From sequence record PQ657772.1: a DNA stretch of 64,000 bases; one strand, given 5' to 3'. Shown here piece by piece: positions 1-64,000 of this stretch. How positions within the stretch are numbered: position 1 is the stretch's first letter; every line of letters begins with the position of its first letter. Made by a program: the position numbers and the translations under genes. The notes beneath the pieces were generated by a model. The model did not search any database and had not been told where the DNA came from. It saw nothing but the letters and a program-made list of their open reading frames with translations.

Positions 1-276
1 AATATCTTCGATGTATAAACAGATTCCACCTCGATCATTTAACACAAGCCAATCACCAAAACCACAACTGATGTTGCATATATTAAATTCTTCAATACCA
101 TCCGGTGAATACGCAATGAATGGACATATTTCATCTGATATACCATTTACATAGTTATTACATATTAAATCAAATGTATGTGAACTATAAGAATTATCAG
201 TACTGAAAATGTGCATTAATGAACTAGATAGAATTACTATTGTTTTTTCCCACATTTTTAAAAAATCGTTATTCAC
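1..276 (-). CDS. Hypothetical protein, truncated by window edge
   Basis: Manual translation: GGAG RBS, GTG start, frame open to position 1 (MNNDFLKMWEKT...). Confidence 0.7.
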   Translation of the reverse strand, partial: MNNDFLKMWEKTIVILSSSLMHIFSTDNSYSSHTFDLICNNYVNGISDEICPFIAYSPDGIEEFNICNISCGFGDWLVLNDRGGICLYIEDI

Positions 277-307
277 AACAACTACTCCATGTCAGTGTTG
301 TAATTAA

Positions 308-335
308 ATTATATCACCGAATCAAGATATGTCTC
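308..335 (-). promoter_or_regulatory. Extended -10 sigma70-type promoter
   Basis: Minus strand GAGACA-16 nt-TATAAT preceded by TGA; same layout as 14843-14870. Confidence 0.5.
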
Positions 336-639
336 ATGAGATTCGCATTTCATCCAGATATAAACTACATGCTTCGAAATTGTTGTCAGCACTTAAACCT
401 AAATCAACCATCAGACCACAATGCGTTCCACAGAATTTCTTTATGTATAGTTTCTTATTGTTTGTACCTAAGTCGTATACATATTCATTTTCGAAAATAG
501 TTTTTAAATCATTACAAATACTTTTTACTATCTTCATTACATCATTATGATACTCATATGGTATTCCATCTAGTTCATCAATGATAATAGCAAAACCATT
601 GTCATAGTACTTTAGTTTATTGAATGTTTGTATATCCAT
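334..639 (-). CDS. Hypothetical protein
   Basis: ORF tiles with neighbours. Confidence 0.75.
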   Translation of the reverse strand: MDIQTFNKLKYYDNGFAIIIDELDGIPYEYHNDVMKIVKSICNDLKTIFENEYVYDLGTNNKKLYIKKFCGTHCGLMVDLGLSADNNFEACSLYLDEMRIS

Positions 640-936
640 TTAATATATAATCTCACTTACTTCTATGGTGTAGACACCATCATCAGTCATTAATCTAACT
701 GCAACTTTAATATTACTAGACATTCGTGTAACTATCAATCCAATAATTATACCATTCTTTAAAGTACCATTATGGTATCTAACTTTTACTTCAGTTTTAT
801 TATCAATTAAGTATCTTCTAATTATGTGTATTTCCGTTCTAAACAGTTCTAAATAAACTTCACTATACTCCTTATCAGAACCATCAGCACAGCTATACAA
901 TAAATGTACCTGTTCTAACAAAAGTTTTAAATTCAT
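640..936 (-). CDS. Hypothetical helix + small beta-barrel type protein
   Basis: ORF tiles with neighbours; pattern resembles 9.2-11.4 kb family. Confidence 0.75.
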   Translation of the reverse strand: MNLKLLLEQVHLLYSCADGSDKEYSEVYLELFRTEIHIIRRYLIDNKTEVKVRYHNGTLKNGIIIGLIVTRMSSNIKVAVRLMTDDGVYTIEVSEIIY

Positions 937-1235
937 AAGAACCTCACAGATTTAATATTACTTGTTACATGTTTAAACACAGTGTTATTGAATACATAAC
1001 AAATAGTATTAAGAGATTTATAAAAATTAACATCAGTTATTACTGCTTTGGAACCATTGATTAAGCACTGTGATGACGGTAATTTATTTTCTAATATATT
1101 CTTTTCATCTGAACAAAGTGTTCCAATACAATCATAATATAAAGGCTCACCAACTTTATCAGTACTAAGAAAATCGAAAGCAAGATCATCTATTAGTTTT
1201 ATGTAATTGAATAAATTTTGATAGTACTCATTCAT
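933..1235 (-). CDS. Hypothetical protein
   Basis: Start moved to MNEYYQN to remove overlap. Confidence 0.7.
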   Translation of the reverse strand: MNEYYQNLFNYIKLIDDLAFDFLSTDKVGEPLYYDCIGTLCSDEKNILENKLPSSQCLINGSKAVITDVNFYKSLNTICYVFNNTVFKHVTSNIKSVRFL

Positions 1236-1479
1236 TGTCAATCCTCTTGAATTTAGCATTATTCGAATAAGTATATGAATGTCCAAAATCATTTACACCA
1301 TGCACATTCAATACACCGTCGATGAAATAGATTCGGTCAATGGTGAGTTCACGTTTATAATCCGAATCATCATACCAGCACAGAACACGAATACCTTTGT
1401 ACTTTGTCGTTAGCTCTTTTTCTAATGTAACTAAGTACTCGACATAACTTTTGAATAGCTCTAAGTCCTGTTCAAACAT
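1228..1479 (-). CDS. Hypothetical protein
   Basis: Tiling ORF. Confidence 0.75.
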   Translation of the reverse strand: MFEQDLELFKSYVEYLVTLEKELTTKYKGIRVLCWYDDSDYKRELTIDRIYFIDGVLNVHGVNDFGHSYTYSNNAKFKRIDNE

Positions 1480-1739
1480 CAGTGTTCCTCGTATAATTCC
1501 ATGTCATCAACTCCAACTTGGCGAATTGCAGTACTTCTTTTAAATGTACCTTTTTCATATAAACATACAGTTAAACGTATTTCACACTTCAATGCACTGT
1601 AATAAATCATATCAATAACACCATATGTTTCATACATTTCTAAGTATACATTTCGTCCTAAGTACTTTTCTTCTAAATCAGTAATTAGACTATTGATAAG
1701 ATTACCTATCTGTGATATATCTGTGTGAAATTTATCCAT
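1479..1739 (-). CDS. Hypothetical protein
   Basis: Tiling ORF, TAATG coupling. Confidence 0.75.
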   Translation of the reverse strand: MDKFHTDISQIGNLINSLITDLEEKYLGRNVYLEMYETYGVIDMIYYSALKCEIRLTVCLYEKGTFKRSTAIRQVGVDDMELYEEH

Positions 1740-1915
1740 TACAATAATCCTCTCACATAAAACATTGATGAAAATAGATAATCTTCAGTACTGGAATTTA
1801 GTAGTTTATTAAAATTATAATTTTTATGTTTATTTTCATACAAAGACATTCTGTAGTATCTTTCTATATTTTCTAAGTAGTCTTTTCGTAATAACATCTG
1901 TGTTGTTACATTCAC
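1739..1915 (-). CDS. 58-aa hypothetical protein (not in ORF track)
   Basis: GTG start after AAGG; fills gap; STEDYLFSSMFY resembles degenerate FQxS motif. Confidence 0.6.
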   Translation of the reverse strand: MNVTTQMLLRKDYLENIERYYRMSLYENKHKNYNFNKLLNSSTEDYLFSSMFYVRGLL

Positions 1916-1928
1916 TATAATGTACCTT

Positions 1929-1961
1929 AAAAGAAAAAGGGACCAATATATGATCCCTTTT
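1929..1961 (-). terminator. Intrinsic terminator after pseT
   Basis: AAAAGGGATCA-TATAT-TGGTCCCTTTT followed by T run on minus strand. Confidence 0.75.
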
Positions 1962-1964
1962 GTA

Positions 1965-2897
1965 TTAGAAATTTCCTTCAGCCACTTGGAAAACTTTCAA
2001 CCCAAGTAGCTTACGCCACATGAATACAACTTGATTGCGGTCATCATAAACCTTTTTAACATCGTAATGATCAACCACATTTTTCATGTACAGGTCGAAT
2101 TTTACAACATCATCAGGACGTTTATCATCAATGTCTCGCATAAACAATGCATCATAAGGAACACCCCAATTCTTAAGCCACTGTTCGGTGTCAGCACGAC
2201 ACCCTTCAGTACGCCCACTCATGACGATAATCTTGCGTTTATGAAAAACTGCTTCTGCGATAATAGACAAAATAACTTCTTCGTCTGGTGTATCCTGGAG
2301 TACAGTACTTTCATCGAACGGGTTACGGCCCCATTTATGAGCAAGAGTACCGTCGATATCAACGATAATAGCAGCTTCTCGTGAATTACCATAGTAACCA
2401 ATGTGCAATGCTTTACTATAATAGTACGTATCTGCCATAGTGTCAATGATATTATCTTGTACTGAACGCTCACGCTGGAGGTTATATTTCTTACAAAGTT
2501 TTACGAACTCTTTAATCTTAAAGAATTCATGAACATCTGCACCACGGTCTTCATTAGGTACAAAATCATCATAGAAGTTCTTTTCTTTGTAATCATAACC
2601 ATTATCTATAGCCCATACTTTCCATAGATTACGGAAATGTTGTTTAAGGTTCGTATCGGATATGATGATGTTCCAACCATTCTCTGCGGCTGAATTTGCT
2701 GCACTGAACTGTAAATTAGTTACGTACTGCTCATTAGCATCGTTGAATTTGTAAGCATCATGTGACCCAGCCATAGATTCACGAATATCATCACGGTTGA
2801 TGTTGATAGTCTTGGATTTGGCTTTTTTAATCTCTTGCACTGCCCATGTAGTTTTACCACACCCAGGCAATCCAACTGTTAGTGTGATAGTTGGCAT
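1965..2897 (-). CDS. pseT: Polynucleotide 5'-kinase / 3'-phosphatase (T4 PseT-like)
   Basis: P-loop GLPGCGKT, INRDDIR, HAD motif DIDGTLA, SGR, YDDR. Confidence 0.93.
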   Translation of the reverse strand: MPTITLTVGLPGCGKTTWAVQEIKKAKSKTININRDDIRESMAGSHDAYKFNDANEQYVTNLQFSAANSAAENGWNIIISDTNLKQHFRNLWKVWAIDNGYDYKEKNFYDDFVPNEDRGADVHEFFKIKEFVKLCKKYNLQRERSVQDNIIDTMADTYYYSKALHIGYYGNSREAAIIVDIDGTLAHKWGRNPFDESTVLQDTPDEEVILSIIAEAVFHKRKIIVMSGRTEGCRADTEQWLKNWGVPYDALFMRDIDDKRPDDVVKFDLYMKNVVDHYDVKKVYDDRNQVVFMWRKLLGLKVFQVAEGNF

Positions 2898-2900
2898 CCA

Positions 2901-3230
2901 TTAATCCTCTAAAAATTTAACATGCTCTATATTATGATAGGTGAGCCATTCCTGTGGTGTTCCCTTGCGTATTAAAACACCAATATACGCAATACCATTA
3001 ATTAGACCATTACTATCAGTATTCACATCAACTTTCACAATCTCGGAATCGTACCAGTGTTTGAATGTGTAATCCCAACATCTGACTTTCTTTCCAATAA
3101 GATTGCTCTTGTATTTGTCAATCATTTCATCGACGATAGTTTGTACTGAATTTTTAATTTCAGCTTCTACTGACTTTATATGTAGTAAATTACTTTGTGC
3201 ATTGTTTATCATTGTATTTCCCAATCCCAA
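2901..3230 (-). CDS. Hypothetical protein
   Basis: Tiling ORF. Confidence 0.7.
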   Translation of the reverse strand: MGLGNTMINNAQSNLLHIKSVEAEIKNSVQTIVDEMIDKYKSNLIGKKVRCWDYTFKHWYDSEIVKVDVNTDSNGLINGIAYIGVLIRKGTPQEWLTYHNIEHVKFLED

Positions 3231-3426
3231 ATCGCTTGGAGATTTTCACAAGTACAGATTCATCACAACGAATACTAGCAGTATCATTGGATGAACTGTA
3301 CTTTAATGGGGTCCACTGTAATTGAGATTCTTCTAGGAACTTGATACATCTGAAATAATCTTTCAAGGAAAGAAATTTAACTACTGACATATCCTGAACA
3401 ATACTATGCTGAACTTCAACTTTCAT
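3190..3426 (-). CDS. Hypothetical protein
   Basis: Tiling ORF with GGAG RBS. Confidence 0.65.
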   Translation of the reverse strand: MKVEVQHSIVQDMSVVKFLSLKDYFRCIKFLEESQLQWTPLKYSSSNDTASIRCDESVLVKISKRFGIGKYNDKQCTK

Positions 3427-3435
3427 ATGAACTCC

Positions 3436-3693
3436 TTATAGTGGGTCGAATTTATTTTCACGTTTCGATGTATAGCGAGTTACATCATGTATTCTCGGCT
3501 TAACACCTTTTGGTTTCCTTTTCTTCTTGTATTCAGTACTACTACACCCGAAAGTATTCTCGATTCGTTTCTTACTAATCTTCACACCTTTCTTAGAGCG
3601 TTTGTGCTGTAATTCATCGATTTCTTCTTGTATTTTCCTGAATTCTGTCGGAGAAAGGGAACCGTCATTTTTATACTTAGGTTTAGCCATCAC
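3436..3693 (-). CDS. Small lysine/arginine-rich protein
   Basis: Strongly basic composition; AGGAG RBS. Confidence 0.7.
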   Translation of the reverse strand: MMAKPKYKNDGSLSPTEFRKIQEEIDELQHKRSKKGVKISKKRIENTFGCSSTEYKKKRKPKGVKPRIHDVTRYTSKRENKFDPL

Positions 3694-3719
3694 TTCTCCT
3701 TGTGCTAGGCTAGATAGTA

Positions 3720-4862
3720 CTAAAAATCCTTTAGTACAATTTTCATGTACTTAATAAGAGTCTCTTTGTAATCGACTTTCTTATTGTTGTACATTGCAAA
3801 GGCCAAGCCCTGACGATTCAGTTCATTAGTTAAACACTCCTGAACCTTCTTAGCGAATTCCTTTCGCTCCAAGTGCTTGTGTTCCTTGACGAAGCTTTCA
3901 ACTTCATCTTGTAAAGCATTATAGCACGAAAAGACTAGTTGTTCCATTCTTAATATCTTTTGGGTAGCATATTCGTCAGTACTGAACAACTGTTTTAAAT
4001 CATCACTCGAACCATTTAATACAGCTTCATATAAATGGGAATCGATTATAATACTGTCTTTCGTTAAATGCAAAGAACAATACCAGTCGGTTTTGATTTT
4101 GCACATTGTACCATTATTTAGGATGCACACAAAACCTTCAATGTCAAGCATTTTCTTAACTTCTTCAACACTTTCTTTGAATGTAGCACGAACAGGGAAA
4201 GTGTAATGAATATCTTTACCTGTCATGTTAGTACTGTACTGTGCAAGGCATGGAAACTTGTTACGTAATGCAGAACCACATAATAGTTCACCACTCTTGC
4301 GATGGCGAACGTTTAGTACAAATATTTGTTCAACCTGGTATGGTAATACAATACGGTACTCTGGACTTGTATACTCCAGATTAACAGTATAGCCCAAACG
4401 GTCTGCTTCGTCAATGTATTGATACAAATTTTGGTTCTCATTGAGAAGACGAGTACTGTTAATCGCATGATCTGAATACAATGCAGTATGTGATTTACAA
4501 CGAATTACACCATCATTATCACGGTAAGTACTGATTACTGAACCATCCAACTTAGGCATCACTACTGTAATGTCATCGAATGTGGTATCAGCAGGGAACA
4601 TTGTAGCAGGATTTTCGTAAGCATTGAAGAACTTTTTCATAGTACGAGCAGCACAACGAATCATATCACCGTCTTCATCAATTTCCCACATAGAACCACG
4701 TGTTTCTAATGCATTGGGTTGCATGAAATCGGTATATGATGCTAGACGATAACTGAATACACGATACGTTCCACCAGCAGGACTTTTATGATCCACATAA
4801 AAGAAAGCCTCACGGGTATTACATAAGTGCATTAAATCTTCATATATTTGTAAAAGGGTCAT
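3720..4862 (-). CDS. rnlA: RNA ligase 1 (T4 Rnl1/gp63-like)
   Basis: Motif I PKLDGS, KFFN, LEYTSPEYRIV, EGFV, KIKTDWY; near pseT. Confidence 0.92.
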   Translation of the reverse strand: MTLLQIYEDLMHLCNTREAFFYVDHKSPAGGTYRVFSYRLASYTDFMQPNALETRGSMWEIDEDGDMIRCAARTMKKFFNAYENPATMFPADTTFDDITVVMPKLDGSVISTYRDNDGVIRCKSHTALYSDHAINSTRLLNENQNLYQYIDEADRLGYTVNLEYTSPEYRIVLPYQVEQIFVLNVRHRKSGELLCGSALRNKFPCLAQYSTNMTGKDIHYTFPVRATFKESVEEVKKMLDIEGFVCILNNGTMCKIKTDWYCSLHLTKDSIIIDSHLYEAVLNGSSDDLKQLFSTDEYATQKILRMEQLVFSCYNALQDEVESFVKEHKHLERKEFAKKVQECLTNELNRQGLAFAMYNNKKVDYKETLIKYMKIVLKDF

Positions 4863-5122
4863 TTTATTACCTCTATATCTACATCTGTGCCATAGTAGGA
4901 AACGTAACCATTATCCGACTTACATTGAATTGATAACTCAGATTCATAGTATGTTACTTTGATCACTGTTAGTACTTTTTCTTCAATTTCTCCCGTTAAA
5001 TAATCCATTTCACGAACACGAACATTGGTTCCTTTTGGGAGTTCTTGTGCAATTTTATTAACAAGTTCAAAAGCAGCTTCTTCAAGTGTGTGCAACAATT
5101 GCAATCTATCTTGGATATTCAT
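4859..5122 (-). CDS. Hypothetical protein
   Basis: Start moved to MNIQDRL after GGTGG RBS. Confidence 0.7.
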   Translation of the reverse strand: MNIQDRLQLLHTLEEAAFELVNKIAQELPKGTNVRVREMDYLTGEIEEKVLTVIKVTYYESELSIQCKSDNGYVSYYGTDVDIEVIK

Positions 5123-5123
5123 A

Positions 5124-5813
5124 TTATTTCCACCAAGTTGTATCTCGACCACCAGACAAAGATTCGTTGTACTGATGCCTGAAATTAGTATTTGGATTAT
5201 TTGTCATTGTACTAATAAAATCAAATTTAACATTCTCTTGAATGTAATTAATAACATTATCTTTAAATTTAATAGTACTGAAGTCTAAATCTAAATGTTC
5301 ATACAATACAGGATGACAAAACTCATGTGTACGCAATGATGGCATGGTATCCTTAATGTATTGCACAGTGTTAATCATTGCATTGTACTCAGGCATAGCA
5401 CGCATCATCATTAGCTGAAAGTGTTCTTCCTCTGACATTGACTCATCCAAATCAATAACGACTTCATCATTTTTAGAGTCATATACTTTAATGGAACTCT
5501 TTGTTGGATCAAGCATAGCCCACTCTGGATACAGGCATGTTTTCCAAAAAGGATTATTGCACTGAAACATACTAATGAGATTTTGATTTTTATCAAAAAT
5601 AGCAAATCCAAGATCCGAACTTGGCTGTACTTCACATACACAAATATCATAAGGGGAGTCTTCAGTACTGAATGAACCAACTACATTTGATATATGTGAA
5701 TATGGAGTTTCTCTTGATTTTAATTCAAAGGCTCTCTCCATACGATTAACCTGTGGTTGTAATGTAATTACACCCCTCAGTACATATAAAATTCTATCTA
5801 AATCTTTAATCAA
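5124..5813 (-). CDS. FQxS-motif family protein (outlier copy)
   Basis: Motif MSEEEHFQLMMM. Confidence 0.7.
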   Translation of the reverse strand: MIKDLDRILYVLRGVITLQPQVNRMERAFELKSRETPYSHISNVVGSFSTEDSPYDICVCEVQPSSDLGFAIFDKNQNLISMFQCNNPFWKTCLYPEWAMLDPTKSSIKVYDSKNDEVVIDLDESMSEEEHFQLMMMRAMPEYNAMINTVQYIKDTMPSLRTHEFCHPVLYEHLDLDFSTIKFKDNVINYIQENVKFDFISTMTNNPNTNFRHQYNESLSGGRDTTWWK

Positions 5814-6388
5814 AATTCTATCCCCGTATCGGTTAATTTCGTTCCGTCCATGTACTTAACAGTTATTTCCATGCGTCGATCAGTACTCAATTTTTGAAGA
5901 TCATTGAAGTACAATTTAAATTCTTCAAAGAACTCAAGTGGTGGAATATCGTATAAAGTACTAATCTGGAAGTGCTCAGGTAATCCAAATTTCAATATAT
6001 CAATCTTAGGCATAAGTCCATCGGCTGCTGCACCTTCTGGTGTACTGCTGTCTGCTACATAAAACATAGAATTACCATGACGCTGGATAACGAATACGCA
6101 ATCATCTTCACTTATATAAATCATATTTCCAAGGTATGGATCGTTATCACACCAATTGTCATGGACGAATTGATCAACTTGAAGTAAATCGTGTATAATT
6201 CCTCGACCACTATCATCGATTCTAATATGTAAACCAGAATCACTTTTGCTCAACCAGCGGTATTTTGAATCACATCCTGATTCCATAACTGGATATTTTG
6301 AAAAATTCATATCAGTACCATTATAAAACCAATCGTACCACTCATTACGCATACTAATCAGCTTAGTACTTAATTCTAATACATTCAT
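5810..6388 (-). CDS. FQxS-motif family protein (outlier copy)
   Basis: Motif LPEHFQISTLYD. Confidence 0.7.
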   Translation of the reverse strand: MNVLELSTKLISMRNEWYDWFYNGTDMNFSKYPVMESGCDSKYRWLSKSDSGLHIRIDDSGRGIIHDLLQVDQFVHDNWCDNDPYLGNMIYISEDDCVFVIQRHGNSMFYVADSSTPEGAAADGLMPKIDILKFGLPEHFQISTLYDIPPLEFFEEFKLYFNDLQKLSTDRRMEITVKYMDGTKLTDTGIEF

Positions 6389-6395
6389 TTTAGTT

Positions 6396-6698
6396 TTATC
6401 CTCTTAGTTTAATAGTACTGGCTGGGTAATCTACCATAGTACTATCTGGTAATCCTATACAGTAATAAGGAAAATATCCCATCTTTATATTAATACCAAT
6501 TAACATTCCAGTTTTATATGAAGTATTAATTTCATAGTGGTCGTCTATATCAACCGCCAGTCCATATAAGGATATGTTACAATCCTTGATGTATCGTTCA
6601 AAGATTTTATACATTGATGTGTATACAGTTCCATTGGATTCTCTCACTACATCAGCCAACAACTTTATAGTACTGTTAATCAAATCTATACTAATCAT
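6396..6698 (-). CDS. Hypothetical protein
   Basis: Tiling ORF. Confidence 0.7.
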   Translation of the reverse strand: MISIDLINSTIKLLADVVRESNGTVYTSMYKIFERYIKDCNISLYGLAVDIDDHYEINTSYKTGMLIGINIKMGYFPYYCIGLPDSTMVDYPASTIKLRG

Positions 6699-6711
6699 CT
6701 TTGTACCTGCG

Positions 6712-6737
6712 AAAAAAGACCAGCAAACGCTGGCCTC
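6712..6737 (-). terminator. Intrinsic terminator
   Basis: GAGGCCAGC-GTTT-GCTGGTCTT then T run. Confidence 0.75.
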
Positions 6738-6742
6738 AAAAT

Positions 6743-7024
6743 TTAAATTATTTCATATAGACAATATACACCATCAACGCCATCACAAGGAAAATCAACA
6801 TAGAAATTCACACTAACAGTATCATAATCAATCTCAGTGATGCGTCCGGTTTTACCTACACTCTTTACAAATAGTTCAGAACCAAGATATACAAACTCAA
6901 ACTCATCTGCATACTCTTTTATAATATCAGCGAAATCACAACCATATCTGGGATCAGTATTAATAATCTCAAGATATAATGTAATGTATTGTTCGTATGA
7001 CCATGTGTGTAGGTAAAAATCCAT
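6743..7024 (-). CDS. Hypothetical protein
   Basis: AAGGA RBS, tiling ORF. Confidence 0.7.
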   Translation of the reverse strand: MDFYLHTWSYEQYITLYLEIINTDPRYGCDFADIIKEYADEFEFVYLGSELFVKSVGKTGRITEIDYDTVSVNFYVDFPCDGVDGVYCLYEII

Positions 7025-7033
7025 AACAGTTCC

Positions 7034-7762
7034 TTAGAAATATACCATACCCATCAATTCTGAATCTTCAGGGCGAGTATAACCTTGTTTCTTAACTTTA
7101 AAGTAGAAGGATTCATTATCTTCTAAATTATAACGTTTCTTTAAGCAACGGGTGTATGTTTGGCAATTAGGTGAAACCCATTCATAAACATGAACACCAT
7201 TTTCATCATAACCATTAATACTACAACGGTTTCCTTCGTGTTTCTTGAAGTTTTTACTCTTCTCAGTGAATTCTTTTACCGATGTAGTGGATGGTTTTTT
7301 ATATTCAAATGGAACTTCTGTTATACGAAAATAGAAATATTGGTCGTCTTCATCATATCCAACTAGCACTGTGTTAGTTTCACGTACATTGTAATGATTC
7401 TTACTTTTCAATTCATTTTCATATATATCTTTTAATACCTCATCGAATACAATATCACTTGCTGCATTTGGGTCTGAAACCCCACTAATACGGCGTTCAA
7501 TAATAAAATCGGTGAATTTGCGGTCTTCTGAAATATCTTCATTCATATAAAGACTTACGAACTTATCCTTGTATGTCTTTACGCTATATTGTTTGCTTTG
7601 AACTTCACTATAAACATCAGCTAACATGTTAGCTTGTCCACATTGTATACCGCTAGATGAATATGCCGCAGCATGTTCAGCCATAACAGATGTTAACATT
7701 TGGAAATTTGCAATATTGAGTTGATTCGCCATTTCTGTTGCAAATTTTATATTATCTATCAT
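7034..7762 (-). CDS. Hypothetical protein
   Basis: 242-aa ORF with AAGGA RBS. Confidence 0.8.
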   Translation of the reverse strand: MIDNIKFATEMANQLNIANFQMLTSVMAEHAAAYSSSGIQCGQANMLADVYSEVQSKQYSVKTYKDKFVSLYMNEDISEDRKFTDFIIERRISGVSDPNAASDIVFDEVLKDIYENELKSKNHYNVRETNTVLVGYDEDDQYFYFRITEVPFEYKKPSTTSVKEFTEKSKNFKKHEGNRCSINGYDENGVHVYEWVSPNCQTYTRCLKKRYNLEDNESFYFKVKKQGYTRPEDSELMGMVYF

Positions 7763-7787
7763 TTCACATTCCTTGTGTTTATGATTT

Positions 7788-8720
7788 TCATATTTTTAAT
7801 TTATTTTCGAGTAAACATTTACATACATAATCAATAACAAGATTTATGTCTTGTAAATCAAATGTTTCAGTATACCCATCACCAAAATAATCCTTTGGCA
7901 ATTTACTACTATTTTTAAGCAGATTTAAAATATTATATTCTACACTTTTAATAACTTCGGTATTTCCAGTAAAATAATATAATTCCTCTACTATAAAATT
8001 AGTTTTTGACCTAATACTAATTAGTCTTGATTTATCAATCTTTGTAGAAATACCAACTTTATATTTTATTAAAATATTTTGTTCATATATTCCTAAAATA
8101 TATAATTTACTTTCTTCTGGGATTGGTCTGATACAATTGCAGTTAAGAGATCCACATTTAACTCTACTATAATTAATATATTTGTCAAAATTACACGCTG
8201 TACAATAAAATCTAACCTTATATTGTGTACCACGGTATGTAGATTTATCCATATATATTGTATTTGAGTAATCTTTTATTTTATTCATAATAGTGTTATA
8301 TGCTTCGTCGATATCTAACGGCATACAATATGATGAATGACATTTACAATATGAACCTCTAGACTTAACATCATGCACCGTCATATATCTTTCAAACGCA
8401 CAATCGTCACAATAAAATCTAGATTTGTTTTTTGTAGTTGTGAATGTGGAAATATCTAATTTTAATTTTGAATTAATTTCACCCAATTTATTATATAAAG
8501 TTTTAAATGTGGGACAGTGACAAAATATTCCATTTTTGTACACATTCCTAACTATGATATTTTTACTAAACCCACATTCATCACAGAAAAAAGTTGATTT
8601 GTTTGATATGGTAGTGTATGTTGTTCTATCCATTTTTACCGATGAACCAATTGAACTCAATTTTTCATCAACCAGTCTGAATACTTCAGAATCTGGCTTT
8701 TTACTTGGCACTTTACACAC
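7788..8720 (-). mobile_element. Putative free-standing homing endonuclease: three Cys-rich zinc-ribbon repeats + C-terminal T5orf172/GIY-YIG-superfamily domain
   Basis: Repeats ..FFCDECGF / ..FYCDDCAF / ..FYCTACNF; C-terminal LYIL...YKVGIS...R...VE...DGYTETF; lower GC than neighbours. Confidence 0.7.
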
Positions 8721-8769
8721 TCCTTGTGTTAGTTATTGTTCCTCATCCAATATTATATCACTACTTGAG

Positions 8770-9054
8770 CTATTGTCCCGCTTTGTAACAATAAAGATTC
8801 TCAAATTTAAAGTTCTCTATATCACATTCCTCACGAACTCGGTTCTTGTTCCAGAACAGAATACGAATCCTTTCATAATCACGATAAACACTAATAATAC
8901 TTTTGTGTTTAGATTTGTAGTACTGCTGTATAACCTGAAGAGTTATATCCCTCAACTTGGACTTAATTGGGTAAGACAAATCATTACTAGTTGTTATGGC
9001 ATAAACCATCTTCATTGTTTCAGCAACAAGTACTTCATTCGATTTATTTGCCAT
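8770..9054 (-). CDS. Hypothetical protein
   Basis: Start moved to MANKSNE (AAGGA RBS). Confidence 0.7.
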   Translation of the reverse strand: MANKSNEVLVAETMKMVYAITTSNDLSYPIKSKLRDITLQVIQQYYKSKHKSIISVYRDYERIRILFWNKNRVREECDIENFKFENLYCYKAGQ

Positions 9055-9217
9055 TAAAATCCTTACAAACACTATGTAAAGTAAATCCTAAACCAACACC
9101 AACAATTGGGAATAGTAAATTAACATACCATGTGTTCATTGTTAAAAAGGAATAAGCACCTGAAGCTGTCAGTACTGCCAATGAAAAAAGACTCCAGATA
9201 AAAAATACTGTTCTCAT
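9044..9217 (-). CDS. 57-aa two-helix membrane protein (not in ORF track)
   Basis: MRTVFFIWSLFSLAVLTASGAYSFLTMNTWYVNLLFPIVGVGLGFTLHSVCKDFNGK; ATGA overlap with upstream gene. Confidence 0.7.
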   Translation of the reverse strand: MRTVFFIWSLFSLAVLTASGAYSFLTMNTWYVNLLFPIVGVGLGFTLHSVCKDFNGK

Positions 9218-9504
9218 AAAAATGTTACCTCATCAAATGAAAAGTTTAAGTACGTTGTTGAATCTTGGTCTAAACTATGAATAGTAATATGACCATTGAA
9301 ATAAAAAGAAACATCAACTATTTGAAGTTTTGGGTATTTTCTAGTACTGAAATATCTACCCACTAACGCAGCATATATATAATCCCTGTACTCTTGTGTG
9401 ATGAATTTATACATATTATGATTTGCACTACACTTTTCATCATAAGTATTAGTATATTCTTTCATCAGTAGAGCATATGTTTTTTGTATCAATATAATAT
9501 TCAT
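9214..9504 (-). CDS. QFTY-type small protein family member
   Basis: MNIILIQKTYALL; C-terminal VDV..G.I beta strands. Confidence 0.7.
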   Translation of the reverse strand: MNIILIQKTYALLMKEYTNTYDEKCSANHNMYKFITQEYRDYIYAALVGRYFSTRKYPKLQIVDVSFYFNGHITIHSLDQDSTTYLNFSFDEVTFL

Positions 9505-9764
9505 CTATAGTTTAATATTGAAATGGGTAGACTATATATATGTACGTAAAGTTTATCAACTCTTTCCATATTCACTTTTAAAGTACTTCCAAGACGACTG
9601 ATGCTATCTATACGATAAAGCACGTCATTCAGCATCATTACGGTATCGGTGTAATCTTCACTAAGAGATTCAATGTAGATATCTTCAAGTTTCACATCCA
9701 TGCGTGGGATATCTAAATCCCTCAATAAACGCAGTGTTTGCACGATCAGTTCAGCTTTAGTCAT
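9501..9764 (-). CDS. Hypothetical protein
   Basis: Start moved to MTKAELIVQ to remove overlap. Confidence 0.65.
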   Translation of the reverse strand: MTKAELIVQTLRLLRDLDIPRMDVKLEDIYIESLSEDYTDTVMMLNDVLYRIDSISRLGSTLKVNMERVDKLYVHIYSLPISILNYR

Positions 9765-9957
9765 GGATACGCTCACAATTAAGGCAATAAATGCACTCAA
9801 TGTCAGGTCGCCATGATTTATCAAAATCTTTGTGCTGTTCTTCAGTGTATTCCGAATCATCATTGATGGGAAAGAAATCACCAGCACCAGTGGCCCAGTC
9901 TGAATCTAAACGGAAACGAGCTAATTGAGTACTGTTGCAATACGGACATTTATTCAA
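9757..9957 (-). CDS. Small Cys-rich (zinc-binding) protein
   Basis: CPYC near N-terminus and CxxCxxC near C-terminus. Confidence 0.65.
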   Translation of the reverse strand: MNKCPYCNSTQLARFRLDSDWATGAGDFFPINDDSEYTEEQHKDFDKSWRPDIECIYCLNCERIHD

Positions 9958-10234
9958 AATTTATTCCTTCTAACTGATATACGTTTAATGAAAATGACCC
10001 ACTATTATTATCGCATCTGAAACACAGTGTTAAAGAACCATTAAAACTAACAACATCAGTACATATACATTTTTCACCATTGGATATGATAGATTTTCCT
10101 ATATATAAATCTCTTACTATAGTACGGTAATGTTGCCATAAAAAATAATACACACTTTCATAGTACTCATCTTTTACATATGACAAGTATAAGAATTTAT
10201 AAAATACTTGTATTTCCTTTAAGTTGTTTTTCAT
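9950..10234 (-). CDS. QFTY-type small protein family member
   Basis: EIQVFYKFLY. Confidence 0.72.
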   Translation of the reverse strand: MKNNLKEIQVFYKFLYLSYVKDEYYESVYYFLWQHYRTIVRDLYIGKSIISNGEKCICTDVVSFNGSLTLCFRCDNNSGSFSLNVYQLEGINFE

Positions 10235-10508
10235 TCTCCAACTCCAGTAAATTTACACCAATCCAATCAACATCACTATCAGTACTTAATTCCAATCGTA
10301 GCTTACCGCTATGACTAACAATATCGCGGAATTTGTATATTTTATTATCACGAACTATACACAAATCATGGTAATATTCATGTAATTCATCCAAAAACTT
10401 TATCCATACCGAACGATAGATTTCACCGTAGAGATATTCTCCAGCATCAACCGTAGCGTATTGGATATACAAAAATTTGTATGTGAATTGTATATCATTA
10501 AGATTCAT
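10197..10508 (-). CDS. QFTY-type small protein family member
   Basis: MNLNDIQFTYKFLY. Confidence 0.75.
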   Translation of the reverse strand: MNLNDIQFTYKFLYIQYATVDAGEYLYGEIYRSVWIKFLDELHEYYHDLCIVRDNKIYKFRDIVSHSGKLRLELSTDSDVDWIGVNLLELENEKQLKGNTSIL

Positions 10509-10518
10509 ATGTCAATCC

Positions 10519-10830
10519 TTATAGGTCTGTCAACTTCAAAACTTTGATCTCCATAAATTCCCTATCAGTTTTTTCAAGAAATTCAACATGGATAATACCT
10601 TGATAAGATTTTACACCTGAATATTCAAATATGTCATCTCCATCAGTGTAAGTACTGTAATTCTTTTTTATATATTCAGCAATAGAATCTAAGTAATCAT
10701 AGTAATTATTAATAAATGGTGATTCTTTTGATTCGACATGTTCACCAATCTTCCCACTAAAAAGATACATGTCATACAAACCATATATATTTTTATACGT
10801 GAATTGAACATCATTCAAATTTAATTTCAA
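10519..10830 (-). CDS. QFTY-type small protein family member
   Basis: LNLNDVQFTYKNIY. Confidence 0.75.
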   Translation of the reverse strand: MKLNLNDVQFTYKNIYGLYDMYLFSGKIGEHVESKESPFINNYYDYLDSIAEYIKKNYSTYTDGDDIFEYSGVKSYQGIIHVEFLEKTDREFMEIKVLKLTDL

Positions 10831-11087
10831 GGGAATATCTCCAGAGGAACACTCGTAAATCCAAAATCAGTGTAGAACTGGACCTCTACTTTACCATCGA
10901 GCTTAATGATTATATCTGAAAATTCTGCATGATCGTTGTTGATCATTACAGTACTGAATTTTTCTTTAATCCTCTCACGCACAATATTAATCATTTCAAT
11001 ACATGTATCTTCTAAAAATATACTATTATTTTTATTTGCTAGGTCACGAATGCACTTGAATGTTAATTGGAAATCTTTATAATTCAT
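10827..11087 (-). CDS. QFTY-type small protein family member
   Basis: MNYKDFQLTFKCI. Confidence 0.75.
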   Translation of the reverse strand: MNYKDFQLTFKCIRDLANKNNSIFLEDTCIEMINIVRERIKEKFSTVMINNDHAEFSDIIIKLDGKVEVQFYTDFGFTSVPLEIFP

Positions 11088-11353
11088 ATATTCACCAAAT
11101 CAACAGAGAATAAGTCGTTATCAAATTTATATGAAAGTACTAATCTACCACCAAAACTATCGACTCTAAGTATCTTTCGTTTTTTCCCATTAATGAAAAT
11201 TTCAGTATTAACAAAATACTCACGTAATTCTTCTAGGTAATTTGACCATAATTTATGAGTAAACGCATTTTTATTAATTGTGTTAGTACTTCTATTATTG
11301 TGGTGTAATTTAAATAATTCCATATAAGTGAATTGTATATGTTTGTAATTCAT
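11084..11353 (-). CDS. QFTY-type small protein family member
   Basis: MNYKHIQFTYMEL. Confidence 0.75.
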   Translation of the reverse strand: MNYKHIQFTYMELFKLHHNNRSTNTINKNAFTHKLWSNYLEELREYFVNTEIFINGKKRKILRVDSFGGRLVLSYKFDNDLFSVDLVNI

Positions 11354-11365
11354 ATTTCCCCTTAC

Positions 11366-11394
11366 AAAAATAGCCCGAACTTATGTCGGGCTAT
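11366..11394 (-). terminator. Intrinsic terminator
   Basis: ATAGCCCGAC-ATAA-GTTCGGGCTAT then TTTT. Confidence 0.8.
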
Positions 11395-11399
11395 ATGTA

Positions 11400-12014
11400 T
11401 TATTCATCGTCATCATCGTCGTCGAGATCTAGGTAAATGTCAGCATCACCATCATCGAAGTACTCAACAACTACACCAGGAATGTTCAGTGCTGTAAACA
11501 TCGCATCATATTTTTCATCAGATGGGATAAGAACAAACTCATCAATGCTTTGAATTTCAGGCATACGATCTTCAGGAATACCCATTTGCAACAAGGATTG
11601 GATGATTTTTTCCTTGTATTCTTGGAACTTCTCTTCTGATTCGAAATCCATAATAAGTTGTGCTACATAACCATCTTCGTTACCAAATGCGATTGACATT
11701 TGTGCATCAGTACCGACATATGACCATGTACGCTTGCCAGTATTTTTCTCAATGAAGTTCTGAATTTCAAGAACGATTTCATGACGAGAACTATTGGCAA
11801 TGTTGTTAAGGTTAGCAACACCAGCAATAATTTCTGAACTGTCATTGGATTCTTCGAATGTGCCATAGTCACCTAATACATATTGAACACCATCACAATG
11901 TAATGCATATGCATAATCCAAATCAGCAAGTGAATCACACTTACCACGGATTGGGCGTAGGGAAAGCCCTAGGCGAAGATAACGAAAGTATGTATTAGTA
12001 TTTGTATTTGTCAA
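11400..12014 (-). CDS. Hypothetical protein with acidic C-terminal tail
   Basis: Probable TTG start 7 nt after AAGGAG; ends DLDDDDDDE. Confidence 0.72.
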   Translation of the reverse strand: MTNTNTNTYFRYLRLGLSLRPIRGKCDSLADLDYAYALHCDGVQYVLGDYGTFEESNDSSEIIAGVANLNNIANSSRHEIVLEIQNFIEKNTGKRTWSYVGTDAQMSIAFGNEDGYVAQLIMDFESEEKFQEYKEKIIQSLLQMGIPEDRMPEIQSIDEFVLIPSDEKYDAMFTALNIPGVVVEYFDDGDADIYLDLDDDDDDE

Positions 12015-12303
12015 CGTAATGCTCCTTAACAATATAAAAGTAGTTGCTGTTGTTGTCAAAAAAGATGACTAATCCTTTGTAGACATTTACACCAATCTTG
12101 ATTTGGCATATTTTATTCGATTTACAAGCCTCAGTCAATAACATTTTGTGCTCTTTACTGAAAGTGTGGAAGAGTGGTTTTACATGCCACATCTCCACAC
12201 CATCTAGTACTGGAAAATGTTCACTGAATTTGATCATTGATTCTTGCAAAAAATAACCTGTTAGATTCGAATCATCAGACATGTAAGTTCGCCAGGAAGT
12301 CAA
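11995..12303 (-). CDS. Hypothetical protein
   Basis: Tiling ORF (start possibly MSDDSN). Confidence 0.65.
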   Translation of the reverse strand: MTSWRTYMSDDSNLTGYFLQESMIKFSEHFPVLDGVEMWHVKPLFHTFSKEHKMLLTEACKSNKICQIKIGVNVYKGLVIFFDNNSNYFYIVKEHYVDKYKY

Positions 12304-12568
12304 TTACTTCGTCATGTGTTAACTTATCACTACGCTCTAGAACATTGATGATGAATGGTGTTTGACTATATAATTCAGCCAGAAACGCAACTTCATCAGA
12401 TGTATAAGAATATCCCATAGGAACAACTTGTGCAGTCCAGTTTCCTAAAGTTTTGTTTGCAATGATTGCAACCACCGTATTACCTTTGAATTCAACATGG
12501 ATTGAACGGAAACCCGAATCCTCATTCTGATCCCAAAGTACTGGGTTAGTTTTAAACAGTACTGACAT
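12275..12568 (-). CDS. Hypothetical protein
   Basis: GAGG RBS, tiling ORF. Confidence 0.75.
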   Translation of the reverse strand: MSVLFKTNPVLWDQNEDSGFRSIHVEFKGNTVVAIIANKTLGNWTAQVVPMGYSYTSDEVAFLAELYSQTPFIINVLERSDKLTHDEVIDFLANLHV

Positions 12569-12570
12569 AG

Positions 12571-13104
12571 TTATTTCCTCATGTATTTTATTACATCTTC
12601 AAATAGTTTAGTTTTCAGTGCATCATCATTACCAGGTAGAAAAGTACTGAAGCTATTAAAATCTTCATTTTTGGCAAACTCACGCATCTGTGTGGAACTG
12701 TAGCGACTTACATTTCGGTCAATTCCAGCTTGAACTGCCTTGATTGAACAAAAATTATATAACTTCCCATTGTACGTGTCAAGTGTTTTTTGGAATGGTT
12801 CAAGTCTATCTGAACCACATATGAAAAGAACATCTAAGTACTTTCCATCCAGTTCTCTCATTATATCAAACAGATTATCTTCTGTATAGATATTTTCTTG
12901 TACAGATGGGTAAAATCCTTCTGTATAGTACATTTTCAGTTCAGGAGGTAATGGGTTTTTGACGGCATCAGTACTGGTACTAAGGAATATTTTCAAATCA
13001 GCATTGTACTGTTCTTGTAGTGCTTGAGCTTTTTCAAACACTAAACCATGACCTCGATGTACAGGGTTAATTCTTCCGAATGTCACTACGCATGTTTCTT
13101 TCAT
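12571..13104 (-). CDS. HxGH nucleotidyltransferase (phage cytidyltransferase-like; NadD/PPAT superfamily)
   Basis: TFGRINPVHRGH, KNPL, GSDR, SSTQMRE motifs. Confidence 0.8.
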   Translation of the reverse strand: MKETCVVTFGRINPVHRGHGLVFEKAQALQEQYNADLKIFLSTSTDAVKNPLPPELKMYYTEGFYPSVQENIYTEDNLFDIMRELDGKYLDVLFICGSDRLEPFQKTLDTYNGKLYNFCSIKAVQAGIDRNVSRYSSTQMREFAKNEDFNSFSTFLPGNDDALKTKLFEDVIKYMRK

Positions 13105-13625
13105 ATGTTCTTCATCACCTGACCAATAGATTTAAGATGGTTGATTTTAGCTGGAGTCAAATACTTATCCAGTACTATTAAACAACTAGGGAATGGAGCA
13201 CTGTCAGTCTTTTTATCTGGTTCTTCAGGGATACCGAACTTTAAGCGACCTTTTATAAAACAAATACAATCACAAACTTTCGCAGCATAATCCTGAAAGG
13301 CTATAGTATCAGTTCTTGATGGTACGAGAATCAGTACTGTAGCACCTTTGTTATATGCATCAACTGCCTTAGATAACCACGTTTTCAAATCACTGTACGG
13401 TGGGTTGAGCCACACGATATTGTTTCCCCAGTCCTGTTCAAGTGAATTGTCTTCTGGTGTAAAGAACTTATCACACAATGCAGTTTCTTTGACACACGCT
13501 GCATCTAGTGTAAATTCCCAGAGTTCATCCAAATCTTCAAAGAAATCCTTTGGAGTAGTCCAGTTATCTTTTCCAGTACTGAAATGTACTGATTGTTTTT
13601 TCTTCGAAGCATCCTTCTTCGACAT
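13101..13625 (-). CDS. Phage DNA N6-adenine methyltransferase (small phage Dam-like family)
   Basis: WTTP, FTLDAAC, VWLNPPYS, LVPSRTDT, FIKGRLKF, APFPSC. Confidence 0.88.
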   Translation of the reverse strand: MSKKDASKKKQSVHFSTGKDNWTTPKDFFEDLDELWEFTLDAACVKETALCDKFFTPEDNSLEQDWGNNIVWLNPPYSDLKTWLSKAVDAYNKGATVLILVPSRTDTIAFQDYAAKVCDCICFIKGRLKFGIPEEPDKKTDSAPFPSCLIVLDKYLTPAKINHLKSIGQVMKNI

Positions 13626-13641
13626 ACATAATTTCCTTTGA

Positions 13642-14238
13642 TTATAGACAGTTAAGTACTATGTCATCAAAAGTACTACTGTCAATGTTGTATTCATATA
13701 AAAATTTAAAATGTGATCCATAACGCATCATCAGATTAAACTCTTCTTCAGTATTAAATTTGTAATCATGAAGAGTTTCAAGGGTACATGTTAAACCTAA
13801 AAACTCAATAATTTCTGATGTTACATCATTTCCTGAATTGAAGTATTTAACCCAAACACATTTTCCTTGTGGGTTGAATTTTCTATATTCTCCTTCTAGT
13901 TCTCCATTGACGATATGTGCTTTCGCACTGATTAGATTATTACTATAACGCTCTTCGTAGTAGTTCCCATAACGAGCTTTAAGAATTGTAGGCTTCTTGG
14001 TTGGGAATAACTTAATGGAAGTTAATTCAAAACCGCACTGCAACTCTTTGATGTACGAAATACATCCCTTTTCTTTAATCACAACAAAACCAGTAAAATT
14101 CTCTTGGTCTTGGTTCTGATTGTCTGAATCAACAAATTCTAGTGTTTTATAAGTGACGCTTTTAGATTTTTTAATAAATGACATCATTATTCCTATGGAA
14201 ACATCAATGACTGTACATGGCGTTGACTTCATCAACAC
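13642..14238 (-). CDS. Protein with MORN-like repeat and degenerate FQxS motif
   Basis: GELEGEYRKFNPQGK.....YFNSG; NTEEEFNLMMRYG. Confidence 0.6.
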   Translation of the reverse strand: MLMKSTPCTVIDVSIGIMMSFIKKSKSVTYKTLEFVDSDNQNQDQENFTGFVVIKEKGCISYIKELQCGFELTSIKLFPTKKPTILKARYGNYYEERYSNNLISAKAHIVNGELEGEYRKFNPQGKCVWVKYFNSGNDVTSEIIEFLGLTCTLETLHDYKFNTEEEFNLMMRYGSHFKFLYEYNIDSSTFDDIVLNCL

Positions 14239-14245
14239 CAGTCGA

Positions 14246-14274
14246 ATTATACACGCTTCGCATGTCTAATTCAA
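14246..14274 (-). promoter_or_regulatory. Sigma70-type promoter
   Basis: TTGAAT-17 nt-TATAAT upstream of 13642..14238. Confidence 0.6.
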
Positions 14275-14289
14275 CGAAAGTACTATGAT

Positions 14290-14806
14290 TTGTTTTAATT
14301 AATATTGACGGGGTTTGCTTGAGCATATTTCATCCCCCCGCAGGGGAAAGAACAAAAAAAGTTTGACGCTGGTGGCCTTCACATAGTTCATATCACGAAT
14401 TCTCTTACGAGGCGAAAGCGGGTTGCTCTGTTTCTCTCTATCGCGGTTCTTGTAGCAACGGTCGTCGGTCTTAAACATCCCGACACATAATACAAATACC
14501 ATATGACCAGTACTTGTATTTGATTTCACGAATTTTGGACGCAACTATATTGTATAAATTACGACCGCAAATTTCTCATGAAATCTCCCTTAGATAATTG
14601 GTAAGGTGCGATCCTTATATGTCTATCGAGGAACTCTCTTTATCCTATTGGAGTTCTTTATACAGCCGCATTGCCGTGAGTGGTTCAAACTATGCCATCA
14701 TCTAACGGGTTTCATTTGCTGTTCGTACTGAAAGGACTACTCATCTACCCTCTACTTTTCGAGTGGATTAGGCTTTAATCATTTCCATATGGAACCTTTC
14801 AGGATT
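14290..14806 (-). ncRNA. Candidate large structured non-coding RNA (about 500 nt, family not identified)
   Basis: Largest gap lacking a convincing gene, GC-enriched; many local and long-range helices whose G-U pairs favour the minus strand. Confidence 0.6.
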
Positions 14807-14840
14807 AAAAAAAGGCGACAACATATTCTGCTGTCACCTT
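14807..14840 (-). terminator. Intrinsic terminator / leader hairpin upstream of the candidate ncRNA
   Basis: AAGGTGACAGC-AGAATAT-GTTGTCGCCTT plus TTTTT. Confidence 0.75.
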
Positions 14841-14842
14841 AC

Positions 14843-14870
14843 ATTATATCATAAACTTATGGTCTGTCTC
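14843..14870 (-). promoter_or_regulatory. Extended -10 promoter
   Basis: GAGACA-16 nt-TATAAT preceded by TGA. Confidence 0.5.
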
Positions 14871-15717
14871 AGTTGTATTCTGTTTTTTCAGTGAAATTAG
14901 TTAAGATATCTGCACTTAAGCTTCTCATAACCTCAATCTTACTTGGCATGAACCTGTGCTTGTTTTTTACATACAACTCATCATCTTCAATGAAAGATGT
15001 GAACATGAATACCATATCTTCACGTGGAATTGAGAGAATATTACAGTTTTCATTTTCAGCAACAGGGGAATCATTGTAGTACTTAGAGAATGCAGTACTT
15101 TGACGACCGATTATGATAGAATTTCGGATTAGAAAATTACTACAGTACTGAAAATCTTTGTAGTACTTGTCAAGGATATATGGCATTATCGCTTCTTTCA
15201 CTTCTTCATATCCATTGGTACTATCAATTTCAGTACAATAATCTTCTCGGTCTTTTTTCCCTCGATGATTATCAAACTCGTACTCAAAGAATAAATTTTC
15301 ATTTAATGAATCATTTGAACCAACTGATCCACTATAGTATGATTTTCTATCATTCATTCGATCATCCGGGCATGATGCATACATAGAAATGTCATGTGTT
15401 GACGTACCGATATAAATTTTCTTAGTAATGTGATTGTACGCGATGTAATCATAATCTTGTACTCCAGTTAGCATTAACTGGAACATCAATTCATCAGGAA
15501 CATCAATTAACGGGTACTCAAACTTCGAATATCTACTACGACAGAAATTCTTTTCAAATGCTCGATATGCGATGAAATCTTTTAGGTTTGTAATAGATTC
15601 ATGCTCATGTGTACTACTGGTGCGTACATTGACATTAGTAGACGAGCAATACCCTTCAGATTCTTCTGCGTAGTCATAATAACCCTTACTGTAGTCAACG
15701 ATTAGATAAAGTTTCAT
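14869..15717 (-). CDS. Hypothetical protein with FQxS-like motif
   Basis: GGAG RBS; PDELMFQLMLTG. Confidence 0.75.
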   Translation of the reverse strand: MKLYLIVDYSKGYYDYAEESEGYCSSTNVNVRTSSTHEHESITNLKDFIAYRAFEKNFCRSRYSKFEYPLIDVPDELMFQLMLTGVQDYDYIAYNHITKKIYIGTSTHDISMYASCPDDRMNDRKSYYSGSVGSNDSLNENLFFEYEFDNHRGKKDREDYCTEIDSTNGYEEVKEAIMPYILDKYYKDFQYCSNFLIRNSIIIGRQSTAFSKYYNDSPVAENENCNILSIPREDMVFMFTSFIEDDELYVKNKHRFMPSKIEVMRSLSADILTNFTEKTEYN

Positions 15718-15729
15718 ATATCTCCAGAC

Positions 15730-15762
15730 AAAAAAAGGACGAGATATTATATCCCGTCCTTT
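15730..15762 (-). terminator. Intrinsic terminator
   Basis: AAAGGACGGGAT-ATAAT-ATCTCGTCCTTT then T run. Confidence 0.8.
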
Positions 15763-15768
15763 GGTTTA

Positions 15769-16074
15769 TTAGTGGCTTGCCCAGCAGTAAACAGGACGTA
15801 GATTTTCCATTGGGTTTACTTCAGGCTTCAGTACTGTAACACGAACTTCATACGGAGTACCATCTGCATGATGGAACGTTTCGTAATGAATACTCTCAAT
15901 GAAGGTTTCATATTCTTCTTGAGAACGTGAACGAACTGATGGGGAATATTTCTTTTTGGTATCTGATTTTAGTGTAACACTTACTAGTTCTGATTCTTCA
16001 CCATTTTCAAGTTTATTGAAATCGAACTCTGGTACACCTTCAAACATATCAAATTTCATTCCGTTGTCTTCCAT
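15769..16074 (-). CDS. Hypothetical acidic protein
   Basis: AAGGA RBS. Confidence 0.75.
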   Translation of the reverse strand: MEDNGMKFDMFEGVPEFDFNKLENGEESELVSVTLKSDTKKKYSPSVRSRSQEEYETFIESIHYETFHHADGTPYEVRVTVLKPEVNPMENLRPVYCWASH

Positions 16075-16125
16075 TTTAAATTCCTTTTTATATAATGTTA
16101 GTTAGATAGTTTTTAATAAATCAGA

Positions 16126-16512
16126 TTAGATTACGTCATACGGTAGAGTACCGTGACGGAATTTATCAAGTTGTGCAAGAACTTCTTTACGTTCGACAAT
16201 CTCTGGCACATCTTCTTGCAGTTGGTCACATACTTCAACGATGAAATCCCAATCGCTCTCACAACTCACACGTACTGCTTCAATTGTTTTCCAATCAGCA
16301 CTAATTTCACCTTCAGGATTTACATACGAAGGCCATACCTTTCCATAGTCTTGTACTGATTTGTCGTTAAGAACACGAATAGCATTGAAAATCTGTCCAG
16401 TACTGAAGTGTTTAGTATTCTTCATGTCTTCTAAGCAACATAGCTTAGGTTCACCCTGGACTTCAATCAGAAGTACACCACCAATAGCTTTTAGAACAGA
16501 ACTTGTATTCAT
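16126..16512 (-). CDS. Hypothetical protein
   Basis: GGAG RBS. Confidence 0.78.
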   Translation of the reverse strand: MNTSSVLKAIGGVLLIEVQGEPKLCCLEDMKNTKHFSTGQIFNAIRVLNDKSVQDYGKVWPSYVNPEGEISADWKTIEAVRVSCESDWDFIVEVCDQLQEDVPEIVERKEVLAQLDKFRHGTLPYDVI

Positions 16513-16529
16513 CTATATCTCCATTTATC

Positions 16530-16575
16530 AAAAAAAGATGTGAACATTATATCACAAGGAATTGTCATGTCCACA
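16530..16575 (-). promoter_or_regulatory. Promoter embedded in a terminator-like hairpin
   Basis: TGGACA-16 nt-TATAAT; TGTGGACAT pairs with ATGTTCACA, followed by TCTTTTTTT. Confidence 0.55.
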
Positions 16576-16583
16576 ATATTTTA

Positions 16584-16877
16584 TCAAATAGTCAAACTTT
16601 CGTGCCAGTTATTGAAATCGTTAATAGCCAGCATGAACATATTCTCATCATTAAATTCTAGAATATGTTCATTGTATAAGTAGCTAATGTACTTATTACT
16701 ACAATGTTTGCTATTCATAATTAGCATTTCAACTGCACGTTCATACGAACATGGGCTGAGATACAATTTTGTTCCATCAGGATGCTCAATCTCCACTGCA
16801 CCAGGTGGAATAAAACGTTCACCAGTATAAGGGATATACGGCTCTGTTTTGAAAATAAGTTTGAATTTAGTATCCAT
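16584..16877 (-). CDS. Hypothetical protein
   Basis: GGAGGA RBS; NDENMFML degenerate motif. Confidence 0.75.
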   Translation of the reverse strand: MDTKFKLIFKTEPYIPYTGERFIPPGAVEIEHPDGTKLYLSPCSYERAVEMLIMNSKHCSNKYISYLYNEHILEFNDENMFMLAINDFNNWHESLTI

Positions 16878-16893
16878 ACCAAATCCTCCATAA

Positions 16894-17742
16894 TTACATT
16901 GTTTCTTTTATGTTGCGTAACATAGTATTAACTATGTTCATCTTCCCGCCTAACTTGAAGTAATATTCCAATTTATTAATAATATTACTTTTTAATATCT
17001 CAAATATTTGATATTCATTTGTTTCGAAACCAAGTTCGAATTGGAAAGTATATAAATTGTTGAATAGATGTACCAACGATGCATCAGGTGATTCCATTGT
17101 AAATGTGTAGTTGGTACGATAACCAGTACTAATCACCACTTCCGATGATTCACCTTTCATGAATATGTCAATATTATACATCATTGGGCGACCAGTTGCA
17201 ATATCTTTCATTCGGAAGAATGCAGTACTACGATACACAACACCATCTTCGGTAACCTTTTCTTGTATAGTGATATTTGAAACTTCACTCTCTTTGAATT
17301 TGGATTCGAATGAATGAATACGATTTGATTTTTCATCATCCGTATACATAGTGCATGTATATTTTCCAAAATCATCTCTAGATGTATATGATTTATCGCT
17401 GGCGGTTTTATAAAACGAAACCCCATTGATGTGTTCTTCTTTGTACATCATTGTGTCATTGGATTTGTAGTATGAACAATTAGGTGTTGAAAGAGATTCA
17501 AAATTGTTCACATCATGACAGTAAGAAATAGAAGAATCGCTATACAGTACTACATCACGAATTGCAACTTCTTTTGAAGTACCTTTTTTGACAGAAATTT
17601 GAAAGTCATTGCATGGGAAGATTCTATATCCATCGTATGTATCTGATGTACTGATACCAAATGGTGTTGGGGAATTCAGAAATTCGTTGATATGTTCAAG
17701 TACTGAATACTTTTTGAAATTACGAAAATCTGTTGTATCCAT
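16894..17742 (-). CDS. Hypothetical protein
   Basis: 282-aa ORF, AGGAG RBS. Confidence 0.8.
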   Translation of the reverse strand: MDTTDFRNFKKYSVLEHINEFLNSPTPFGISTSDTYDGYRIFPCNDFQISVKKGTSKEVAIRDVVLYSDSSISYCHDVNNFESLSTPNCSYYKSNDTMMYKEEHINGVSFYKTASDKSYTSRDDFGKYTCTMYTDDEKSNRIHSFESKFKESEVSNITIQEKVTEDGVVYRSTAFFRMKDIATGRPMMYNIDIFMKGESSEVVISTGYRTNYTFTMESPDASLVHLFNNLYTFQFELGFETNEYQIFEILKSNIINKLEYYFKLGGKMNIVNTMLRNIKETM

Positions 17743-17769
17743 AGTAATACAATCTCCTAAATTTCGGAC

Positions 17770-17798
17770 AAAAAATTAGTCGAGAATAAATCTCGACT
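17770..17798 (-). terminator. Intrinsic terminator
   Basis: AGTCGAGA-TTTAT-TCTCGACT then AATTTTTT. Confidence 0.65.
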
Positions 17799-17907
17799 TG
17801 TGTTTTACTTTACCATTCTTCATTGCTTTTTTACGGTCCACATGTGTTTGAGGTTTATTAAACTCATTCATATGCTTTTGTACAAAGTTGTTTACATTTT
17901 TAGCCAT
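17776..17907 (-). CDS. 43-aa basic protein (not in ORF track)
   Basis: GGAG RBS; MAKNVNNFVQKHMNEFNKPQTHVDRKKAMKNGKVKHKSRFILD. Confidence 0.7.
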   Translation of the reverse strand: MAKNVNNFVQKHMNEFNKPQTHVDRKKAMKNGKVKHKSRFILD

Positions 17908-17909
17908 AC

Positions 17910-18383
17910 TTACTCCAAATCGGGATCTTTAACTGTTAGGCTTTCAATATCACTTGCGTAAAGAACTACATTAGTTTGTGTCTCTGATACTTTAAAATCA
18001 TGATAACTATCTTTCACTTTAAAATTATCCAAAATAAACCCTTTACTACAACACATCATGATTTTATCATCTTTGATAGTGTATGTATTCTTTTTCTTAC
18101 GTACTTCAGATTGTGGGGTAATATTATCATTGTTACGAATAACACAATCAATGTACTCGTCATTTGTACTCATAGGCATACCCATGATAAACGAATTACT
18201 AGTACTGATTGTTAGTATGAAAACATTAGTATTTGGATTGTGAAAGAAGTCGTGCATAGTTTTACTGCATAAAAACAAGCACTGAATTATGTCCTTTACA
18301 TTGAACATTATATCATGAACTTTGAATGCGTCCAACTCTAAAATGTCATCTATCTTTCCATTCTCAACAGTTTTAATCTCCAT
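17910..18383 (-). CDS. Hypothetical protein
   Basis: AAGGA RBS. Confidence 0.75.
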   Translation of the reverse strand: MEIKTVENGKIDDILELDAFKVHDIMFNVKDIIQCLFLCSKTMHDFFHNPNTNVFILTISTSNSFIMGMPMSTNDEYIDCVIRNNDNITPQSEVRKKKNTYTIKDDKIMMCCSKGFILDNFKVKDSYHDFKVSETQTNVVLYASDIESLTVKDPDLE

Positions 18384-18425
18384 GATCTATCCTTGATCTT
18401 CAAAGGCACTCCATGTGCACATATA

Positions 18426-18926
18426 TTAGGTCACAGCTTTGTATTTCTCCATTGCTTCGGTGATATTCAATACTGCTTGCGGTACGTCACTTTTGTTGTA
18501 TGCAGTGGTTAGTTTTTCCATGTTATTGAGAAGACTTAGAAACAATGGAAGTACTTCTGCATTGTCACTGAAGTTACAATCATTGACAGTACTCAATTGG
18601 AATAACTCACCTGCATCAACATTGAGTGTGTTGTATTCTTTAACAATGTTTTCTTCAGTATTGAAGATGTAGAATACAGTCCCCATGTGGTGTAAGTATA
18701 CACCAGTATCATTCTGAATATGACATGGGGTGATTACAATTGCTGTGTTATCAATATTATTTACTATTGTCAAACGCAGACTATGTAACCCAAAGATTAC
18801 AGTACAATCCTTTGTGCTGTGTTGGATCTGGTCACTAGTAAAGGAAGACCCACTAGAAGTTTTAGACCCATTTAGTATTTCTTTGATAATTTTAAATGAA
18901 TACTTCATCGAATTAGTTAAAAGCAT
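18426..18926 (-). CDS. FQxS-motif family protein
   Basis: DAGELFQLSTVND. Confidence 0.75.
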   Translation of the reverse strand: MLLTNSMKYSFKIIKEILNGSKTSSGSSFTSDQIQHSTKDCTVIFGLHSLRLTIVNNIDNTAIVITPCHIQNDTGVYLHHMGTVFYIFNTEENIVKEYNTLNVDAGELFQLSTVNDCNFSDNAEVLPLFLSLLNNMEKLTTAYNKSDVPQAVLNITEAMEKYKAVT

Positions 18927-19326
18927 GAACTTTACCTTTAAGTAAATTAATTAATGTTCGCATAGATTCAGTACTGACAGTCCCAAAATCAACACCTAAG
19001 CACTCGTATTGAAAGAACTCAATAGAATCAATTGAGTCCAAAGGAATCTCAACAACCTGATTCCCTATACCAGACATAGTAACATTGCTTTTATTAATCG
19101 TCAAGAAGTTTTTTGAATAAGTATTAAATTTTAGTGAAATCGCATCGGGGTGCTTTGTAACAATGCAGTACTGGGAGCCATACACATATAGTACTTTACT
19201 TTCACTAAGATCTGTTTTAAAAAAATGAATCCCATTGAAGTATTTCTCATTGGCTCCCATCGCCGCGATTAGTTCATCTGTTGTTGTTAACCTTGTTTCG
19301 TTCTTCGTTAAACTGTTGAAAAGCAT
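18913..19326 (-). CDS. FQxS-motif family protein
   Basis: SIEFFQYECLG. Confidence 0.7.
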   Translation of the reverse strand: MLFNSLTKNETRLTTTDELIAAMGANEKYFNGIHFFKTDLSESKVLYVYGSQYCIVTKHPDAISLKFNTYSKNFLTINKSNVTMSGIGNQVVEIPLDSIDSIEFFQYECLGVDFGTVSTESMRTLINLLKGKVHAFN

Positions 19327-19747
19327 AGAATACTACCTTAACCATTTGTAGTGTTTCAGACATTACTTCTGATGAAAATTCAACATCATTGAATTTCAGC
19401 ATAGTGTTCTGTGTAAAGAAAGTTGCTTCTAAGTCTTCTAGATTGAAGGGTTCATCAAACAAATTAGTACTGAACATGTCAGTCTTCTTCTTGTATGTGA
19501 ACAAGAATTTGGAATTATAACGAAGAACTATTTCATCTTTATTGACCAGAATGCGTGCAATGTTCTGACGTGCTAATGTGGTAATGTTTAAATTGAACAC
19601 GTTCTTGCGTGTTTCTGTGATATCAACAAAATACCCATCTCCCTGATGGATATTACATCGTACATCCAACCCTTTCTGTACTGTATTGAACAGTGCATCT
19701 TGAATAAAATAATTTGCTGTATCGATGTTTCCTAAAATGTCTAACAT
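19274..19747 (-). CDS. FQxS-motif family protein (degenerate)
   Basis: LEATFFTQNTML. Confidence 0.65.
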   Translation of the reverse strand: MLDILGNIDTANYFIQDALFNTVQKGLDVRCNIHQGDGYFVDITETRKNVFNLNITTLARQNIARILVNKDEIVLRYNSKFLFTYKKKTDMFSTNLFDEPFNLEDLEATFFTQNTMLKFNDVEFSSEVMSETLQMVKVVFYAFQQFNEERNKVNNNR

Positions 19748-20259
19748 AACTTCTCCTTGATTGCTGTCATATTTAGAAGAAATTCTTCAAGCAATTCCTC
19801 TGTAACATACTCAACATACCAGAATATCACAATATCTTTTGAAAGTCGAGTATTCTTAAAAATATCTACTAACTCTTTGTAGTACTCAAGATCATATACA
19901 TCTTTTATAATTAGTGAGTACTGAAATAGTGATTCTTCAGTTAACTTAAATTCTGGATATAGTAAGTCATTAAATTCTAATGATTCTGATTGTACTTTTA
20001 TTTTAGTGAAGTCATTTGTTAATCCACCATTACATCCATATAATGCAGCGTAATTCACGAACTTGGCTTTTGGATTAAAATCAAGAACAGTTTCACCATT
20101 ATATGACAATCGGTGGAACGCCGTGAACTTTGTAATTTGCCACGGTTGCTTAATATCTAAGTCATTTATGTCTTTATTATTGTACATAAGAACAGTGAAT
20201 ATTTCAGCAATCTTCAATAATAATTTAGTACGTGCTAGTACTGTCATAGGTTCAATCAT
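19741..20259 (-). CDS. FQxS-motif family protein
   Basis: TEESLFQYSLII. Confidence 0.75.
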   Translation of the reverse strand: MIEPMTVLARTKLLLKIAEIFTVLMYNNKDINDLDIKQPWQITKFTAFHRLSYNGETVLDFNPKAKFVNYAALYGCNGGLTNDFTKIKVQSESLEFNDLLYPEFKLTEESLFQYSLIIKDVYDLEYYKELVDIFKNTRLSKDIVIFWYVEYVTEELLEEFLLNMTAIKEKLC

Positions 20260-20672
20260 TATACACCTTCATATTCATCAAGGAAATCTTCGATGATCAT
20301 TTCTGCATCATCCATATGCATAGCATCAACTTCAACAATGCGAACCTTAGACGTATCCCAAATCATATAGCTAGGAACTGTATCTGGTTCGTAATCGTTT
20401 TTGTACTGAACTGCATCATAGCCGTTAATTTCGCAGTACTCAATCACTCCACGCCATTCGTCGTCACTGCCCATATCCGTCCACAGAAGCACGTTATCAA
20501 CATCAACTTCTAAGGTATGTAAGTATACTGTATCAGCGTCAACAACGTTCAGTGGGCTTCTCAGCTTGCGTAATGCAGCTTCTAAAGCACTGTGTTTTCC
20601 ACCCATATGAAGGCCACCATACGGGATATAAAAGTTATCAATTTTTACAGTACTCGCATGATACAGTTTCAT
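20259..20672 (-). CDS. Putative ADP-ribosyltransferase-fold protein
   Basis: N-terminal LYHAS, G.H.G....A, GYDAVQYKNDYE....SYMIWD pattern of phage ART-like domains (from recall, not searched). Confidence 0.55.
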   Translation of the reverse strand: MKLYHASTVKIDNFYIPYGGLHMGGKHSALEAALRKLRSPLNVVDADTVYLHTLEVDVDNVLLWTDMGSDDEWRGVIEYCEINGYDAVQYKNDYEPDTVPSYMIWDTSKVRIVEVDAMHMDDAEMIIEDFLDEYEGV

Positions 20673-20681
20673 TATTCATTC

Positions 20682-21266
20682 CTATTTCAGTACTTTGACC
20701 AGGGCTTTAACCGCTGTTTCAAGTTGTGCAAAGTCGTTGATTGTAAGATAATGAATACCCAATGTACTCATTTCTGAATCTATTTTACTATACAAATCGA
20801 ACATGTCAAGTAGATATTGATATGTATATGACTCCGATGACACACATGATTCTTGAAATAGACGTTCTTCCATATCATTTACTACTTCATCATTTACGTC
20901 TCGAATCACACCATCTTTGTATGTGTAGTAAATCTCATCCCATTCATCTGATAAGCGGAATAGTAAAGGTTTACCATTAAACATCTCAAGGTCATATGCA
21001 TTGACTTCACTCAATAACATATCATCAGGATCAGGTGTGAAATCGAATTGAGCGAGTGAAGAACCATCATAATCCTTAAGGAATACACCAATAGCATTCA
21101 ATTTAACTTCGCCATAATTGCCATTCTTGAACTTTACACGAATATTAATATCAATGTTTTGAACAGTATCATCATCTTGGAATTGATAATCAATTTTATA
21201 CTTTTCCCAAAGTTTTTTAATATCTTTAAAGTACTTAATTTTACTTTCTATTTCTTTAAAGTTCAT
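20682..21266 (-). CDS. FQxS-motif family protein
   Basis: MEERLFQESCVS. Confidence 0.75.
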   Translation of the reverse strand: MNFKEIESKIKYFKDIKKLWEKYKIDYQFQDDDTVQNIDINIRVKFKNGNYGEVKLNAIGVFLKDYDGSSLAQFDFTPDPDDMLLSEVNAYDLEMFNGKPLLFRLSDEWDEIYYTYKDGVIRDVNDEVVNDMEERLFQESCVSSESYTYQYLLDMFDLYSKIDSEMSTLGIHYLTINDFAQLETAVKALVKVLK

Positions 21267-21858
21267 CTGGAACCGCCATCTCTTGTATGTTCTTGCATTT
21301 TATCATTGCACAATTAGTATGTAAAATGATAGCGTACTTGTGTAATGATTTAATTTTATAACACTCATTAAGTACTGAAATGATGCCCCATAACTCTTCT
21401 ACATCAATAGTGATAGGTTCACTAGTACTAAGTTGCATTAGTGCTGCTTCCACATCATCTTTGTTATTGATTTTGAACTGCATACCACGTTTCAGTATTT
21501 TGGTTTTTGGATTATACTCTGCCATTACATCACCTTCAGGGTAACCCTCGTGTAATAATAATGTAGTCTCATAATCTCCACAATTGAAATTAATTTCATC
21601 ATAGTCAGGAACACAAATCATTCCTTCACCATATTGATTATCTACTGATTCGATTGTTAAAATACGCTGATGTTCATTACTCAGGATAATAGAATCATGC
21701 CAGTACTGCGTAGTGAATTTACTACGTTTCTTTTGACAGCACATACTTGACATGGGACCATACTTTTTATATAGGGACTTCTTGAATGCTATCGCATCAG
21801 GAGCCACCTTAATAACTTCTCGAATTAGGTCAATAGCTTCTTGATAACTTTTTCTCAT
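21256..21858 (-). CDS. FQxS-motif family protein (degenerate)
   Basis: VEAALMQLSTSE; start moved to MRKSYQE. Confidence 0.65.
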   Translation of the reverse strand: MRKSYQEAIDLIREVIKVAPDAIAFKKSLYKKYGPMSSMCCQKKRSKFTTQYWHDSIILSNEHQRILTIESVDNQYGEGMICVPDYDEINFNCGDYETTLLLHEGYPEGDVMAEYNPKTKILKRGMQFKINNKDDVEAALMQLSTSEPITIDVEELWGIISVLNECYKIKSLHKYAIILHTNCAMIKCKNIQEMAVPDEL

Positions 21859-22406
21859 TTGTCGTACCCATATAAAATATGATCTAAAGTGCATTGAACT
21901 TCTTCATGGAAGAACAACGGGTAAATTTGTATCAATTTTTCTTTAAGTTCAAGTGAATGACATAATTCTAATGCTTTGATACAATCTTCATATTTGACTA
22001 AATTATGCAATGTACTTAACTGAAAATGTTGTTCTTCAGAGTAAGCTAAATCATATACGATATTATCATCTAATAGGTTTGATTTAGTTGAAGGATCAAG
22101 TACTGTGTTGCTATGACCTACCCAGAAAAAAGCATTGGTGTTCATATTATTACAACCCCAACCTGCCCCCATTTTCTGGTGAATAGCAAAGACACAACTA
22201 TCATAGAGATTAATACCAAGACGTTCTTCGTTGACATAAATCGTAACACCATCGATTGTCATGGTTATTTGGAAACGCATTGAACCTTCACTTCGTGATC
22301 GTGCACAGAAGACAAGATAACGGTTGATAATTGTATTGATTTTATCTGCCCATCCTTCCACATCTTTGGATGCACATAATTTAAAAAGATCATGACTTTG
22401 ATTCAT
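21855..22406 (-). CDS. FQxS-motif family protein
   Basis: SEEQHFQLSTLHN. Confidence 0.75.
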   Translation of the reverse strand: MNQSHDLFKLCASKDVEGWADKINTIINRYLVFCARSRSEGSMRFQITMTIDGVTIYVNEERLGINLYDSCVFAIHQKMGAGWGCNNMNTNAFFWVGHSNTVLDPSTKSNLLDDNIVYDLAYSEEQHFQLSTLHNLVKYEDCIKALELCHSLELKEKLIQIYPLFFHEEVQCTLDHILYGYDK

Positions 22407-22417
22407 GTAGTTCTCCG

Positions 22418-22999
22418 TTAATCAAGCATAAGTGGCATCATCGCCCATATCTTTTTCATAATCATATCTTCAGTAAAAACAAACGTTTTAGGTGCAGTAT
22501 ATGATATTGACAACCCAAATGGAAGTACGATTGCATCATCAATTATATTATGAATATCAAACCATGTTTTTACACAATCATATGGTGGAAGTTCATGTAT
22601 TGTACTTAACTGAAAGTATTGTTCTTCACCAAATGTACTACAATCAATATCACAAATTTTAGTGAATTGATGATTCCATTTAGATATAATACTGTTTTTA
22701 TTATTGAACATATTAGTTCTATGCATGAAACCATTTCTGCTAATATGATTTGATATTGCGTTTTCTTCAATATCATTGCTTATTTTAAAATTCATGTCAA
22801 AGTTGTAGTGCGAACTCGACGATTCTTTGAATTTTAAATGAAAATAACGATTGTTATTAATTTCCATTTCAATACAAAACACATCTGAATCAAAACGATT
22901 AAACTTGTAATCGTTGTCTTCAGGTAGAGTCTGTAATTTTTTCATAACACCAAGCATAGGGTGCACTAAGCTTCTAATAAAATCATTAGTTATTTTCAT
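22418..22999 (-). CDS. FQxS-motif family protein
   Basis: GEEQYFQLSTIHE. Confidence 0.75.
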   Translation of the reverse strand: MKITNDFIRSLVHPMLGVMKKLQTLPEDNDYKFNRFDSDVFCIEMEINNNRYFHLKFKESSSSHYNFDMNFKISNDIEENAISNHISRNGFMHRTNMFNNKNSIISKWNHQFTKICDIDCSTFGEEQYFQLSTIHELPPYDCVKTWFDIHNIIDDAIVLPFGLSISYTAPKTFVFTEDMIMKKIWAMMPLMLD

Positions 23000-23492
23000 A
23001 GTATTCCTTTAGAACTTTAAATGATTCAACAATACTATCTTGTGTGTAATTAGAACTATATACAATTGCATTTGATTTGATTGACCACAGATATGACATA
23101 AAGGTTATAACACTACTACATGAACTTAATGTATTGTTTTGGAATTCATTTTCTTCAATGTTATCAGTACTGGTATTGATGAATTGGATAGTATCTTGTT
23201 TCTGATTAGACATTGAAACTAAAGTACAATCAGTATAAGGAGTGTACAAAAACGTCTCATTACTAATTGAACTATCATTAGTATATGATGGTTTGGTAAT
23301 ATAAATCAAACGCATGATATCACGCTCAATACCCGATTTACGACTTTCCACTAAAGAAATCATATCTATATTTTTCATATGATCAACATTGACATGGAAC
23401 TTTTTGTTTAGAATTACATCTTTTGGGGAATTTTTATATGAAGATAAGATCTCATACATCTCAACTAATTCTCGTGCATTTAATAAACTCAT
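22986..23492 (-). CDS. FQxS-motif family protein
   Basis: IEENEFQNNTLSS. Confidence 0.7.
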   Translation of the reverse strand: MSLLNARELVEMYEILSSYKNSPKDVILNKKFHVNVDHMKNIDMISLVESRKSGIERDIMRLIYITKPSYTNDSSISNETFLYTPYTDCTLVSMSNQKQDTIQFINTSTDNIEENEFQNNTLSSCSSVITFMSYLWSIKSNAIVYSSNYTQDSIVESFKVLKEYYENN

Positions 23493-23917
23493 GTTTTGTC
23501 TCTTAATGAAAGAATATCCTTAGTATAAACTGATACAGAAATGTGATTGTATTTCATCATTAATTTATACACATAAGAAGCTAGTACTAAATCGTAAATT
23601 AATTTAGTATCATACAGTACTCCGTATTGTAAAGCAAGTGAATCAATATCATCTTTACTTTCAATATCCAGAAATGTGCCGAAATATGTAGTACCGTGGA
23701 GATGAAAATTGGAATTAATGCAATCAATGCATTCATTGTCCAACAGAGTAGATGATGATGCCCTCGGTGAATCCCAAATAGTCACTGCGTGTATGCCCTC
23801 AACGAACAAATCTATCCATATTTTGTGTCGTTGTCTTTTTTTTGTTTTATAATTTTCTGGATTTGAAAGTGTAGTTTCAATTATATCCCATATGTATAAG
23901 CATTCATCTCTTGTCAT
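23489..23917 (-). CDS. FQxS-motif family protein (degenerate)
   Basis: IDSLALQYGVLYD. Confidence 0.6.
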   Translation of the reverse strand: MTRDECLYIWDIIETTLSNPENYKTKKRQRHKIWIDLFVEGIHAVTIWDSPRASSSTLLDNECIDCINSNFHLHGTTYFGTFLDIESKDDIDSLALQYGVLYDTKLIYDLVLASYVYKLMMKYNHISVSVYTKDILSLRDKT

Positions 23918-24495
23918 TATAGCACCTTATCCATTGCTGCATTTAATGCTTTTAAACGATCAACATTCAAAGTATTGAAGATGTACGTTCCTAAAATGTG
24001 GAAATCGAACTGGTTCTTTTTGTATGTGTGATAAATTAAACTACAAAAAACAACAGTACTAAGAACCTCTTCAGGTATAACGGTGCTCATCTGAAACAGT
24101 TCTTCATCAACTGTACTTGATTCTGGATTGATAGCTTTTAACTCATACTCTTTATCACCGAATAGTACTTTAATATTATATAAAACACCAACAGTACTAA
24201 TATGAAATGGATGGTGTGAAAAACTTCCATCATCATTAATTTGGATATCGGATCTAATCTCGCACTCTTCATTACTTTTACTATTATTTTTTACAATACA
24301 AATATTCCTGGCACCAGAAATAGTAAGAATACCGTGATCGTAATATTCTTTGGACAAACATTTAGATGAAAATGACACATCACGAATGAGGTAATGTTTG
24401 TTAATTTCTTTGGCACTACCAACAATGTGTAGCATCTTTGTACTGATATCATATAGCTGTTGGTGTCGGGCTGTCATATAACTATAAGCGTTCAT
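23917..24495 (-). CDS. FQxS-motif family protein
   Basis: VDEELFQMSTVIP. Confidence 0.75.
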   Translation of the reverse strand: MNAYSYMTARHQQLYDISTKMLHIVGSAKEINKHYLIRDVSFSSKCLSKEYYDHGILTISGARNICIVKNNSKSNEECEIRSDIQINDDGSFSHHPFHISTVGVLYNIKVLFGDKEYELKAINPESSTVDEELFQMSTVIPEEVLSTVVFCSLIYHTYKKNQFDFHILGTYIFNTLNVDRLKALNAAMDKVL

Positions 24496-25066
24496 ATGTA
24501 TCCTTGATGTTTTTGATTGCCGTGTGTAGCTCTTTTAATGTATCGGATTCACAGTTAATGAACTTACTATACATTACCAATTCACCAGTGTCAATAGCTT
24601 TTGCAGTTTCATAGCAAAGCATCATGTACTCAAACTCCTTGAAGTTGTCAAGTACTGATCTCTGGAAAATGTATGCTTCACGAATGTCTTCACTTTGATC
24701 TAGTTCTGGTGGAATTTCCAAATATGTATCATTCTCTACGTCATCAAAATTAGATTCAACAATTCGATTAATATCTTCGTGTAAAGCATTGACAAATATC
24801 ATGTTTGGAGTAATGGAACCGATTTGCTCACTATGCCTTGATGTGCGGATATACATTGCCATAGTATCCCATGAACCTTTTTTCGTCGTTCCATAATCGT
24901 AAACTTTATAAGACTCCAGTACTACTGAACCAAAACGATATGGTGATTTGCATTCAACTTTAAGACGATAATTTCCAATAGGCTCATGTTCAGTAATGTT
25001 GTGCTTTTCAGATAGTTCTGCAATGTCATGCATCAATTTCATAATTTGAATGTGTTCAGCTTGCAT
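24482..25066 (-). CDS. FQxS-motif family protein
   Basis: REAYIFQRSVLD. Confidence 0.7.
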   Translation of the reverse strand: MQAEHIQIMKLMHDIAELSEKHNITEHEPIGNYRLKVECKSPYRFGSVVLESYKVYDYGTTKKGSWDTMAMYIRTSRHSEQIGSITPNMIFVNALHEDINRIVESNFDDVENDTYLEIPPELDQSEDIREAYIFQRSVLDNFKEFEYMMLCYETAKAIDTGELVMYSKFINCESDTLKELHTAIKNIKDTYERL

Positions 25067-25629
25067 TATAAGTCCTCTAATTTAACAGGTACATGTTCAT
25101 TGATGAACGTCTTAAGAGCCAGTACTAGATCTTCTAATTCTTCTGTACTGAATTTTAATATAGTTTTAAAGATTATCAATTCATTTCTTTCTATAATCTT
25201 TGGAATTTCATATGCTAACATAAGATTGCGAACAGTGCCAGTGTTGTGTATGAGGTTCGCATTGAATAAAAGTACATCGTACTCGTCTTTTTTAATTTTA
25301 TAATTGTACTCTTCAATTACTTCATGTGTGTATGTATTCTTATAAGCAATTTTATTTTTATGAAATTTATAACCAACAGTAACACTATCATCATAAAATG
25401 TAGAACGATAATCTTGTTTTCTATCGCCGGACGAAATGATGTGTAATGCTGTGTATTTGTCCTCAACATCTAACTCAATGTTTGCATAACTGTTAACGGT
25501 TTCATTCTTTAGGACGTTAATGTTATATTTCTCATTAACTTTAATGTACTGGCGTGAACCATTATCATCAATGAACTTAAAACAATGCTTTACCAACAAT
25601 GTGATTTCTTTAATTAATTCAGTACTCAT
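25066..25629 (-). CDS. FQxS-motif family protein (degenerate)
   Basis: YDVLLFNANLIHN; AGGAG RBS. Confidence 0.65.
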   Translation of the reverse strand: MSTELIKEITLLVKHCFKFIDDNGSRQYIKVNEKYNINVLKNETVNSYANIELDVEDKYTALHIISSGDRKQDYRSTFYDDSVTVGYKFHKNKIAYKNTYTHEVIEEYNYKIKKDEYDVLLFNANLIHNTGTVRNLMLAYEIPKIIERNELIIFKTILKFSTEELEDLVLALKTFINEHVPVKLEDL

Positions 25630-25656
25630 ATCTTCTCCTGTACTCTGTTAAAAGCG

Positions 25657-25685
25657 ATTATAACACACCTGAATGCTCATGTAAA
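25657..25685 (-). promoter_or_regulatory. Sigma70-type promoter
   Basis: TTTACA-17 nt-TATAAT with TG extension. Confidence 0.7.
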
Positions 25686-25690
25686 GCACT

Positions 25691-25718
25691 AAACACAAAA
25701 AGACCCATAAGGGTCTTT
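25691..25718 (-). terminator. Intrinsic terminator
   Basis: AAAGACCC-TTAT-GGGTCTTT then TTGTGTTT. Confidence 0.7.
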
Positions 25719-26235
25719 ATTTTGGTAAAACGCTGTCAATGTACGCTAGAGCCTCATCTCGGAGGTACGTTCCATCTATTGTTATGTAATAGTTCTTAGG
25801 GATATCACTACCAATCTTCTCGTAAATTTTCATACATGATATCACATCTTCATCACAAATGGTACTCAATTGAAACTGTACTTCATCAGTTAAAGGTACG
25901 ATATCATGTTTAGATGGGGGGTTGGTATTTTCATTCAAAACAATATCAAACAAATTAGGAGTATTCTTTGACGAAATGTAACGATGTTTACTACGAATTA
26001 CCATTCTCGACAGAGAAATACTGGAACTCCATCTTGGGTCCACATCTTCGTATGTTAACGCAATTAACATTTCATAATAATCTTGGAATTTCATTGATGC
26101 ATAATATGTTTTGTCCTCACCGTACATTCCAAATGATTTGAATTCAATGTCACCTACATTGTGTGTATCACTATCACTATTCACGAATTTTAACAGACTG
26201 TTGATTAGTCTGATTAGAATATCATCTTTATTCAT
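25717..26235 (-). CDS. FQxS-motif family protein
   Basis: TDEVQFQLSTICD; start moved to MNKDDIL. Confidence 0.75.
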   Translation of the reverse strand: MNKDDILIRLINSLLKFVNSDSDTHNVGDIEFKSFGMYGEDKTYYASMKFQDYYEMLIALTYEDVDPRWSSSISLSRMVIRSKHRYISSKNTPNLFDIVLNENTNPPSKHDIVPLTDEVQFQLSTICDEDVISCMKIYEKIGSDIPKNYYITIDGTYLRDEALAYIDSVLPK

Positions 26236-26794
26236 TATCAGATAACTCCCTGTGCATGTTGTATAAATCTCTAAAGTCCTGATAGAAATCTTTTTCTTCA
26301 AGAATATCTTTTAAACTAGGAATCTCATCCATAATCTCATCGATATCAGTTTCAATAGTAAAACCTGATTTATAATTTTGTAAGAGATAACTAAAAGCAA
26401 CAAGATAAAGAATTTCATTTGGTTTATGAATTAACATGTGTTGGAACATAACTGATTCTAAATCAGATTCAGTACTAAGGTCAGCATAACATGTATCGTT
26501 GGTGTCAATTCGTACTGTACTTGAATTTGGATTCCATGTAAAGCAATGTGTTCCAACTGTTCCCAAACATCCTACTCTTGTACTATCATTTGTTCCCAAA
26601 AAGATATAAAAATACGTTTCATCTGTATAATCGTATTTTTGTACTTTACCTTTTTTAAGGCATAAATCATTATCCTTTCGAAAAGTTTTAGATGATAGTG
26701 TATCAATGATGCACATTAATGTTTTTGCAAATGCAATACAATGACGTAATTCAAGTCTATGGAAATTATAATTAGTAAAATTCATAAAATTCAT
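26228..26794 (-). CDS. FQxS-motif family protein
   Basis: LESVMFQHMLIHK. Confidence 0.72.
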   Translation of the reverse strand: MNFMNFTNYNFHRLELRHCIAFAKTLMCIIDTLSSKTFRKDNDLCLKKGKVQKYDYTDETYFYIFLGTNDSTRVGCLGTVGTHCFTWNPNSSTVRIDTNDTCYADLSTESDLESVMFQHMLIHKPNEILYLVAFSYLLQNYKSGFTIETDIDEIMDEIPSLKDILEEKDFYQDFRDLYNMHRELSDNE

Positions 26795-27336
26795 AATTGT
26801 ACCTTCAATATTTTATCAGCAATTGATATAACCTTATCACTGAATACATTACCAATCTCAATTCTTATATACATCGCAGGTGGAATCTTTCCCTGAAGTG
26901 CATAATATGTTTGTACACCTAAGTACTCATTATTTGATAATGAAAATTTGATTCTCTCCATATCTATGTCTGATTTTGGTAAATCTAAGAATTCATGATG
27001 GTAGTCAACATTTTCAGTGTATATCTGTTCGACGTAATTTGAATAGTCACTACTAATGTAGATGCTATCATCACGAATAATTACTTTATAATCAGAAGGT
27101 TCAAACTTATCTTTAGGAGAAAAGAAGACATCATCTATCTTCTCTTCTCGGACACCGAATAACAATTTACCATCGTACTTTACATCAAGCATACTACCTA
27201 GAATAGTAATTACACAATGATCATCAATATTATGACGTAAAGAACGAGTCTTGTATTTTGGGTTAATGAAAATTTTCATTAATTTTATACAAATGTCGGA
27301 AATGCATTTTACATTATCATTTTCTATGTACATCAA
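26791..27336 (-). CDS. FQxS-motif family protein (degenerate)
   Basis: MERIKFSLSNNE. Confidence 0.62.
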   Translation of the reverse strand: MMYIENDNVKCISDICIKLMKIFINPKYKTRSLRHNIDDHCVITILGSMLDVKYDGKLLFGVREEKIDDVFFSPKDKFEPSDYKVIIRDDSIYISSDYSNYVEQIYTENVDYHHEFLDLPKSDIDMERIKFSLSNNEYLGVQTYYALQGKIPPAMYIRIEIGNVFSDKVISIADKILKVQL

Positions 27337-27811
27337 AAACCCTCTTTAATTCTTTTACATTTTTAATGAATACTTTCATTGCAGAGATCTCAAAAGATAA
27401 TGATTTAAAATTGCAGTACTTTTTAAAGTACGACATAATGAATAGCATCTTGAGTTCTTTTTCTGTGTAAATTAAACTATTTTGAAAGTAACTTTCTTCT
27501 GATAAATCATCAAGAAACGGATATAAAACTCCATTTGTTCTCAAGAACATTATACCTTTACTCCATGATCTAAATGAAAGGTAATCAGTCTTACCACATT
27601 CATATAAGGAGTTTATCATTCCATCAATCATTAAGGAGAACTCAATACTGTATCCTAATCTTTGACACTTGTATCTCTTATCTTCTTTCTTTGTAATTAC
27701 GAAGTGACGGCCCAATGAGTCTTTGTTATCGAAAATGAAATCAATTGTCTCTAAACACTCCTTAGCGAACTTCATAGTTTCTCTGTACTTTCGGTTCATT
27801 AGTCTCTCCAA
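27317..27811 (-). CDS. FQxS-motif family protein
   Basis: SEESYFQNSLIYT. Confidence 0.75.
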   Translation of the reverse strand: MERLMNRKYRETMKFAKECLETIDFIFDNKDSLGRHFVITKKEDKRYKCQRLGYSIEFSLMIDGMINSLYECGKTDYLSFRSWSKGIMFLRTNGVLYPFLDDLSEESYFQNSLIYTEKELKMLFIMSYFKKYCNFKSLSFEISAMKVFIKNVKELKRVFDVHRK

Positions 27812-28212
27812 ACTTTACCAGGGAAGTGTTTCTCGTAGAACTCATCATCACTTAACATATAATCAGGTGTTTCTACTTCTATGGGTTTGTAGAATGTTTC
27901 TGGAATGTGTGTGATTTTATTTGGTTGTACTTTATGTTCGCGTAAAACCTTCTGTATAGCTCCTAGACGTTGTAAATCAATACAGCCCGGCAGAACTAAG
28001 CTGTACTGAAATAGCTCATCAGGGGTCATTATAGATACATCCTTGGCTTGTTTGATTTTATTGTTGGCATTAATGAATATATCAAATCCAAGTACTGCAT
28101 TATAGCTTACATATGTTGTTTTGTTTTTGTCAATAGCTGCACTTAAACTATATCCATATATTCCATGTTGGTCAACAATGCATCGTTGCATAATTTTAAT
28201 CATTTCGAACAT
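27799..28212 (-). CDS. FQxS-motif family protein
   Basis: TPDELFQYSLVLP. Confidence 0.75.
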   Translation of the reverse strand: MFEMIKIMQRCIVDQHGIYGYSLSAAIDKNKTTYVSYNAVLGFDIFINANNKIKQAKDVSIMTPDELFQYSLVLPGCIDLQRLGAIQKVLREHKVQPNKITHIPETFYKPIEVETPDYMLSDDEFYEKHFPGKVWRD

Positions 28213-28558
28213 AATTTACCTCGTATGTGTTATAATTCCACGTTTTAACACTATCCATTTGTATATCCTGAACTTCATGGAAATATTTAAGTACCTTCTG
28301 GTATTCCATTAGTTCGTACACATCTTCAGTATTGACAGTGCTCTCCTGAAACAATTCCTCTTCTGATAAAGTACTATAATCAGGGATTTTTATTTCAGAA
28401 TATATCTCATTCATATATGAATCATTTTGGTAAATCTGTAGATAAAACTGATTATATTCAGGGATATAGGTTACGAAATGGTTCTTGATGAATTCATATC
28501 TTGAAGCAAAGCAATCATTGCCATCCGTCATGTACTGAATTGTTGTTGTATTATGCAT
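28196..28558 (-). CDS. FQxS-motif family protein
   Basis: SEEELFQESTVNT. Confidence 0.75.
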   Translation of the reverse strand: MHNTTTIQYMTDGNDCFASRYEFIKNHFVTYIPEYNQFYLQIYQNDSYMNEIYSEIKIPDYSTLSEEELFQESTVNTEDVYELMEYQKVLKYFHEVQDIQMDSVKTWNYNTYEVNYVRND

Positions 28559-29033
28559 TCAAATAATCCACACATTGATGGTATACAACTAAATCTATAA
28601 AGAATCGTTGTTTGTATTTGTAATGATGAAGTAGTGCACCATAAAGTAATATAGCATTAAGTACTTTTGCATCATGAATACAAGACCCTTGGAAGTACAT
28701 TTCTTCTGTCATGAAAACTAACTCACTATAAGGGATAAACACTGAATCTCTAAATGTATCAATGTTAATCTTCAAATCAGACCCTTGGCAATATGAAATA
28801 TATTCAGCTCTGTAGTGAAAGTCATTATCGTCAAAGAACTCAGCATATACTTGATTGCCCTTATTATTTTTAAAGGCAAGTCTTCCTTTGGTTGAACTGA
28901 ATTGGTCATATTGGAACATTCCACCAAAAGGCATTCCACCGAAAGGTTGGGGACTTCTGAACTCCTTTGCAATGCGATGAATGTTAGATGCAAATTCTAA
29001 AACACCATCGTAATCATATTCTGTTGTAATCAT
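28551..29033 (-). CDS. FQxS-motif family protein
   Basis: TEEMYFQGSCIHD. Confidence 0.75.
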   Translation of the reverse strand: MITTEYDYDGVLEFASNIHRIAKEFRSPQPFGGMPFGGMFQYDQFSSTKGRLAFKNNKGNQVYAEFFDDNDFHYRAEYISYCQGSDLKINIDTFRDSVFIPYSELVFMTEEMYFQGSCIHDAKVLNAILLYGALLHHYKYKQRFFIDLVVYHQCVDYLNA

Positions 29034-29509
29034 AGACCATTTTTCTCCATATACTCAATGATTTCATCTACGAAGTTTAAATCCATATAGAATCTATCAT
29101 TTGCGTCATTGAGTTCATCTTTAAGTACTGTAAAAATTGTAGAACTAAACACGATTCTCTCATTGTACAAAGTACTGTACTGGAAGAATTCTTCTTCTGA
29201 TCTAACATTAAATGTGTCATATTCATCATCAACATCAGATCTAGGATGATAGTACTTAAAACTATCAGATGTATGGAAACAATATGAGATAAAATCCCCT
29301 GATGGTGCATCGTCAAGTACACGAATACCACAGAAATTCTCATCTGTAGTATGCAACAAATTGCTATTCATTGACAAATAATTTTTGTACGCATAAAGTG
29401 TGCTTCGTGGGAGAATTATATTCTCTTTAACTGTTACAAGGAACTTATGAAGTTTAATGATATTTTGTGCGATTTTTTGTGCATTGCTAAATGATAGGTC
29501 TTTGGACAT
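29030..29509 (-). CDS. FQxS-motif family protein
   Basis: SEEEFFQYSTLYN. Confidence 0.75.
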   Translation of the reverse strand: MSKDLSFSNAQKIAQNIIKLHKFLVTVKENIILPRSTLYAYKNYLSMNSNLLHTTDENFCGIRVLDDAPSGDFISYCFHTSDSFKYYHPRSDVDDEYDTFNVRSEEEFFQYSTLYNERIVFSSTIFTVLKDELNDANDRFYMDLNFVDEIIEYMEKNGL

Positions 29510-29542
29510 TGTGATATAACCCTTTACAATTAATATAAAGAG

Positions 29543-29572
29543 ATTATATCACAAAGATTTGGAGGGTGTCAA
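29543..29572 (-). promoter_or_regulatory. Sigma70-type promoter
   Basis: TTGACA-18 nt-TATAAT with TGA extension. Confidence 0.65.
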
Positions 29573-30102
29573 GAGTTCTCACGAAGTTCTACCATTTCTT
29601 TCCATACTAAATGGTAATCTTCTAAGTCCAGATAGAAGTCTTCATTTAAGTGCTCATATAAGTACTTGTACATGAATAGTACACCTAAATTGTATTCAGT
29701 ATTAAGTAATGATTGTTGGAAGTAGTTTTCTTCATTTAGTTCTATATCCATGAACTCAAATCTACCTAGACCTTTTAATGTACGTATCTCAACATGTGAA
29801 GTATCTGTTTTACTGAAGCACATGAATCCACCTCTAAATTCGGGATCATATTCACATTCATACTGTCCACTGTTATTATAGAAATCTCTATTACCATCCT
29901 TATCTTTTGGCTTAACAACTGATACGTGAAGGTCGTCATCTTTGTACATTGTACGTTCTGGCGTTTTCACACATTTTAACTTATTTTCTTTAATGTACTT
30001 GATAATATCAATTATATCTTGTGCAGTACTGATTGCTGCCTCGAACGTATCCAACTTAAGATGATTGTATAGAGTTCCCTCGTTCTTTATTTTATCTAAC
30101 AT
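29569..30102 (-). CDS. FQxS-motif family protein
   Basis: NEENYFQQSLLNT; start moved to MLDKIKNE. Confidence 0.75.
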   Translation of the reverse strand: MLDKIKNEGTLYNHLKLDTFEAAISTAQDIIDIIKYIKENKLKCVKTPERTMYKDDDLHVSVVKPKDKDGNRDFYNNSGQYECEYDPEFRGGFMCFSKTDTSHVEIRTLKGLGRFEFMDIELNEENYFQQSLLNTEYNLGVLFMYKYLYEHLNEDFYLDLEDYHLVWKEMVELRENS

Positions 30103-30109
30103 ACTAACC

Positions 30110-30448
30110 TCATAGTTCATACATCTTTGATTTGAATTGCATTGGTCCACCAACTTCACATGGATAATTTTCCATAATACGATTCAAAAGTATCTGGTAC
30201 TGTTGTAGTACTTCAATTTCCAAATGTATACTACTATCCAGTACTAATGACTCCTGGAACAATTCACCTGTATCTAAACATGAAAAATCATTTATAGTTA
30301 GCATTGGCTTATCATTGGTACGCAATGTAAATGATTCCTCATTTCGGATTAATGTACAGAATTCATTATGTTTTCTGTTATAATTCATTTTAACCAATAA
30401 TAACTTAGTGTGAGTTGCGTACATTATTTTTACTAATTCAGTCTTCAT
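30110..30448 (-). CDS. FQxS-motif family protein
   Basis: DTGELFQESLVLD. Confidence 0.75.
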   Translation of the reverse strand: MKTELVKIMYATHTKLLLVKMNYNRKHNEFCTLIRNEESFTLRTNDKPMLTINDFSCLDTGELFQESLVLDSSIHLEIEVLQQYQILLNRIMENYPCEVGGPMQFKSKMYEL

Positions 30449-30797
30449 AACGGAATAAAATTCTCCTGTACTGCTCCGGCTTAGTACTCAATCTCTTCAC
30501 CGGATAATTGTCGAAGATCCTTTTCATTTCTTTCTGGATTAAACAAAGAAAATCAAAATCACAATAGTATTTTTTATCCCATACTAAACTTTCTTGAAAT
30601 AACTCATCTTCTTGCATTAGCGTAGTATCAATTGTATCTTCACGTGTATTTGAGTACGCTTCATGACATTGAAATCCATCTTCTGACAATTCTAATGTAT
30701 ATGCCGCCATTTCAAACATATCATCATTTGTCTTTAACGAAAGTAAACAACAAACGTATTTTTTCGTTGTGTAGTACGTAATACTAATGGTATTCAT
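30438..30797 (-). CDS. FQxS-motif family protein
   Basis: QEDELFQESLVWD. Confidence 0.75.
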   Translation of the reverse strand: MNTISITYYTTKKYVCCLLSLKTNDDMFEMAAYTLELSEDGFQCHEAYSNTREDTIDTTLMQEDELFQESLVWDKKYYCDFDFLCLIQKEMKRIFDNYPVKRLSTKPEQYRRILFRYED

Positions 30798-30802
30798 GGC
30801 AT

Positions 30803-31405
30803 TTAAACCTCAGTATAAAGCTTACAATAGCTTTCATCGAAATCAAAAATACTTCTCAAGAACTGACAAAGGTCAGTAAAAATATTTACATTTGCTATAT
30901 ACACATTATCAAATTCTGTTCTTTCGAAGAATGTATGCATAGAATTTGTAATATATCTCATTGCAGATTCACGCTGCATTGTTATATCATTTGTGAACAT
31001 CGCATCTTCATCAGTACTGACCAATTCAATATCAAATGATTTCATATATGGGATGGACCTCCCTAGTGCAAAACTATCACCATATGATGCTTCTACTGCA
31101 CCTTTAGAATACACCAATTGATATAAGTCCGAAATAGGGTTATAAAAAGTACGACATATTGATGAACATAATTTATTATCTATCCAAAAGAAAACCCTAT
31201 TTGTATTACCGTCAAATGCTATACGCAATCCATCACCATCTAACGATATATCACCATCGAGATTAAAAGAGAACTGAACTAATGCTTTTTCTAAGTCCAT
31301 TCTTTTGTGATAAATGATTTCTTGCATATAGATAATATCATTTACTAATTTCTTAAAATACAAATGAACCTCAGTACTACAACATTTATTTGCATTTAAT
31401 AACAT
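30803..31405 (-). CDS. FQxS-motif family protein (degenerate)
   Basis: DEDAMFTNDITM. Confidence 0.62.
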   Translation of the reverse strand: MLLNANKCCSTEVHLYFKKLVNDIIYMQEIIYHKRMDLEKALVQFSFNLDGDISLDGDGLRIAFDGNTNRVFFWIDNKLCSSICRTFYNPISDLYQLVYSKGAVEASYGDSFALGRSIPYMKSFDIELVSTDEDAMFTNDITMQRESAMRYITNSMHTFFERTEFDNVYIANVNIFTDLCQFLRSIFDFDESYCKLYTEV

Positions 31406-31950
31406 AGTAGATCCTTATACATTGCATGTATTCTTACAATGTCTCTGTAATAACTCATATCTTCACGATTATCATTAAAAACAGTAACACTGAATACAGC
31501 AGTACTAATTGAACTATCAACAATGTACTCTTTTAATTTATTATAAAGATATATGCACTTAGTAGATGTATCATCCCACATAAGACTATTTTGAAAGATG
31601 TTTTCTTCTGTGTTAGGATATAAGTACTGCTCAATCTTGTACTCCAATGAACTATCACAGTTTTTATATACAGAAATAGATGGGACATTCATATTGAACA
31701 TAATACTAATAACATTATCATTGTATGTAGAAATTAAACTGGTACTGGATGCTACACTTTCATCATAATTCAGTACTGAAATTCTTGCATTATCTGTGCA
31801 GTACAGATGTTTCATTCCACCTCTCATAGACATAGTAAGAAATTTATCAGTGAACCATATTCCTTTTGTTTTCAGTATAGTTTCATGCATAAGATAAGTT
31901 TCAATGAAGATTTTTACACGCTCAAATGCCAAGTCAAGTTCATTGTACAT
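31396..31950 (-). CDS. FQxS-motif family protein
   Basis: TEENIFQNSLMWD; start moved to MYNELDL. Confidence 0.75.
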   Translation of the reverse strand: MYNELDLAFERVKIFIETYLMHETILKTKGIWFTDKFLTMSMRGGMKHLYCTDNARISVLNYDESVASSTSLISTYNDNVISIMFNMNVPSISVYKNCDSSLEYKIEQYLYPNTEENIFQNSLMWDDTSTKCIYLYNKLKEYIVDSSISTAVFSVTVFNDNREDMSYYRDIVRIHAMYKDLLCY

Positions 31951-32131
31951 AACGGATATCCTTCTGTAAAGAATCAATATATTCTTTAACAACTTGTTCC
32001 TGATACTGTGTGCCCAAATACATCAGTACTTTTAATTCTTTGAATTCAGTACTATATGAGTCAATTTGCATCATTTTAGAAGAATATATATTGAATAGTT
32101 TAGCAATATCATCTTGGTCTATTATTTTCAT
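31940..32131 (-). CDS. LGTNYQ-family small protein (dispersed copy)
   Basis: LMYLGTQYQEQVVKEYI. Confidence 0.75.
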   Translation of the reverse strand: MKIIDQDDIAKLFNIYSSKMMQIDSYSTEFKELKVLMYLGTQYQEQVVKEYIDSLQKDIRYVQ

Positions 32132-32327
32132 ATATTCTCTTCTGGATTAGTTCCTGTAAGTGCTGAATATAACCCTTCATTGCAACATCCTGTTTGTTAG
32201 AGCCAACGAAGAACAATAGCTTAAAGTCATGGTAATCCATTTTTGGTTTAGTAGTGAACCATATGTCCCACACTGCACTCACAGTTCTCATGTATTCAAT
32301 TCGATTAAATGTTTTTGAATACTTCAT
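32109..32327 (-). CDS. LGTNYQ-family small protein (dispersed copy)
   Basis: FFVGSNKQDVAMKGYI. Confidence 0.65.
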   Translation of the reverse strand: MKYSKTFNRIEYMRTVSAVWDIWFTTKPKMDYHDFKLLFFVGSNKQDVAMKGYIQHLQELIQKRIYENNRPR

Positions 32328-32841
32328 CGATGTTCATCGCCAATAAGTTAATATACAAATTACTGTTAAATGCAATCTGCAATTCCATATAGAACTGAAT
32401 GATAGCATAGTCAGGGTCAGTACACGATAGTTGAAAACACTGTTCGTCAAATGCATTGTAACTGTACTTAGGGATGTGAATTTCACGCTTCAAATCAGGT
32501 TGACCCCACTTCATCGCATACACACCAATGTTATTGTTCTTTTTCCTTTTCTTAAATGTTAATTGTTGAATATTTCCAGCGTTGTCTAGGAAAATAGTAT
32601 TATTCGACACAGGTGCACCAATAGAAAACAATGATGTATCAATGACGTGTTTCTCACGTATCTCACACTTCTGGAATGCACCATTCCCTTGTAACAGTTT
32701 ATGGAAATCGTACTTCTCATTAACAACAGTACTAGGATCAATTAATCCAGTACTGCATTTTTTCAGTACTGGTACGATAGTGCGAATCTTTTTTGATAAA
32801 TCTTGTAATGCATCATAATCATTAATGTTAATTTTTCTCAA
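32305..32841 (-). CDS. FQxS-motif family protein
   Basis: FDEQCFQLSCTDP. Confidence 0.72.
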   Translation of the reverse strand: MRKININDYDALQDLSKKIRTIVPVLKKCSTGLIDPSTVVNEKYDFHKLLQGNGAFQKCEIREKHVIDTSLFSIGAPVSNNTIFLDNAGNIQQLTFKKRKKNNNIGVYAMKWGQPDLKREIHIPKYSYNAFDEQCFQLSCTDPDYAIIQFYMELQIAFNSNLYINLLAMNIDEVFKNI

Positions 32842-33284
32842 AAGGATGCCTCTTCTATAGTAACGAAATCAACTAACCTATCAAGTTTTTCAGTGTCTAG
32901 ATAAAATATATCCAGTACTGACTTCTGATATAGTACACTAAATGTACATAGATTGTCAAGTGTTCCTTCATTATAAACAGTACTTCCCTGGAAGTACCCT
33001 TCTTCTGTACTCAGAGATAAAATATCAGAAATTTTAAAAGATTCTTCATTCTCATGACGCTCTATCGTAACTTCATCATATTTTCTGTTCAATGAAATAT
33101 AATCGTATGCTAATTCAATAGTACTACAGTTGTTGTTGCTAGTGTCAAATAAAGAATCAATTGTAATCTTCGTACCATTAGAAACTTCTCTTCGTTCATC
33201 ATCTACGTATTCAGGATTTTCTTTGAAGAACTTAACAACTTTTAGAATATCATTTGCTTTCTTGATTGCACTTTCGTAACTCAT
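32838..33284 (-). CDS. FQxS-motif family protein, SLESAL subfamily
   Basis: MSYESAIKKA; TEEGYFQGSTVYN. Confidence 0.78.
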   Translation of the reverse strand: MSYESAIKKANDILKVVKFFKENPEYVDDERREVSNGTKITIDSLFDTSNNNCSTIELAYDYISLNRKYDEVTIERHENEESFKISDILSLSTEEGYFQGSTVYNEGTLDNLCTFSVLYQKSVLDIFYLDTEKLDRLVDFVTIEEASF

Positions 33285-33724
33285 TTTTTTCTGGACTCCA
33301 TATATATCACCTGATTTAGTTCATATACATAATCTAAATCAATGAATATAGAATTATTAAAGTTCTCTTTCAGGAATGCATTAAAAACTACTAAAGCTCT
33401 TAACGCCCCATTTGGGTATATAGTACTGTACTGGAAGTAAGCATCTTCTGAATTTAAAAATAGTACTTCTTCTTCTGTGAATTCAAAATATTTTCCACCT
33501 TCCTCTATATAATAGAAAGTTCCAGAATCCCATACGAAGTACTTGAATTCCAAATCATAATCATGGGACTCGTACTTATATTCATTACCTAATCCTAGAA
33601 TATCTGTACCAACACTTATAGTACTAATATATGCCCCTTTATAGTCTAAGTACTTTACATTATTTTGAAAGAACTTTACTATATTAACTAATTCTTCAGC
33701 GTGCTTAAGATCACTTTCGTACAT
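33281..33724 (-). CDS. FQxS-motif family protein, SLESAL subfamily
   Basis: MYESDLKHA; SEDAYFQYSTIYP. Confidence 0.78.
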   Translation of the reverse strand: MYESDLKHAEELVNIVKFFQNNVKYLDYKGAYISTISVGTDILGLGNEYKYESHDYDLEFKYFVWDSGTFYYIEEGGKYFEFTEEEVLFLNSEDAYFQYSTIYPNGALRALVVFNAFLKENFNNSIFIDLDYVYELNQVIYMESRKK

Positions 33725-34038
33725 TATATTTCAATCTCTATATATTTTTGGGTAATTAAGTAATCCCAGTAGTACTTCACTTGTTTTTGTATCTCAAGTA
33801 AAGCATAAAAATTAATTCTCTTATCCCATACAAGTGATTCCTGAAAAAGAAATGTTTCATGATCATCTCTGTAATCACATTCAAGGAAGTCAGGAATATA
33901 ATCACAATCGTGAAGATATTCAATCATTAAAGATTCATTACATCTTCTAACGGCAAGGTGCTGGAAATTATCATGATCGAAGAAATACATTAAACTAATT
34001 GTACCTGGAATGTACTGAATACTGTATAATAATTTCAT
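33724..34038 (-). CDS. FQxS-motif family protein
   Basis: HETFLFQESLVWD. Confidence 0.75.
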   Translation of the reverse strand: MKLLYSIQYIPGTISLMYFFDHDNFQHLAVRRCNESLMIEYLHDCDYIPDFLECDYRDDHETFLFQESLVWDKRINFYALLEIQKQVKYYWDYLITQKYIEIEI

Positions 34039-34478
34039 CGTTTACCCTTATGTGCTGCACGTACATATTCATAATCCAAATAAAATCTTGTGCTATCAAT
34101 ACTTTTAAAGTACCACATAATAACTAAAGTATCTAGTACTTCATCATCATACAAAGTACTATTCTGAAAGTAATACTCTTCACTATCCCACGGGCCTTTC
34201 AGTACTTCAAAGTTCAATTTTAAAGGTCTGCTGCGATTATAAAAACGGATTTCACCACCATAAGCATAACTGATAAATTCTGCATCTGGATTGTATTGTG
34301 AAAAATCTGCGGGACTTTTGGAATTCAACCCAAGAATAACTGTAGTTGTAGCAAAATCACAATCCTTGTAGTAGTTACCATTCTCGGCTTTGTATACTTC
34401 TTCGAACTTCCCAGCCTTAATATCTTCAATATATGCCTGTAGTTCTTTTGCTTTATCAAGAGCACTTCGTAATGACAT
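34035..34478 (-). CDS. FQxS-motif family protein, SLESAL subfamily
   Basis: MSLRSALDKA; GPWDSEEYYFQNSTLYD. Confidence 0.8.
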   Translation of the reverse strand: MSLRSALDKAKELQAYIEDIKAGKFEEVYKAENGNYYKDCDFATTTVILGLNSKSPADFSQYNPDAEFISYAYGGEIRFYNRSRPLKLNFEVLKGPWDSEEYYFQNSTLYDDEVLDTLVIMWYFKSIDSTRFYLDYEYVRAAHKGKR

Positions 34479-34944
34479 TATCTTCCCCTACAGTATTCTC
34501 TACGTATTCATAATCGAAATAGAAACTATCAGAACCAATACTTTTAAAGTACCACATAATTACAATAACATCTAATTCTTCTTCATTGTACACAGTACTG
34601 TTCTGGAAGTAATATTCTTCACTATCCCACGGACCTTCTAGTACTGAATACGGAATGATTGTGTCATCATCATCGTAATCAGGGCTGTAAATTATAATAT
34701 CTTCATCTCTACAATAACTAATGTACTGATTGTACATATGATATTCACAGTCATCAGTATCACCCGTATCAGTGTGTAGTACTAACGTTTCTGCACATAT
34801 CTCTGACTCATCATAATCGTCGCGGTCTTTTACAAAAAATTCAGTATCAGATGTTTTATACACACCAGGCACTGAACCTTCTTGTACCATAATCATGTAC
34901 TCATGAATCTTCTTTGCTTCTTTCAATGCACTTTCTAATGACAT
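34456..34944 (-). CDS. FQxS-motif family protein, SLESAL subfamily
   Basis: MSLESALKEA; GPWDSEEYYFQNSTVYN. Confidence 0.8.
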   Translation of the reverse strand: MSLESALKEAKKIHEYMIMVQEGSVPGVYKTSDTEFFVKDRDDYDESEICAETLVLHTDTGDTDDCEYHMYNQYISYCRDEDIIIYSPDYDDDDTIIPYSVLEGPWDSEEYYFQNSTVYNEEELDVIVIMWYFKSIGSDSFYFDYEYVENTVGEDNVITKCS

Positions 34945-34946
34945 TA

Positions 34947-35387
34947 CTAATCCCCTGTACTTAAATATTCACATGCTCCCCAGTCAAGGAAGAAGGGTTC
35001 AAAATTCAATTCCTTAAAGTACCACAAAACAACCAAGGAATCAAGCATTTCTTGGTTAAAAATAAGACTCTGTTGGAAGTAATACTCTTCAGTACCCCAC
35101 GGCCCATCAAGTACCCCGAAGTCAACAGGTGTATTTGATGTGTCAAAAGTAATCTTAGTACCTGGAATATATACAAAAAAACTAGTATATTGACTACATG
35201 AAGAGTACTGTATAGTATTGTCTTTATCATGGCCCATAAGTAAAATATCATCAGAGTATGTCTTTATACCTGATAGATAATACTCATTACCAAATGCACT
35301 TACTTTATCACCATAGAAACCACTTTTTATGTTATCGTGGAAGTGATGTATTTTGTGTGCCAGTTTAAGTGCACTTGCTAAACTCAT
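34947..35387 (-). CDS. FQxS-motif family protein, SLESAL subfamily
   Basis: MSLASALKLA; GPWGTEEYYFQQSLIFN. Confidence 0.8.
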   Translation of the reverse strand: MSLASALKLAHKIHHFHDNIKSGFYGDKVSAFGNEYYLSGIKTYSDDILLMGHDKDNTIQYSSCSQYTSFFVYIPGTKITFDTSNTPVDFGVLDGPWGTEEYYFQQSLIFNQEMLDSLVVLWYFKELNFEPFFLDWGACEYLSTGD

Positions 35388-35854
35388 ATATCCTCTTTAA
35401 TAACTCGTAGTAGATCCAAGTCCAGATAGAAGCTAGGACAATCGGTATTATTAAAGTACCACAGAATGACAAGCTTGTCAAGCACATATTCCTCGTAGAT
35501 AGTATTCTGCTGGAAGTAGAACTCTTCACTTCCCCAGTCATTATCCAGTACTGAATACGGAAGATGTTTCTCTGCTGCACCAGTTATAATGTCAGTATAT
35601 TGTATTAAAATATCAGCATCACGACAGAAGTACATGTAATTATCTTCCAGATTAACATCACACCCAGTGAGTGTTGTTTCAGAAGAATCTAAGTTTTCTT
35701 CGTACATGTGAATGTACTCACTACTGTCATCGTATATCATTCGACAATAAGCTTTACCTTCCTTGAATAGATACCCATTGAGTCGATTGAGTACTATTTC
35801 CTTTTTACATAAATCAATTAACTTAGCAATTTCTAATGCTCTTTCTAAACTCAT
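35384..35854 (-). CDS. FQxS-motif family protein, SLESAL subfamily
   Basis: MSLERALEIA; WGSEEFYFQQNTIYE. Confidence 0.8.
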   Translation of the reverse strand: MSLERALEIAKLIDLCKKEIVLNRLNGYLFKEGKAYCRMIYDDSSEYIHMYEENLDSSETTLTGCDVNLEDNYMYFCRDADILIQYTDIITGAAEKHLPYSVLDNDWGSEEFYFQQNTIYEEYVLDKLVILWYFNNTDCPSFYLDLDLLRVIKEDI

Positions 35855-35855
35855 T

Positions 35856-36347
35856 TTAACCCCTGTTAATACCGTTATCTACAGTTTTCTTTACGTATTT
35901 GTAATCGAAATAGAAGTTCCCAGAACCAATACTTTTAAAGTACCACATAATTATAATAACATCAAGTACTTCATTATCGTATACAGTACTTTGTTGGAAG
36001 TAATACTCTTCACTATCCCACGGACCTTCCAGTACTTCACTCGGAATTATAATGTCATCGGAATCGCTGTCAGTACTGTAGATGGTATTTGTATCATTAA
36101 TATAGACCATGTACTCATTATGCATATTAATGTAGCATTCATAATCATTAGGGTCGGTATCTAGTATGCACGTTTCTGTATCCAGTACGCACGTTTCTGT
36201 ATCTGAGCAGTCATTATAAAGGAGGTTATCCGGTACATAATATTGAGTACTTGTGTCTTTGAAAACACCGTAAACTGAACCTTCTTTTGCCATATTCATG
36301 TACTCATGAATCTTCTTTGCTTTTTCCAATGAACTCTGTAATGTCAT
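35856..36347 (-). CDS. FQxS-motif family protein, SLESAL subfamily; close paralogue of 34456..34944
   Basis: MTLQSSLEKA; GPWDSEEYYFQQSTVYD. Confidence 0.8.
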   Translation of the reverse strand: MTLQSSLEKAKKIHEYMNMAKEGSVYGVFKDTSTQYYVPDNLLYNDCSDTETCVLDTETCILDTDPNDYECYINMHNEYMVYINDTNTIYSTDSDSDDIIIPSEVLEGPWDSEEYYFQQSTVYDNEVLDVIIIMWYFKSIGSGNFYFDYKYVKKTVDNGINRG

Positions 36348-36356
36348 TTTATAATC

Positions 36357-36716
36357 TCATATATTGAAATAATAATTATTCGTTCTTGATGGGGATGGAT
36401 TAAATACGTTTTCTTTTTCAAATCTCTTCATTTCATTTTGCAAAGAAACCATTTCTTCAAATGTACAGGAGTACTTATTCTTATCAAACACTAATGCAGC
36501 CTGAAATAGTTCACCATCGTCCAGTACTGTATAATCTATAAGACTCTCAGATTCATAGTCATAGTCATCATGTGATACATGAATAAATTTAAAACAAGAA
36601 TCTTTGTAATGCATGTATAAACTCAACTCATGTTCCGAGTCGCCCTTAATAAGATTACAGCACAAGTCCCATCCTTTAGGTAACTTATAATAGTACATAG
36701 AATAATCATATGTCAT
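36357..36716 (-). CDS. FQxS-motif family protein
   Basis: DDGELFQAALVFD. Confidence 0.78.
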   Translation of the reverse strand: MTYDYSMYYYKLPKGWDLCCNLIKGDSEHELSLYMHYKDSCFKFIHVSHDDYDYESESLIDYTVLDDGELFQAALVFDKNKYSCTFEEMVSLQNEMKRFEKENVFNPSPSRTNNYYFNI

Positions 36717-37072
36717 TCTTGAATTCCTAAATTGAATTTGTATTCTTGATTAATACTTGCATTGGGTTTATGCAAAGCAGCATACTCTTTCATTTCATTT
36801 TGTATTGCAATAACTTCTTCAAATGTACACAAGTACTTCTTATCAAATACTAATGATTCTTGGAATAGTTCTGCGGTATCCATTAATGTATAGTCCGGCA
36901 TATCTTGGTGTGGATACTGTAATGAACTGTAATCAATGAATGTAAATTTACCCTGAGTGAAATGAATATACTCATTTGCACTGTGCATCAAATCACCTTT
37001 GTTTAAATTACAAAAGTACTGAAAACTGTTCTTAAAAGAATGTACTGATATTACAAAATCAAATTCCATCAC
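36713..37072 (-). CDS. FQxS-motif family protein
   Basis: DTAELFQESLVFD. Confidence 0.78.
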   Translation of the reverse strand: MMEFDFVISVHSFKNSFQYFCNLNKGDLMHSANEYIHFTQGKFTFIDYSSLQYPHQDMPDYTLMDTAELFQESLVFDKKYLCTFEEVIAIQNEMKEYAALHKPNASINQEYKFNLGIQE

Positions 37073-37446
37073 TCTTCCCCTAGATTGAAATGATTACTAA
37101 AATTAGTTTCACCAGTTTTACACCATTTATCTATACATTCCCTGTGAATGCATTTAATTCTACGCTGGATTTCAACAATCTCTTCTAATGTACAGATGTA
37201 CTTCTTGTCAAATACTAATGACTCCTGAAATAGTGCAGCATCATCCATTAAGGTATAGTCCAGCATATCGGTTGCTTTACAACTAAATCCAGTACCAAGA
37301 TCCATTAAATAAAATTGTGAATTCCAGAACTTTATAACCTTACCCCTTGTGTAGTTTAAATCACCTTTGTACAAATTACAACACGTAATCAACTCACCCG
37401 TGTACATCCATGTCCCTATACTAAATTCTTTATATTTTATTTCCAT
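37069..37446 (-). CDS. FQxS-motif family protein
   Basis: DDAALFQESLVFD; start moved to MEIKYKEF. Confidence 0.78.
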   Translation of the reverse strand: MEIKYKEFSIGTWMYTGELITCCNLYKGDLNYTRGKVIKFWNSQFYLMDLGTGFSCKATDMLDYTLMDDAALFQESLVFDKKYICTLEEIVEIQRRIKCIHRECIDKWCKTGETNFSNHFNLGEE

Positions 37447-37449
37447 AAT

Positions 37450-37642
37450 AATCTCTACTGTAATTAATAAGGTAAACTCCAATATAAGGAGAACGTTCGC
37501 GGCGGGGTATTTTTTTGTTTCAGGAAACATGAACTGTACTCTGAAAACACATTTTAAAACTTTATATTAAACATATACCTTAACATGTTTTTCAGCGAAA
37601 ATTTTTTTGACCCCCCCTGCGGCCTGTGAAAACGAAACGTCT
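37450..37642. other. Non-coding site with two GC-rich blocks flanking A/T tracts (function unknown)
   Basis: GCGGCGGGGTATTTTTTTG ... TTTTTTTGACCCCCCCTGCGGCC; imperfect inverted relationship. Confidence 0.45.
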
Positions 37643-37858
37643 CTATTTATTCAGCCTAGAAAGCTTGATTTCTTCAATCCTTTTCATCGCACAAAGCCTT
37701 CGACTCGTCTTCTCGTATAAATTCAATACTCGTTGTACTGCATCATCTGCAACTGCAATCTGAACCAAATATGTATCCTTCAAAATCGAATCCATCATGT
37801 ATTCAAAACCTTTCACACTATAGCAATATACTACTTCCGGCTCTTCAAACGTAATCAT
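37643..37858 (-). CDS. Hypothetical protein
   Basis: GGAG RBS, tiling. Confidence 0.65.
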   Translation of the reverse strand: MITFEEPEVVYCYSVKGFEYMMDSILKDTYLVQIAVADDAVQRVLNLYEKTSRRLCAMKRIEEIKLSRLNK

Positions 37859-38048
37859 AACTCCAATCCCCTATTCCATCTAACCTTCTAAGATATCTTG
37901 CGTAAATTATTTCGAAATATCTGTGCAACGAAATTACGGATTGCTCATAATCATCATTCCTGTACATTGTGCATGTAAGAAAATCATTTAAACCGTAATC
38001 TAAACTGCACTTGAACTTCTCCTTTGCAACATCTCTAAAATTATCCAT
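37845..38048 (-). CDS. Hypothetical protein
   Basis: GAGG RBS, tiling. Confidence 0.65.
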   Translation of the reverse strand: MDNFRDVAKEKFKCSLDYGLNDFLTCTMYRNDDYEQSVISLHRYFEIIYARYLRRLDGIGDWSYDYV

Positions 38049-38202
38049 AATATGTCCTCTGCACAGCGTAGGTGTACTGTGAACTCAGCACCGTTAATAT
38101 GTAATTTATATTATAAGCACGACTTCCTCGTTGACTAGCACGACTGGAATAAAGAATATTGTCCACATATGTATCGAACTGTTCTTCAAATAACTCTTTC
38201 AT
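38041..38202 (-). CDS. 53-aa hypothetical protein (not in ORF track)
   Basis: MKELFEEQFDTYVDNILYSS...; fills gap, preceded by repeated AGGGTG. Confidence 0.6.
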   Translation of the reverse strand: MKELFEEQFDTYVDNILYSSRASQRGSRAYNINYILTVLSSQYTYAVQRTYYG

Positions 38203-38250
38203 CAGCACCCTTCAGCACCCTTTAGCACCCTTTAACAACCTTTAACAACT
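38202..38250. repeat. Five tandem degenerate 10-bp repeats
   Basis: TCAGCACCCT TCAGCACCCT TTAGCACCCT TTAACAACCT TTAACAACT. Confidence 0.75.
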
Positions 38251-38786
38251 TTTGAAATGTAATCTTCTAATGCACCAATGTTCTTTGTATTCGTTCGAAC
38301 TAAAAGATAACTTAAATTCTCGAACTCCTGAACATAATGCTTAACAGCGTACATGCATCGTAATTCAAAATCTGTATGAACCGTTTTGTACTGAAATAAC
38401 ATCTCTTCTGAAGCATCTAAAAGCTCTGTAGCTTGTTCTGTACTGAACTTAAAGGGATTCTGTACTCCTGAACTAAAACACTTTTGTTCGTTCGTCTGGA
38501 CACCCTGTGATAGATATAATCCTGTGCTACCATCTTGTGTTGATATCGAATTGAAACCATTACTTGCAACCATTAAATCTGAACTCAATACAAATAATAA
38601 TTTATCTTCCTTATGAATTAATAAATCTGACTTCAGGGTTTTTATTCCTGTACTGGTTATATCACCTATACTAAGATTGTCACTGAACTTCTCAGCGTTG
38701 TTCGCAATGCTCTGGACAAGATTTTTTAATCTCTTAATGGCACTTCTGTCTTTTTCTAATGTATCTAATAAACTCATTGAACTCAT
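38232..38786 (-). CDS. FQxS-motif family protein
   Basis: SEEMLFQYKTVHT; start moved to MSSMSLL. Confidence 0.75.
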   Translation of the reverse strand: MSSMSLLDTLEKDRSAIKRLKNLVQSIANNAEKFSDNLSIGDITSTGIKTLKSDLLIHKEDKLLFVLSSDLMVASNGFNSISTQDGSTGLYLSQGVQTNEQKCFSSGVQNPFKFSTEQATELLDASEEMLFQYKTVHTDFELRCMYAVKHYVQEFENLSYLLVRTNTKNIGALEDYISKVVKGC

Positions 38787-38796
38787 TGTACTTTCC

Positions 38797-39141
38797 TTAC
38801 ATATTTGTACCGAACAAAACGGAACTTTGAATGCCATTAATCGACACTTCATGTACATATATATTTTGTCTGAATACCTGAAGCAATTGAACTAAACTCT
38901 GTTGCATAATAATATGCATCGCTAAATTATCAAAGGCCGTTTCGTATTGGAATCGTGCAGCTTCATCTTCTATGAAATTCGGAACTTGGACTGGATTCTC
39001 AAAATTTGTCCTTGTACTGAACTGTACATCATTGTCCTGTACCTTAATACCATATGAATTATCATTGTTATCAACTACATCAAATTCAATTAAACTACCA
39101 TCTTTACTGACGTTTACTATATAAACTGAAAATCTACTCAT
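38797..39141 (-). CDS. FQxS-motif family protein
   Basis: DEAARFQYETAFD. Confidence 0.72.
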   Translation of the reverse strand: MSRFSVYIVNVSKDGSLIEFDVVDNNDNSYGIKVQDNDVQFSTRTNFENPVQVPNFIEDEAARFQYETAFDNLAMHIIMQQSLVQLLQVFRQNIYVHEVSINGIQSSVLFGTNM

Positions 39142-39656
39142 AATCCTATTTCCTTTAAATCTTCCAAAAATGTTTCATAATCACTTAAGGAAAAAAAGAT
39201 ATCCGTATCGATGTTCGCATCTAATACATTATACAAATTCTGCATCTGTAACACATCAGGAGCATCAATCAATGATTGCTGAAAATAGGCAGCTTCATCT
39301 TCTAAAATATCCCTGAATGATCTCTCTCGTACTCTGTGGTGTACTGAATTGAATATTGTTTTCTCATCCTTAAGCATTGGTAGGTATCGAATGTACATGT
39401 GTTCTCTTAGCTCAGGACTGATGGAACCCCTGAACTGTAACACGTATTCGAAGCACATAGCAACATCCTGAAGGTAATTGGCACTGTAATTATTGCTGTA
39501 AACAATCTTATGACTTCTGAACTCATCATCATTTCTGAACCAATTGTCACCTACTCTGGTGTACTTATGACTAAGCAATCCACCCTCTAACGCTTTGATG
39601 ATCTTCAAAATGTTGTGTGCAAATGCATATGATGTATTGTACTTGGCCTGATACAT
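39138..39656 (-). CDS. FQxS-motif family protein
   Basis: DEAAYFQQSLIDA; start moved to MYQAKYN. Confidence 0.75.
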   Translation of the reverse strand: MYQAKYNTSYAFAHNILKIIKALEGGLLSHKYTRVGDNWFRNDDEFRSHKIVYSNNYSANYLQDVAMCFEYVLQFRGSISPELREHMYIRYLPMLKDEKTIFNSVHHRVRERSFRDILEDEAAYFQQSLIDAPDVLQMQNLYNVLDANIDTDIFFSLSDYETFLEDLKEIGL

Positions 39657-39865
39657 GTGTGCCTCAACCTTATCTTGTGTTAAAATATTCACTGAAATGA
39701 TTATAACACAAAAGCACCACGATGTTAAGCACTCTGTTGTCAAAATCATCTTGTGATGTAGGATGCAAGGACGCATTGATGTTAAAATTCACTATATCAT
39801 TGTGGAATTGGTATGTGAACAAATCAAACTTCGTATGCCTTTGTTTGATATCATAGGCGGTCATA

Positions 39866-40474
39866 TTATATATTCAACCCTTTAACAATGGAAATAAATT
39901 CTTTGTAAACATTTTCAGGTAAAGCTCTACTACCATAAAGAACACTAAATTCAGGTAACATATCCGAAATCTCTTTCGCTAAATTTATTTCATCCCTGAA
40001 CATTTGCACAGGCATGATATCCTGTACCAATGATAACTGAAAGAAAAATGATTCAATATCTTCATGCACCTCTGAATTTAAATAAATCTCTTCTGGAAAC
40101 TGGGCTGTACTGTAATAATAAAATACATCAATTCTTTTTTCATTATTTTGTACAAGAGGTAAATTTCTTTCGTCTCTCTTATTAATATTTGTTTTCCATG
40201 ACTCAATGTTATTCGGAACCCAAAACTCATAAGGTGTCTTCTCTCCTGAAATATTATCCAGCTTCAATCCATAATATTCACTTTCGCCGTACTTTTGCTT
40301 CAAAACAATACCTGTACTACTAATGTTTACAATGTACGTATCAACAATCCCTTCTGTGGTAAAAGGAATATTCAACTCTGAACCTTCAGGGTACTTAGCA
40401 TTGAATGAATCTAATGCTTTACTTAGCACTGGGATTGCACTTGTACTGTACTTCATTAATTGGTCTATGTTCAT
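39866..40474 (-). CDS. FQxS-motif family protein
   Basis: IESFFFQLSLVQD. Confidence 0.75.
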   Translation of the reverse strand: MNIDQLMKYSTSAIPVLSKALDSFNAKYPEGSELNIPFTTEGIVDTYIVNISSTGIVLKQKYGESEYYGLKLDNISGEKTPYEFWVPNNIESWKTNINKRDERNLPLVQNNEKRIDVFYYYSTAQFPEEIYLNSEVHEDIESFFFQLSLVQDIMPVQMFRDEINLAKEISDMLPEFSVLYGSRALPENVYKEFISIVKGLNI

Positions 40475-41046
40475 TTTAATTCCCCTGTAATCACTGCATT
40501 TACTGCACTTGATGCAAATAAACTGATATTTGAACGATACATATCGTACACTGTACTTTCTTTCTTGTGCACAATGAAATCATAAAGATCGACGAATGCA
40601 GGAATAATAATCTTGAATGATTTATTTGGGTACGTCCCAAAATCAACTGTACTCAATTTTGCAACGAGCATAACAACAAAGATTTCTTCTGGACTATGCA
40701 ATGTACTGTACTGAAAATATTCCTCAGCACTCATGGCACTTATTGCATTTATATCTTGTGTTTGTAATGTAATATTAAGATATTCAAAAATAGAATAAAA
40801 CTCTGATTTTGTTTGTATTTTGTATTTGTCAATTGGGGTATCTCTCATGAACCATAAACGATCTTGTCCATAAAAAGGAATGATTGAATTTGGGGAAGCC
40901 AGAAATACTTCTTCTCTATCAATATCCTTTAACTCAATTTGCATACCGGATGAATTGGCAATAATTAATTCATTAAAAATATAATGAACCTTGTGTACAA
41001 TCTCTTGTACTGAATTGAAATCATCTGGTATTTTAAAATTTTCCAT
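40471..41046 (-). CDS. FQxS-motif family protein
   Basis: SAEEYFQYSTLHS; AAGGAG RBS. Confidence 0.78.
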   Translation of the reverse strand: MENFKIPDDFNSVQEIVHKVHYIFNELIIANSSGMQIELKDIDREEVFLASPNSIIPFYGQDRLWFMRDTPIDKYKIQTKSEFYSIFEYLNITLQTQDINAISAMSAEEYFQYSTLHSPEEIFVVMLVAKLSTVDFGTYPNKSFKIIIPAFVDLYDFIVHKKESTVYDMYRSNISLFASSAVNAVITGELK

Positions 41047-41073
41047 AGGTATCTCCTTAAAAAATGATTACAC

Positions 41074-41102
41074 ATTGTACCATGCATTTGTACTCGTGTC
41101 AA
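41074..41102 (-). promoter_or_regulatory. Sigma70-type promoter
   Basis: TTGACA-17 nt-TACAAT with TG extension. Confidence 0.75.
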
Positions 41103-41104
41103 AC

Positions 41105-41133
41105 AAAAAAAGCCCATATCTTACGATACAGGC
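41105..41133 (-). terminator. Intrinsic terminator abutting the promoter
   Basis: GCCTGTATC-GTAA-GATATGGGC then TTTTTTT. Confidence 0.8.
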
Positions 41134-41618
41134 ATGTTTATTTGAATTTCATTGTACAAATCATCAATATATAGACATGAAAACGATAAACTTTCTTTAA
41201 CTATATTGTTGTGATAAAGCATTTTAAATGCAATATAGAAAAATAAATCAATATCATCATGTACTAAATTCTGCTGGAACCACCACTCTTCTGTTAAATC
41301 TTGTGCATTAAAATCATCAGGAACTACAATTGACGACATATCAGCATCTTCTTTGTACTCAAACCACATGTCGTCATTTGGATAACGTTCATGCTTCTCT
41401 GGGTAACAATTGCTGGGATTAAATGCTAAAATATAAAATGCCGTCGCAGAATGTTCTTTATTATAAAATGAATTATTCCACACCTGATACCTTTCACCAA
41501 CATCAAACTCTTTTGATACTGATGTTATTGCACATAATGTACGATATATTGTTTCTATTTTGTGAACAAATTTAAAGGCTGCATCTAAACTGAACTCTAA
41601 ATCAGACATGCGGTGCAT
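41121..41618 (-). CDS. FQxS-motif family protein
   Basis: TEEWWFQQNLVHD. Confidence 0.75.
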   Translation of the reverse strand: MHRMSDLEFSLDAAFKFVHKIETIYRTLCAITSVSKEFDVGERYQVWNNSFYNKEHSATAFYILAFNPSNCYPEKHERYPNDDMWFEYKEDADMSSIVVPDDFNAQDLTEEWWFQQNLVHDDIDLFFYIAFKMLYHNNIVKESLSFSCLYIDDLYNEIQINMPVS

Positions 41619-41938
41619 AAAATTACCTCAACTAAAATAAGAACGGTATTGAATTCGATGCAACCTTTGATACCTTGATTGTACATGTACTTTGCTACTA
41701 CATATTTCTGTACTAAATTATAATTATTAAATTCCTCAAAATTGTAATTTAGAATGAAATTTGTACTCAAAAATAACTTATGCATCTCTAATGCACTCTG
41801 ATAATATTTGTACAACTCTCTGATATCAATACTTTGTAAATCACTTTGTTCATATCTATGATAAGGAATGGCTTCAATTTCAATACTATAAAACCATTCT
41901 CTTAACTTCTTAATATCAAATGTATTATTCAGCTTCAT
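41597..41938 (-). CDS. FQxS-motif family protein (degenerate)
   Basis: NFEEFNNYNLVQK. Confidence 0.62.
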   Translation of the reverse strand: MKLNNTFDIKKLREWFYSIEIEAIPYHRYEQSDLQSIDIRELYKYYQSALEMHKLFLSTNFILNYNFEEFNNYNLVQKYVVAKYMYNQGIKGCIEFNTVLILVEVILCTACLI

Positions 41939-42494
41939 AACTCAATACCTCCATTAAGCACTCATAAACACCATCAATCGCATAAGCACAAAAACTGAAA
42001 TTAATTTTGTTATTCTTGTGTAATGGACTATTGTATACTGTACTCAACATAACACTATAAAACAAAGAACGTTCATGTGTAAATAATGATTCCTGAAAAA
42101 ATGCTTCCTCTGATTTAATTTTATTATATTCAATCGATTGATCATTAGAATAAAATGAATCTTGATTTGAATTGTACCATGTGTAATCCAAATCATTCTT
42201 TGATATAACTGGTGTTGGATTAAACTGTAAAAGACTAATAACACTACGGGCATTTGGGGTATCAGGTGTATTGAATCGTTTGTCAAAATAACTTGTGCAC
42301 GCAATATGTGAATCAAAATCAGATGGTTTAAACCCCATGAATGCGTTAATGATTCTTGTATATGGTTTTTTATTATGTGCTGCTTTTTGTACATTATATA
42401 AGGCTGCAACAATACAAGCTAACTTTTGTCCCATTAGGATTGCATTAGCGTAGGTGTACTGAATTTCATTGCTGGTACTGTACTTCGAGATCAT
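41925..42494 (-). CDS. FQxS-motif family protein
   Basis: SEEAFFQESLFTH. Confidence 0.75.
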   Translation of the reverse strand: MISKYSTSNEIQYTYANAILMGQKLACIVAALYNVQKAAHNKKPYTRIINAFMGFKPSDFDSHIACTSYFDKRFNTPDTPNARSVISLLQFNPTPVISKNDLDYTWYNSNQDSFYSNDQSIEYNKIKSEEAFFQESLFTHERSLFYSVMLSTVYNSPLHKNNKINFSFCAYAIDGVYECLMEVLSYEAE

Positions 42495-42792
42495 GGAACA
42501 GCCTCACTTTGCCTAACTCGTCATTGGATATTAATTCGTTAACAGCTTTCTGTATATTCTTTAATAATAGCACATCAAATCCTTTTGTGTCAAGCACACA
42601 TTGCATTTGGAAGAATTCTTCTTCTGATAATGTATTAAAATCCACAAAATTGTCTAATATTACGTCATTATCCAAATGTGCCATGTGCCATGTATTTCTT
42701 TCGGAGCGTTTAATAAAATTCCATCCATCTGGATAATCGGGTTCTAATTCTACATATATCCCTGATAATGTATAAAGCATTTTATACTTCAT
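42466..42792 (-). CDS. FQxS-motif family protein, MKYKMLY subfamily
   Basis: FNTLSEEEFFQMQCVLD. Confidence 0.78.
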   Translation of the reverse strand: MKYKMLYTLSGIYVELEPDYPDGWNFIKRSERNTWHMAHLDNDVILDNFVDFNTLSEEEFFQMQCVLDTKGFDVLLLKNIQKAVNELISNDELGKVRLFHDLEVQYQQ

Positions 42793-42812
42793 AACTATTG
42801 TACTCATTGCTT

Positions 42813-43124
42813 TCACTGTACGTCGATGTCATAATACGCTCCTACTTCATAATCTTTCTTGCTTTGGAATTCATTAACGACTTTCTGTATATTTCTTAAT
42901 GTTACCATGTCATGTCCGTACATGTCAACCACCAATTGCATTTGGAAAAATTCTTCTTCAGATAATGTATTAAAATCTATAAAATAATCCGTAACAACAT
43001 GTGCGTCTAAATTTGCCATGTACCATTGATTGGTATCGACCTCTTTAACCAAATTCCATGCATCTGAATCGGATTCTAATTCTACATATATTAATGTTAA
43101 TGTATACAGCATTTTATACTTCAT
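42813..43124 (-). CDS. FQxS-motif family protein, MKYKMLY subfamily
   Basis: FNTLSEEEFFQMQLVVD. Confidence 0.78.
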   Translation of the reverse strand: MKYKMLYTLTLIYVELESDSDAWNLVKEVDTNQWYMANLDAHVVTDYFIDFNTLSEEEFFQMQLVVDMYGHDMVTLRNIQKVVNEFQSKKDYEVGAYYDIDVQ

Positions 43125-43620
43125 AACTATATCCTTGCATTAATAAATCATAAACGTTTGAAAGGTGCGGAATTTTGATATAAAATTTAAAACCCTTAAT
43201 TAAAGGATTCGCGTACAATGAACTGAATAACTTTAGATAATGTATTTGACGAGGACTGTATAATAACGATTTCTGAAATAATTCAGCACTACAATCTGTA
43301 CTAATATCAATTAAATCAATTCGTGCTTCTACTTCATCATCTTGTTTCAAAACATAAAAGAAATAATCGTTTGTGTTGACCCACAAATACCCTTCACTAT
43401 TTTCGTATATAACAGGAGATGCTTGTTCTGGATTGCCTTGGGCAAATGCTGCAAAACAAACTTTTGCATTACTTTCATCTTTAAACATAAACGATAATTT
43501 ATCATATCTATCTTCTATGCGTAAATCACCTATAAAAATGTACTTATGCATAGAATGATTATTCTTGAGCATAAGCATTACTGTACTAATCTTGTGTGCT
43601 AACAATTCTATCTCATTCAT
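43114..43620 (-). CDS. FQxS-motif family protein, MNEIELL subfamily
   Basis: SAELFQKSLLYS; ends LLMQGYSYEV. Confidence 0.78.
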   Translation of the reverse strand: MNEIELLAHKISTVMLMLKNNHSMHKYIFIGDLRIEDRYDKLSFMFKDESNAKVCFAAFAQGNPEQASPVIYENSEGYLWVNTNDYFFYVLKQDDEVEARIDLIDISTDCSAELFQKSLLYSPRQIHYLKLFSSLYANPLIKGFKFYIKIPHLSNVYDLLMQGYSYEV

Positions 43621-43626
43621 ATATTA

Positions 43627-43707
43627 TTACCTATTGATAGATACATCGTCATTGACTTCTAATTCAACATAAATCATATCTTTTGTATAAAGCATTTTAT
43701 ACTTCAT
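43627..43707 (-). pseudogene. Truncated remnant of an MKYKMLY-subfamily gene (26 aa)
   Basis: MKYKMLYTKDMIYVELEVNDDVSINR-stop; same overlap junction as 42813..43124. Confidence 0.7.
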
Positions 43708-44257
43708 AACTATATCCTTGCATTAAAAGATCATAAGCAATATCAACTAATTCTAAACGAATGAAAAATTTTAAATTATCTTTCAATGGATTCAAATGCA
43801 TTGTACTAAACAACATAAGATACTTCATTTGATTTGTATTGTATATTAGGGATGTCTGAAATACTTCTGCTTCATTGTAAGGATCAATGAATTTTATACC
43901 TTCTTCACTATAATCCGTTTTGGAATTTTGATATATAAAATAATCATCACCATAATTGTACCACAAATAACCTTCAAAACTGGAATCAAATTCTGAATTT
44001 TCATTTCGCATTAAAGGTGATACTGAAATTGGATTTGAACCAACTGTTGCACAAACCTCAATGAAAGCATCTTCATTTCCCTTAACTTCTTCTTTGATTT
44101 TATCATTGTACTGTCCTGCAAAACCAGCTTTTACTTCCAAATATAAACTACTCCCAACTTTATTAATTCTTAAAAGGGAACTCTGTACTGTATTCGCATT
44201 GTTCAGCACTAACGATATTGTGCAAATCTTATGTACCAATAACTCAATATCATTCAT
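43697..44257 (-). CDS. FQxS-motif family protein, MNEIELL subfamily
   Basis: NEAEVFQTSLIYN; ends LLMQGYSYEV. Confidence 0.78.
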   Translation of the reverse strand: MNDIELLVHKICTISLVLNNANTVQSSLLRINKVGSSLYLEVKAGFAGQYNDKIKEEVKGNEDAFIEVCATVGSNPISVSPLMRNENSEFDSSFEGYLWYNYGDDYFIYQNSKTDYSEEGIKFIDPYNEAEVFQTSLIYNTNQMKYLMLFSTMHLNPLKDNLKFFIRLELVDIAYDLLMQGYSYEV

Positions 44258-44268
44258 ATTGGTATTCC

Positions 44269-44451
44269 TTAATTTGGTGGATTTGGATGTAATAACTGAT
44301 CTATATAATTTAAATGTTCTATTGTAACTAATGAAAGATAATAATTGTAATTATCTATACCACCCTTTAAATGTATATTGTAATACATCTTGATACTTAC
44401 TAATAAAGAATCATTTAAATCATTTATTGCTTTTGTATTAACGGTTTTCAT
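44269..44451 (-). CDS. Hypothetical protein
   Basis: Tiling ORF. Confidence 0.6.
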   Translation of the reverse strand: MKTVNTKAINDLNDSLLVSIKMYYNIHLKGGIDNYNYYLSLVTIEHLNYIDQLLHPNPPN

Positions 44452-44573
44452 TAATGTTCTTCTCTTAAAAAACGCTTAATGGCACAATCTAAATAAAAAT
44501 CATAATACATCATATCTCTATTCTTAACCCATACACAATAATCTGCATTAATATTTCTTAATAATATATTCAT
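44451..44573 (-). CDS. 40-aa hypothetical protein (not in ORF track)
   Basis: MNILLRNINADYCVWVKNRDMMYYDFYLDCAIKRFLREEH; TAATG coupling. Confidence 0.5.
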   Translation of the reverse strand: MNILLRNINADYCVWVKNRDMMYYDFYLDCAIKRFLREEH

Positions 44574-44590
44574 ATTATAATCTTCACACC

Positions 44591-45001
44591 CTAATCGTGC
44601 CATTTAATAGGATACTCCGTCCCATTTATTGTATAAGATATAATCCATCCGTAATGAATAGGATGATTTTTGTCTGAAACAGGAATAAAATATAAAGATG
44701 TACTGGGGTTATAACTGAATAAATCGTTGTTACCAATTGTAAAATGTGATAACTCAATCTTCCTTGTACCTGTACTTGGACGAAGAACATTCTTAACACC
44801 GAAGACTGTACCTTGATATTTCTCGGAAAATTCAAACAATGCATCTGCAATTAAATCACGAAACTCCGCATGTATGGTTTCAAAAAAATCTATATTACAC
44901 GATGTTTTAATATCCTTGAACTCCTTATATAAAGAGCTTCTTGTATTCAAAAGAAATATTACTTTTTTAAGATCCTGAACTATTTCTGGATTCATATTCA
45001 T
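44591..45001 (-). CDS. Hypothetical protein
   Basis: Tiling ORF. Confidence 0.7.
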   Translation of the reverse strand: MNMNPEIVQDLKKVIFLLNTRSSLYKEFKDIKTSCNIDFFETIHAEFRDLIADALFEFSEKYQGTVFGVKNVLRPSTGTRKIELSHFTIGNNDLFSYNPSTSLYFIPVSDKNHPIHYGWIISYTINGTEYPIKWHD

Positions 45002-45218
45002 TTATCTCATTCTGTAACTTAAGCATCAAAATTTGCATATTAATTTTTTGTACAAGATGATTGAGAAATTTCTGTACTGTATCTTCTTGTTCTTTTGTAC
45101 CAAGATAAAATAACATATTAAATTCAGATAATCTCAGAGCGAAATCTTCCTCTCCACCTTGTAAACAAAAATCCCTGTACTTTGATGCATACAAATAACG
45201 GTTTATTTTTTTGTACAT
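44967..45218 (-). CDS. LGTNYQ-family small protein (dispersed copy)
   Basis: LFYLGTKEQEDTVQKFL. Confidence 0.75.
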   Translation of the reverse strand: MYKKINRYLYASKYRDFCLQGGEEDFALRLSEFNMLFYLGTKEQEDTVQKFLNHLVQKINMQILMLKLQNEINEYESRNSSGS

Positions 45219-45246
45219 TTATATTGCATCTCCTTTAGGTATATTC

Positions 45247-45558
45247 TTATATGTCAATTTCAATGATCCTCCCTGACATACCTTGTATTAGCTTATCATA
45301 CATATCTAGCATCACTTTTTGAATACTAATTAATACTGGCATCGTGCAAATATCAATGTCGTATATTAAGCTGTACTGGAATAATTCCTCTTCCTGCATG
45401 TGTACTAAATTAGGTAAAAGATAATTGTCTGCCTCTTCATCCTGGTACTTGAAATGCATAACACCATCCTTTTTGTACAAAAGAATGTCAATATCACCTA
45501 ACTCTTCTGCATAACCAAAAATACATATACTCGATGTTTTTGCTATATTAAATTTCAT
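45247..45558 (-). CDS. FQxS-motif family protein
   Basis: QEEELFQYSLIYD. Confidence 0.78.
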   Translation of the reverse strand: MKFNIAKTSSICIFGYAEELGDIDILLYKKDGVMHFKYQDEEADNYLLPNLVHMQEEELFQYSLIYDIDICTMPVLISIQKVMLDMYDKLIQGMSGRIIEIDI

Positions 45559-46364
45559 GATTTATATTGTTCCTTAAAAACACCACAATGATAATTTTTA
45601 TTGTATTGTGTAATACTATAATCACACGGCATTGTCCCGCACGAAGCTCTGTGTTTTAAACGTTCCAATACCTTATCGTAATCTTTACTGAAAATTCCAT
45701 TTTCATTGGGCGTAGCAATCATTAATGCTTGCTCATATAAATCTTTTGTTCTTGTTGAACCATGCGAATGTTTGTTAAAATAAAATACATATTCAACTTC
45801 CCAATTACTTCTTAAATAGGATATTCCGTAATTGGTAATCATATAATAATGTAAATCCTTGTAATAATTGAATGTCTTATCTGTATTAATCAAAATATAT
45901 GAAGAACTATCATTGTCCTTAATAACAAATAAACGACCAATCTTATTTTCTTTATCTTTAACTAATTGTCTAATTTCATCACCTTCTTCAAATTTACGAT
46001 GCACTTCAATTACAGATTTAGCAATCCCAGTCTGTACTAAAGATTCATATGCTGCGTACATAAAATCACTTACATGACCTAAACCAACATCTTCTTTTCT
46101 TGGTGTCTCTGTTGTATTGACAAACATATTCAATAACTTTTCAATTGAAAAATCAGTACTGCAATCTTTATTAATTTTAATTTTTTCTCGAATCTCTTCC
46201 TTTAATGCATTAATATATTGCTCTTGTGCTGCTTCCTGATAATTTGTACCAAGATATAAACTCAAGGCAACTGAACCTTTGTAAGATGCTGATTTCTTTA
46301 AATCACCAGAACTAAATTTTTTCATAATCAAATTGGTTGCTTCAGATTCTGTTAAAAATTTCAT
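45555..46364 (-). CDS. Fusion of an N-terminal LGTNYQ domain to a 200-aa unknown domain
   Basis: MKFLTESE...LYLGTNYQEAAQEQYINALKEEI then unrelated sequence. Confidence 0.75.
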   Translation of the reverse strand: MKFLTESEATNLIMKKFSSGDLKKSASYKGSVALSLYLGTNYQEAAQEQYINALKEEIREKIKINKDCSTDFSIEKLLNMFVNTTETPRKEDVGLGHVSDFMYAAYESLVQTGIAKSVIEVHRKFEEGDEIRQLVKDKENKIGRLFVIKDNDSSSYILINTDKTFNYYKDLHYYMITNYGISYLRSNWEVEYVFYFNKHSHGSTRTKDLYEQALMIATPNENGIFSKDYDKVLERLKHRASCGTMPCDYSITQYNKNYHCGVFKEQYKS

Positions 46365-46472
46365 ATCATTGTACCTTATCTTAAAATTGAATAGGTAAAC
46401 ATGTTAACACTATTCAAATGGTGTGTCAACATTGATCTTCATTCTGTGAATATTAAATTTCATATTCTTCTC

Positions 46473-46796
46473 TTATATGTGGAATTCACATACGTGTTGA
46501 ACAAAATTCGGTGGAAGATGACAATGTGCAATCATCTGCTTTTGTACTTCCTTCATATCTTCGAATGTAAATCCTAAAGAATCATCATGTACTAACAAGT
46601 ACTGAAACTCTTCTTCTTCAGAGATAGAACATAAATTCGGTACTGAAATTGTTTTTGCTTTTCTTGCACCCAATTTCCAATGAAAAGAATTATTGCATTT
46701 TCTGTACTCAAATATCTTCAACCCAGAACCTGTATTAAAATCAGCTACTACAATGTAACATGAATTCTTACGTACAATACAATTGAACTTACGCAT
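46473..46796 (-). CDS. FQxS-motif family protein
   Basis: SEEEEFQYLLVHD; start moved to MRKFNCI. Confidence 0.75.
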   Translation of the reverse strand: MRKFNCIVRKNSCYIVVADFNTGSGLKIFEYRKCNNSFHWKLGARKAKTISVPNLCSISEEEEFQYLLVHDDSLGFTFEDMKEVQKQMIAHCHLPPNFVQHVCEFHI

Positions 46797-47041
46797 TATC
46801 TCCACCTCTCTCCGTCTGTACAAGAGTACTGGTACGTTGTCGTTAGGGTAGGGACCATGTTGGTAATGGGCATGTTGTTAACAATAACCGTAACAGGCAT
46901 AAGAATCGTCTCTACTCTACTCTGTCCTGTCCTTGTACAATTCATCTTCTGCATTTCATCTGAATCCATGAAATACAATACAAATGGTGCAATCCCAAGA
47001 ACAATACACAAGACGATAAGGAAATTTAAAAAATTTAACAT
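46796..47041 (-). CDS. Single-pass membrane protein
   Basis: N-terminal hydrophobic helix FLIVLCIVLGIAPFVLYF; two further Cys. Confidence 0.72.
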   Translation of the reverse strand: MLNFLNFLIVLCIVLGIAPFVLYFMDSDEMQKMNCTRTGQSRVETILMPVTVIVNNMPITNMVPTLTTTYQYSCTDGERWR

Positions 47042-47070
47042 AATTTTTACCCCATGATTAACGTACAGGT

Positions 47071-47099
47071 ACTATATCAGTAATGAAAAGTACTGTCAA
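47071..47099 (-). promoter_or_regulatory. Sigma70-type promoter with AGTACT overlapping -35
   Basis: TTGACA-17 nt-TATAGT with TGA extension. Confidence 0.72.
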
Positions 47100-47100
47100 G

Positions 47101-47475
47101 CTAGTATTGCACTGTTCTAATGAAAGTACCTTTACTCATGGATTTAAGCTTATGAACCTCTTCCTGCATACCCTTAATTAACCCTAAAGGTATAGGTAAA
47201 TCATGTACTAAGCTGTACTGAAAGTATTCTTCTTCAGATAAAGTACTAACATCTGGAATGCCAATTTTAGTTAGATAATCTTGATGTGTTGACCAATAAA
47301 TTATATCTTCAGTACTATTGTACTCCCCATATACTGAACAATATTGATGAATATCTTTCCTGTATCCTTGAGCAATAAAGAACTTATCTACTGCATTACC
47401 AGCATTAATAGAATTCACTTCGATTGTCACAGTACTTGAGCTTGTTTTTCCTTTACTATGCATATTAATCCCCAA
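47101..47475 (-). CDS. FQxS-motif family protein
   Basis: STLSEEEYFQYSLVHD. Confidence 0.78.
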   Translation of the reverse strand: MGINMHSKGKTSSSTVTIEVNSINAGNAVDKFFIAQGYRKDIHQYCSVYGEYNSTEDIIYWSTHQDYLTKIGIPDVSTLSEEEYFQYSLVHDLPIPLGLIKGMQEEVHKLKSMSKGTFIRTVQY

Positions 47476-47651
47476 ATTAGATATCGAACACTATCAGCTT
47501 GATAGTTAGTTCCTACTGTGTGTTTTAATATTAACTCATCTTTCAGTACTGAACATTCTGCATTAGATATAGGAAGAGAATTAATTCTTTGAATTTCTGG
47601 TCGCAAAATACCGCGAAGCTTGCGGTAATCTTTGTATGATAATATTTTCAT
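47427..47651 (-). CDS. LGTNYQ-family small protein
   Basis: HTVGTNYQADSVRY. Confidence 0.72.
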   Translation of the reverse strand: MKILSYKDYRKLRGILRPEIQRINSLPISNAECSVLKDELILKHTVGTNYQADSVRYLIWGLICIVKEKQAQVL

Positions 47652-47654
47652 TGT

Positions 47655-47996
47655 TTAGTACTCAACGATGTGTTCTTCATAACCATTAAACTCCGGTTTA
47701 GTTTCTTTCATTAGGACTACCATTTTATGTACTAATGGCATAGGAAATTCTAAATCCCATACTAATGATTCTTGAAAGTATTCTTCTTCAGATAAAGTAC
47801 TTAAATCTTTAATATCAACGTGCTTGTATATTTTCTTTTCGTAATTAAGAAATGATATATATAAATCATTAACATAAGAATCATAAGTAATTGTGAATGG
47901 CTTACCCTTGTAGTCCATTACATCTTTACATAGACTGCATTTGATATATGTATGTTCTTCTGAACTGTATACATTGAGTTGTATATTAGTTTTCAT
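47655..47996 (-). CDS. FQxS-motif family protein (recent duplicate of 48011..48349)
   Basis: DLSTLSEEEYFQESLVWDLEFPMPLVHK. Confidence 0.8.
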   Translation of the reverse strand: MKTNIQLNVYSSEEHTYIKCSLCKDVMDYKGKPFTITYDSYVNDLYISFLNYEKKIYKHVDIKDLSTLSEEEYFQESLVWDLEFPMPLVHKMVVLMKETKPEFNGYEEHIVEY

Positions 47997-48010
47997 AGTT
48001 ACCTTATATA

Positions 48011-48349
48011 TTAATACTCAATAATGTGTTCTTCATAACCATTAGGTACAGGTTTAGTTTCTTTCATTAGTACTATCATCTTATGTACTAATGGCATAGG
48101 AAACTCCAAATCCCATACTAATGATTCTTGAAAGTATTCCTCTTCAGATAAAGTACTTAAATCTTCAATGTCAATGTGTTCGTATATGTTATATTTGTAA
48201 TCAGCAAAAGATATATAAAAACCTCTTGTATTATCATAAGTAAGTGCAAATGGCTTACCTTTGTAGTCCATTACAGAGTTACATGTATGGCATTTGATGT
48301 ATGTACTTGCAAATGATTTATATACCTTGAGTTTTATATTAGTTTTCAT
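48011..48349 (-). CDS. FQxS-motif family protein (recent duplicate of 47655..47996)
   Basis: DLSTLSEEEYFQESLVWDLEFPMPLVHK. Confidence 0.8.
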   Translation of the reverse strand: MKTNIKLKVYKSFASTYIKCHTCNSVMDYKGKPFALTYDNTRGFYISFADYKYNIYEHIDIEDLSTLSEEEYFQESLVWDLEFPMPLVHKMIVLMKETKPVPNGYEEHIIEY

Positions 48350-48590
48350 ATTTCTCTTTATTAGCTTGTTTAGATTGTGTGGTTTTATAGTGAATGAAAT
48401 CTATTAATGTAATCAAGTACAACGTCAAATAGTACTCTTGTTGATCTGTACCTAATGATACAAAGAACTTGTGCTCATAGATTAAAACCTGTTTCTCTTC
48501 AAATGGACATTTAATTCTCTGTATAGGCTTAAGTAAATGATAGTACTTATTAAATCTATGATACATTTCTAGTTCTGTCAGTACTTTCAT
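48339..48590 (-). CDS. LGTNYQ-family small protein
   Basis: SLGTDQQE; start moved to MKVLTELE. Confidence 0.75.
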   Translation of the reverse strand: MKVLTELEMYHRFNKYYHLLKPIQRIKCPFEEKQVLIYEHKFFVSLGTDQQEYYLTLYLITLIDFIHYKTTQSKQANKEKYEN

Positions 48591-48591
48591 A

Positions 48592-48813
48592 TTAAACACG
48601 TACTCCATTAGCAGTAGCATCACGTAAAGCTAACAAATACTTCTGTACTGCTTGCTCTTGATGATCTGTACCTAAAAGTATATACACCCATAATTCATTG
48701 TAGTGTACATCTTCTGTATAAGGGTTGTTGTAACTTTTTGATAATATAGCATCAAATTCAGATGCATGAACCCTTGTGAACTTAAGAATATCTTGTTGTG
48801 TTATGATTCTCAT
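48592..48813 (-). CDS. LGTNYQ-family small protein
   Basis: LLGTDHQE. Confidence 0.78.
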   Translation of the reverse strand: MRIITQQDILKFTRVHASEFDAILSKSYNNPYTEDVHYNELWVYILLGTDHQEQAVQKYLLALRDATANGVRV

Positions 48814-49025
48814 ATCTTTTCCTGTACTATCTGTATAAGAATACCTATGTGTGAATTAACAGTTCTCTCTTGATGCTGTGTTCCTAAGAGTGTCAGTACT
48901 ATCATATCTGAACGCAAAAGATTTTTTTCAAGTTCACTTATATCAGTTCTTGAATCAAGTGCCATATATTTGTGATTATTCTTCCTGAATAGTGCCAAGT
49001 ACTCTTGATTTGATATTTCCTTCAT
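48810..49025 (-). CDS. LGTNYQ-family small protein
   Basis: LLGTQHQE. Confidence 0.78.
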   Translation of the reverse strand: MKEISNQEYLALFRKNNHKYMALDSRTDISELEKNLLRSDMIVLTLLGTQHQERTVNSHIGILIQIVQEKI

Positions 49026-49261
49026 AGTTTATTCCTGATGCCATTTAAAAGTGCTCTAATATGCTCCTGTACGAATTTGTACTGACTGTCTGTTCCTAGA
49101 GTGAGTAGTAATCTTAAATCTGAACTTTTGATATGATATTCTAAATCATTATTTGATTCTTGCATCAGTTTCTTAAAGGATGAGAAGTTTGCAGCCATTA
49201 GTTCAATGTATTCTGCTGTTCCTAGGGGTTTGTGTATTGGCTGTTTGTGCTGTCTGTGCAT
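49022..49261 (-). CDS. LGTNYQ-family small protein
   Basis: TLGTDSQY. Confidence 0.78.
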   Translation of the reverse strand: MHRQHKQPIHKPLGTAEYIELMAANFSSFKKLMQESNNDLEYHIKSSDLRLLLTLGTDSQYKFVQEHIRALLNGIRNKL

Positions 49262-49473
49262 TTTAATTTTATTACCCTTTTGAGTGTATTAATGTAATTA
49301 TACACATTGGCTTCTTGATAGTTAGTTCCCAGTGTAGCTTGAACATAGATTTCATTTAACTTAATAATTTTATCAGTATCTGGAAGTTTTGATGTGTTAA
49401 TGGCAAATAACTTCGAAAACAGTCCATTTATGATTGTTAGGTATTCTACTTCGGTAATGATTCGCATTTGCAT
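49222..49473 (-). CDS. LGTNYQ-family small protein
   Basis: TLGTNYQE. Confidence 0.8.
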   Translation of the reverse strand: MQMRIITEVEYLTIINGLFSKLFAINTSKLPDTDKIIKLNEIYVQATLGTNYQEANVYNYINTLKRVIKLKCTDSTNSQYTNP

Positions 49474-49679
49474 TGGATAAACCTTTTTAGTTCTTTGATG
49501 TAATCATTAATATTACATTCTTGATAGTTAGTCCCTAGGGTAGAATTAACATAGATTTCACTCATTAGAATATTTTTTTCTTCATCAGGTAAATCTGTGG
49601 TCTTTGCTATATACAATTTTAGAATTAAACTACTTAATAGTTCGTGGTATTCACTTGGTGAAAGGATTTTCATTTGCAT
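49446..49679 (-). CDS. LGTNYQ-family small protein
   Basis: TLGTNYQE. Confidence 0.8.
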   Translation of the reverse strand: MQMKILSPSEYHELLSSLILKLYIAKTTDLPDEEKNILMSEIYVNSTLGTNYQECNINDYIKELKRFIQCKCESLPK

Positions 49680-49885
49680 GTTCTCAGTACAGATTCTTTA
49701 AGTTCATCGATGTAGTCCTCAACGAATTGCTCTTGGAAGTTAGTTCCAATATATAAAAGAACTCTTAAATCTGCTCTAAGTAACTCTTTTTCATCATCAT
49801 CTATATCAGACAATGTTATGTTTAAGAATTTACTTGTATTAAAGATTAACAATTCTGTTTGTTCACTGTGGCTTAAAATTTTCAT
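49670..49885 (-). CDS. LGTNYQ-family small protein
   Basis: YIGTNFQE. Confidence 0.8.
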   Translation of the reverse strand: MKILSHSEQTELLIFNTSKFLNITLSDIDDDEKELLRADLRVLLYIGTNFQEQFVEDYIDELKESVLRTCK

Positions 49886-50093
49886 AATCTCTTTTTGCTT
49901 TCCTCGACAGTAGGTACAAATACGATTCTTCGTATTGTGCTTGGAAGTTTGTGTTTAAGAGTCGAAACAACTTCTGTTCTGCTAGAACGAGTTGCTTATC
50001 TTCATAACAACTGTAGCGTATCAACTTTTTGTATTCGATGTTGATTACATCCATTACTATAAGCCCATGTTCATCATCTGTCAAGTGCTTCAT
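49863..50093 (-). CDS. LGTNYQ-family small protein
   Basis: LLNTNFQA. Confidence 0.78.
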   Translation of the reverse strand: MKHLTDDEHGLIVMDVINIEYKKLIRYSCYEDKQLVLAEQKLFRLLNTNFQAQYEESYLYLLSRKAKRDYENFKPQ

Positions 50094-50332
50094 GCTTTTT
50101 TTCTTTTCCTGATGTGTTTAGTTAAAAGGTATATTAGTTTTCTGATGTATTCTTCCTGATAGTTTGTTCCTAGGAGTGCAAGAAGTTTTGCTTCAACTAA
50201 AGCTAATTGACGTTCTTCGAATGTGTGTTCCAGTATGTACTTTGGGTTTGATTTTTTAGATATTGCACTATTAGTTTTCATTACAATCTTATGATATTCA
50301 TTAACTGTTAGGATTTTTAAATTCTTGAGCAT
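50090..50332 (-). CDS. LGTNYQ-family small protein
   Basis: LLGTNYQE. Confidence 0.8.
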   Translation of the reverse strand: MLKNLKILTVNEYHKIVMKTNSAISKKSNPKYILEHTFEERQLALVEAKLLALLGTNYQEEYIRKLIYLLTKHIRKRKKA

Positions 50333-50558
50333 GTACCTTTTCCTTTATAGAGAATTTAAGATATCGAAGCATACTTTCAATGTAATACTCTTGTCTGTCA
50401 GTTCCAAGAAAGTACAGGAGTTGAATGTATAAAACTTCTGCACTCCTTTCGGCATGTGACTTGTTTGTGTCGTTTGGAAGTTGATTTGTAAGTTTTCTGG
50501 ATTTAATTAATCGTTCTTTTAACTCATCGTCTGTTAAGTATTTCATTTCATTTTGCAT
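50301..50558 (-). CDS. LGTNYQ-family small protein
   Basis: FLGTDRQE. Confidence 0.8.
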   Translation of the reverse strand: MQNEMKYLTDDELKERLIKSRKLTNQLPNDTNKSHAERSAEVLYIQLLYFLGTDRQEYYIESMLRYLKFSIKEKVHAQEFKNPNS

Positions 50559-50778
50559 TTACTTTTTCCTTAATACTCATTACAAGATGTTCAATCATAT
50601 TTTGAACCATAAATTCTTGTTTATCAGTTCCAAGAACGTATGGTAGCTTCTGAAACAATACATTCGCAGACATTTCATATATTGATTGATTTGGAACGAA
50701 CTTAAGAGTAATGTTATTGGCTTTTAACATCTTCTCTTGAAATTCTTCATTCGTTAAGTATATCATTTCACTTTGCAT
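50548..50778 (-). CDS. LGTNYQ-family small protein
   Basis: VLGTDKQE. Confidence 0.8.
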   Translation of the reverse strand: MQSEMIYLTNEEFQEKMLKANNITLKFVPNQSIYEMSANVLFQKLPYVLGTDKQEFMVQNMIEHLVMSIKEKVNAK

Positions 50779-51004
50779 TTACTTTTTCCATAATAGTAAT
50801 TTTGAGATATTTAATTATACGTTCAACATGATACTCTTGCCTATCAGTTCCAAGAAGGTATGGTAATCTTTGGAATAAAACTTCTGCACTCCTTTCCGCT
50901 GGGGTTTGGTTTGGGTTGTGAGGAAGTTGATTTGTAAGTCTTTTGGATTTATCTAGTCTTTCTGTTAACTCATCATGTGTTAAGTATATCATTTCATTTT
51001 GCAT
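50768..51004 (-). CDS. LGTNYQ-family small protein
   Basis: LLGTDRQE. Confidence 0.8.
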   Translation of the reverse strand: MQNEMIYLTHDELTERLDKSKRLTNQLPHNPNQTPAERSAEVLFQRLPYLLGTDRQEYHVERIIKYLKITIMEKVNAK

Positions 51005-51240
51005 TTAATGTTTCTTACATAAATTGTCTGGATTAAACAATCAATCCAAGTTTGAATATATTGGTTTTGATACTGTGTGCCTAAGAGACTCTGCATTTTA
51101 AACTCTGCTTCAAGTTCATATCTCTTTTCTATAGAAAAGCTCAAATGACCATATTCTTTATCGTATCTTCTCAGTGCTTCCCCAATTCTATCAAATCTTT
51201 CTGCTAATCTGATGTTATTCACAATATTCATCGCATTCAT
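50989..51240 (-). CDS. LGTNYQ-family small protein
   Basis: LLGTQYQN. Confidence 0.8.
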   Translation of the reverse strand: MNAMNIVNNIRLAERFDRIGEALRRYDKEYGHLSFSIEKRYELEAEFKMQSLLGTQYQNQYIQTWIDCLIQTIYVRNIKCKMK

Positions 51241-51494
51241 CGATCAGTACACCTCAGTGGTTGGGTCATTTGATGAAAGTACAGCTTACCTTTGATTTCC
51301 AATAGTAACTCAGCAATTAATCGATTTACTTCTGGCTCTTGATAGTTTGTTCCCAATAATACACCCATCTTTAACTCACGCATCATAATCATTTTCTTAC
51401 TGTGTTGAATTTCTGGGTTGTGATAGATTGTATTACGTTTGTGCGTAATTTTTATCATACGCTCGGTATATTCATCTTTACTTAAATTGATCAT
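51237..51494 (-). CDS. LGTNYQ-family small protein
   Basis: LLGTNYQE. Confidence 0.8.
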   Translation of the reverse strand: MINLSKDEYTERMIKITHKRNTIYHNPEIQHSKKMIMMRELKMGVLLGTNYQEPEVNRLIAELLLEIKGKLYFHQMTQPLRCTDR

Positions 51495-51727
51495 TTTTTA
51501 TTCTCCAAAGCATCGCATTTATTTTCGATACAATTCATGAGTTCTCTAAGATAGTTTTTTACCTTACCTGCCTGATAGTTCGTCCCCAGGAAGTTGCATA
51601 ACTCTGCTTCTATCATTTTGATTCTTCTGTTATCAGGTTTCAATTTTTTGTTATTGAAGATTTGAATCCTTATATCCCTTGATGCATTTAAACGTTTTTG
51701 ATAATCATGGTAAGATAAATGAATCAT
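51491..51727 (-). CDS. LGTNYQ-family small protein
   Basis: FLGTNYQA. Confidence 0.8.
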   Translation of the reverse strand: MIHLSYHDYQKRLNASRDIRIQIFNNKKLKPDNRRIKMIEAELCNFLGTNYQAGKVKNYLRELMNCIENKCDALENKK

Positions 51728-51951
51728 TTACTTTGTATCTCTCTCTTGAGGGCATCAATTAACAACAGTACAGCATTCTCTTGATAGTTTGTTCCTAAGA
51801 CTGAAAGCATCTTAATCTCATTTACTACAATCAACTTCTTTGAGCGTTCAATAATGTTACTATTATAAACGGCGTTACGTGCTGGATAAGTTTTTGCAAG
51901 ACGTTCATAATATTCATCTTTACTTAAATTAATCATTTGCATTTCTCGCAC
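51724..51951 (-). CDS. LGTNYQ-family small protein
   Basis: VLGTNYQE. Confidence 0.8.
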   Translation of the reverse strand: MREMQMINLSKDEYYERLAKTYPARNAVYNSNIIERSKKLIVVNEIKMLSVLGTNYQENAVLLLIDALKREIQSK

Positions 51952-52177
51952 GTTTACTTAGTTTACTTCCAATGTATTTCTTAAGTGTAATTATATATTC
52001 CTCTACATAATACTCCTGATAGTTAGTTCCTAAGAATGCACATAGCTTTGTCTCACGCTTCATAATCATCTTATTTTCGTGTTTGTTTACTTCACCGAAA
52101 TGGATTTCATTAAGTTTAGGTAAGATTTTTGCTTGGCGTTCTTTATATTCAGATTTACTTAAATTAATCATTTGCAT
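51929..52177 (-). CDS. LGTNYQ-family small protein
   Basis: FLGTNYQE. Confidence 0.8.
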   Translation of the reverse strand: MQMINLSKSEYKERQAKILPKLNEIHFGEVNKHENKMIMKRETKLCAFLGTNYQEYYVEEYIITLKKYIGSKLSKRARNAND

Positions 52178-52386
52178 TTACTTTGGATCTCCTTGACTAA
52201 TGCATCAACCCACATGTCTATATACATTTGTTGATAGTTTGTCCCTATGAGTGCCCCTGCATAGAGTTCAGCTATCAATGCATGTTTTAGGTTGGCAGGG
52301 ATGCTCTTATCAGATTGAATCTTTACTCTTCTGTTGGCACATGTTTTCAGGAGTCTGATGTATTCAAAGCCTTGTAATTTTCTCAT
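52168..52386 (-). CDS. LGTNYQ-family small protein
   Basis: LIGTNYQQ. Confidence 0.8.
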   Translation of the reverse strand: MRKLQGFEYIRLLKTCANRRVKIQSDKSIPANLKHALIAELYAGALIGTNYQQMYIDMWVDALVKEIQSKCK

Positions 52387-52598
52387 TCTTTTGATATCAC
52401 CTTGTTACGTAAGGCACTTAACAATACGTCAGTGTAGATGTTTTGATAGTTTGTTCCTACGAATGCACCCAACTTCATTTCAGCTATTATAACACATTTA
52501 TCCTCTTGTGCAATAGACTTGTCTAAAGAAATACTAACAACTTTCCTTCTTATAGCTTGTAACCTCCAATGATACTGATACTCATTTAGGGTTATCAT
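52383..52598 (-). CDS. LGTNYQ-family small protein
   Basis: FVGTNYQN. Confidence 0.8.
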   Translation of the reverse strand: MITLNEYQYHWRLQAIRRKVVSISLDKSIAQEDKCVIIAEMKLGAFVGTNYQNIYTDVLLSALRNKVISKE

Positions 52599-52833
52599 TC
52601 TCTCGCCTCCATATCTCGGTTCTAATGTGTTGACATTGTGCTTCGATGAACATATCTATTGATTTGGCAATTGCGTTTTTATCTGTGCCTGTCATCAGTA
52701 CAAGCATCTCGGCCTCACAGTGAAGTAAACGCATGATATCATAGGGTAATATTCCAGATACCGTGTCATAGTGTTTCTGTGCCAGTGTCTGCAATAGTTT
52801 ACAATACATTTTGTGATTTAGTCTGTGTCGCAT
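52582..52833 (-). CDS. LGTNYQ-family small protein (divergent)
   Basis: LMTGTDKN. Confidence 0.65.
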   Translation of the reverse strand: MRHRLNHKMYCKLLQTLAQKHYDTVSGILPYDIMRLLHCEAEMLVLMTGTDKNAIAKSIDMFIEAQCQHIRTEIWRRENDNPK

Positions 52834-53090
52834 TGTTTATTCCATTCTTTTTTGGCTCTCTGGGTTTTATATTGGATTTGGTTTCTTAATGCTGATAAGT
52901 ATCGTTGAATGAACAGATCTTGATAGTTTGTTCCAATGAATTTCATAAGATAAAGTTCACCGTTGATAACATCCACTTCAGGTGCACCATATAAGGCATT
53001 GTTTTTTCTAAGGGCATGGATTAAAGAGAATAGGGCAGTTTGATACTCAACTCCTGATAAAGTCTTCATGTTTTGTGAGCAAATAATCAT
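52818..53090 (-). CDS. LGTNYQ-family small protein
   Basis: FIGTNYQD. Confidence 0.8.
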   Translation of the reverse strand: MIICSQNMKTLSGVEYQTALFSLIHALRKNNALYGAPEVDVINGELYLMKFIGTNYQDLFIQRYLSALRNQIQYKTQRAKKEWNKQCDTD

Positions 53091-53304
53091 CTAGTTTATC
53101 CTGTATAACATTCGTTAATTGTTCGATATATTCTGTGCAAAACTTATCTTGATATTGAGTCCCCATAAAGTACAGCAACCATAGCTCATTAACTTTAGCT
53201 CGCATTTGGTTCCATGTAAGGCTGGGGTCATCGTAGACTATCCTTGCTATAGGGGTTAGTTTACGGACTATAGTTTCATATTCATCTAGTGTTAAGTGTT
53301 TCAT
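53047..53304 (-). CDS. LGTNYQ-family small protein
   Basis: FMGTQYQD. Confidence 0.8.
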   Translation of the reverse strand: MKHLTLDEYETIVRKLTPIARIVYDDPSLTWNQMRAKVNELWLLYFMGTQYQDKFCTEYIEQLTNVIQDKLDDYLLTKHEDFIRS

Positions 53305-53525
53305 TTACCTAAATCCCTGACATGACATTTTAAGGCCGTGATGTGGTTGTCAACCATAACCTCCTGATAGTTTGTTCCTACAAATGGTATTAATGTTGAG
53401 TCTGTTAGTATAACATACTTTTCATTGGATGTTAGTGATTCATCATCGTAAACTTGAAGTCTAAAGTTCTTCCCTTGTTCTAATCGTTTAAGATATTCTT
53501 GGGTGTTTATGTCTTTCATTTGCAT
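53301..53525 (-). CDS. LGTNYQ-family small protein
   Basis: FVGTNYQE. Confidence 0.8.
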   Translation of the reverse strand: MQMKDINTQEYLKRLEQGKNFRLQVYDDESLTSNEKYVILTDSTLIPFVGTNYQEVMVDNHITALKCHVRDLGK

Positions 53526-53734
53526 TTGTCCCTTATTAAATCAGTGAGGGCAACTATGTGTGCAACAACATACTCTTCCTGAAAGTTCGTCCCCAGTACA
53601 GCCATCATGCGTATATCGGTGGTGTTTATCCTGTGTTCCCTTACACATAAACCTTCTGTGTGAGGAAGTGTAAAATATTTGTTTATTGCAGCAATGATAA
53701 TTTTATTCTTCTCGGAATTACTTAAATGTTTCAT
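53516..53734 (-). CDS. LGTNYQ-family small protein
   Basis: VLGTNFQE. Confidence 0.8.
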   Translation of the reverse strand: MKHLSNSEKNKIIIAAINKYFTLPHTEGLCVREHRINTTDIRMMAVLGTNFQEEYVVAHIVALTDLIRDKCK

Positions 53735-53943
53735 AGTTTGCTCTTAATGTATTTCTGGAGTGCAATTATATACTCATTCAAGAAGTGCTCCTGATAATCT
53801 GTGCCGAGGAATGCACCCAATAGTATATCATTTTCCAATACTAATGCTAAGTTCAAATCATCAGTCTCTTCATATACTATGAGAATTTCAAGTTGTCTTG
53901 CAGCGACGCGTTCGGTATATAGATTTGAGTTAATGCTATTCAT
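53731..53943 (-). CDS. LGTNYQ-family small protein
   Basis: FLGTDYQE. Confidence 0.8.
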   Translation of the reverse strand: MNSINSNLYTERVAARQLEILIVYEETDDLNLALVLENDILLGAFLGTDYQEHFLNEYIIALQKYIKSKL

Positions 53944-54152
53944 AGTTTACTCTTAATGTAATTCTGGAGTGCAATTAAGTATTCCCCTACATAATACACC
54001 TGAAAGTCTGTATCCAAAAATGCACCCATAAGTAAATCTTTTTCTAATACCCTTGATAAGTTAAGGTCTGCATTTGAATTGTATATAATTAAGATTTTAT
54101 TCTGGACAGAAACAAAACGTATCTTATATTCTTCTGGTGTTAAAAAAATCAT
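53940..54152 (-). CDS. LGTNYQ-family small protein
   Basis: FLDTDFQV. Confidence 0.78.
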   Translation of the reverse strand: MIFLTPEEYKIRFVSVQNKILIIYNSNADLNLSRVLEKDLLMGAFLDTDFQVYYVGEYLIALQNYIKSKL

Positions 54153-54358
54153 AGTTTACTCTTAATATCTTCTATTAAAAAATGAATCCAATCGTCAACA
54201 TACTCTTCCTGATGGTTTGTGTTCAGTACAGCCAACATGCGGATCTCTGCTCTTGCAACTTGGATTTCAGTTTTAGAAAGGTCTTTGCTGATATCAAACA
54301 TTAAGTCCATGTATTTCAAGATAAGACCGAATGATTGGGTTCGTGTTATAGTTTTCAT
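54149..54358 (-). CDS. LGTNYQ-family small protein
   Basis: VLNTNHQE. Confidence 0.78.
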   Translation of the reverse strand: MKTITRTQSFGLILKYMDLMFDISKDLSKTEIQVARAEIRMLAVLNTNHQEEYVDDWIHFLIEDIKSKL

Positions 54359-54555
54359 TGTTTCCTCGTGGACAATATTTCATTTTTCAATGCATCCATA
54401 TATTGAATCACCCATCTTCCCTGATAGCTTGTACCCAATGTAATCAAAAGGTATAACTCAATTCGTTCTAAGTTTGTGTCTGTGTTATAAATCTTTACCA
54501 TGTTTTTACGTAACAGTTCTTGATAATCTTCTTTATTTAAAATACGCATTTTCAT
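54355..54555 (-). CDS. LGTNYQ-family small protein
   Basis: TLGTSYQG. Confidence 0.78.
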   Translation of the reverse strand: MKMRILNKEDYQELLRKNMVKIYNTDTNLERIELYLLITLGTSYQGRWVIQYMDALKNEILSTRKQ

Positions 54556-54749
54556 AGTCTACCTTTTATGTCCCTTCGTAATTCTTGTAAGTATAGTTCG
54601 ATATACTTTTCTTGATAGTTAGTTCCTATGAAAAGTTTCATAACCAATTCACGCTTATATGCAATACCACGGATATGTGACATATGTAGGATATATGCCA
54701 TGTTGGATATGAGTGTGTGGTTGTGCTCTTCTTGAGTTAAAATACGCAT
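54552..54749 (-). CDS. LGTNYQ-family small protein (first gene of array)
   Basis: FIGTNYQE; GGAG RBS. Confidence 0.8.
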   Translation of the reverse strand: MRILTQEEHNHTLISNMAYILHMSHIRGIAYKRELVMKLFIGTNYQEKYIELYLQELRRDIKGRL

Positions 54750-54779
54750 AGGGACTCCATTAAAAATAATATCAATCCA

Positions 54780-54807
54780 ATAATATACGATTCATATAAA
54801 AAGTCAA
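54780..54807 (-). promoter_or_regulatory. Promoter driving the LGTNYQ array
   Basis: TTGACT-16 nt-TATTAT about 30 nt upstream of the first ATG. Confidence 0.65.
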
Positions 54808-54998
54808 TAACATTTTATAAGTAATACCCCTTTATCGAAGTCGCTAAGGTTACCCGCCCTTTAGCCCCCTACGCATTTTGCCATAGTCCAATCCCTTTTT
54901 ATTCATAAAAGTCAAGGGATTACCTATGCATTTTTTTAACGCTGAAGTTTAAAAATGCCTTGACTTTTTTATGATTCAGTACTAAATCCTTTTACGCA

Positions 54999-55208
54999 TT
55001 AATCCTTCGTTACGCTTACGATTATCTGTGTATCCCCATAGTCCTGCCATACTTCCACGCCAGCCGTCGCCCTGGTTAGTCGTGCTGTCATCTGCTTAAT
55101 GGTCTTAGGCTTTAGTGGAACCTGTTGCAGTACTGTACGCATAGCACCATCGACGTTATCATGTACGCCTGCAATAGTGCCTAGAACGTTGTATACTGTA
55201 TAGATCAT
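54999..55208 (-). CDS. Early-region hypothetical protein
   Basis: AGGAG RBS preceded by hairpin AGGCCGCT-CTCT-AGCGGCCT. Confidence 0.75.
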   Translation of the reverse strand: MIYTVYNVLGTIAGVHDNVDGAMRTVLQQVPLKPKTIKQMTARLTRATAGVEVWQDYGDTQIIVSVTKD

Positions 55209-55276
55209 GTGTATGTACTCCTGATATAGTTAAGGCCGCTAGAGAGCGGCCTATGATGTTTGATGATGTGTAACGC

Positions 55277-55678
55277 TTACAACCCTAAGATAGTGCGTGC
55301 TTCGTTACGTTCCGTACACAGCTGCATGATGTGAGCAAGTAAGTCCTTGCTAATGTATCCGGTGTTCATAGCTTCACGAATAGATACATCATAAGCACCG
55401 AACCCAGTGCGAACGATACGCACATCATTCAGGTTAGTATTATAGATACCGCCGAGATCAACGGCTTCGAATACTACATCAACAGAATATTCATTGTTGC
55501 CATCGTGGAAGTTTTCCAGTGCAATAGTATTGGAAACCGCCCAACGTTTGCAGTTTCCAATGATGCGGCACTGTTCCGGTTGGATAGTGCCATTACTTAC
55601 AGCGTACTCCAGTGCATCTTTACCAAAAGTCCGAGCCAGTACTAAAACGTCAGCGAAGGAAGTGATTGAGAAGGTCAT
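55277..55678 (-). CDS. Early-region hypothetical protein
   Basis: AAGGAG RBS; start moved to MTFSITSF. Confidence 0.78.
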   Translation of the reverse strand: MTFSITSFADVLVLARTFGKDALEYAVSNGTIQPEQCRIIGNCKRWAVSNTIALENFHDGNNEYSVDVVFEAVDLGGIYNTNLNDVRIVRTGFGAYDVSIREAMNTGYISKDLLAHIMQLCTERNEARTILGL

Positions 55679-55698
55679 GATAAAACTCCTTAATTTAG

Positions 55699-55760
55699 GA
55701 GGGAGAACCATTTCCCCCTCTCTATGTAAAACATTATACATGAATCTAAGTACTATGCAA
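55699..55760 (-). promoter_or_regulatory. Early promoter + stem-loop cassette
   Basis: TTGCAT-16-TATAAT, hairpin GAGGGGGAAATGGTTCTCCCTC. Confidence 0.78.
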
Positions 55761-55767
55761 GTACTTT

Positions 55768-56100
55768 TTACATTTTGATACCTGGATTCAGGTAGCGGTG
55801 AGATCCATATTCTGGATCGGTTTCGGTCCAGTACTGTAAATCTATAGTACCTTTAGCGTTAATCTTATCTACCAGCTTATTCATCTTAGCGTATACTACA
55901 TCAGCATCGATGCGTTTAAAGCCAGTGGCTTTAGTGAAGTAGTAGTGATTTGCTTCACTATCATTCAGGATGTACCGAGAACCGTTTGCCGTTTGTGCGA
56001 TAATGATTGAGTATTCTACGTTACGGTCGAGGCCGTCGATGAATACAGAGGAAACATTAGTACGGATGAAAGCTTTAACGATAGCGATTGAAGTAGTCAT
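55768..56100 (-). CDS. Early-region hypothetical protein
   Basis: AGGAG RBS; C-terminal IDLQYWTETDPEYGS. Confidence 0.78.
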   Translation of the reverse strand: MTTSIAIVKAFIRTNVSSVFIDGLDRNVEYSIIIAQTANGSRYILNDSEANHYYFTKATGFKRIDADVVYAKMNKLVDKINAKGTIDLQYWTETDPEYGSHRYLNPGIKM

Positions 56101-56118
56101 TTTGAATCTCCTAACTTT

Positions 56119-56182
56119 GTGGGCCGTCGCACCATTGCCGCCCTACGAGATACATTATCGCAGTACTGATATACTTTGTCAA
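56119..56182 (-). promoter_or_regulatory. Early promoter + stem-loop cassette
   Basis: TTGACA-17-GATAAT, GC hairpin before RBS. Confidence 0.72.
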
Positions 56183-56251
56183 TACTTTTTTTATTAATAG
56201 TTTTAGTTCCACCAGCAGATAGTTACTCACCGTTATTAACTATATATTTTG

Positions 56252-56335
56252 GATACACCTATGCACCCTGTGGGCTAGTTTTTGTCTATGCGTATATAAT
56301 AGCAAAGGGACTGACCGGAGTCAATCCCTTTTTTT
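56252..56335 (-). repeat. Terminator/promoter/small-RNA module, copy 1
   Basis: 41-bp core TATATAATAGCAAAGGGACTGACCGGAGTCAATCCCTTTTT identical at 56293, 59053, 62060. Confidence 0.85.
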
Positions 56336-56346
56336 ATTCTTTTTTG

Positions 56347-56547
56347 TTAGATGATTCTCCAATCATCAACGATCATGGTAAGATACCGAACCAGTGATTC
56401 GAGTGATTCGTGTTCTCGATAGTCTGCCGCTCCACCAGCGGTACAAGTACAGCCGATTAAGCCGTTTTGTAGTTCCTGGATCTTTACGTCGATCTGGTTG
56501 GCTTTAGCTTCTTTCAGTACTTCAACCAGGGCGATAGCGATAGACAT
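56347..56547 (-). CDS. Early-region hypothetical protein
   Basis: GGAG RBS after cassette. Confidence 0.75.
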   Translation of the reverse strand: MSIAIALVEVLKEAKANQIDVKIQELQNGLIGCTCTAGGAADYREHESLESLVRYLTMIVDDWRII

Positions 56548-56569
56548 AATGTTTTACTCCAAACTATTG

Positions 56570-56630
56570 GCGGGAGAACTATTCCCCCGCTCTATGTAAA
56601 ACATTATACATTACTGGTTAGTACTGTCAA
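56570..56630 (-). promoter_or_regulatory. Early promoter + stem-loop cassette
   Basis: TTGACA-16-TATAAT, hairpin CGGGGGAATAGTTCTCCCG. Confidence 0.8.
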
Positions 56631-56637
56631 ATAGTTT

Positions 56638-56895
56638 TTATGAAATATCTTCGATGTAGTCGGCCCATTTCATTTTTTCAGTACTGTCAATGGCTACCGG
56701 ATTATTTGGATCAAACCATTCACCATCACCGCAATACATACCCACGGCTACGGTTTTATAGCCATCCTGGGCCGTACACCACGACATTGCACGATAGATA
56801 TGGCCTTTAACTGGTTGCAGTACTGGTAACGTTTTATGGTCTTCTACGTAGGCCATAGCTTGAGGATTTACCCGATATTGTGTGAACTGATCCAT
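56638..56895 (-). CDS. Early-region hypothetical protein
   Basis: AAGGGG RBS; upstream TTGACA at 56947-56952. Confidence 0.75.
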   Translation of the reverse strand: MDQFTQYRVNPQAMAYVEDHKTLPVLQPVKGHIYRAMSWCTAQDGYKTVAVGMYCGDGEWFDPNNPVAIDSTEKMKWADYIEDIS

Positions 56896-56971
56896 TATGT
56901 TTCCCCTTGTAGTTAGTAAAGTTATTACATCAGTACTATCAAGCTATGTCAATAGTACTGAAATAAAACTT

Positions 56972-57196
56972 TTAGATTAGATTATTGAGGCCGTCAATGG
57001 TAGACTCACTTTCTTCTTTCTCCCATTGTCGGTAGTACTTCCATGCTTCATGATAGGTGGCGATTAGTTCATCTTTTTGATCCTGGTTACATGCCAGTAC
57101 TGAATCACGGTGAGCGGTGTTATAGATAGAATCGAATGATTTCTTCTCTTCTGCCAGGTTAGCTACTTCCCGCATCAGTTCATCAAAGTTAGCCAT
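56972..57196 (-). CDS. Early-region acidic helical protein
   Basis: AAGGAG RBS. Confidence 0.75.
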   Translation of the reverse strand: MANFDELMREVANLAEEKKSFDSIYNTAHRDSVLACNQDQKDELIATYHEAWKYYRQWEKEESESTIDGLNNLI

Positions 57197-57213
57197 TTTA
57201 TTACTCCTTTTAG

Positions 57214-57271
57214 TGGGGGAGGATATCTCCCCCTATGCAAAACATTATACTTTGTTTTAGTTATTATGCAA
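57214..57271 (-). promoter_or_regulatory. Early promoter + stem-loop cassette
   Basis: TTGCAT-16-TATAAT, hairpin GGGGGAGATATCCTCCCCC. Confidence 0.8.
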
Positions 57272-57527
57272 GTACTTTTTTCATATAAACATTAAATTCT
57301 ACACCGCCGTAACCTTCCACGATGATATGTTTTGCGTTATCACGTTTGCACATAGTGAAACCATCGTTTACGTGTTTTGCATTTTCCAGGGCGACATCAC
57401 CGATAGCGGCACATACGGCACTAATAACAGTATTCCGCAAAGTACTGGTATCATTGGCGGTCATAGTAGTTTGCAGTACTACGTTGTCGTATACGTGTGC
57501 ATTGATAGTGATTTCGATAGTGTTCAT
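57264..57527 (-). CDS. Early-region hypothetical protein
   Basis: AGGAG RBS; start moved to MNTIEIT. Confidence 0.75.
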   Translation of the reverse strand: MNTIEITINAHVYDNVVLQTTMTANDTSTLRNTVISAVCAAIGDVALENAKHVNDGFTMCKRDNAKHIIVEGYGGVEFNVYMKKVLA

Positions 57528-57545
57528 GGTGTATCTCCTGGACTT

Positions 57546-57607
57546 GAGGGGAAACCATTTCCCCCTCTCGATATAAAACATTATACGTTAATCTAACTAC
57601 AATGCAA
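57546..57607 (-). promoter_or_regulatory. Early promoter + stem-loop cassette
   Basis: TTGCAT-16-TATAAT, hairpin GAGGGGGAAATGGTTTCCCCTC. Confidence 0.8.
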
Positions 57608-57614
57608 GTACTTT

Positions 57615-57806
57615 TTAAATTTTATTTCCGATATAGTCCGGCATGTTCTTTTCAGTCATACGCTTTGCTAATGTCTGCATATGGCTTATAGCGTTCAAGG
57701 TGTCTTCCTCCAGGGATGAATCAAGATAATCAGGATCATTCTTCACCTTGCAATGATTATGATATCGTAGTACTGCCAGTACTTTTTTAACTTCTTCTAC
57801 TGTCAT
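57615..57806 (-). CDS. Early-region hypothetical protein
   Basis: Tiling ORF. Confidence 0.7.
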   Translation of the reverse strand: MTVEEVKKVLAVLRYHNHCKVKNDPDYLDSSLEEDTLNAISHMQTLAKRMTEKNMPDYIGNKI

Positions 57807-58075
57807 AATAAGTACCCCACTTCGTTAGCTTTCAGGTTAGTATCAATCATCAGTGGATTTTTGTAGTTCACAAAACGAGTAGTTTTCTCGATAGCGAAAC
57901 CCATATAATCCAGCTTACTAACAGTACATTCATTCTTAAAAACTTCTTTCGCTGCATCGATGGCTGATTGCATGGATAACCGACCATCTAAATTAATGTT
58001 TCCAAATGATCCACCAGCAGAAGTAGGATTACCGTTCATATCTTTAATGATCATAGTAGCGGAGTAGCTGGACAT
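57803..58075 (-). CDS. Early-region hypothetical protein
   Basis: AAGGA RBS after cassette. Confidence 0.75.
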   Translation of the reverse strand: MSSYSATMIIKDMNGNPTSAGGSFGNINLDGRLSMQSAIDAAKEVFKNECTVSKLDYMGFAIEKTTRFVNYKNPLMIDTNLKANEVGYLL

Positions 58076-58099
58076 AATTTTGTTTCCTTTTATTGGTGT

Positions 58100-58164
58100 G
58101 GGGAGAACTATTCTCCCCTTGATGTAAACTATTATACAGTACTGATATACTTTGTCAAATACTT
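58100..58164 (-). promoter_or_regulatory. Early promoter + stem-loop cassette (65 bp identical to 58594..58658)
   Basis: TTGACA-AAGTATATCAGTACTG-TATAAT, hairpin GGGGAGAATAGTTCTCCCC. Confidence 0.85.
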
Positions 58165-58572
58165 TTATTCGCCCATATAGATTAGATTATCATCGCCTAC
58201 ATAGGGATCGCAAACGTTGATTTCTTCGCAGTACTTAGTGAATATATCATCATAGTGACCGATATCACGATCCCAAAAACCAGTGCCGTGACCTTCGCGA
58301 GTAAGAAAGAGATCATGACCTGCATGACTATAAGTATAATCAGGATTATGGTGTTTTTGTACTGTTTCCATATCTTCACCATGTACAGCAAGGAAACGTG
58401 AACATGCAATCACTGCCGCTTGATGGGCTTGCTCTGATAATTCATAATCTTCCAGGTAATCGCCGTTCTCATTGTGTACAGTACTGAATTGCATAGCTTC
58501 AATGTAACCAGCGACCATTGCAGCATGATTTTTATCGTTGGCGATGGACCGAGCTTGATTAGTAGTAGTCAT
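58165..58572 (-). CDS. Early-region protein with GHDxxLTRxGHGxGFWDR motif
   Basis: AGHDLFLTREGHGTGFWDRD; function unknown. Confidence 0.75.
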   Translation of the reverse strand: MTTTNQARSIANDKNHAAMVAGYIEAMQFSTVHNENGDYLEDYELSEQAHQAAVIACSRFLAVHGEDMETVQKHHNPDYTYSHAGHDLFLTREGHGTGFWDRDIGHYDDIFTKYCEEINVCDPYVGDDNLIYMGE

Positions 58573-58593
58573 GATTTTATTCCTTTTAGTATC

Positions 58594-58658
58594 GGGGAGA
58601 ACTATTCTCCCCTTGATGTAAACTATTATACAGTACTGATATACTTTGTCAAATACTT
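58594..58658 (-). promoter_or_regulatory. Early promoter + stem-loop cassette (65 bp identical to 58100..58164)
   Basis: Exact direct repeat. Confidence 0.85.
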
Positions 58659-58878
58659 AATTACGGATAAAGTGATAAAGACCATTATCATCATTAACGC
58701 CCCATACTGATTTACCATTTAAACCAGTGAAGCCGGATTGCAATTCAATATGGAAACCGTTAGCATCAACGACGAAAACTTTTTTATTTTCATCCCGATA
58801 GCATTGATATTCTTCACCTGCTTTAAATGCTGCATCATTCAGAAGATTTGAAGCGTGAACGCAGGTCATAGTAGTCAT
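58657..58878 (-). CDS. Early-region hypothetical protein
   Basis: AAGGA RBS; start moved to MTTMTC. Confidence 0.72.
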   Translation of the reverse strand: MTTMTCVHASNLLNDAAFKAGEEYQCYRDENKKVFVVDANGFHIELQSGFTGLNGKSVWGVNDDNGLYHFIRN

Positions 58879-58900
58879 CGTCTTGATTCCTTTTAGTACC

Positions 58901-58961
58901 AGGGAGAACCATTTCCCCCTCTCGATATAAAACATTATACGCTCATTGAGATAGTTTGCAA
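58901..58961 (-). promoter_or_regulatory. Early promoter + stem-loop cassette
   Basis: TTGCAA-16-TATAAT, hairpin AGGGGGAAATGGTTCTCCCT. Confidence 0.8.
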
Positions 58962-59006
58962 GTACTTTTTATCAAATAGTTTTCAGTACTGAATACTTAT
59001 ATAATA

Positions 59007-59094
59007 GATACACTTCCGCACCCTATGGGTCAGTGAGTTATCTCTCAATGGATATATAATAGCAAAGGGACTGACCGGAGTCAATCCCTTTTTT
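59007..59094 (-). repeat. Terminator/promoter/small-RNA module, copy 2
   Basis: 41-bp core identical; downstream ACCCATAGGGT hairpin. Confidence 0.85.
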
Positions 59095-59102
59095 AATCTT
59101 TT

Positions 59103-59687
59103 TTATCGTGTTACCTTACTTGCTGCCACATCACGCTTTTTATAGTACTGATTCCAGATATTGCTGGTTAAACCGTAATCAAGTACTTTAATAAGTCCAT
59201 TACGATCCTGGCCGATATTCTGTTTTCTGATATCTCTTATCGTTAGTGTTGATAATGTATCATCAACGTGTTGTAGTGCATCAGCAAAGCGGTGCTGGCG
59301 TTCGATTGCATTACGTTTAATATTGTACTTTAATTCATTGCACGCGTTTACGTGCTTCACACTGCCTTTGCTTGCAGTACTCAACCGATCCATAACGATA
59401 AACATATTATCAGGATCGCATAAATGCATATGCACCTTTGCAAAGTACTGTTTCAACTGAGGGCGGTCATAGTCTAAAAAATTCCATACCTTACATTCAG
59501 TTTCATTTTGTTCGACACCCGCATCACAATTCGCGACCTTAATCACTAACCGATCATTTAAAGCGAATACTATACGGGAAGAACCAGCACCGATGATCTC
59601 CAGGCCAGCTAACCGACAAGCTGAAAGGATCTCTTTGTTGGTTTCCATTTCTGACAGTGTACGGATGAATTTAGTATATTTACGCAT
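59103..59687 (-). CDS. Protein kinase-like (ePK/APH-fold) early protein
   Basis: Gly-rich IGAGSSRIVF, VIKVA, NETE, catalytic DIRKQNIG, VLDYGL; start moved to MRKYTK. Confidence 0.78.
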   Translation of the reverse strand: MRKYTKFIRTLSEMETNKEILSACRLAGLEIIGAGSSRIVFALNDRLVIKVANCDAGVEQNETECKVWNFLDYDRPQLKQYFAKVHMHLCDPDNMFIVMDRLSTASKGSVKHVNACNELKYNIKRNAIERQHRFADALQHVDDTLSTLTIRDIRKQNIGQDRNGLIKVLDYGLTSNIWNQYYKKRDVAASKVTR

Positions 59688-59718
59688 TGCATGTTCTCCT
59701 TGAGTTAATGAAACTATA

Positions 59719-59961
59719 TTACAGTACTTTACTATCAATGGCAACTACTTTTTTAACATTAACGGCGTGGATCACTTCCTTAGTGTTTTTAGTACTGAAT
59801 ACTTTCGCCGCTCCTTGTTCGACCGTGATACGATAGCGACCATTAACATCAACCATATTAATAAAGTCCGGCGTGCTGAATGGTGTTGTTTTACATTTGA
59901 GTACTGTTAACAGTTCCACCAGCGATGTAGTTTCTTTGATACGTTTTTCTAAAGTAATCAT
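59719..59961 (-). CDS. Early-region hypothetical protein
   Basis: GGGGGGA RBS; promoter TTGACA-17-TATTAT at 59991-60019. Confidence 0.72.
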   Translation of the reverse strand: MITLEKRIKETTSLVELLTVLKCKTTPFSTPDFINMVDVNGRYRITVEQGAAKVFSTKNTKEVIHAVNVKKVVAIDSKVL

Positions 59962-60015
59962 TTTGTTTCCCCCCGTGTTGGTATGTGTACATAATACTAA
60001 AACAATTGAGTACTG

Positions 60016-60270
60016 TCAACGTGATATTAGTTTTATTTTCTTATTGTATTGTTGATGCTCATAAAGGTTTATCTTTCCTGTGTTCTCGATTACTATCCTG
60101 TTGTTAGTGTCCACGTCGATTACACGCAGTTTCCCGTTGCTTAACTTCCTAGGTAATAGGTTACCATTAATAAACTCATTAGCAAGCTGTACGGCCTTTG
60201 TGATGATTCTCTGAGGTGCTTTATAGTGTACCCGTAAGATGTTATCTTTATATAGTTGAACCTTAATCAT
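60016..60270 (-). CDS. Possible ParE/RelE-like toxin-fold protein
   Basis: P.RI..KA......G....RKL......V....RI......EHQQYN pattern recalled from phage ParE-like family; not searched. Confidence 0.45.
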   Translation of the reverse strand: MIKVQLYKDNILRVHYKAPQRIITKAVQLANEFINGNLLPRKLSNGKLRVIDVDTNNRIVIENTGKINLYEHQQYNKKIKLISR

Positions 60271-60284
60271 TTTGTTTGTCCTAT

Positions 60285-60310
60285 AAAAAAGGCGGGAACT
60301 GATCCCGCCG
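60285..60310 (-). terminator. Intrinsic terminator
   Basis: GGCGGGA-TCAGT-TCCCGCC then TTTTTT. Confidence 0.8.
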
Positions 60311-60331
60311 TGTTGTTAGTACTGCAAGTTA

Positions 60332-60736
60332 TTAGATAACCTGGCGGCGTTTACTGTATACTGTTACACGATTACCCTTACGGTCGTGTCGGATCTCTTT
60401 CTGGTTGCGAATCAGTTCACTTGGACGCTTAAGGTTTGCCAGGTGATCCGCGTGAGTCCATGCATTTGCGTTAACTGTAACTTCAATATCAGAACCTTTC
60501 AAGAAGTCATCTTGAGCGTTCAGTACTTCAGCCAGTTCTTGAGCTTGCTTTAGTTCTGCTGCTGTAAGTACAGGCTCAGGTGAATTCACAATATCAGAGA
60601 TCTCTTTGAACTGTACCGCCCAGCGTTTACCAGTAGGAGAATCTTTACCCATGTCTTTAAATGTTTCACCTTCCTCACGGGCAACGATGCGAGCTTGTTC
60701 ACGGGTAGCGAAGAATTTAGTAATCATGGTGTACAT
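60332..60736 (-). CDS. Early-region hypothetical protein
   Basis: AGGA RBS; promoter TTGACA-17-TATAAT at 60776-60804. Confidence 0.78.
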   Translation of the reverse strand: MYTMITKFFATREQARIVAREEGETFKDMGKDSPTGKRWAVQFKEISDIVNSPEPVLTAAELKQAQELAEVLNAQDDFLKGSDIEVTVNANAWTHADHLANLKRPSELIRNQKEIRHDRKGNRVTVYSKRRQVI

Positions 60737-60826
60737 CCTATTAGTTAAGTTAATTAGTACTACAAGTTAGAGTCTATTATAAAGTACTATCTGGGCAATG
60801 TCAAATAGTACTTTAAATGGATTCTA

Positions 60827-61150
60827 TTACATGTCTTTCTTACGTTTTACATCGTAGTAGCGAACTGTAATTTCTTTGTTGATCTCTTTCTCAATTCTGT
60901 GTAGTACTTTCTCTTTCGGGTTGAAACCTATTACAGTTTCCTTAATGATTTCTAAACCCGTGTACTCACCTTGTGTGCCGTAACCGTATGTAAAGGTTTC
61001 GTGTCCCAGGTCTTCCCAGCGATCACCAATCAATGCGGACACGTAGCAGGAGTGGTAAGTATTGCCGTGGCTATCAGTCCACCGATTAACTTTAATGTCA
61101 AAGGAGGTTACAATTTTCAGTTCTACTTTCTGGGTAAGGATCATAGCCAT
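60827..61150 (-). CDS. Early-region hypothetical protein
   Basis: Follows cassette 61174..61234. Confidence 0.78.
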   Translation of the reverse strand: MAMILTQKVELKIVTSFDIKVNRWTDSHGNTYHSCYVSALIGDRWEDLGHETFTYGYGTQGEYTGLEIIKETVIGFNPKEKVLHRIEKEINKEITVRYYDVKRKKDM

Positions 61151-61173
61151 TTTTATTTCTCTCTCTTTGTTAG

Positions 61174-61234
61174 GAGGGGAACCATTCCCCTCGCTTGATG
61201 TAAACTATTATACAGTACTAAGATACTTTGTCAA
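61174..61234 (-). promoter_or_regulatory. Early promoter + stem-loop cassette
   Basis: TTGACA-16-TATAAT with AGTACT in spacer; near-identical to 61444..61505. Confidence 0.82.
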
Positions 61235-61237
61235 TAC

Positions 61238-61420
61238 TTATTTTTTGGAAAGTTTACGCATTAATTCTACGCTTTCTTGTGAACGTTTTGCTACTTGACA
61301 AGCTGCATGGGCAGTAAACATTTTTGTATAGTCTGACGCTTTGCCACCGAACCGAGCGGCACGTTCACGGGCACTTGGAACTAATACGATTTCTTTCTTA
61401 CAGATAGTGCACTTAGCCAT
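61238..61420 (-). CDS. Small zinc-binding (CxxC...HxxC) early protein
   Basis: MAKCTICKK...TAHAAC; start moved. Confidence 0.7.
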   Translation of the reverse strand: MAKCTICKKEIVLVPSARERAARFGGKASDYTKMFTAHAACQVAKRSQESVELMRKLSKK

Positions 61421-61443
61421 TTTAATTTCTCTCTCTTTGTTAG

Positions 61444-61505
61444 GAGGGGAACCGTTTCCCCTCACTTGATGTAAACTATTATACAGTACTAAGATACTTT
61501 GTCAA
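61444..61505 (-). promoter_or_regulatory. Early promoter + stem-loop cassette
   Basis: TTGACA-16-TATAAT, hairpin GAGGGGAAACGGTTCCCCTC. Confidence 0.82.
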
Positions 61506-61508
61506 TAC

Positions 61509-61784
61509 TTAAGTATTGTAAATGTCGTGAATAGTGATAAAGTTTTTACGACCGTAAACATGTAAATCAGTATCAATGTAGTGCTTATCAAGTACATCCT
61601 CGACGCTTAAAGACGTGTCGTGAATATCTTCATAAAATTGTGGATCAACAATCGTGCTTAAGTCATCTGGCGTTAACTTATCGTTAAGGCATTGAACCGC
61701 CTGGATATCTGCTTCACGTTTCCATTGTTCCAGATTAGTAGTCAGTACTTGCTCGATTTCGTTAGCTGTAAGTAAAGTCCGCAT
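61509..61784 (-). CDS. Early-region acidic protein
   Basis: AAGGA RBS; promoter TTGACA-16-TATAAT at 61818-61845. Confidence 0.75.
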   Translation of the reverse strand: MRTLLTANEIEQVLTTNLEQWKREADIQAVQCLNDKLTPDDLSTIVDPQFYEDIHDTSLSVEDVLDKHYIDTDLHVYGRKNFITIHDIYNT

Positions 61785-61894
61785 TTTAATGTTTCCTTAT
61801 CAGTGGTTGATGTAAGTATTATACTCGTTTACTTTCTATTGTCAAACTATTTTATCAGGGGAGTTTTTCGTATGTCTTACTCCTGGACTACTTA

Positions 61895-61961
61895 ACGGGG
61901 TTACTTATTTCGTTCCCCGTCCTGATGTAAAACATTATACGCTTATCGTGATACTTTGCAA
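61895..61961 (-). promoter_or_regulatory. Early promoter + stem-loop cassette with no downstream ORF
   Basis: TTGCAA-16-TATAAT, hairpin, AGGAG, but no ATG/GTG ORF before the next promoter. Confidence 0.7.
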
Positions 61962-62018
61962 GTACTTTTTTAAAAATAGTTTTCAGTACTTGATAGTACT
62001 AGCCACCAGCAAACAATA

Positions 62019-62100
62019 GATACATTTATGCACCCGGTGGGCTAATTTGTTTCTATGCGTATATAATAGCAAAGGGACTGACCGGAGTCAATCCCTTTTT
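62019..62100 (-). repeat. Terminator/promoter/small-RNA module, copy 3
   Basis: 41-bp core identical; downstream GCCCACCGGGT hairpin. Confidence 0.85.
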
Positions 62101-62109
62101 CAATTATTT

Positions 62110-62259
62110 TTAAACTTCTTTCGGGTTGCGATATGTGATAGCGTTCGGGTACATTTGTTTAATGTTATTCCATGCCTGGTTAACATTATAACCACTTGAT
62201 CGAATCAGTTGGTTATTACCGACACCTTGAAACACTACTTCAAATAAGAATTCTTTCAT
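62110..62259 (-). CDS. 49-aa early protein (not in ORF track)
   Basis: MKEFLFEVVFQGVGNNQLIRSSGYNVNQAWNNIKQMYPNAITYRNPKEV; ATGA overlap. Confidence 0.65.
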   Translation of the reverse strand: MKEFLFEVVFQGVGNNQLIRSSGYNVNQAWNNIKQMYPNAITYRNPKEV

Positions 62260-62429
62260 GCTTTCACCTCGCTATCTGCTTTGCCTTTACGCCAGGCCGT
62301 TGCTAATTGTTCGCGTTGCCATAAGTCGAGTGATACGTAAAGTTTTGCATTATCACCCTTCGGATATTCGCCAGTAGTACCAATCCGATAAAACAGATCT
62401 TTCAGTACTGTTAATTCTACCTGGACCAT
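62256..62429 (-). CDS. Early-region hypothetical protein
   Basis: GAGGA RBS; start moved to MVQVELTV. Confidence 0.7.
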   Translation of the reverse strand: MVQVELTVLKDLFYRIGTTGEYPKGDNAKLYVSLDLWQREQLATAWRKGKADSEVKA

Positions 62430-62450
62430 TATACTTTCCTCTTTGTTAGG

Positions 62451-62508
62451 AGGGGAACTATTCCCCTTCCGATATAAAACATTATACACTTTATTCAGTA
62501 CTGTGCAA
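62451..62508 (-). promoter_or_regulatory. Early promoter + stem-loop cassette
   Basis: TTGCAC-16-TATAAT, hairpin AGGGGAATAGTTCCCCT. Confidence 0.8.
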
Positions 62509-62515
62509 GTACTTT

Positions 62516-62728
62516 TTAATCTTTCAGCCAATGATCCTGAATGAATTTTTCACCGGAACCGTGCTGCATTGATTGTAACAGACGTTCGCGATGAGCGGCG
62601 GCGAATTGCTCAGTACTATGCGTTACACCTGGTTGATATCTGGATTCACCATTTGGGGCGATGTATTGTACATCCCACGGTTTTTCGTTAGTATCAGACC
62701 ATTTACGAACGATTAGTTGACCTTGCAT
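62516..62728 (-). CDS. Early-region hypothetical protein
   Basis: GAGGA RBS. Confidence 0.72.
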   Translation of the reverse strand: MQGQLIVRKWSDTNEKPWDVQYIAPNGESRYQPGVTHSTEQFAAAHRERLLQSMQHGSGEKFIQDHWLKD

Positions 62729-62745
62729 TTTTCTTTCCTCTTAGT

Positions 62746-62805
62746 GGGGAGAATCATTTCTCCCCTTCATGTAAACTATTATACAGTACTATAATCTATT
62801 GTCCA
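62746..62805 (-). promoter_or_regulatory. Early promoter + stem-loop cassette
   Basis: TGGACA-16-TATAAT, hairpin GGGGAGAAATGATTCTCCCC. Confidence 0.78.
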
Positions 62806-62813
62806 GTACTTTT

Positions 62814-63002
62814 TTACAGTTTATGAATTAATTCTTTATCTAAGCGATAGCGTACATTATTAATGGTAACAGCATTATTTTTAATGCTACGCTGTACGGG
62901 TCCACCAGCAATAACAAACGTTGCTTTATTGCCCCGAACAATGATAGCACTTCCAGGATTACCGAAATCATCTTGTACTAAAATACTTGATAAGTTTTCC
63001 AT
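62814..63002 (-). CDS. Early-region hypothetical protein
   Basis: GAGGA RBS. Confidence 0.72.
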   Translation of the reverse strand: MENLSSILVQDDFGNPGSAIIVRGNKATFVIAGGPVQRSIKNNAVTINNVRYRLDKELIHKL

Positions 63003-63019
63003 TTTTATTTCCTCTTAGT

Positions 63020-63077
63020 AGGGGAAGATGTTTCCCCTTGATGCAAGTACTATAACAGTACTGAAAACTAAATGCAA
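63020..63077 (-). promoter_or_regulatory. Early promoter + stem-loop cassette
   Basis: TTGCAT-17-TATAGT, hairpin AGGGGAAACATCTTCCCCT. Confidence 0.75.
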
Positions 63078-63080
63078 GTA

Positions 63081-63437
63081 CTATGATAAAATCATGATAG
63101 GATATTCACTATCGATCAGTACCTCGAATCCGAAACCTTCGTACCATTCTTTAAGATTAAAGGCGTTATCTTCTCCCGTATCGCATTCTAAGATGATACA
63201 ATCTGAATCATCGGCGGCATCAATAAAGGCATTCATTAATTCGTTACCTTCACCATTGCCCCGACTATCAGGATCAACATAAAGAGAATCAATAAACGCT
63301 ACACGGTCATAATCAAGATCCGGTGCAATGATTCCACGTTTAACAAACCAGTACTGCAATTGTGCTACTTTGCCCTGTACCTGATAACCAGTGATCTCGC
63401 CATTGTCAGTAGTACGCGTGATATGTTGTATTCCCAT
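63081..63437 (-). CDS. GNAT-family acetyltransferase
   Basis: IDSLYVDPDSRGNGEG (motif A, RGxGxG), LKEWYEGFGF; promoter TTGACA-16-TATAAT at 63467-63494. Confidence 0.8.
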   Translation of the reverse strand: MGIQHITRTTDNGEITGYQVQGKVAQLQYWFVKRGIIAPDLDYDRVAFIDSLYVDPDSRGNGEGNELMNAFIDAADDSDCIILECDTGEDNAFNLKEWYEGFGFEVLIDSEYPIMILS

Positions 63438-63500
63438 GATTACTATCCTCAGTTAAGATATAAAACATTATACACTATCTTTCAGTACTGTCAATACTTT

Positions 63501-63758
63501 TTATCTCATAGATCTATGCCAACAATTACGCGGATCTCTTTTAAAAGTACTATCATGATCCTCCTGGCAAGTAATACAATACATGCACCCTATAACGGCC
63601 TGGCGTCGATTCTCAGGGATTTTATCGCCGCAGTCGAGGCAATGTACCAGTGATTCTCTTTGTGCGTTAATTTGCTTTCTAGCGTGGTTAACGGCTGCCT
63701 GAATCACTGCGTGAATCTCGTCTTGTTCGGCCCCGTCTTTCGCGTATCCTACTGCCAT
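63501..63758 (-). CDS. TraR/DksA-family C4 zinc-finger protein
   Basis: N-terminal DGAEQDEI, then CLDCGDKIPENRRQAVIGCMYCITCQ. Confidence 0.85.
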   Translation of the reverse strand: MAVGYAKDGAEQDEIHAVIQAAVNHARKQINAQRESLVHCLDCGDKIPENRRQAVIGCMYCITCQEDHDSTFKRDPRNCWHRSMR

Positions 63759-63919
63759 TATTTTAACCTCATTATAAAAATACTATAGTACTGTAATGCT
63801 ACAATAATACTACTAGTGTTTATCTTATTCAAACCATATGATACTACATATCCACCAGCATTACCACGGATAGTAACGCCTTTGTACTGTCTATATAAAT
63901 TCAACTGCGTATATTGCCT

Positions 63920-63991
63920 TTGATCAAGAATTGATCAGAATTATACGCCTTATGCTAAATTGATCCAGTACTTTTTGATCATTTATTGATC
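63920..63991. repeat. Five TTGATC (GATC) copies in 72 bp
   Basis: At 63920, 63931, 63960, 63975, 63986. Confidence 0.7.
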
Positions 63992-64000
63992 GATATTATA

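Follow-up and report, generated by a model that had tools for sequence, protein, structure and literature searches.

A promoter-dense array of small-gene cassettes in the direct terminal repeat of Escherichia phage EC.P1

The stretch of DNA described here is probably a promoter-dense module of accessory genes within the long direct terminal repeat (DTR) of an Asteriusvirus jumbo phage, with PeSL-like gene shuffling, a hairpin serving as RNA stabilizer and insulator, and immediate-early transcription by host RNA polymerase (RNAP). A preliminary description had proposed that each unit of the array is self-contained, with promoter, often a hairpin, SD, and gene, which our analysis supports. The modular array, its variable gene content, and the analogy to PeSLs stood up, while the label "integron-like" and the view of AGTACT as a dedicated operator were not supported.

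Promoter units of the inner terminal repeat

The window, i.e., the whole 64,000-nt stretch analyzed (PQ657772.1), is the end of the record of Escherichia phage EC.P1, a giant E. coli phage with a 356-kb genome (Asteriusvirus, 121Q/PBECO4 group), to which it matches with 100% identity. The DTR boundary maps to window 54847/8 in three phages with determined ends (PMC13070987, PMC11895373): position 1 of the G17 record, the DTR end of vB_Ec-M-J (21525), and that of fEgEco12 (20,993; PMC13070987) all correspond to it. The remainder of the EC.P1 DTR forms the start of the circularized record. The inner DTR part encodes 24 proteins, all of ≤194 aa, and the only functions assigned in the DTR are a DksA/TraR-type zinc finger, a GNAT acetyltransferase, and a ParE-like protein. 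Since all genes between 55000 and 64000 are on the minus strand, the cassettes are read on this strand.

About 20 promoter cassettes, almost one per gene, had been reported, and we found 20 sigma70-type units between 55679 and 63494. Exactly 14 bear a hairpin and 6 lack it, the same numbers as given previously. In the list below, the second coordinate of each numbered unit is the 5' base of its -35 element.

54847..64000 (-), inner ~9.2 kb of the ~21-kb DTR of EC.P1, placed by the DTR ends of relatives
63438..63494 (-), unit 1, hairpin-less promoter unit, TTGACA-16-TATAAT; drives GNAT acetyltransferase gene 63081-63437
63003..63077 (-), unit 2, promoter-hairpin-SD cassette, TTGCAT-17-TATAGT, hairpin 63020-63038; drives gene 62814-63002
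62729..62805 (-), unit 3, promoter-hairpin-SD cassette, TGGACA-16-TATAAT, hairpin 62746-62765; drives gene 62516-62728
62430..62508 (-), unit 4, promoter-hairpin-SD cassette, TTGCAC-16-TATAAT, hairpin 62452-62466; drives 62256-62429 and the overlapping 62110-62259
61990..62098 (-), ORF-less unit (family D6), bidirectional terminator hairpin 62071-62098 with embedded TTGACT-17-TATTAT promoter, conserved CCCAYNGGGTGC core, and Chi site at 62003
61846..61961 (-), unit 5, ORF-less cassette, TTGCAA-16-TATAAT, long hairpin ~61894-61921 and second stem; directly abuts the next promoter; counterpart present in phage A73
61785..61845 (-), unit 6, hairpin-less promoter unit, TTGACA-16-TATAAT; drives gene 61509-61784
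61421..61505 (-), unit 7, promoter-hairpin-SD cassette, hairpin 61444-61463; drives gene 61238-61420, a variable module missing from UE-S1, phAPEC6, and 121Q
61151..61234 (-), unit 8, promoter-hairpin-SD cassette, hairpin 61174-61192; drives 60827-61150; near-identical to 61421-61505
60728..60804 (-), unit 9, hairpin-less promoter unit, TTGACA-17-TATAAT; drives gene 60332-60727
60291..60309 (-), canonical intrinsic terminator, 7-bp GC stem then T6; precedes the promoter-less ParE-like gene 60016-60270
59962..60019 (-), unit 10, hairpin-less promoter unit, TTGACA-17-TATTAT; drives gene 59719-59961; in six relatives, an 86-bp repeat flanks an additional ~270-bp module at this place
59688..59744 (-), unit 11, weaker promoter TTGCCA-17-TAATAT within the 3' end of the upstream gene; drives the 194-aa gene 59103-59687 (kinase-like match, under the Pfam cut-off)
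58985..59091 (-), ORF-less unit (family D6), terminator hairpin 59064-59091 with embedded TTGACT-17-TATTAT promoter and conserved core
58879..58961 (-), unit 12, promoter-hairpin-SD cassette, hairpin 58901-58920 including a G·U pair; drives gene 58657-58878
58573..58652 (-), unit 13, promoter-hairpin-SD cassette, hairpin 58594-58612; drives gene 58165-58572, a variable module missing from five relatives
58076..58158 (-), unit 14, promoter-hairpin-SD cassette, hairpin 58100-58118; drives 57803-58075 and 57615-57806; forms the 65-bp identical pair with 58573..58652
57528..57607 (-), unit 15, promoter-hairpin-SD cassette, TTGCAT-16-TATAAT, hairpin 57546-57567; drives gene 57264-57527, missing from 121Q
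57197..57271 (-), unit 16, promoter-hairpin-SD cassette, hairpin 57215-57233; drives gene 56972-57196
56896..56952 (-), unit 17, hairpin-less promoter unit, TTGACA-17-TGTAAT; drives gene 56638-56895
56548..56630 (-), unit 18, promoter-hairpin-SD cassette, hairpin 56570-56590 including a G·U pair; drives gene 56347-56547
56200..56331 (-), ORF-less unit (family D6), terminator hairpin 56304-56331 with embedded promoter, conserved core, and Chi site at 56209
56101..56182 (-), unit 19, promoter TTGACA-17-GATAAT with imperfect GC hairpin; drives gene 55768-56100; one further gene inserted here in 121Q
55679..55760 (-), unit 20, promoter-hairpin-SD cassette, TTGCAT-16-TATAAT, hairpin 55699-55720; drives gene 55277-55678, with homologues in RB49, phi1, and Vequintavirinae

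All promoters are on the coding strand, and an SD and ATG follow immediately 3' of them. Fourteen units have a 16-nt spacer and the other six a 17-nt spacer, and the stem begins 11 to 14 nt past the -10 element in most copies. Among the 14 hairpins, the exceptions are that of 56182, which is imperfect, and that of 61961, which is long and without an ORF. The six promoters without a hairpin would have to function hairpin-free.

On the minus strand, perfect (12/12) matches to TTGACA-N16-18-TATAAT occurred 8 times versus 0.007 expected from 300 shuffles, and matches of at least 11/12 occurred 12 times versus 0.26. A generic promoter scan at 9/12 was no better than chance (37 versus 29.2), and therefore only strong matches count. 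The whole DTR harbors ~45 units, each with a near-consensus sigma70 promoter, an SD, and a small ORF; their start region is conserved and A/T-rich (TATAAT-RNWTTRYAT), and the hairpin is present in ~2/3 of them. The signature motif of -10 and leader, TATAATRNWTTRYAT, is found in 29 copies in the EC.P1 genome, 28 of them inside the DTR. In G17, each DTR copy contains 23 and the 330-kb unique part lacks the motif, and all 21 copies of 121Q are located inside 17 kb. Two similarities between cassettes noted earlier were also seen: identity over 65 bp (hairpins at 58100 and 58594) and near-identity of the pair 61174/61444 (88% over 76 nt, 94% over 47 nt).

The word AGTACT, previously noticed in the spacer or the -35 flank, is present in 19 of the 20 promoters at fixed registers (7 to 8, 16 to 18, or 27 nt upstream of -10). 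It is a genome-wide iterated palindrome, which is ~12-fold over-represented through the whole window, coding DNA included. Thus, it is not promoter-specific, and finding it in promoters does not by itself point to a dedicated operator. Given the fixed registers, a regulatory role is possible.

The leader hairpin as an RNA element

The hairpin is G-rich and 8 to 9 bp long; its 5' arm is rich in purines and pairs with a complementary 3' arm, after which the SD and ATG follow. In the 29 hairpin-bearing copies of the whole DTR, the mean ΔG was -12.5 kcal/mol and the mean z was -2.7 compared to shuffles. Pairing in 39 unique stems from nine phages was 98.7%, a raw percentage that is biased upward because stems were chosen by folding, versus 85.6% (SD, 1.0) with permuted arms; none of 2,000 permutations reached the observed value. 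Double-sided (compensatory) changes were detected at 8 of 8 stem positions. Furthermore, G·U pairs (15 to 19) are tolerated but A·C pairs (2 to 3, at the outermost position only) are not, showing, at the level of the compared sequences, that the hairpin is under selection as sense-strand RNA, with its pairing kept by compensatory changes.

The likely transcript start is predicted to be the A of the conserved CAT. Since the hairpin is wholly 3' of this start, it belongs to the transcript, in which ~4 to 6 unpaired nt precede the stem. In E. coli, an unpaired 5' end of this length is at, or already past, what still allows protection from 5'-end-dependent decay. Stabilization of the mRNA by the leader hairpin is plausible, but this spacing speaks against it.

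No T-run follows any of the 29 stems of the whole DTR, and without a U-tract the hairpin is a 5'-leader element rather than a classical terminator. The RB49 PeSL stem-loop, in contrast, lowered lacZ expression as a strong terminator would (PMC2839356), and for the RB49/phi1 PeSLs a role of the hairpins in transcription attenuation or termination was proposed, by which they would block upstream read-through and isolate each gene. The GC-rich, stable stems of EC.P1 (mean ΔG as above) would fit such a function. However, in addition to the lack of T-runs behind all 29 stems, the DTR owns separate canonical terminators (60291-60309 and three bidirectional hairpins), and a stem 3' of its own unit's promoter would attenuate read-through and the message of this unit alike. 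We therefore regard attenuation as unlikely. The arms of the RB49 stem surround the -10 element or overlap with it (seen directly in three intergenic regions), which leaves the structure, interpreted as a terminator, largely outside the transcript, whereas in EC.P1 the whole stem is in the 5' leader, 11 to 14 nt past -10, shows RNA-strand-specific G·U tolerance, and has no U-tract.

Conservation of the inner stem (GAA...UUC and the G-C run) goes far beyond what structure alone requires, which may reflect shared descent or a sequence-specific reader. A phage-encoded regulator could use the hairpin and/or AGTACT as sites for switching all early units off (or on) together, acting either at DNA registers overlapping -35 and spacer or at the RNA leader beside the SD. 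Besides the inner stem conservation, the AGTACT words are consistent with it: they occupy fixed registers in 19/20 promoters here and 39/48 across the whole DTR, these registers are spaced by one or two helical turns, and the density per kb is 12.4 in non-coding DTR, 4.4 in coding DTR, and 2.8 in the remaining window. Still, we consider such a regulator quite improbable, since the ~12-fold enrichment is window-wide and not limited to promoters, the fixed registers may be mere inheritance with duplicated cassettes, and no candidate reader emerged. The 16 loop types in 39 stems, variable in sequence and length, argue against a loop-specific RNA reader.

Gene content of relatives and comparison to known systems

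As suggested in the preliminary description, gene content between the cassettes was compared in relatives. It was not invariant: among eight relatives, eight single-gene indels were detected, with junctions inside cassettes. In six of these events the flanks are direct repeats of 55 to 104 bp, namely, the cassettes, while two (62814; 63063/63484) are without a long flanking repeat. Because indels inside genes are selected against, intergenic junctions are partly expected anyway. The combination of modules is different in each of nine genomes, module pairs are found there in all four presence/absence combinations, and a wastewater metagenome contig joins 61193 to 61465. Furthermore, the same cassettes (81 to 86% identity over ~80 nt) were found in the Vequintavirinae A73 and LTH01, which share gene modules at 70 to 85% nucleotide identity in a different order. 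From these data we infer PeSL-like modular shuffling by homologous recombination rather than an integron. With modules variable in relatives and shuffled in unrelated Vequintavirinae, the analogy to PeSLs is apt as a mechanism.

Like integron arrays, the EC.P1 array has one gene per unit and variable content, and circular excision products of PeSLs are known (PMC2839356), which would fit a site-specific recombinase capturing and excising cassettes at a defined attachment site in each unit. This we consider highly improbable. Integrase/recombinase families had no Pfam match in the 20 of 24 inner-DTR proteins scanned (all 24 are ≤194 aa), PHROGs named no integrase or recombinase among 10 proteins (two of the other four among them), and no att-like site was found. 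Most junctions overlap in 55 to 104 bp of plain, ordinary homology, whose position in the unit varies. Moreover, an integron has a single promoter (Pc) for the whole array, whereas in EC.P1, with no attC, no single Pc, and no integrase among the scanned proteins, each unit has its own promoter.

The PeSLs of RB49/phi1, PST, and nt-1 (Arbiol et al. 2010, PMC2839356; Comeau et al. 2014, PMC4122927) resemble the EC.P1 cassettes in the near-consensus sigma70 promoter preceded by A/T-rich DNA, the G-run/C-run stem-loop, SD, and small ORFan, the many repeats in a hyperplastic region (HPR), and the indels between close relatives bounded by repeats. In addition, the RB49 homologue of gene 55277-55678, which also has a phi1 homologue, adjoins PeSLs. 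However, PeSLs are scattered over several HPRs, whereas in EC.P1, a RaK2-like jumbo phage, the units are confined to the 21-kb terminal repeat.

The T5 pre-early region, located in the terminal repeat, resembles the following case of SPO1. In this Bacillus phage, the terminal redundancy contains a host-takeover module and is likewise a long terminal repeat full of small genes; it has strong host-type early promoters and is thought to redirect the host (PMC6873191, PMC10531801). SPO1 belongs to another phage lineage with another host, and hairpin leaders or cassette repeats were not described there. PA5oct and CBB are from the same broad RaK2-like clade as EC.P1. The PA5oct DTR contains many small genes, highly transcribed early, plus abundant non-coding RNAs (PMC7318152), and CBB has RpoD-like promoters with UP-like elements in and beside its terminal repeat, which were taken as early (PMC5259590). 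These two papers do not describe the promoter-hairpin-SD cassette, RNA-level conservation, or cassette-bounded indels. By analogy to these phages, the EC.P1 DTR genes would be expressed early; in a single raw RNA-seq run, no read mapped to the stretch, and metatranscriptome contigs matching it may be DNA.

We propose that host RNAP fires all DTR promoters immediately on DNA entry, which would result in numerous short early mRNAs, each expressed independently. The leader hairpin would serve as RNA stabilizer and insulator, protecting its own message in the manner of a 5' cap and hindering 3' exonucleases on read-through RNA from the upstream gene, and its purine-rich arm would provide a start region favoring promoter escape. 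Since the 60- to 100-bp units are repeated in direct orientation, homologous recombination, either phage- or RecBCD/Chi-driven and within one genome or between co-infecting phages, could delete, duplicate, or exchange single genes while leaving expression intact.

Promoter units in the terminal repeat

At 55699-63500, the sequence matches Escherichia phage EC.P1 (PQ657772.1, 348143-355944 of 356,444 bp) with 100% identity. Some 90 further Asteriusvirus jumbo phages, among them 121Q, PBECO4, G17, and Sharanji, match it at 90-97% identity with a coverage of only 55-86%. In all three relatives with determined physical ends, the boundary of the direct terminal repeat (DTR) maps to the same window position.

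Ends of the DTR in relatives and their position in the window
G17: record position 1, corresponding to window 54847/8
vB_Ec-M-J: annotated DTR 1-21525, corresponding to window 54847/8
fEgEco12: DTR of 20,993 bp, determined with PhageTerm and restriction maps (PMC13070987), corresponding to window 54847/8

Since the three mapped ends agree, the array sits in the inner 9 kb of an approximately 21-kb DTR; the DTR of Sharanji is 20.7 kb long (PMC11895373). Gene organization switches sharply at the boundary: outside the DTR, at 53940-54749, small genes overlap by 4 bp and are promoter-less, whereas in 54847-64000 nearly each gene has its own promoter. The position in a long direct terminal repeat is that of an SPO1- or T5-type early/host-takeover module.

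All genes of the array are on the minus strand, and on this strand the units have a constant order. The preceding gene's stop codon is followed by an A-rich flank, often with AAAGTAC, and then by a -35 box (TTGACA or TTGCAA/T), which a spacer of 16 or 17 nt separates from the -10 box TATAAT, and by a conserved start region, (A/G)NWTT(A/G)(C/T)AT. Next come a stem of 8 to 9 bp (typically a GGGGAGAA-type arm, a loop of 3 to 5 nt, and the complementary arm), 6 to 12 unpaired nt, the Shine-Dalgarno sequence (SD), and ATG. The flanks upstream of the promoters are of the AAAAGTAC type and A/T-rich. Our counts, 20 promoter units of which 14 carry a GC hairpin, are exactly those of the preliminary description, and the two repeated cassette pairs that it listed, one identical over 65 bp and one nearly identical, are both real.

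A generic promoter scan at 9/12 matches was not above chance in this AT-rich DNA, and therefore only sites with at least 11/12 matches were counted as evidence. There were 12 such sites versus 0.26 in shuffled sequences, and 8 perfect (12/12) sites versus 0.007. About 19 of the 24 genes have their own promoter, the remainder being translationally coupled or located downstream of a terminator. The whole DTR contains 48 promoter-like sites on the coding strand (at most 3 mismatches), 29 of them with the canonical hairpin. We also searched whole phage records for the signature TATAATRNWTTRYAT. In EC.P1 (356 kb), it is present in 29 copies on a single strand, 28 of them in the DTR, and the reversed-pattern control gave 0; G17 has 23 copies per DTR copy and 0 in 330 kb of unique sequence, and in 121Q all 21 copies lie inside 17 kb.

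The promoter consensus and the analogy with phage PA5oct (PMC7318152) suggest that the array would be transcribed early by host RNA polymerase. The sole RNA run with raw reads (X21) had 0 reads on the stretch. All 24 proteins have at most 194 aa, and only three could be assigned to a family, while a fourth had a sub-threshold match.

Products with family matches (minus strand)
63501-63758: DksA/TraR C4 zinc finger protein
63081-63437: GNAT acetyltransferase
60016-60270: ParE-like toxin domain protein, 84 aa (Pfam PF24732, E 6e-11); the sole gene here with a canonical terminator ahead and without its own promoter
194-aa protein: sub-threshold kinase match

A role of the array in host takeover is plausible.

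In the central part of the DTR (approximately 58000-64000, and positions 1-6000 of L003, the start of the circularized EC.P1 record, which carries the rest of the DTR), the density of GATC is 3 to 5 times that elsewhere in the window, at 7 to 15 sites per 2 kb versus 1 to 7. A small TGATCA cluster (63921, 63932, 63976) lies upstream of the DksA-like gene, in a non-coding stretch of 240 bp. Chi (GCTGGTGG) is very dense in the DTR, with about 10 sites per approximately 21 kb, nearly all in the same orientation, whereas the 330 kb of unique sequence in G17 contain 19; counts were made on the whole records of G17 and fEgEco12 and on the window, and the reversed-pattern control gave 3 in the whole genome. 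In the window, Chi (CCACCAGC on the plus strand) occurs at 56209, 56432, 58011, 59916, 62003, 62902, and 63852. For RecBCD entering from the ends, the first correctly oriented Chi lies approximately 0.6 kb from one terminus and 1.4 kb from the other, and the pattern looks like end protection or recombination stimulation. The apparent tandem repeat at 63874-64000 was rejected: its 127 bp are identical to those that open the EC.P1 record and are single-copy in relatives. The public "circular" record thus contains an assembly overlap (k=127) that was left untrimmed, not a biological repeat.

The leader hairpin

The G-run/C-run stem-loop, present in 14 of the 20 units here and in 29 in the whole DTR, has a mean dG of -12.5 kcal/mol. 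In most copies, the stem starts 11 to 14 nt past the -10 box; if the A of the conserved CAT is taken as the transcription start, it begins at approximately +4 to +6 and is thus part of the 5' leader. Downstream of all 29 stems, the tails are rich in A and C and contain no T-run. We conclude that these hairpins are not Rho-independent terminators, which combine a GC stem with a U-tract. According to the terminator scan, true terminators are at other sites, namely at 60291-60309 and in three bidirectional hairpins. The latter belong to an ORF-less unit.

Copies of the ORF-less terminator-promoter unit in the window
56200-56331
58985-59091
61990-62098

In this unit, a bidirectional terminator hairpin (AGGGAYTGAC...GTCARTCCCT) has an embedded TTGACT-17-TATTAT promoter, and the promoter is followed by a conserved core, CCCAYNGGGTGC-N5-GTRTATC. 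The remaining DTR sequence contains additional copies (near positions 209, 2416, and 8557 of L003).

Pairing in the leader stems was analyzed with 39 to 45 unique stems from nine phages. Pairs were counted by a script anchored on the loop; MAFFT alignments put the two arms out of register. Stem positions 1 to 8 were paired in 98.7% of cases, versus 85.6% (SD 1.0) with permuted 3' arms, and 0 of 2,000 permutations reached the observed value. Furthermore, double-sided changes were found at all eight positions, e.g., G-C, A-T, and C-G at positions 7 and 8. Among the non-canonical pairs, 15 to 19 were G.U but only 2 to 3 A.C, the latter confined to the outermost position. An A.C on one strand is a G.U on the opposite strand, and this asymmetry therefore indicates that selection for pairing acts on the sense strand, i.e., on the RNA.

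In every case, it is the 5' arm that is rich in purines. Descent by duplication could account for this, but so could a benefit for promoter escape, since purine-rich initial transcribed sequences reportedly help promoter escape in work on T5 N25. Loop length and sequence are variable (16 types). This variability speaks against a reader specific for the loop, and a nut/boxB-like antitermination site was rejected on the same grounds. An RNase III site was rejected because the stems have only 8 to 9 bp. A search of 54000-64000 against Rfam gave no match at E values up to 1. We favor a role of the hairpin as an RNA stabilizer and insulator that would act both on its own message, at the 5' end, and on transcripts reading through from upstream, at their 3' end. 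The 4 to 6 unpaired nt ahead of the stem are a weak point of the 5'-protection idea.

Cassette-bounded indels and related systems

BLAST comparison of 54500-64000 with eight relatives revealed eight single-gene differences, at which alignment blocks overlap inside cassettes.

Single-gene differences between EC.P1 and eight relatives (window coordinates; genes on the minus strand)
58165-58572: gene missing in five phages; junction in the 65-bp identical repeat
59958-60043: extra module of approximately 270 bp in six phages
61238-61420: gene missing in three phages
62814: extra 324-nt gene in four phages
63081-63437: GNAT gene missing in two phages; junction between two promoter spacers sharing CAGTACTG
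57264-57527: gene missing in 121Q
56129-56197: extra gene in 121Q
61803-61857: extra gene in phAPEC6 and 121Q

Direct repeats of 55 to 104 bp flank six of the eight events. The combination of modules differs in every one of the nine genomes, and several module pairs show all four presence/absence combinations, indicating that the modules assort independently. The 61193-to-61465 junction is independently supported by a wastewater contig; most contig joints had less than 30 nt on one side and were set aside, so that this one alone was kept, and the contig runs may be DNA. Together, the eight indels and the contig refute an invariant gene order, which the preliminary description had named as a finding that would speak against its reading.

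Promoter-early stem-loop (PeSL) cassettes of T4-type phages are defined by a strong sigma70 promoter and a transcription-terminating stem-loop; they mediate indels and form mini-circles, and their stem can overlap the -35 and -10 boxes or be placed between them, precede both, or directly precede the start (PMC2839356; PMC4122927). Indeed, inspection of the RB49 sequence beside the homologue of gene 55277-55678 showed stem arms enclosing the -10 box. Like PeSLs, the EC.P1 units have strong sigma70-like early promoters with A/T-rich upstream regions and stem-loops, and they act as recombination linkers that bound indels between close relatives. Unlike PeSLs, they carry the stem inside the transcript and lack a U-tract, and thus differ in stem position and probable stem function. 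The proposed PeSL likeness therefore holds for the indels, promoters, and stem-loops but not for a stem placed within or around the promoter, and the EC.P1 units are a variant of PeSLs, not a member. The term "integron-like" had to be dropped: neither a tyrosine integrase nor attI/attC sites were found, and the junctions lie in long homology. No recombinase family was detected in 20 proteins scanned against Pfam or named by PHROGs on 10. In summary, the architecture is real and well defined, combining PeSL-type cassettes with a terminal-repeat early module.

The cassettes are not limited to Asteriusvirus but recur in a subfamily unrelated to it. An 89-bp cassette has matches at 78-98% coverage in Vequintavirinae and related myoviruses of approximately 145 kb. 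Phages A73 and LTH01 have the same promoter classes and an identical 19-nt hairpin, and several gene modules are present in both at 70-85% nucleotide identity, in an order unlike that of EC.P1. Both also contain the ORF-less long-hairpin unit.

ORF-less promoter-hairpin cassette
61846-61961: long hairpin and second stem, directly followed by another consensus promoter; kept at 84% identity in the Vequintavirinae phage A73 and also found at L003 8220-8338

For rV5, the genome paper gives 33 consensus promoters but no such cassette (PMC3606486), and in the literature on Asteriusvirus, RaK2-like, and rV5-like phages we found no description of AGTACT or such cassettes.

AGTACT words and implications

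The word AGTACT, frequently extended to CAGTACTG, occurs 217 times in the window versus 17 expected, approximately 12-fold over composition. It is denser still in the DTR, where non-coding sequence has 12.4 per kb and coding sequence 4.4 per kb. The window has 3 to 7 per kb except for two AGTACT-free islands, 37015-46155 and 49003-54978, the second of which ends near the DTR boundary at 54847. The reported presence of AGTACT in the promoters was correct, and its registers there are fixed: in the promoters of the whole DTR, 45 of 51 sites lie at 7 to 8, 16 to 18, or 27 nt ahead of the -10 box. AGTACT may serve as an operator, as proposed, but it is a genome-wide signal and hence not peculiar to promoters, and duplication of the cassettes may by itself have passed the registers on. 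In a rather unlikely reading, the promoter-hairpin-SD unit would serve as a common "expression standard" that lets small early genes move between unrelated coliphage families (Asteriusvirus jumbo phages, Vequintavirinae), and AGTACT words, phased at intervals of one or two turns over the -35 box and spacer, would dock a putative genome-wide reader whose accumulation would shut off the whole early set at once.

The fixed registers tie the genome-wide AGTACT signal to early promoters and provide an experimental handle on the putative AGTACT reader. The units also represent a compact natural collection of very strong promoter, leader, and RBS parts. The PeSL idea, that regulatory cassettes double as recombination linkers, is extended from T4-type phages to the terminal repeat of RaK2-like jumbo phages and to Vequintavirinae, and the stem-loop in such cassettes can be an RNA leader element instead of a terminator. 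For the reshuffling of hundreds of orphan early genes among coliphages that are therapeutic candidates, this offers a concrete explanation that can be tested.

Follow-up and report, generated by a model that had tools for sequence, protein, structure and literature searches.

Predicted Composite Terminator/Promoter Repeats Followed by a Conserved RNA Motif among Early Genes of a RaK2-Like Jumbo Coliphage

RESULTS

Three identical repeats among small early genes

The 64-kb stretch of DNA analyzed here (64,000 nucleotides of record PQ657772.1; referred to as the window) originates from the jumbo coliphage EC.P1 of the RaK2/121Q group, with which the region is 100% identical. Three repeats sit in an early-gene region that relatives map to a direct terminal repeat of ~21 kb. 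Small ORFans follow one another in this region, each accompanied by recurring promoter and UTR modules, and relatives cover just 60 to 78% of its length, split into several pieces. The RNA data comprised a single raw-read run with 0 reads on the stretch; the remaining runs consisted of assembled contigs, which may derive from DNA.

A 39-nt pattern taken from the repeat core had exactly three matches, all on the minus strand (56293, 59053, and 62060), and 100 shuffles gave 0 matches. The identical stretch measures 41 bp (repeat family D12; 56293-56333 in copy 1) and the flanks differ. The identical 41-bp core of the initial annotation proved exact at all three positions. The hairpin in each core lies 12 to 16 nt downstream of a stop codon (at 56347, 59103, and 62110, respectively). 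Each of the three copies is followed by a gene of a different family, the three families being unrelated, and this speaks against regulation of a single specific gene. All features are listed in Table 1.

TABLE 1 Features of the three repeats and their surroundings in the window
Feature	Position	Strand	Remarks
Copy 1 terminator hairpin	56304..56331	-	AAAGGGAUUGAC-UCCG-GUCAGUCCCUUU; 16 nt past stop of ORF 56347-56547
Copy 1 -35	56319-56324	-	TTGACT, inside hairpin DNA
Copy 1 extended -10	56296..56304	-	TGcTATTAT; predicted start 56289
Copy 1 A-rich tract upstream of hairpin	56332..56346	-	UP-element-like (putative role); kept in relatives
Copy 1 RNA motif, short class	56251..56289	-	AUAG, 3-bp P1, GCCCACAGGGUGC-AUAGG-UGUAUCC; covariance-model score, 70.1 bits
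Chi	56209..56216	-	GCTGGTGG; ~75 nt past copy 1 start
Promoter after copy 1	56154..56182	-	TTGACA-17-GATAAT; serves ORF 55768-56100
Copy 2 terminator hairpin	59064..59091	-	12 nt past stop of kinase-like ORF ending at 59103
Copy 2 -35	59079-59084	-	
Copy 2 extended -10	59056..59064	-	Predicted start 59049
Copy 2 RNA motif, long class	59006..59049	-	AUUGAGAGAUAACUCA = P1 (UGAG/CUCA), then CUGACCCAUAGGGUGC-GGAAG-UGUAUCU; 86.4 bits
Promoter after copy 2	58934..58961	-	TTGCAA-16-TATAAT; serves ORF 58657-58935
Copy 3 terminator hairpin	62071..62098	-	12 nt past stop of ORF 62110-62259
Copy 3 -35	62086-62091	-	
Copy 3 extended -10	62063..62071	-	Predicted start 62056
Copy 3 RNA motif, short class	62018..62056	-	No clear P1; AUAGAAACAAAUUAGCCCACCGGGUGC-AUAAA-UGUAUCU; 66.6 bits
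Chi	62003..62010	-	GCTGGTGG; right behind copy 3 RNA motif
Promoter after copy 3	61934..61961	-	TTGCAA-16-TATAAT
Second promoter after copy 3	61818-61845	-	Ahead of ORF 61509-61784

The 41-bp core as predicted terminator and promoter

The consensus scan reported the hairpin AAAGGGATTGAC-TCCG-GTCAGTCCCTTT for all three copies. It has a 12-pair stem with five GC pairs and a folding energy of -19.5 kcal/mol, and on the minus strand of every copy the CCCTTT of the stem is followed by GCTATTATAT. The combination of hairpin and T-run was thus present on this strand in all three copies, and only four minus-strand terminators were found in 6.9 kb, three being these copies; ARNold terminator predictions in phage G17 fall at the same sites. 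Because the U-tract behind the hairpin is short and interrupted (UUUGCUAUUAU), termination may be partial. The hairpin had also been described as bidirectional, a claim with little foundation: the plus-strand version has an A-C mismatch where the minus strand has a G-U pair, and the window contains no plus-strand genes converging on it.

Relatives carry 43 distinct variants of the hairpin, in which pairing is kept by compensatory changes (e.g., GGGAUUGAC/GUCAGUCCC, GUACUUGAC/GUCAGGUAC, and AGGAUUGAC/GUCAAUCCU). The gene-sense RNA is the more stable in all 43 (mean, -16.0 versus -10.0 kcal/mol), 42 contain G-U pairs, and 27 have UUCG, UCCG, or UACG loops.

The same DNA contains a predicted promoter. 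Its TTGACT-17-TATTAT elements, which had been noticed on the minus strand, were confirmed by the consensus scan in each copy, with a TG ahead of the -10 box and matches at 10 of 12 consensus positions. The 5' arm of the hairpin contains the -35 box, and the 3' arm forms the 17-nt spacer, which leads straight into TGcTATTAT; upstream of the hairpin is an A-tract. The starts predicted from the -10 boxes (Table 1) agree with those given earlier and coincide in each copy with the A of a conserved CAT. TTGAC, the 17-nt spacing, and the -10 box are conserved across genera; in the family alignment, all 47 members keep the -10 columns. Between a stop codon and the RBS and ATG that follow, GAP32, Munch, and 7t3 have no promoter other than the hairpin-promoter; in relatives it also occurs without the RNA motif described below, immediately ahead of an RBS and ATG. 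The proposal that the terminator doubles as a promoter is therefore supported by comparative data far beyond what three identical repeats could offer.

A conserved noncoding RNA motif at the predicted transcript start

Directly behind each core, the pattern CCCAYAGGGTGC-N5-TGTATC had three matches in the window (0, 0, and 1 mismatch), versus 0.02 expected. ORFs overlapping this downstream motif are only short and nonconserved, and indels in the family (RNA lengths, 43 to 53 nt) are not multiples of three, in agreement with the suggestion that no protein is encoded here.

A promoter-blind regular expression retrieved 49 distinct instances, of which 47 with full flanks were aligned and 46 were scored for promoters. 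Sigma-70 matches at at least 10 of 12 positions occurred at a fixed distance in 43 of the 46, compared with 3.9% of random positions. Motif copies begin at +1 of a sigma-70 promoter, the motif itself lying 2 to 4 nt from the predicted 5' end. A covariance model detected 97 distinct copies in about 17 RaK2-like genomes and contigs; applied to 173 further loci, it gave matches in jumbo-phage contigs only. The motif is found behind ordinary promoters as well and hence is not tied to the terminator hairpin.

The layout comprises 5'-AU(A/U/G)G, an optional stem (P1) with a purine-rich loop, UA, RCCC-AYN-GGGU (P2), GC, five mostly purine positions, and YRUCY. Common to the copies is an invariant CCCAYAGGGUGC, held across phage genera with different hosts. 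The YRUCY tail can pair with GGGUG (P3), and P3 and P2 are mutually exclusive. A plain MAFFT alignment shows two-sided changes at each of the four P1 pairs, with a covariation score reached by 0 of 500 shuffles, and P1 pairs rank top in a mutual-information scan. Roughly one family member in four has a weak P1 or none, as do window copies 1 and 3. Pairing amounts to 98.7% in P2, where the R:U pair swaps between G-U and A-U and C-G is replaced twice by U-A through double changes. In P3, pairing amounts to 90%, and the variation is solely of a kind that keeps the pair. Both P2 and P3 rest on invariant bases, and compensatory support is strong for neither. When the window copies are folded as single sequences, their stability is not significant (z, -0.4 to -1.6). 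Covariation across relatives, a check proposed in the initial annotation, was thus found for both P1 and the terminator stem, and the comparative data bear out a conserved, noncoding, structured RNA motif directly behind the hairpin and promoter.

With its 12 invariant base pairs at a nearly constant distance from the start, followed by AT-rich DNA, the motif might alternatively function at the DNA level, either as an operator at +20 to +45 by which a phage or host protein would turn off the early promoters or as a T4-type replication origin whose promoter transcript serves as R-loop primer in the AT-rich stretch downstream. The occurrence of the motif in either orientation relative to genes and a Fur-box-like palindrome between convergent copies in relatives are compatible with such a function. 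We nevertheless regard it as very improbable, given that the compensatory changes in P1 and the pair-keeping changes at R:U and in P3 indicate a folded single strand. Moreover, the majority of consensus early promoters in the window are without the motif, and relatives harbor up to ten distinct copies within one 17- to 18-kb stretch, far above the needs of an origin.

Rfam 15 gave 0 matches at the gathering score for the window and no match at E values up to 5 for six motif copies of RaK2. A host-derived or mimicry origin was considered and rejected: 596 Gb of genomes contained 12 scattered matches, 0 of them in enterobacteria, which is about chance level by our estimate. An origin from the E. 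coli chromosome was likewise dismissed, with no match in 5,426 E. coli genomes. No description of the motif was found in the searchable literature, and our searches identified no binding partner, target, or known RNA family for it. Judged from these sequence comparisons, the family is confined to RaK2-like phages and is previously undescribed in searchable databases and literature.

Stand-alone genes in relatives and possible leaders in the window

Some relatives carry the motif in stand-alone genes of ~95 nt, each equipped with a promoter and a terminator and placed either on the opposite strand or in convergent pairs. The anti-oriented copies occupy intergenic gaps, with a terminator ~95 nt from the start (z, -2.9 and -3.3); those of RaK2, KP13-7, Munch, 7t3, and others end in a terminator of their own. 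The window copies share with small-RNA genes an own promoter, the lack of an ORF, and a conserved structure with covariation. No terminator lies between the RNA motif and the next promoter in any of the three, including the interval up to 56154..56182 behind copy 1 in the consensus scan. The window copies may therefore be only leaders of the downstream genes, an outcome that the initial annotation itself named as refuting its proposal, and a discrete small RNA would need processing.

As a cis-acting 5' leader, the motif would affect just its own transcript or the polymerase carrying it. It might protect the 5' end against RNase E/RppH, provide a defined processing site, cause a promoter-proximal pause, or mediate put-like anti-termination through the next terminators. 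The uninterrupted continuation of the window copies into the next gene is what a leader predicts, and so is the invariable position close to the predicted 5' end, where the motif opens with a hairpin or an A-rich segment. The remaining early transcripts in the window, too, all begin with a 5'-UTR hairpin (repeat families D1 and D5). In addition, GGGUGC-N5-U|G would fit the consensus elemental pause (G-10/Y-1/G+1), with P2 ~9 to 10 nt upstream. Many of the relatives' copies, however, point away from all genes and run into their terminator, and others form convergent pairs with nothing to regulate. The downstream genes are unrelated and each already has its own consensus promoter, and a stabilizing hairpin would not require 12 invariant bases. 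On balance, we consider a leader-only role unlikely.

The earlier proposal of a triplicated small RNA stands only in part: a conserved, structured RNA motif is present, but it is independent of the hairpin and belongs to one family of 97 distinct copies. A guide-like RNA finds no support because what varies is a hairpin and not a spacer, and no antisense target for an antisense regulator was found in the window.

Repeats as possible cassette boundaries

Like the PeSLs of T4-type phages, which have been described as composite terminator/promoter motifs in hyperplastic regions (PMC4122927), the repeats could be insulators or shuffling cassettes only, providing a stop, a restart, and a homology patch for cassette exchange. 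The conservation of the RNA would then be a by-product of promoter-proximal constraints and gene conversion. An identical core within differing flanks suggests concerted evolution, and the series of small ORFans with repeated promoter/UTR modules, matched only piecemeal in relatives, is consistent with shuffling. Metagenome contigs also bridge promoter repeats while omitting cassettes (e.g., 61193 to 61465 and 58631 to 61952), but these joints fall at other promoter repeats and not at the three hairpin copies. Gene conversion fails to explain the cross-genus invariance of CCCAYAGGGUGC alongside P1 covariation and diverged flanks, and the motif occurs behind unrelated promoters in both orientations. 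We judge this explanation improbable as a full account; the insulator alternative raised earlier describes the hairpin/promoter part well and leaves the invariant RNA motif unexplained.

DISCUSSION

We propose, with a probability of roughly 0.5, that each repeat is a compact intergenic control module composed of a terminator, a promoter, and an RNA motif that functions as RNA. As RNA, the hairpin, with its UNCG tetraloop and C-G closing pair, would end the transcript of the preceding early gene; as DNA, the 41 bp would act as a strong host sigma-70 promoter, and transcription would stop and restart within ~45 bp. The first 39 to 44 nt from this promoter would be a member of the motif family. 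It would act as RNA, abundant in the first minutes of infection and produced from four loci per genome (eight counting both terminal repeats). The invariant ~30-nt module probably binds a conserved protein of the host or the phage or serves as its decoy, and P2/P3 may constitute a conformational switch. Within the window, the motif would be active either as the 5' segment of read-through transcripts or once processing has taken place. This final step, in which the motif RNA is a candidate protein site reached in the window via read-through or processing, is put forward tentatively. It is rather doubtful that a multicopy RNA from the terminal repeats would flood the cell early, its switchable CCCAYAGGGUGC...YRUCY module capturing a conserved enterobacterial protein; candidates would include global RNA-binding regulators, nucleases, and defense sensors.

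RaK2-like jumbo phages are widely isolated for therapy against E. coli, Klebsiella, and Salmonella, and their terminal-repeat early region of ~21 kb is annotated nearly entirely as hypothetical proteins. The present analysis supplies a regulatory map of this region (consensus promoters, terminator/promoter hybrids, and polar Chi clusters) and delineates an RNA motif that is present throughout the clade in about 100 distinct copies and absent from searchable databases and papers. If the RNA is functional, it would constitute a new family of phage RNAs at work as soon as infection begins; if protein capture proved true, it would be an RNA-based host-takeover or counter-defense device of a type new for RaK2-like phages. 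Even if it is a leader only, the fully overlapping UNCG-loop terminator/promoter is a compact natural insulator design. The predictions are testable through exact start coordinates and defined point mutations.

Among known systems, two noncoding RNAs of the Pseudomonas jumbo phage PA5oct, a distant relative of the RaK2 group, are likewise encoded in the direct terminal repeat. RNA sequencing showed high expression of these ncRNA001 and ncRNA002 all through infection; their function is not known, and sequence similarity was reported only to phage MIJ3 (PMC7318152). Compared by description only, they are longer (236 to 451 nt), and no motif or structure has been described for them (PMC7318152). 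The many copies of a short hairpin module and the strong promoters recall protein-titrating RNAs of the CsrB/CsrC type, but the RaK2-like family has one module per RNA instead of many. CsrA binding is not a shared feature because 59% of the family, window copies 1 and 3 included, lack the GGA that 40 of the 97 copies have in the P3 loop.

The put anti-termination RNA of phage HK022 is short and structured, lies just after early promoters, and works without translation. The motif resembles it in placement directly behind early promoters rather than by a demonstrated match in sequence or structure, and the terminated and convergent copies of relatives misfit a read-through device.

PeSLs (promoter-early stem-loops) of T4-type phages (Arbiol 2010, PMC2839356; Comeau 2014, PMC4122927) are composites of a stem-loop/terminator and a sigma-70-type early promoter, repeated, as here, among small ORFans of plastic early regions. 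Their nt-1 stem-loop consensus, A3-4G3-loop-C3T3-4, resembles the AAAGGG...CCCTTT of the EC.P1 repeats, and cassette indels between repeated modules are also seen in relatives. The PeSL stem-loop, however, lies just upstream of its promoter, whereas the EC.P1 -35 box and spacer are inside the stem. A PeSL module ends in an SD and start codon, an arrangement found right after the hairpin-promoter in some relatives only, while in EC.P1 the promoter leads into the noncoding motif and then a second promoter. With phage early-region terminators that overlap promoters, the repeats share a GC-rich hairpin and U-run just past a stop codon and re-initiation nearby; in EC.P1, by contrast, the overlap is complete, one 41-bp sequence serving for both, with 43 variants across genera.

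Genomic setting of the core repeats

A 39-nt pattern drawn from the core matched three times in the window and never in shuffled sequences, and direct reading showed that 41 bp are identical in the three copies. A consensus scan identified in each copy a hairpin resembling a terminator and a site resembling a promoter, the latter with TG before its -10 box; the coordinates of the initial annotation were correct, as were its predicted start sites at 56289, 59049, and 62056 on the minus strand.

The 6.2 kb around the core copies are 100% identical to Escherichia phage EC.P1 (PQ657772.1, 356 kb) and 90 to 96% identical to 121Q, PBECO4-group phages, G17, fEgEco12, and others. The window ends where the record PQ657772.1 ends, and in G17, vB_Ec-M-J, Muenster, fENko-Kae01, and CBB the corresponding DNA falls within direct terminal repeats that are annotated as such. 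The repeat of fEgEco12 (20,993 bp) was confirmed by restriction mapping (PMC13070987). Around the core copies, every gene is a small ORF on the minus strand with a hypothetical annotation. Ten of these genes each fell in a PHROG family of their own, none with an assigned function, and one gene is weakly kinase-like. The gene upstream of copy 2 had a weak Pfam Pkinase match (E value, 0.004; below the cutoff), and in several relatives its homolog carries a Ser/Thr kinase annotation. Almost all genes come with a consensus promoter of their own (in 6.9 kb, seven TTGACA-N16/17-TATAAT sequences are perfect), and a 5'-UTR hairpin of the GGGGAG...CTCCCC type is also found at each early gene (repeat families D1 and D5).

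Positions of features in the window and, for the palindromes, in loci of relatives (L numbers)
Feature	Position	Strand	Remarks
Core copies 1, 2, and 3	56293, 59053, 62060	minus	41 bp, identical
Stop codons preceding the hairpins	56347, 59103, 62110		Hairpins 12 to 16 nt after the stop
Predicted 3'-end tract of the hairpin	~56296-56303 and equivalents at the other copies	minus	UUUGCUAUU
Gene with weak Pkinase match	59103-59690	minus	Upstream of copy 2
Small early genes	55700-63500	minus	At nearly every gene, promoter, then 5'-UTR hairpin of the GGGGAGAACTATTCTCCCC type just before the RBS
Small paralogous genes	50100-54700	minus	About ten genes, ~65 to 75 codons, spaced 210 to 480 bp
Terminal-repeat boundary	~54850
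Chi sites	4771, 56209, 56432, 58011, 59916, 62003, 62902, 63852		GCTGGTGG; CCACCAGC on the plus strand
Densest AGTACT	56000-64000, 32000-36000
Cassette-skipping contig joints	61193 to 61465, 58631 to 61952, 58919 to 61469		Runs X2 and X3
Fur-box-like palindromes in convergent pairs	L008:6650-6700, L023:6060-6110, L010:8060-8110, L012:1270-1310, L013:320-360

Several other repeated features were observed. The promoter/5'-UTR hairpin units form repeat families of 5 to 10 copies (D1, D5, D6, and D11). Contigs from sequencing runs X2 and X3 (wastewater, other runs) link these repeats while omitting 271 to 3,320 bp, with 49 nt fitting both sides at one joint; there are therefore related phages that lack whole gene cassettes bounded by promoter/UTR repeats. 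The paralogous genes, a tandem family just outside the terminal-repeat boundary, have sequence blocks in common, e.g., TCCTGATAGTTTGTTCC (families D3, D7, D8, and D10).

Chi is strongly enriched and polar (8 minus-strand sites versus 1 plus-strand site; 0.16 expected per strand), and seven of the eight minus-strand sites lie within the last 8 kb of the window. The pattern recurs in relatives (L003 to L009; RaK2, 6:0; 7t3, 11:0; Munch, 7:1; GAP32, 6:1), always on the early-gene sense strand and often within intergenic modules. As we understand the orientation rule, the sites are turned so that they would face RecBCD coming in from the terminal-repeat boundary nearby. AGTACT occurs 217 times in the whole window (about 22 expected) and is part of promoters (e.g., AAAAGTACTTGACA and CAGTACTGnnATAAT); the sequence might serve as a factor site or be a target of modification or restriction.

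A predicted terminator containing a predicted promoter

In the consensus scan, the region held only four minus-strand terminators, three of which were the core copies, and ARNold predictions in G17 fell on the same sites. Given that selection cannot be demonstrated from three identical copies, we turned to relatives, which yielded 43 distinct hairpins with an embedded promoter upstream of the RNA motif; the stems of these hairpins vary by compensatory changes. The gene-sense RNA folded better than its complement in all 43 (mean, -16.0 versus -10.0 kcal/mol). G-U pairs were present in 42 hairpins, leaving A-C mismatches on the complementary strand, and 27 carried UUCG, UCCG, or UACG loops closed by C-G. 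UNCG loops confer RNA-specific stabilization. On account of the sense-strand stability, the G-U pairs, and the UNCG loops, the label "bidirectional" given to the terminator in the initial annotation is doubtful; the hairpin is predicted to be a terminator that acts as RNA on the gene strand. The A-tract upstream of the hairpin would be equally well explained as an UP-like element.

The DNA of the hairpin core is predicted to be a promoter as well. The TTGAC sequence, the 17-nt spacing, the TGn, and the -10 box are constant across the hairpin variants, which differ in the outer stem and the loop. GAP32, Munch, and 7t3 carry the module between the stop codon of one gene and the annotated RBS and ATG of the next, where another promoter would not fit; the gap that holds it between Munch genes 040 and 041 is 66 nt.

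An RNA motif family of RaK2-like jumbo phages

The motif downstream of the core occurred three times in the window (0.02 expected). A core-only regular expression (CCC-N3-4-GGGTGC-N4-6-TGTA), run on the window and 24 loci, returned 49 distinct instances, from RaK2, KP13-7, GAP32, CBB, Munch, 7t3, Hallingskeid, 121Q, a Yersinia phage, a Serratia phage, and IMG/VR contigs. Just upstream, 43 of the 46 scorable instances had sigma-70 matches of at least 10/12 (versus 3.9% of random positions); the distance from the -10 end to CCC was near-fixed (21 to 30 nt), and the -10 columns of the alignment were invariant. A covariance model gave 121 matches, 97 of them distinct, with only three in the window. 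BLAST detected four loci per genome, a number that doubles when both terminal repeats are counted. The conserved RNA that the initial annotation placed after the hairpin was upheld, but not as a triplicated RNA tied to it: the family is separate and much larger (97 distinct copies).

About 200 IMG/VR loci hold the 15-nt core by chance or descent. When the 173 unscreened ones were run through the covariance model, it matched only 345- to 378-kb contigs or fragments of such phages, the remaining loci being chance occurrences. Since the model matches only jumbo-phage contigs, the family is specific to RaK2-like jumbo phages. Its absence from bacterial genomes ruled out host mimicry or a host origin of the motif. 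No Rfam family reached the gathering score in the window, and none was found at E values up to 5 on the RaK2 copies; searches for tRNA and tmRNA were also negative, and the motif string occurred in no paper with relevant context in the searchable literature. We conclude that this RNA represents a well-supported motif family that had not been described.

Structure of the RNA motif

Positions were numbered from the A of the conserved CAT. The RNA begins with AU(A/U/G)G, followed by P1, a 3- to 5-bp hairpin with purine-rich loops (GCGAAA, GAGAAA, AGAUAA, or AGAACAA) that is reduced or missing in the short class, including window copies 1 and 3. In a plain MAFFT alignment, both sides of P1 changed in all four pairs, with a covariation score reached by 0 of 500 shuffles; slid controls fell to one-third or less, and P1 pairs ranked top in a mutual-information scan. 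P2 consists of UA and then RCCC-AYN-GGGU (98.7% paired); its R:U pair is G-U in some sequences and A-U in others, and a C-G to U-A double change occurs in two. After a linker of GC and five mostly purine bases, P3 pairs a YRUCY tail with the invariant GGGUG (90% paired versus 35 to 57% in slid registers), and whatever variation it shows preserves the pairing (GU/GC and UA/UG). P2 and P3 are mutually exclusive because the GGG is common to both, and their energies are close (median difference, 2.1 kcal/mol), so that neither clearly wins. Together they look like a candidate two-state element; bases that do not vary cannot prove it.

Other structures and roles were rejected. A closing helix between 5' AUAG(A) and the 3' UCUAU tail was 65% paired, not above shuffles, and the mutual-information scan gave no covariation signal for a loop-to-tail pseudoknot or a further helix. 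A coding role was excluded because the lengths (43 to 53 nt) differ by nonmultiples of three, with no common frame. CsrA titration through a GGA hairpin is not a common feature, as GGA is in the P3 loop of only 41% of copies.

Arrangement and proposed mode of action

The main rival reading, already raised in the initial annotation, is that the window copies may be read-through leaders. Like other copies co-oriented with genes, they have a hairpin-embedded promoter, and the next promoter is reached without a terminator. The genes that follow them belong to three unrelated PHROG families, so one common downstream gene was rejected. Opposite-strand copies in relatives have ordinary promoters, occupy intergenic gaps, and run into the preceding gene's bidirectional terminator ~95 nt from their start; these are predicted to be complete small-RNA genes, and two of them folded with z scores of -2.9 and -3.3. 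At about fifteen loci, two copies face each other with abutting 3' ends. Opposite-strand and facing arrangements would not persist if the element controlled only its own downstream gene. Because of these arrangements and the unrelated downstream genes, we favor an RNA that acts by itself and would be produced early and in quantity. The observation in the initial annotation was confirmed, and its interpretation was supported in part.

About 30 nt are invariant across phages of Escherichia, Klebsiella, Salmonella, Cronobacter, Pectobacterium, Erwinia, Yersinia, and Serratia, which suggests a conserved protein as a candidate recognizer of this part. Among the 24 runs listed, the only raw-read RNA run (X21) had 0 reads on the stretch; starts, ends, and strand are not resolvable from the contigs of the three contig-based runs. 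No Asteriusvirus transcriptome, and no transcript data for the group, were found in the literature.

In relatives, an AT-rich palindrome close to the Escherichia coli Fur box lies between convergent copies (e.g., TTGATAATGATAATCATTTAC; Fur consensus, GATAATGATAATCATTATC), for which Fur binding or a bidirectional stop could be candidate roles. The window contains no Fur box.

Comparison with known systems

PA5oct, a distantly related phage, encodes highly expressed noncoding RNAs in its terminal repeat, a loose precedent for the RNA motif family. For the hairpin/promoter part, the nearest known elements are the promoter-early stem-loops (PeSLs) of T4-type phages. Unlike in PeSLs, the promoter and the stem overlap fully in the core copies; we regard the dual terminator/promoter as a novel form of an already known composite.
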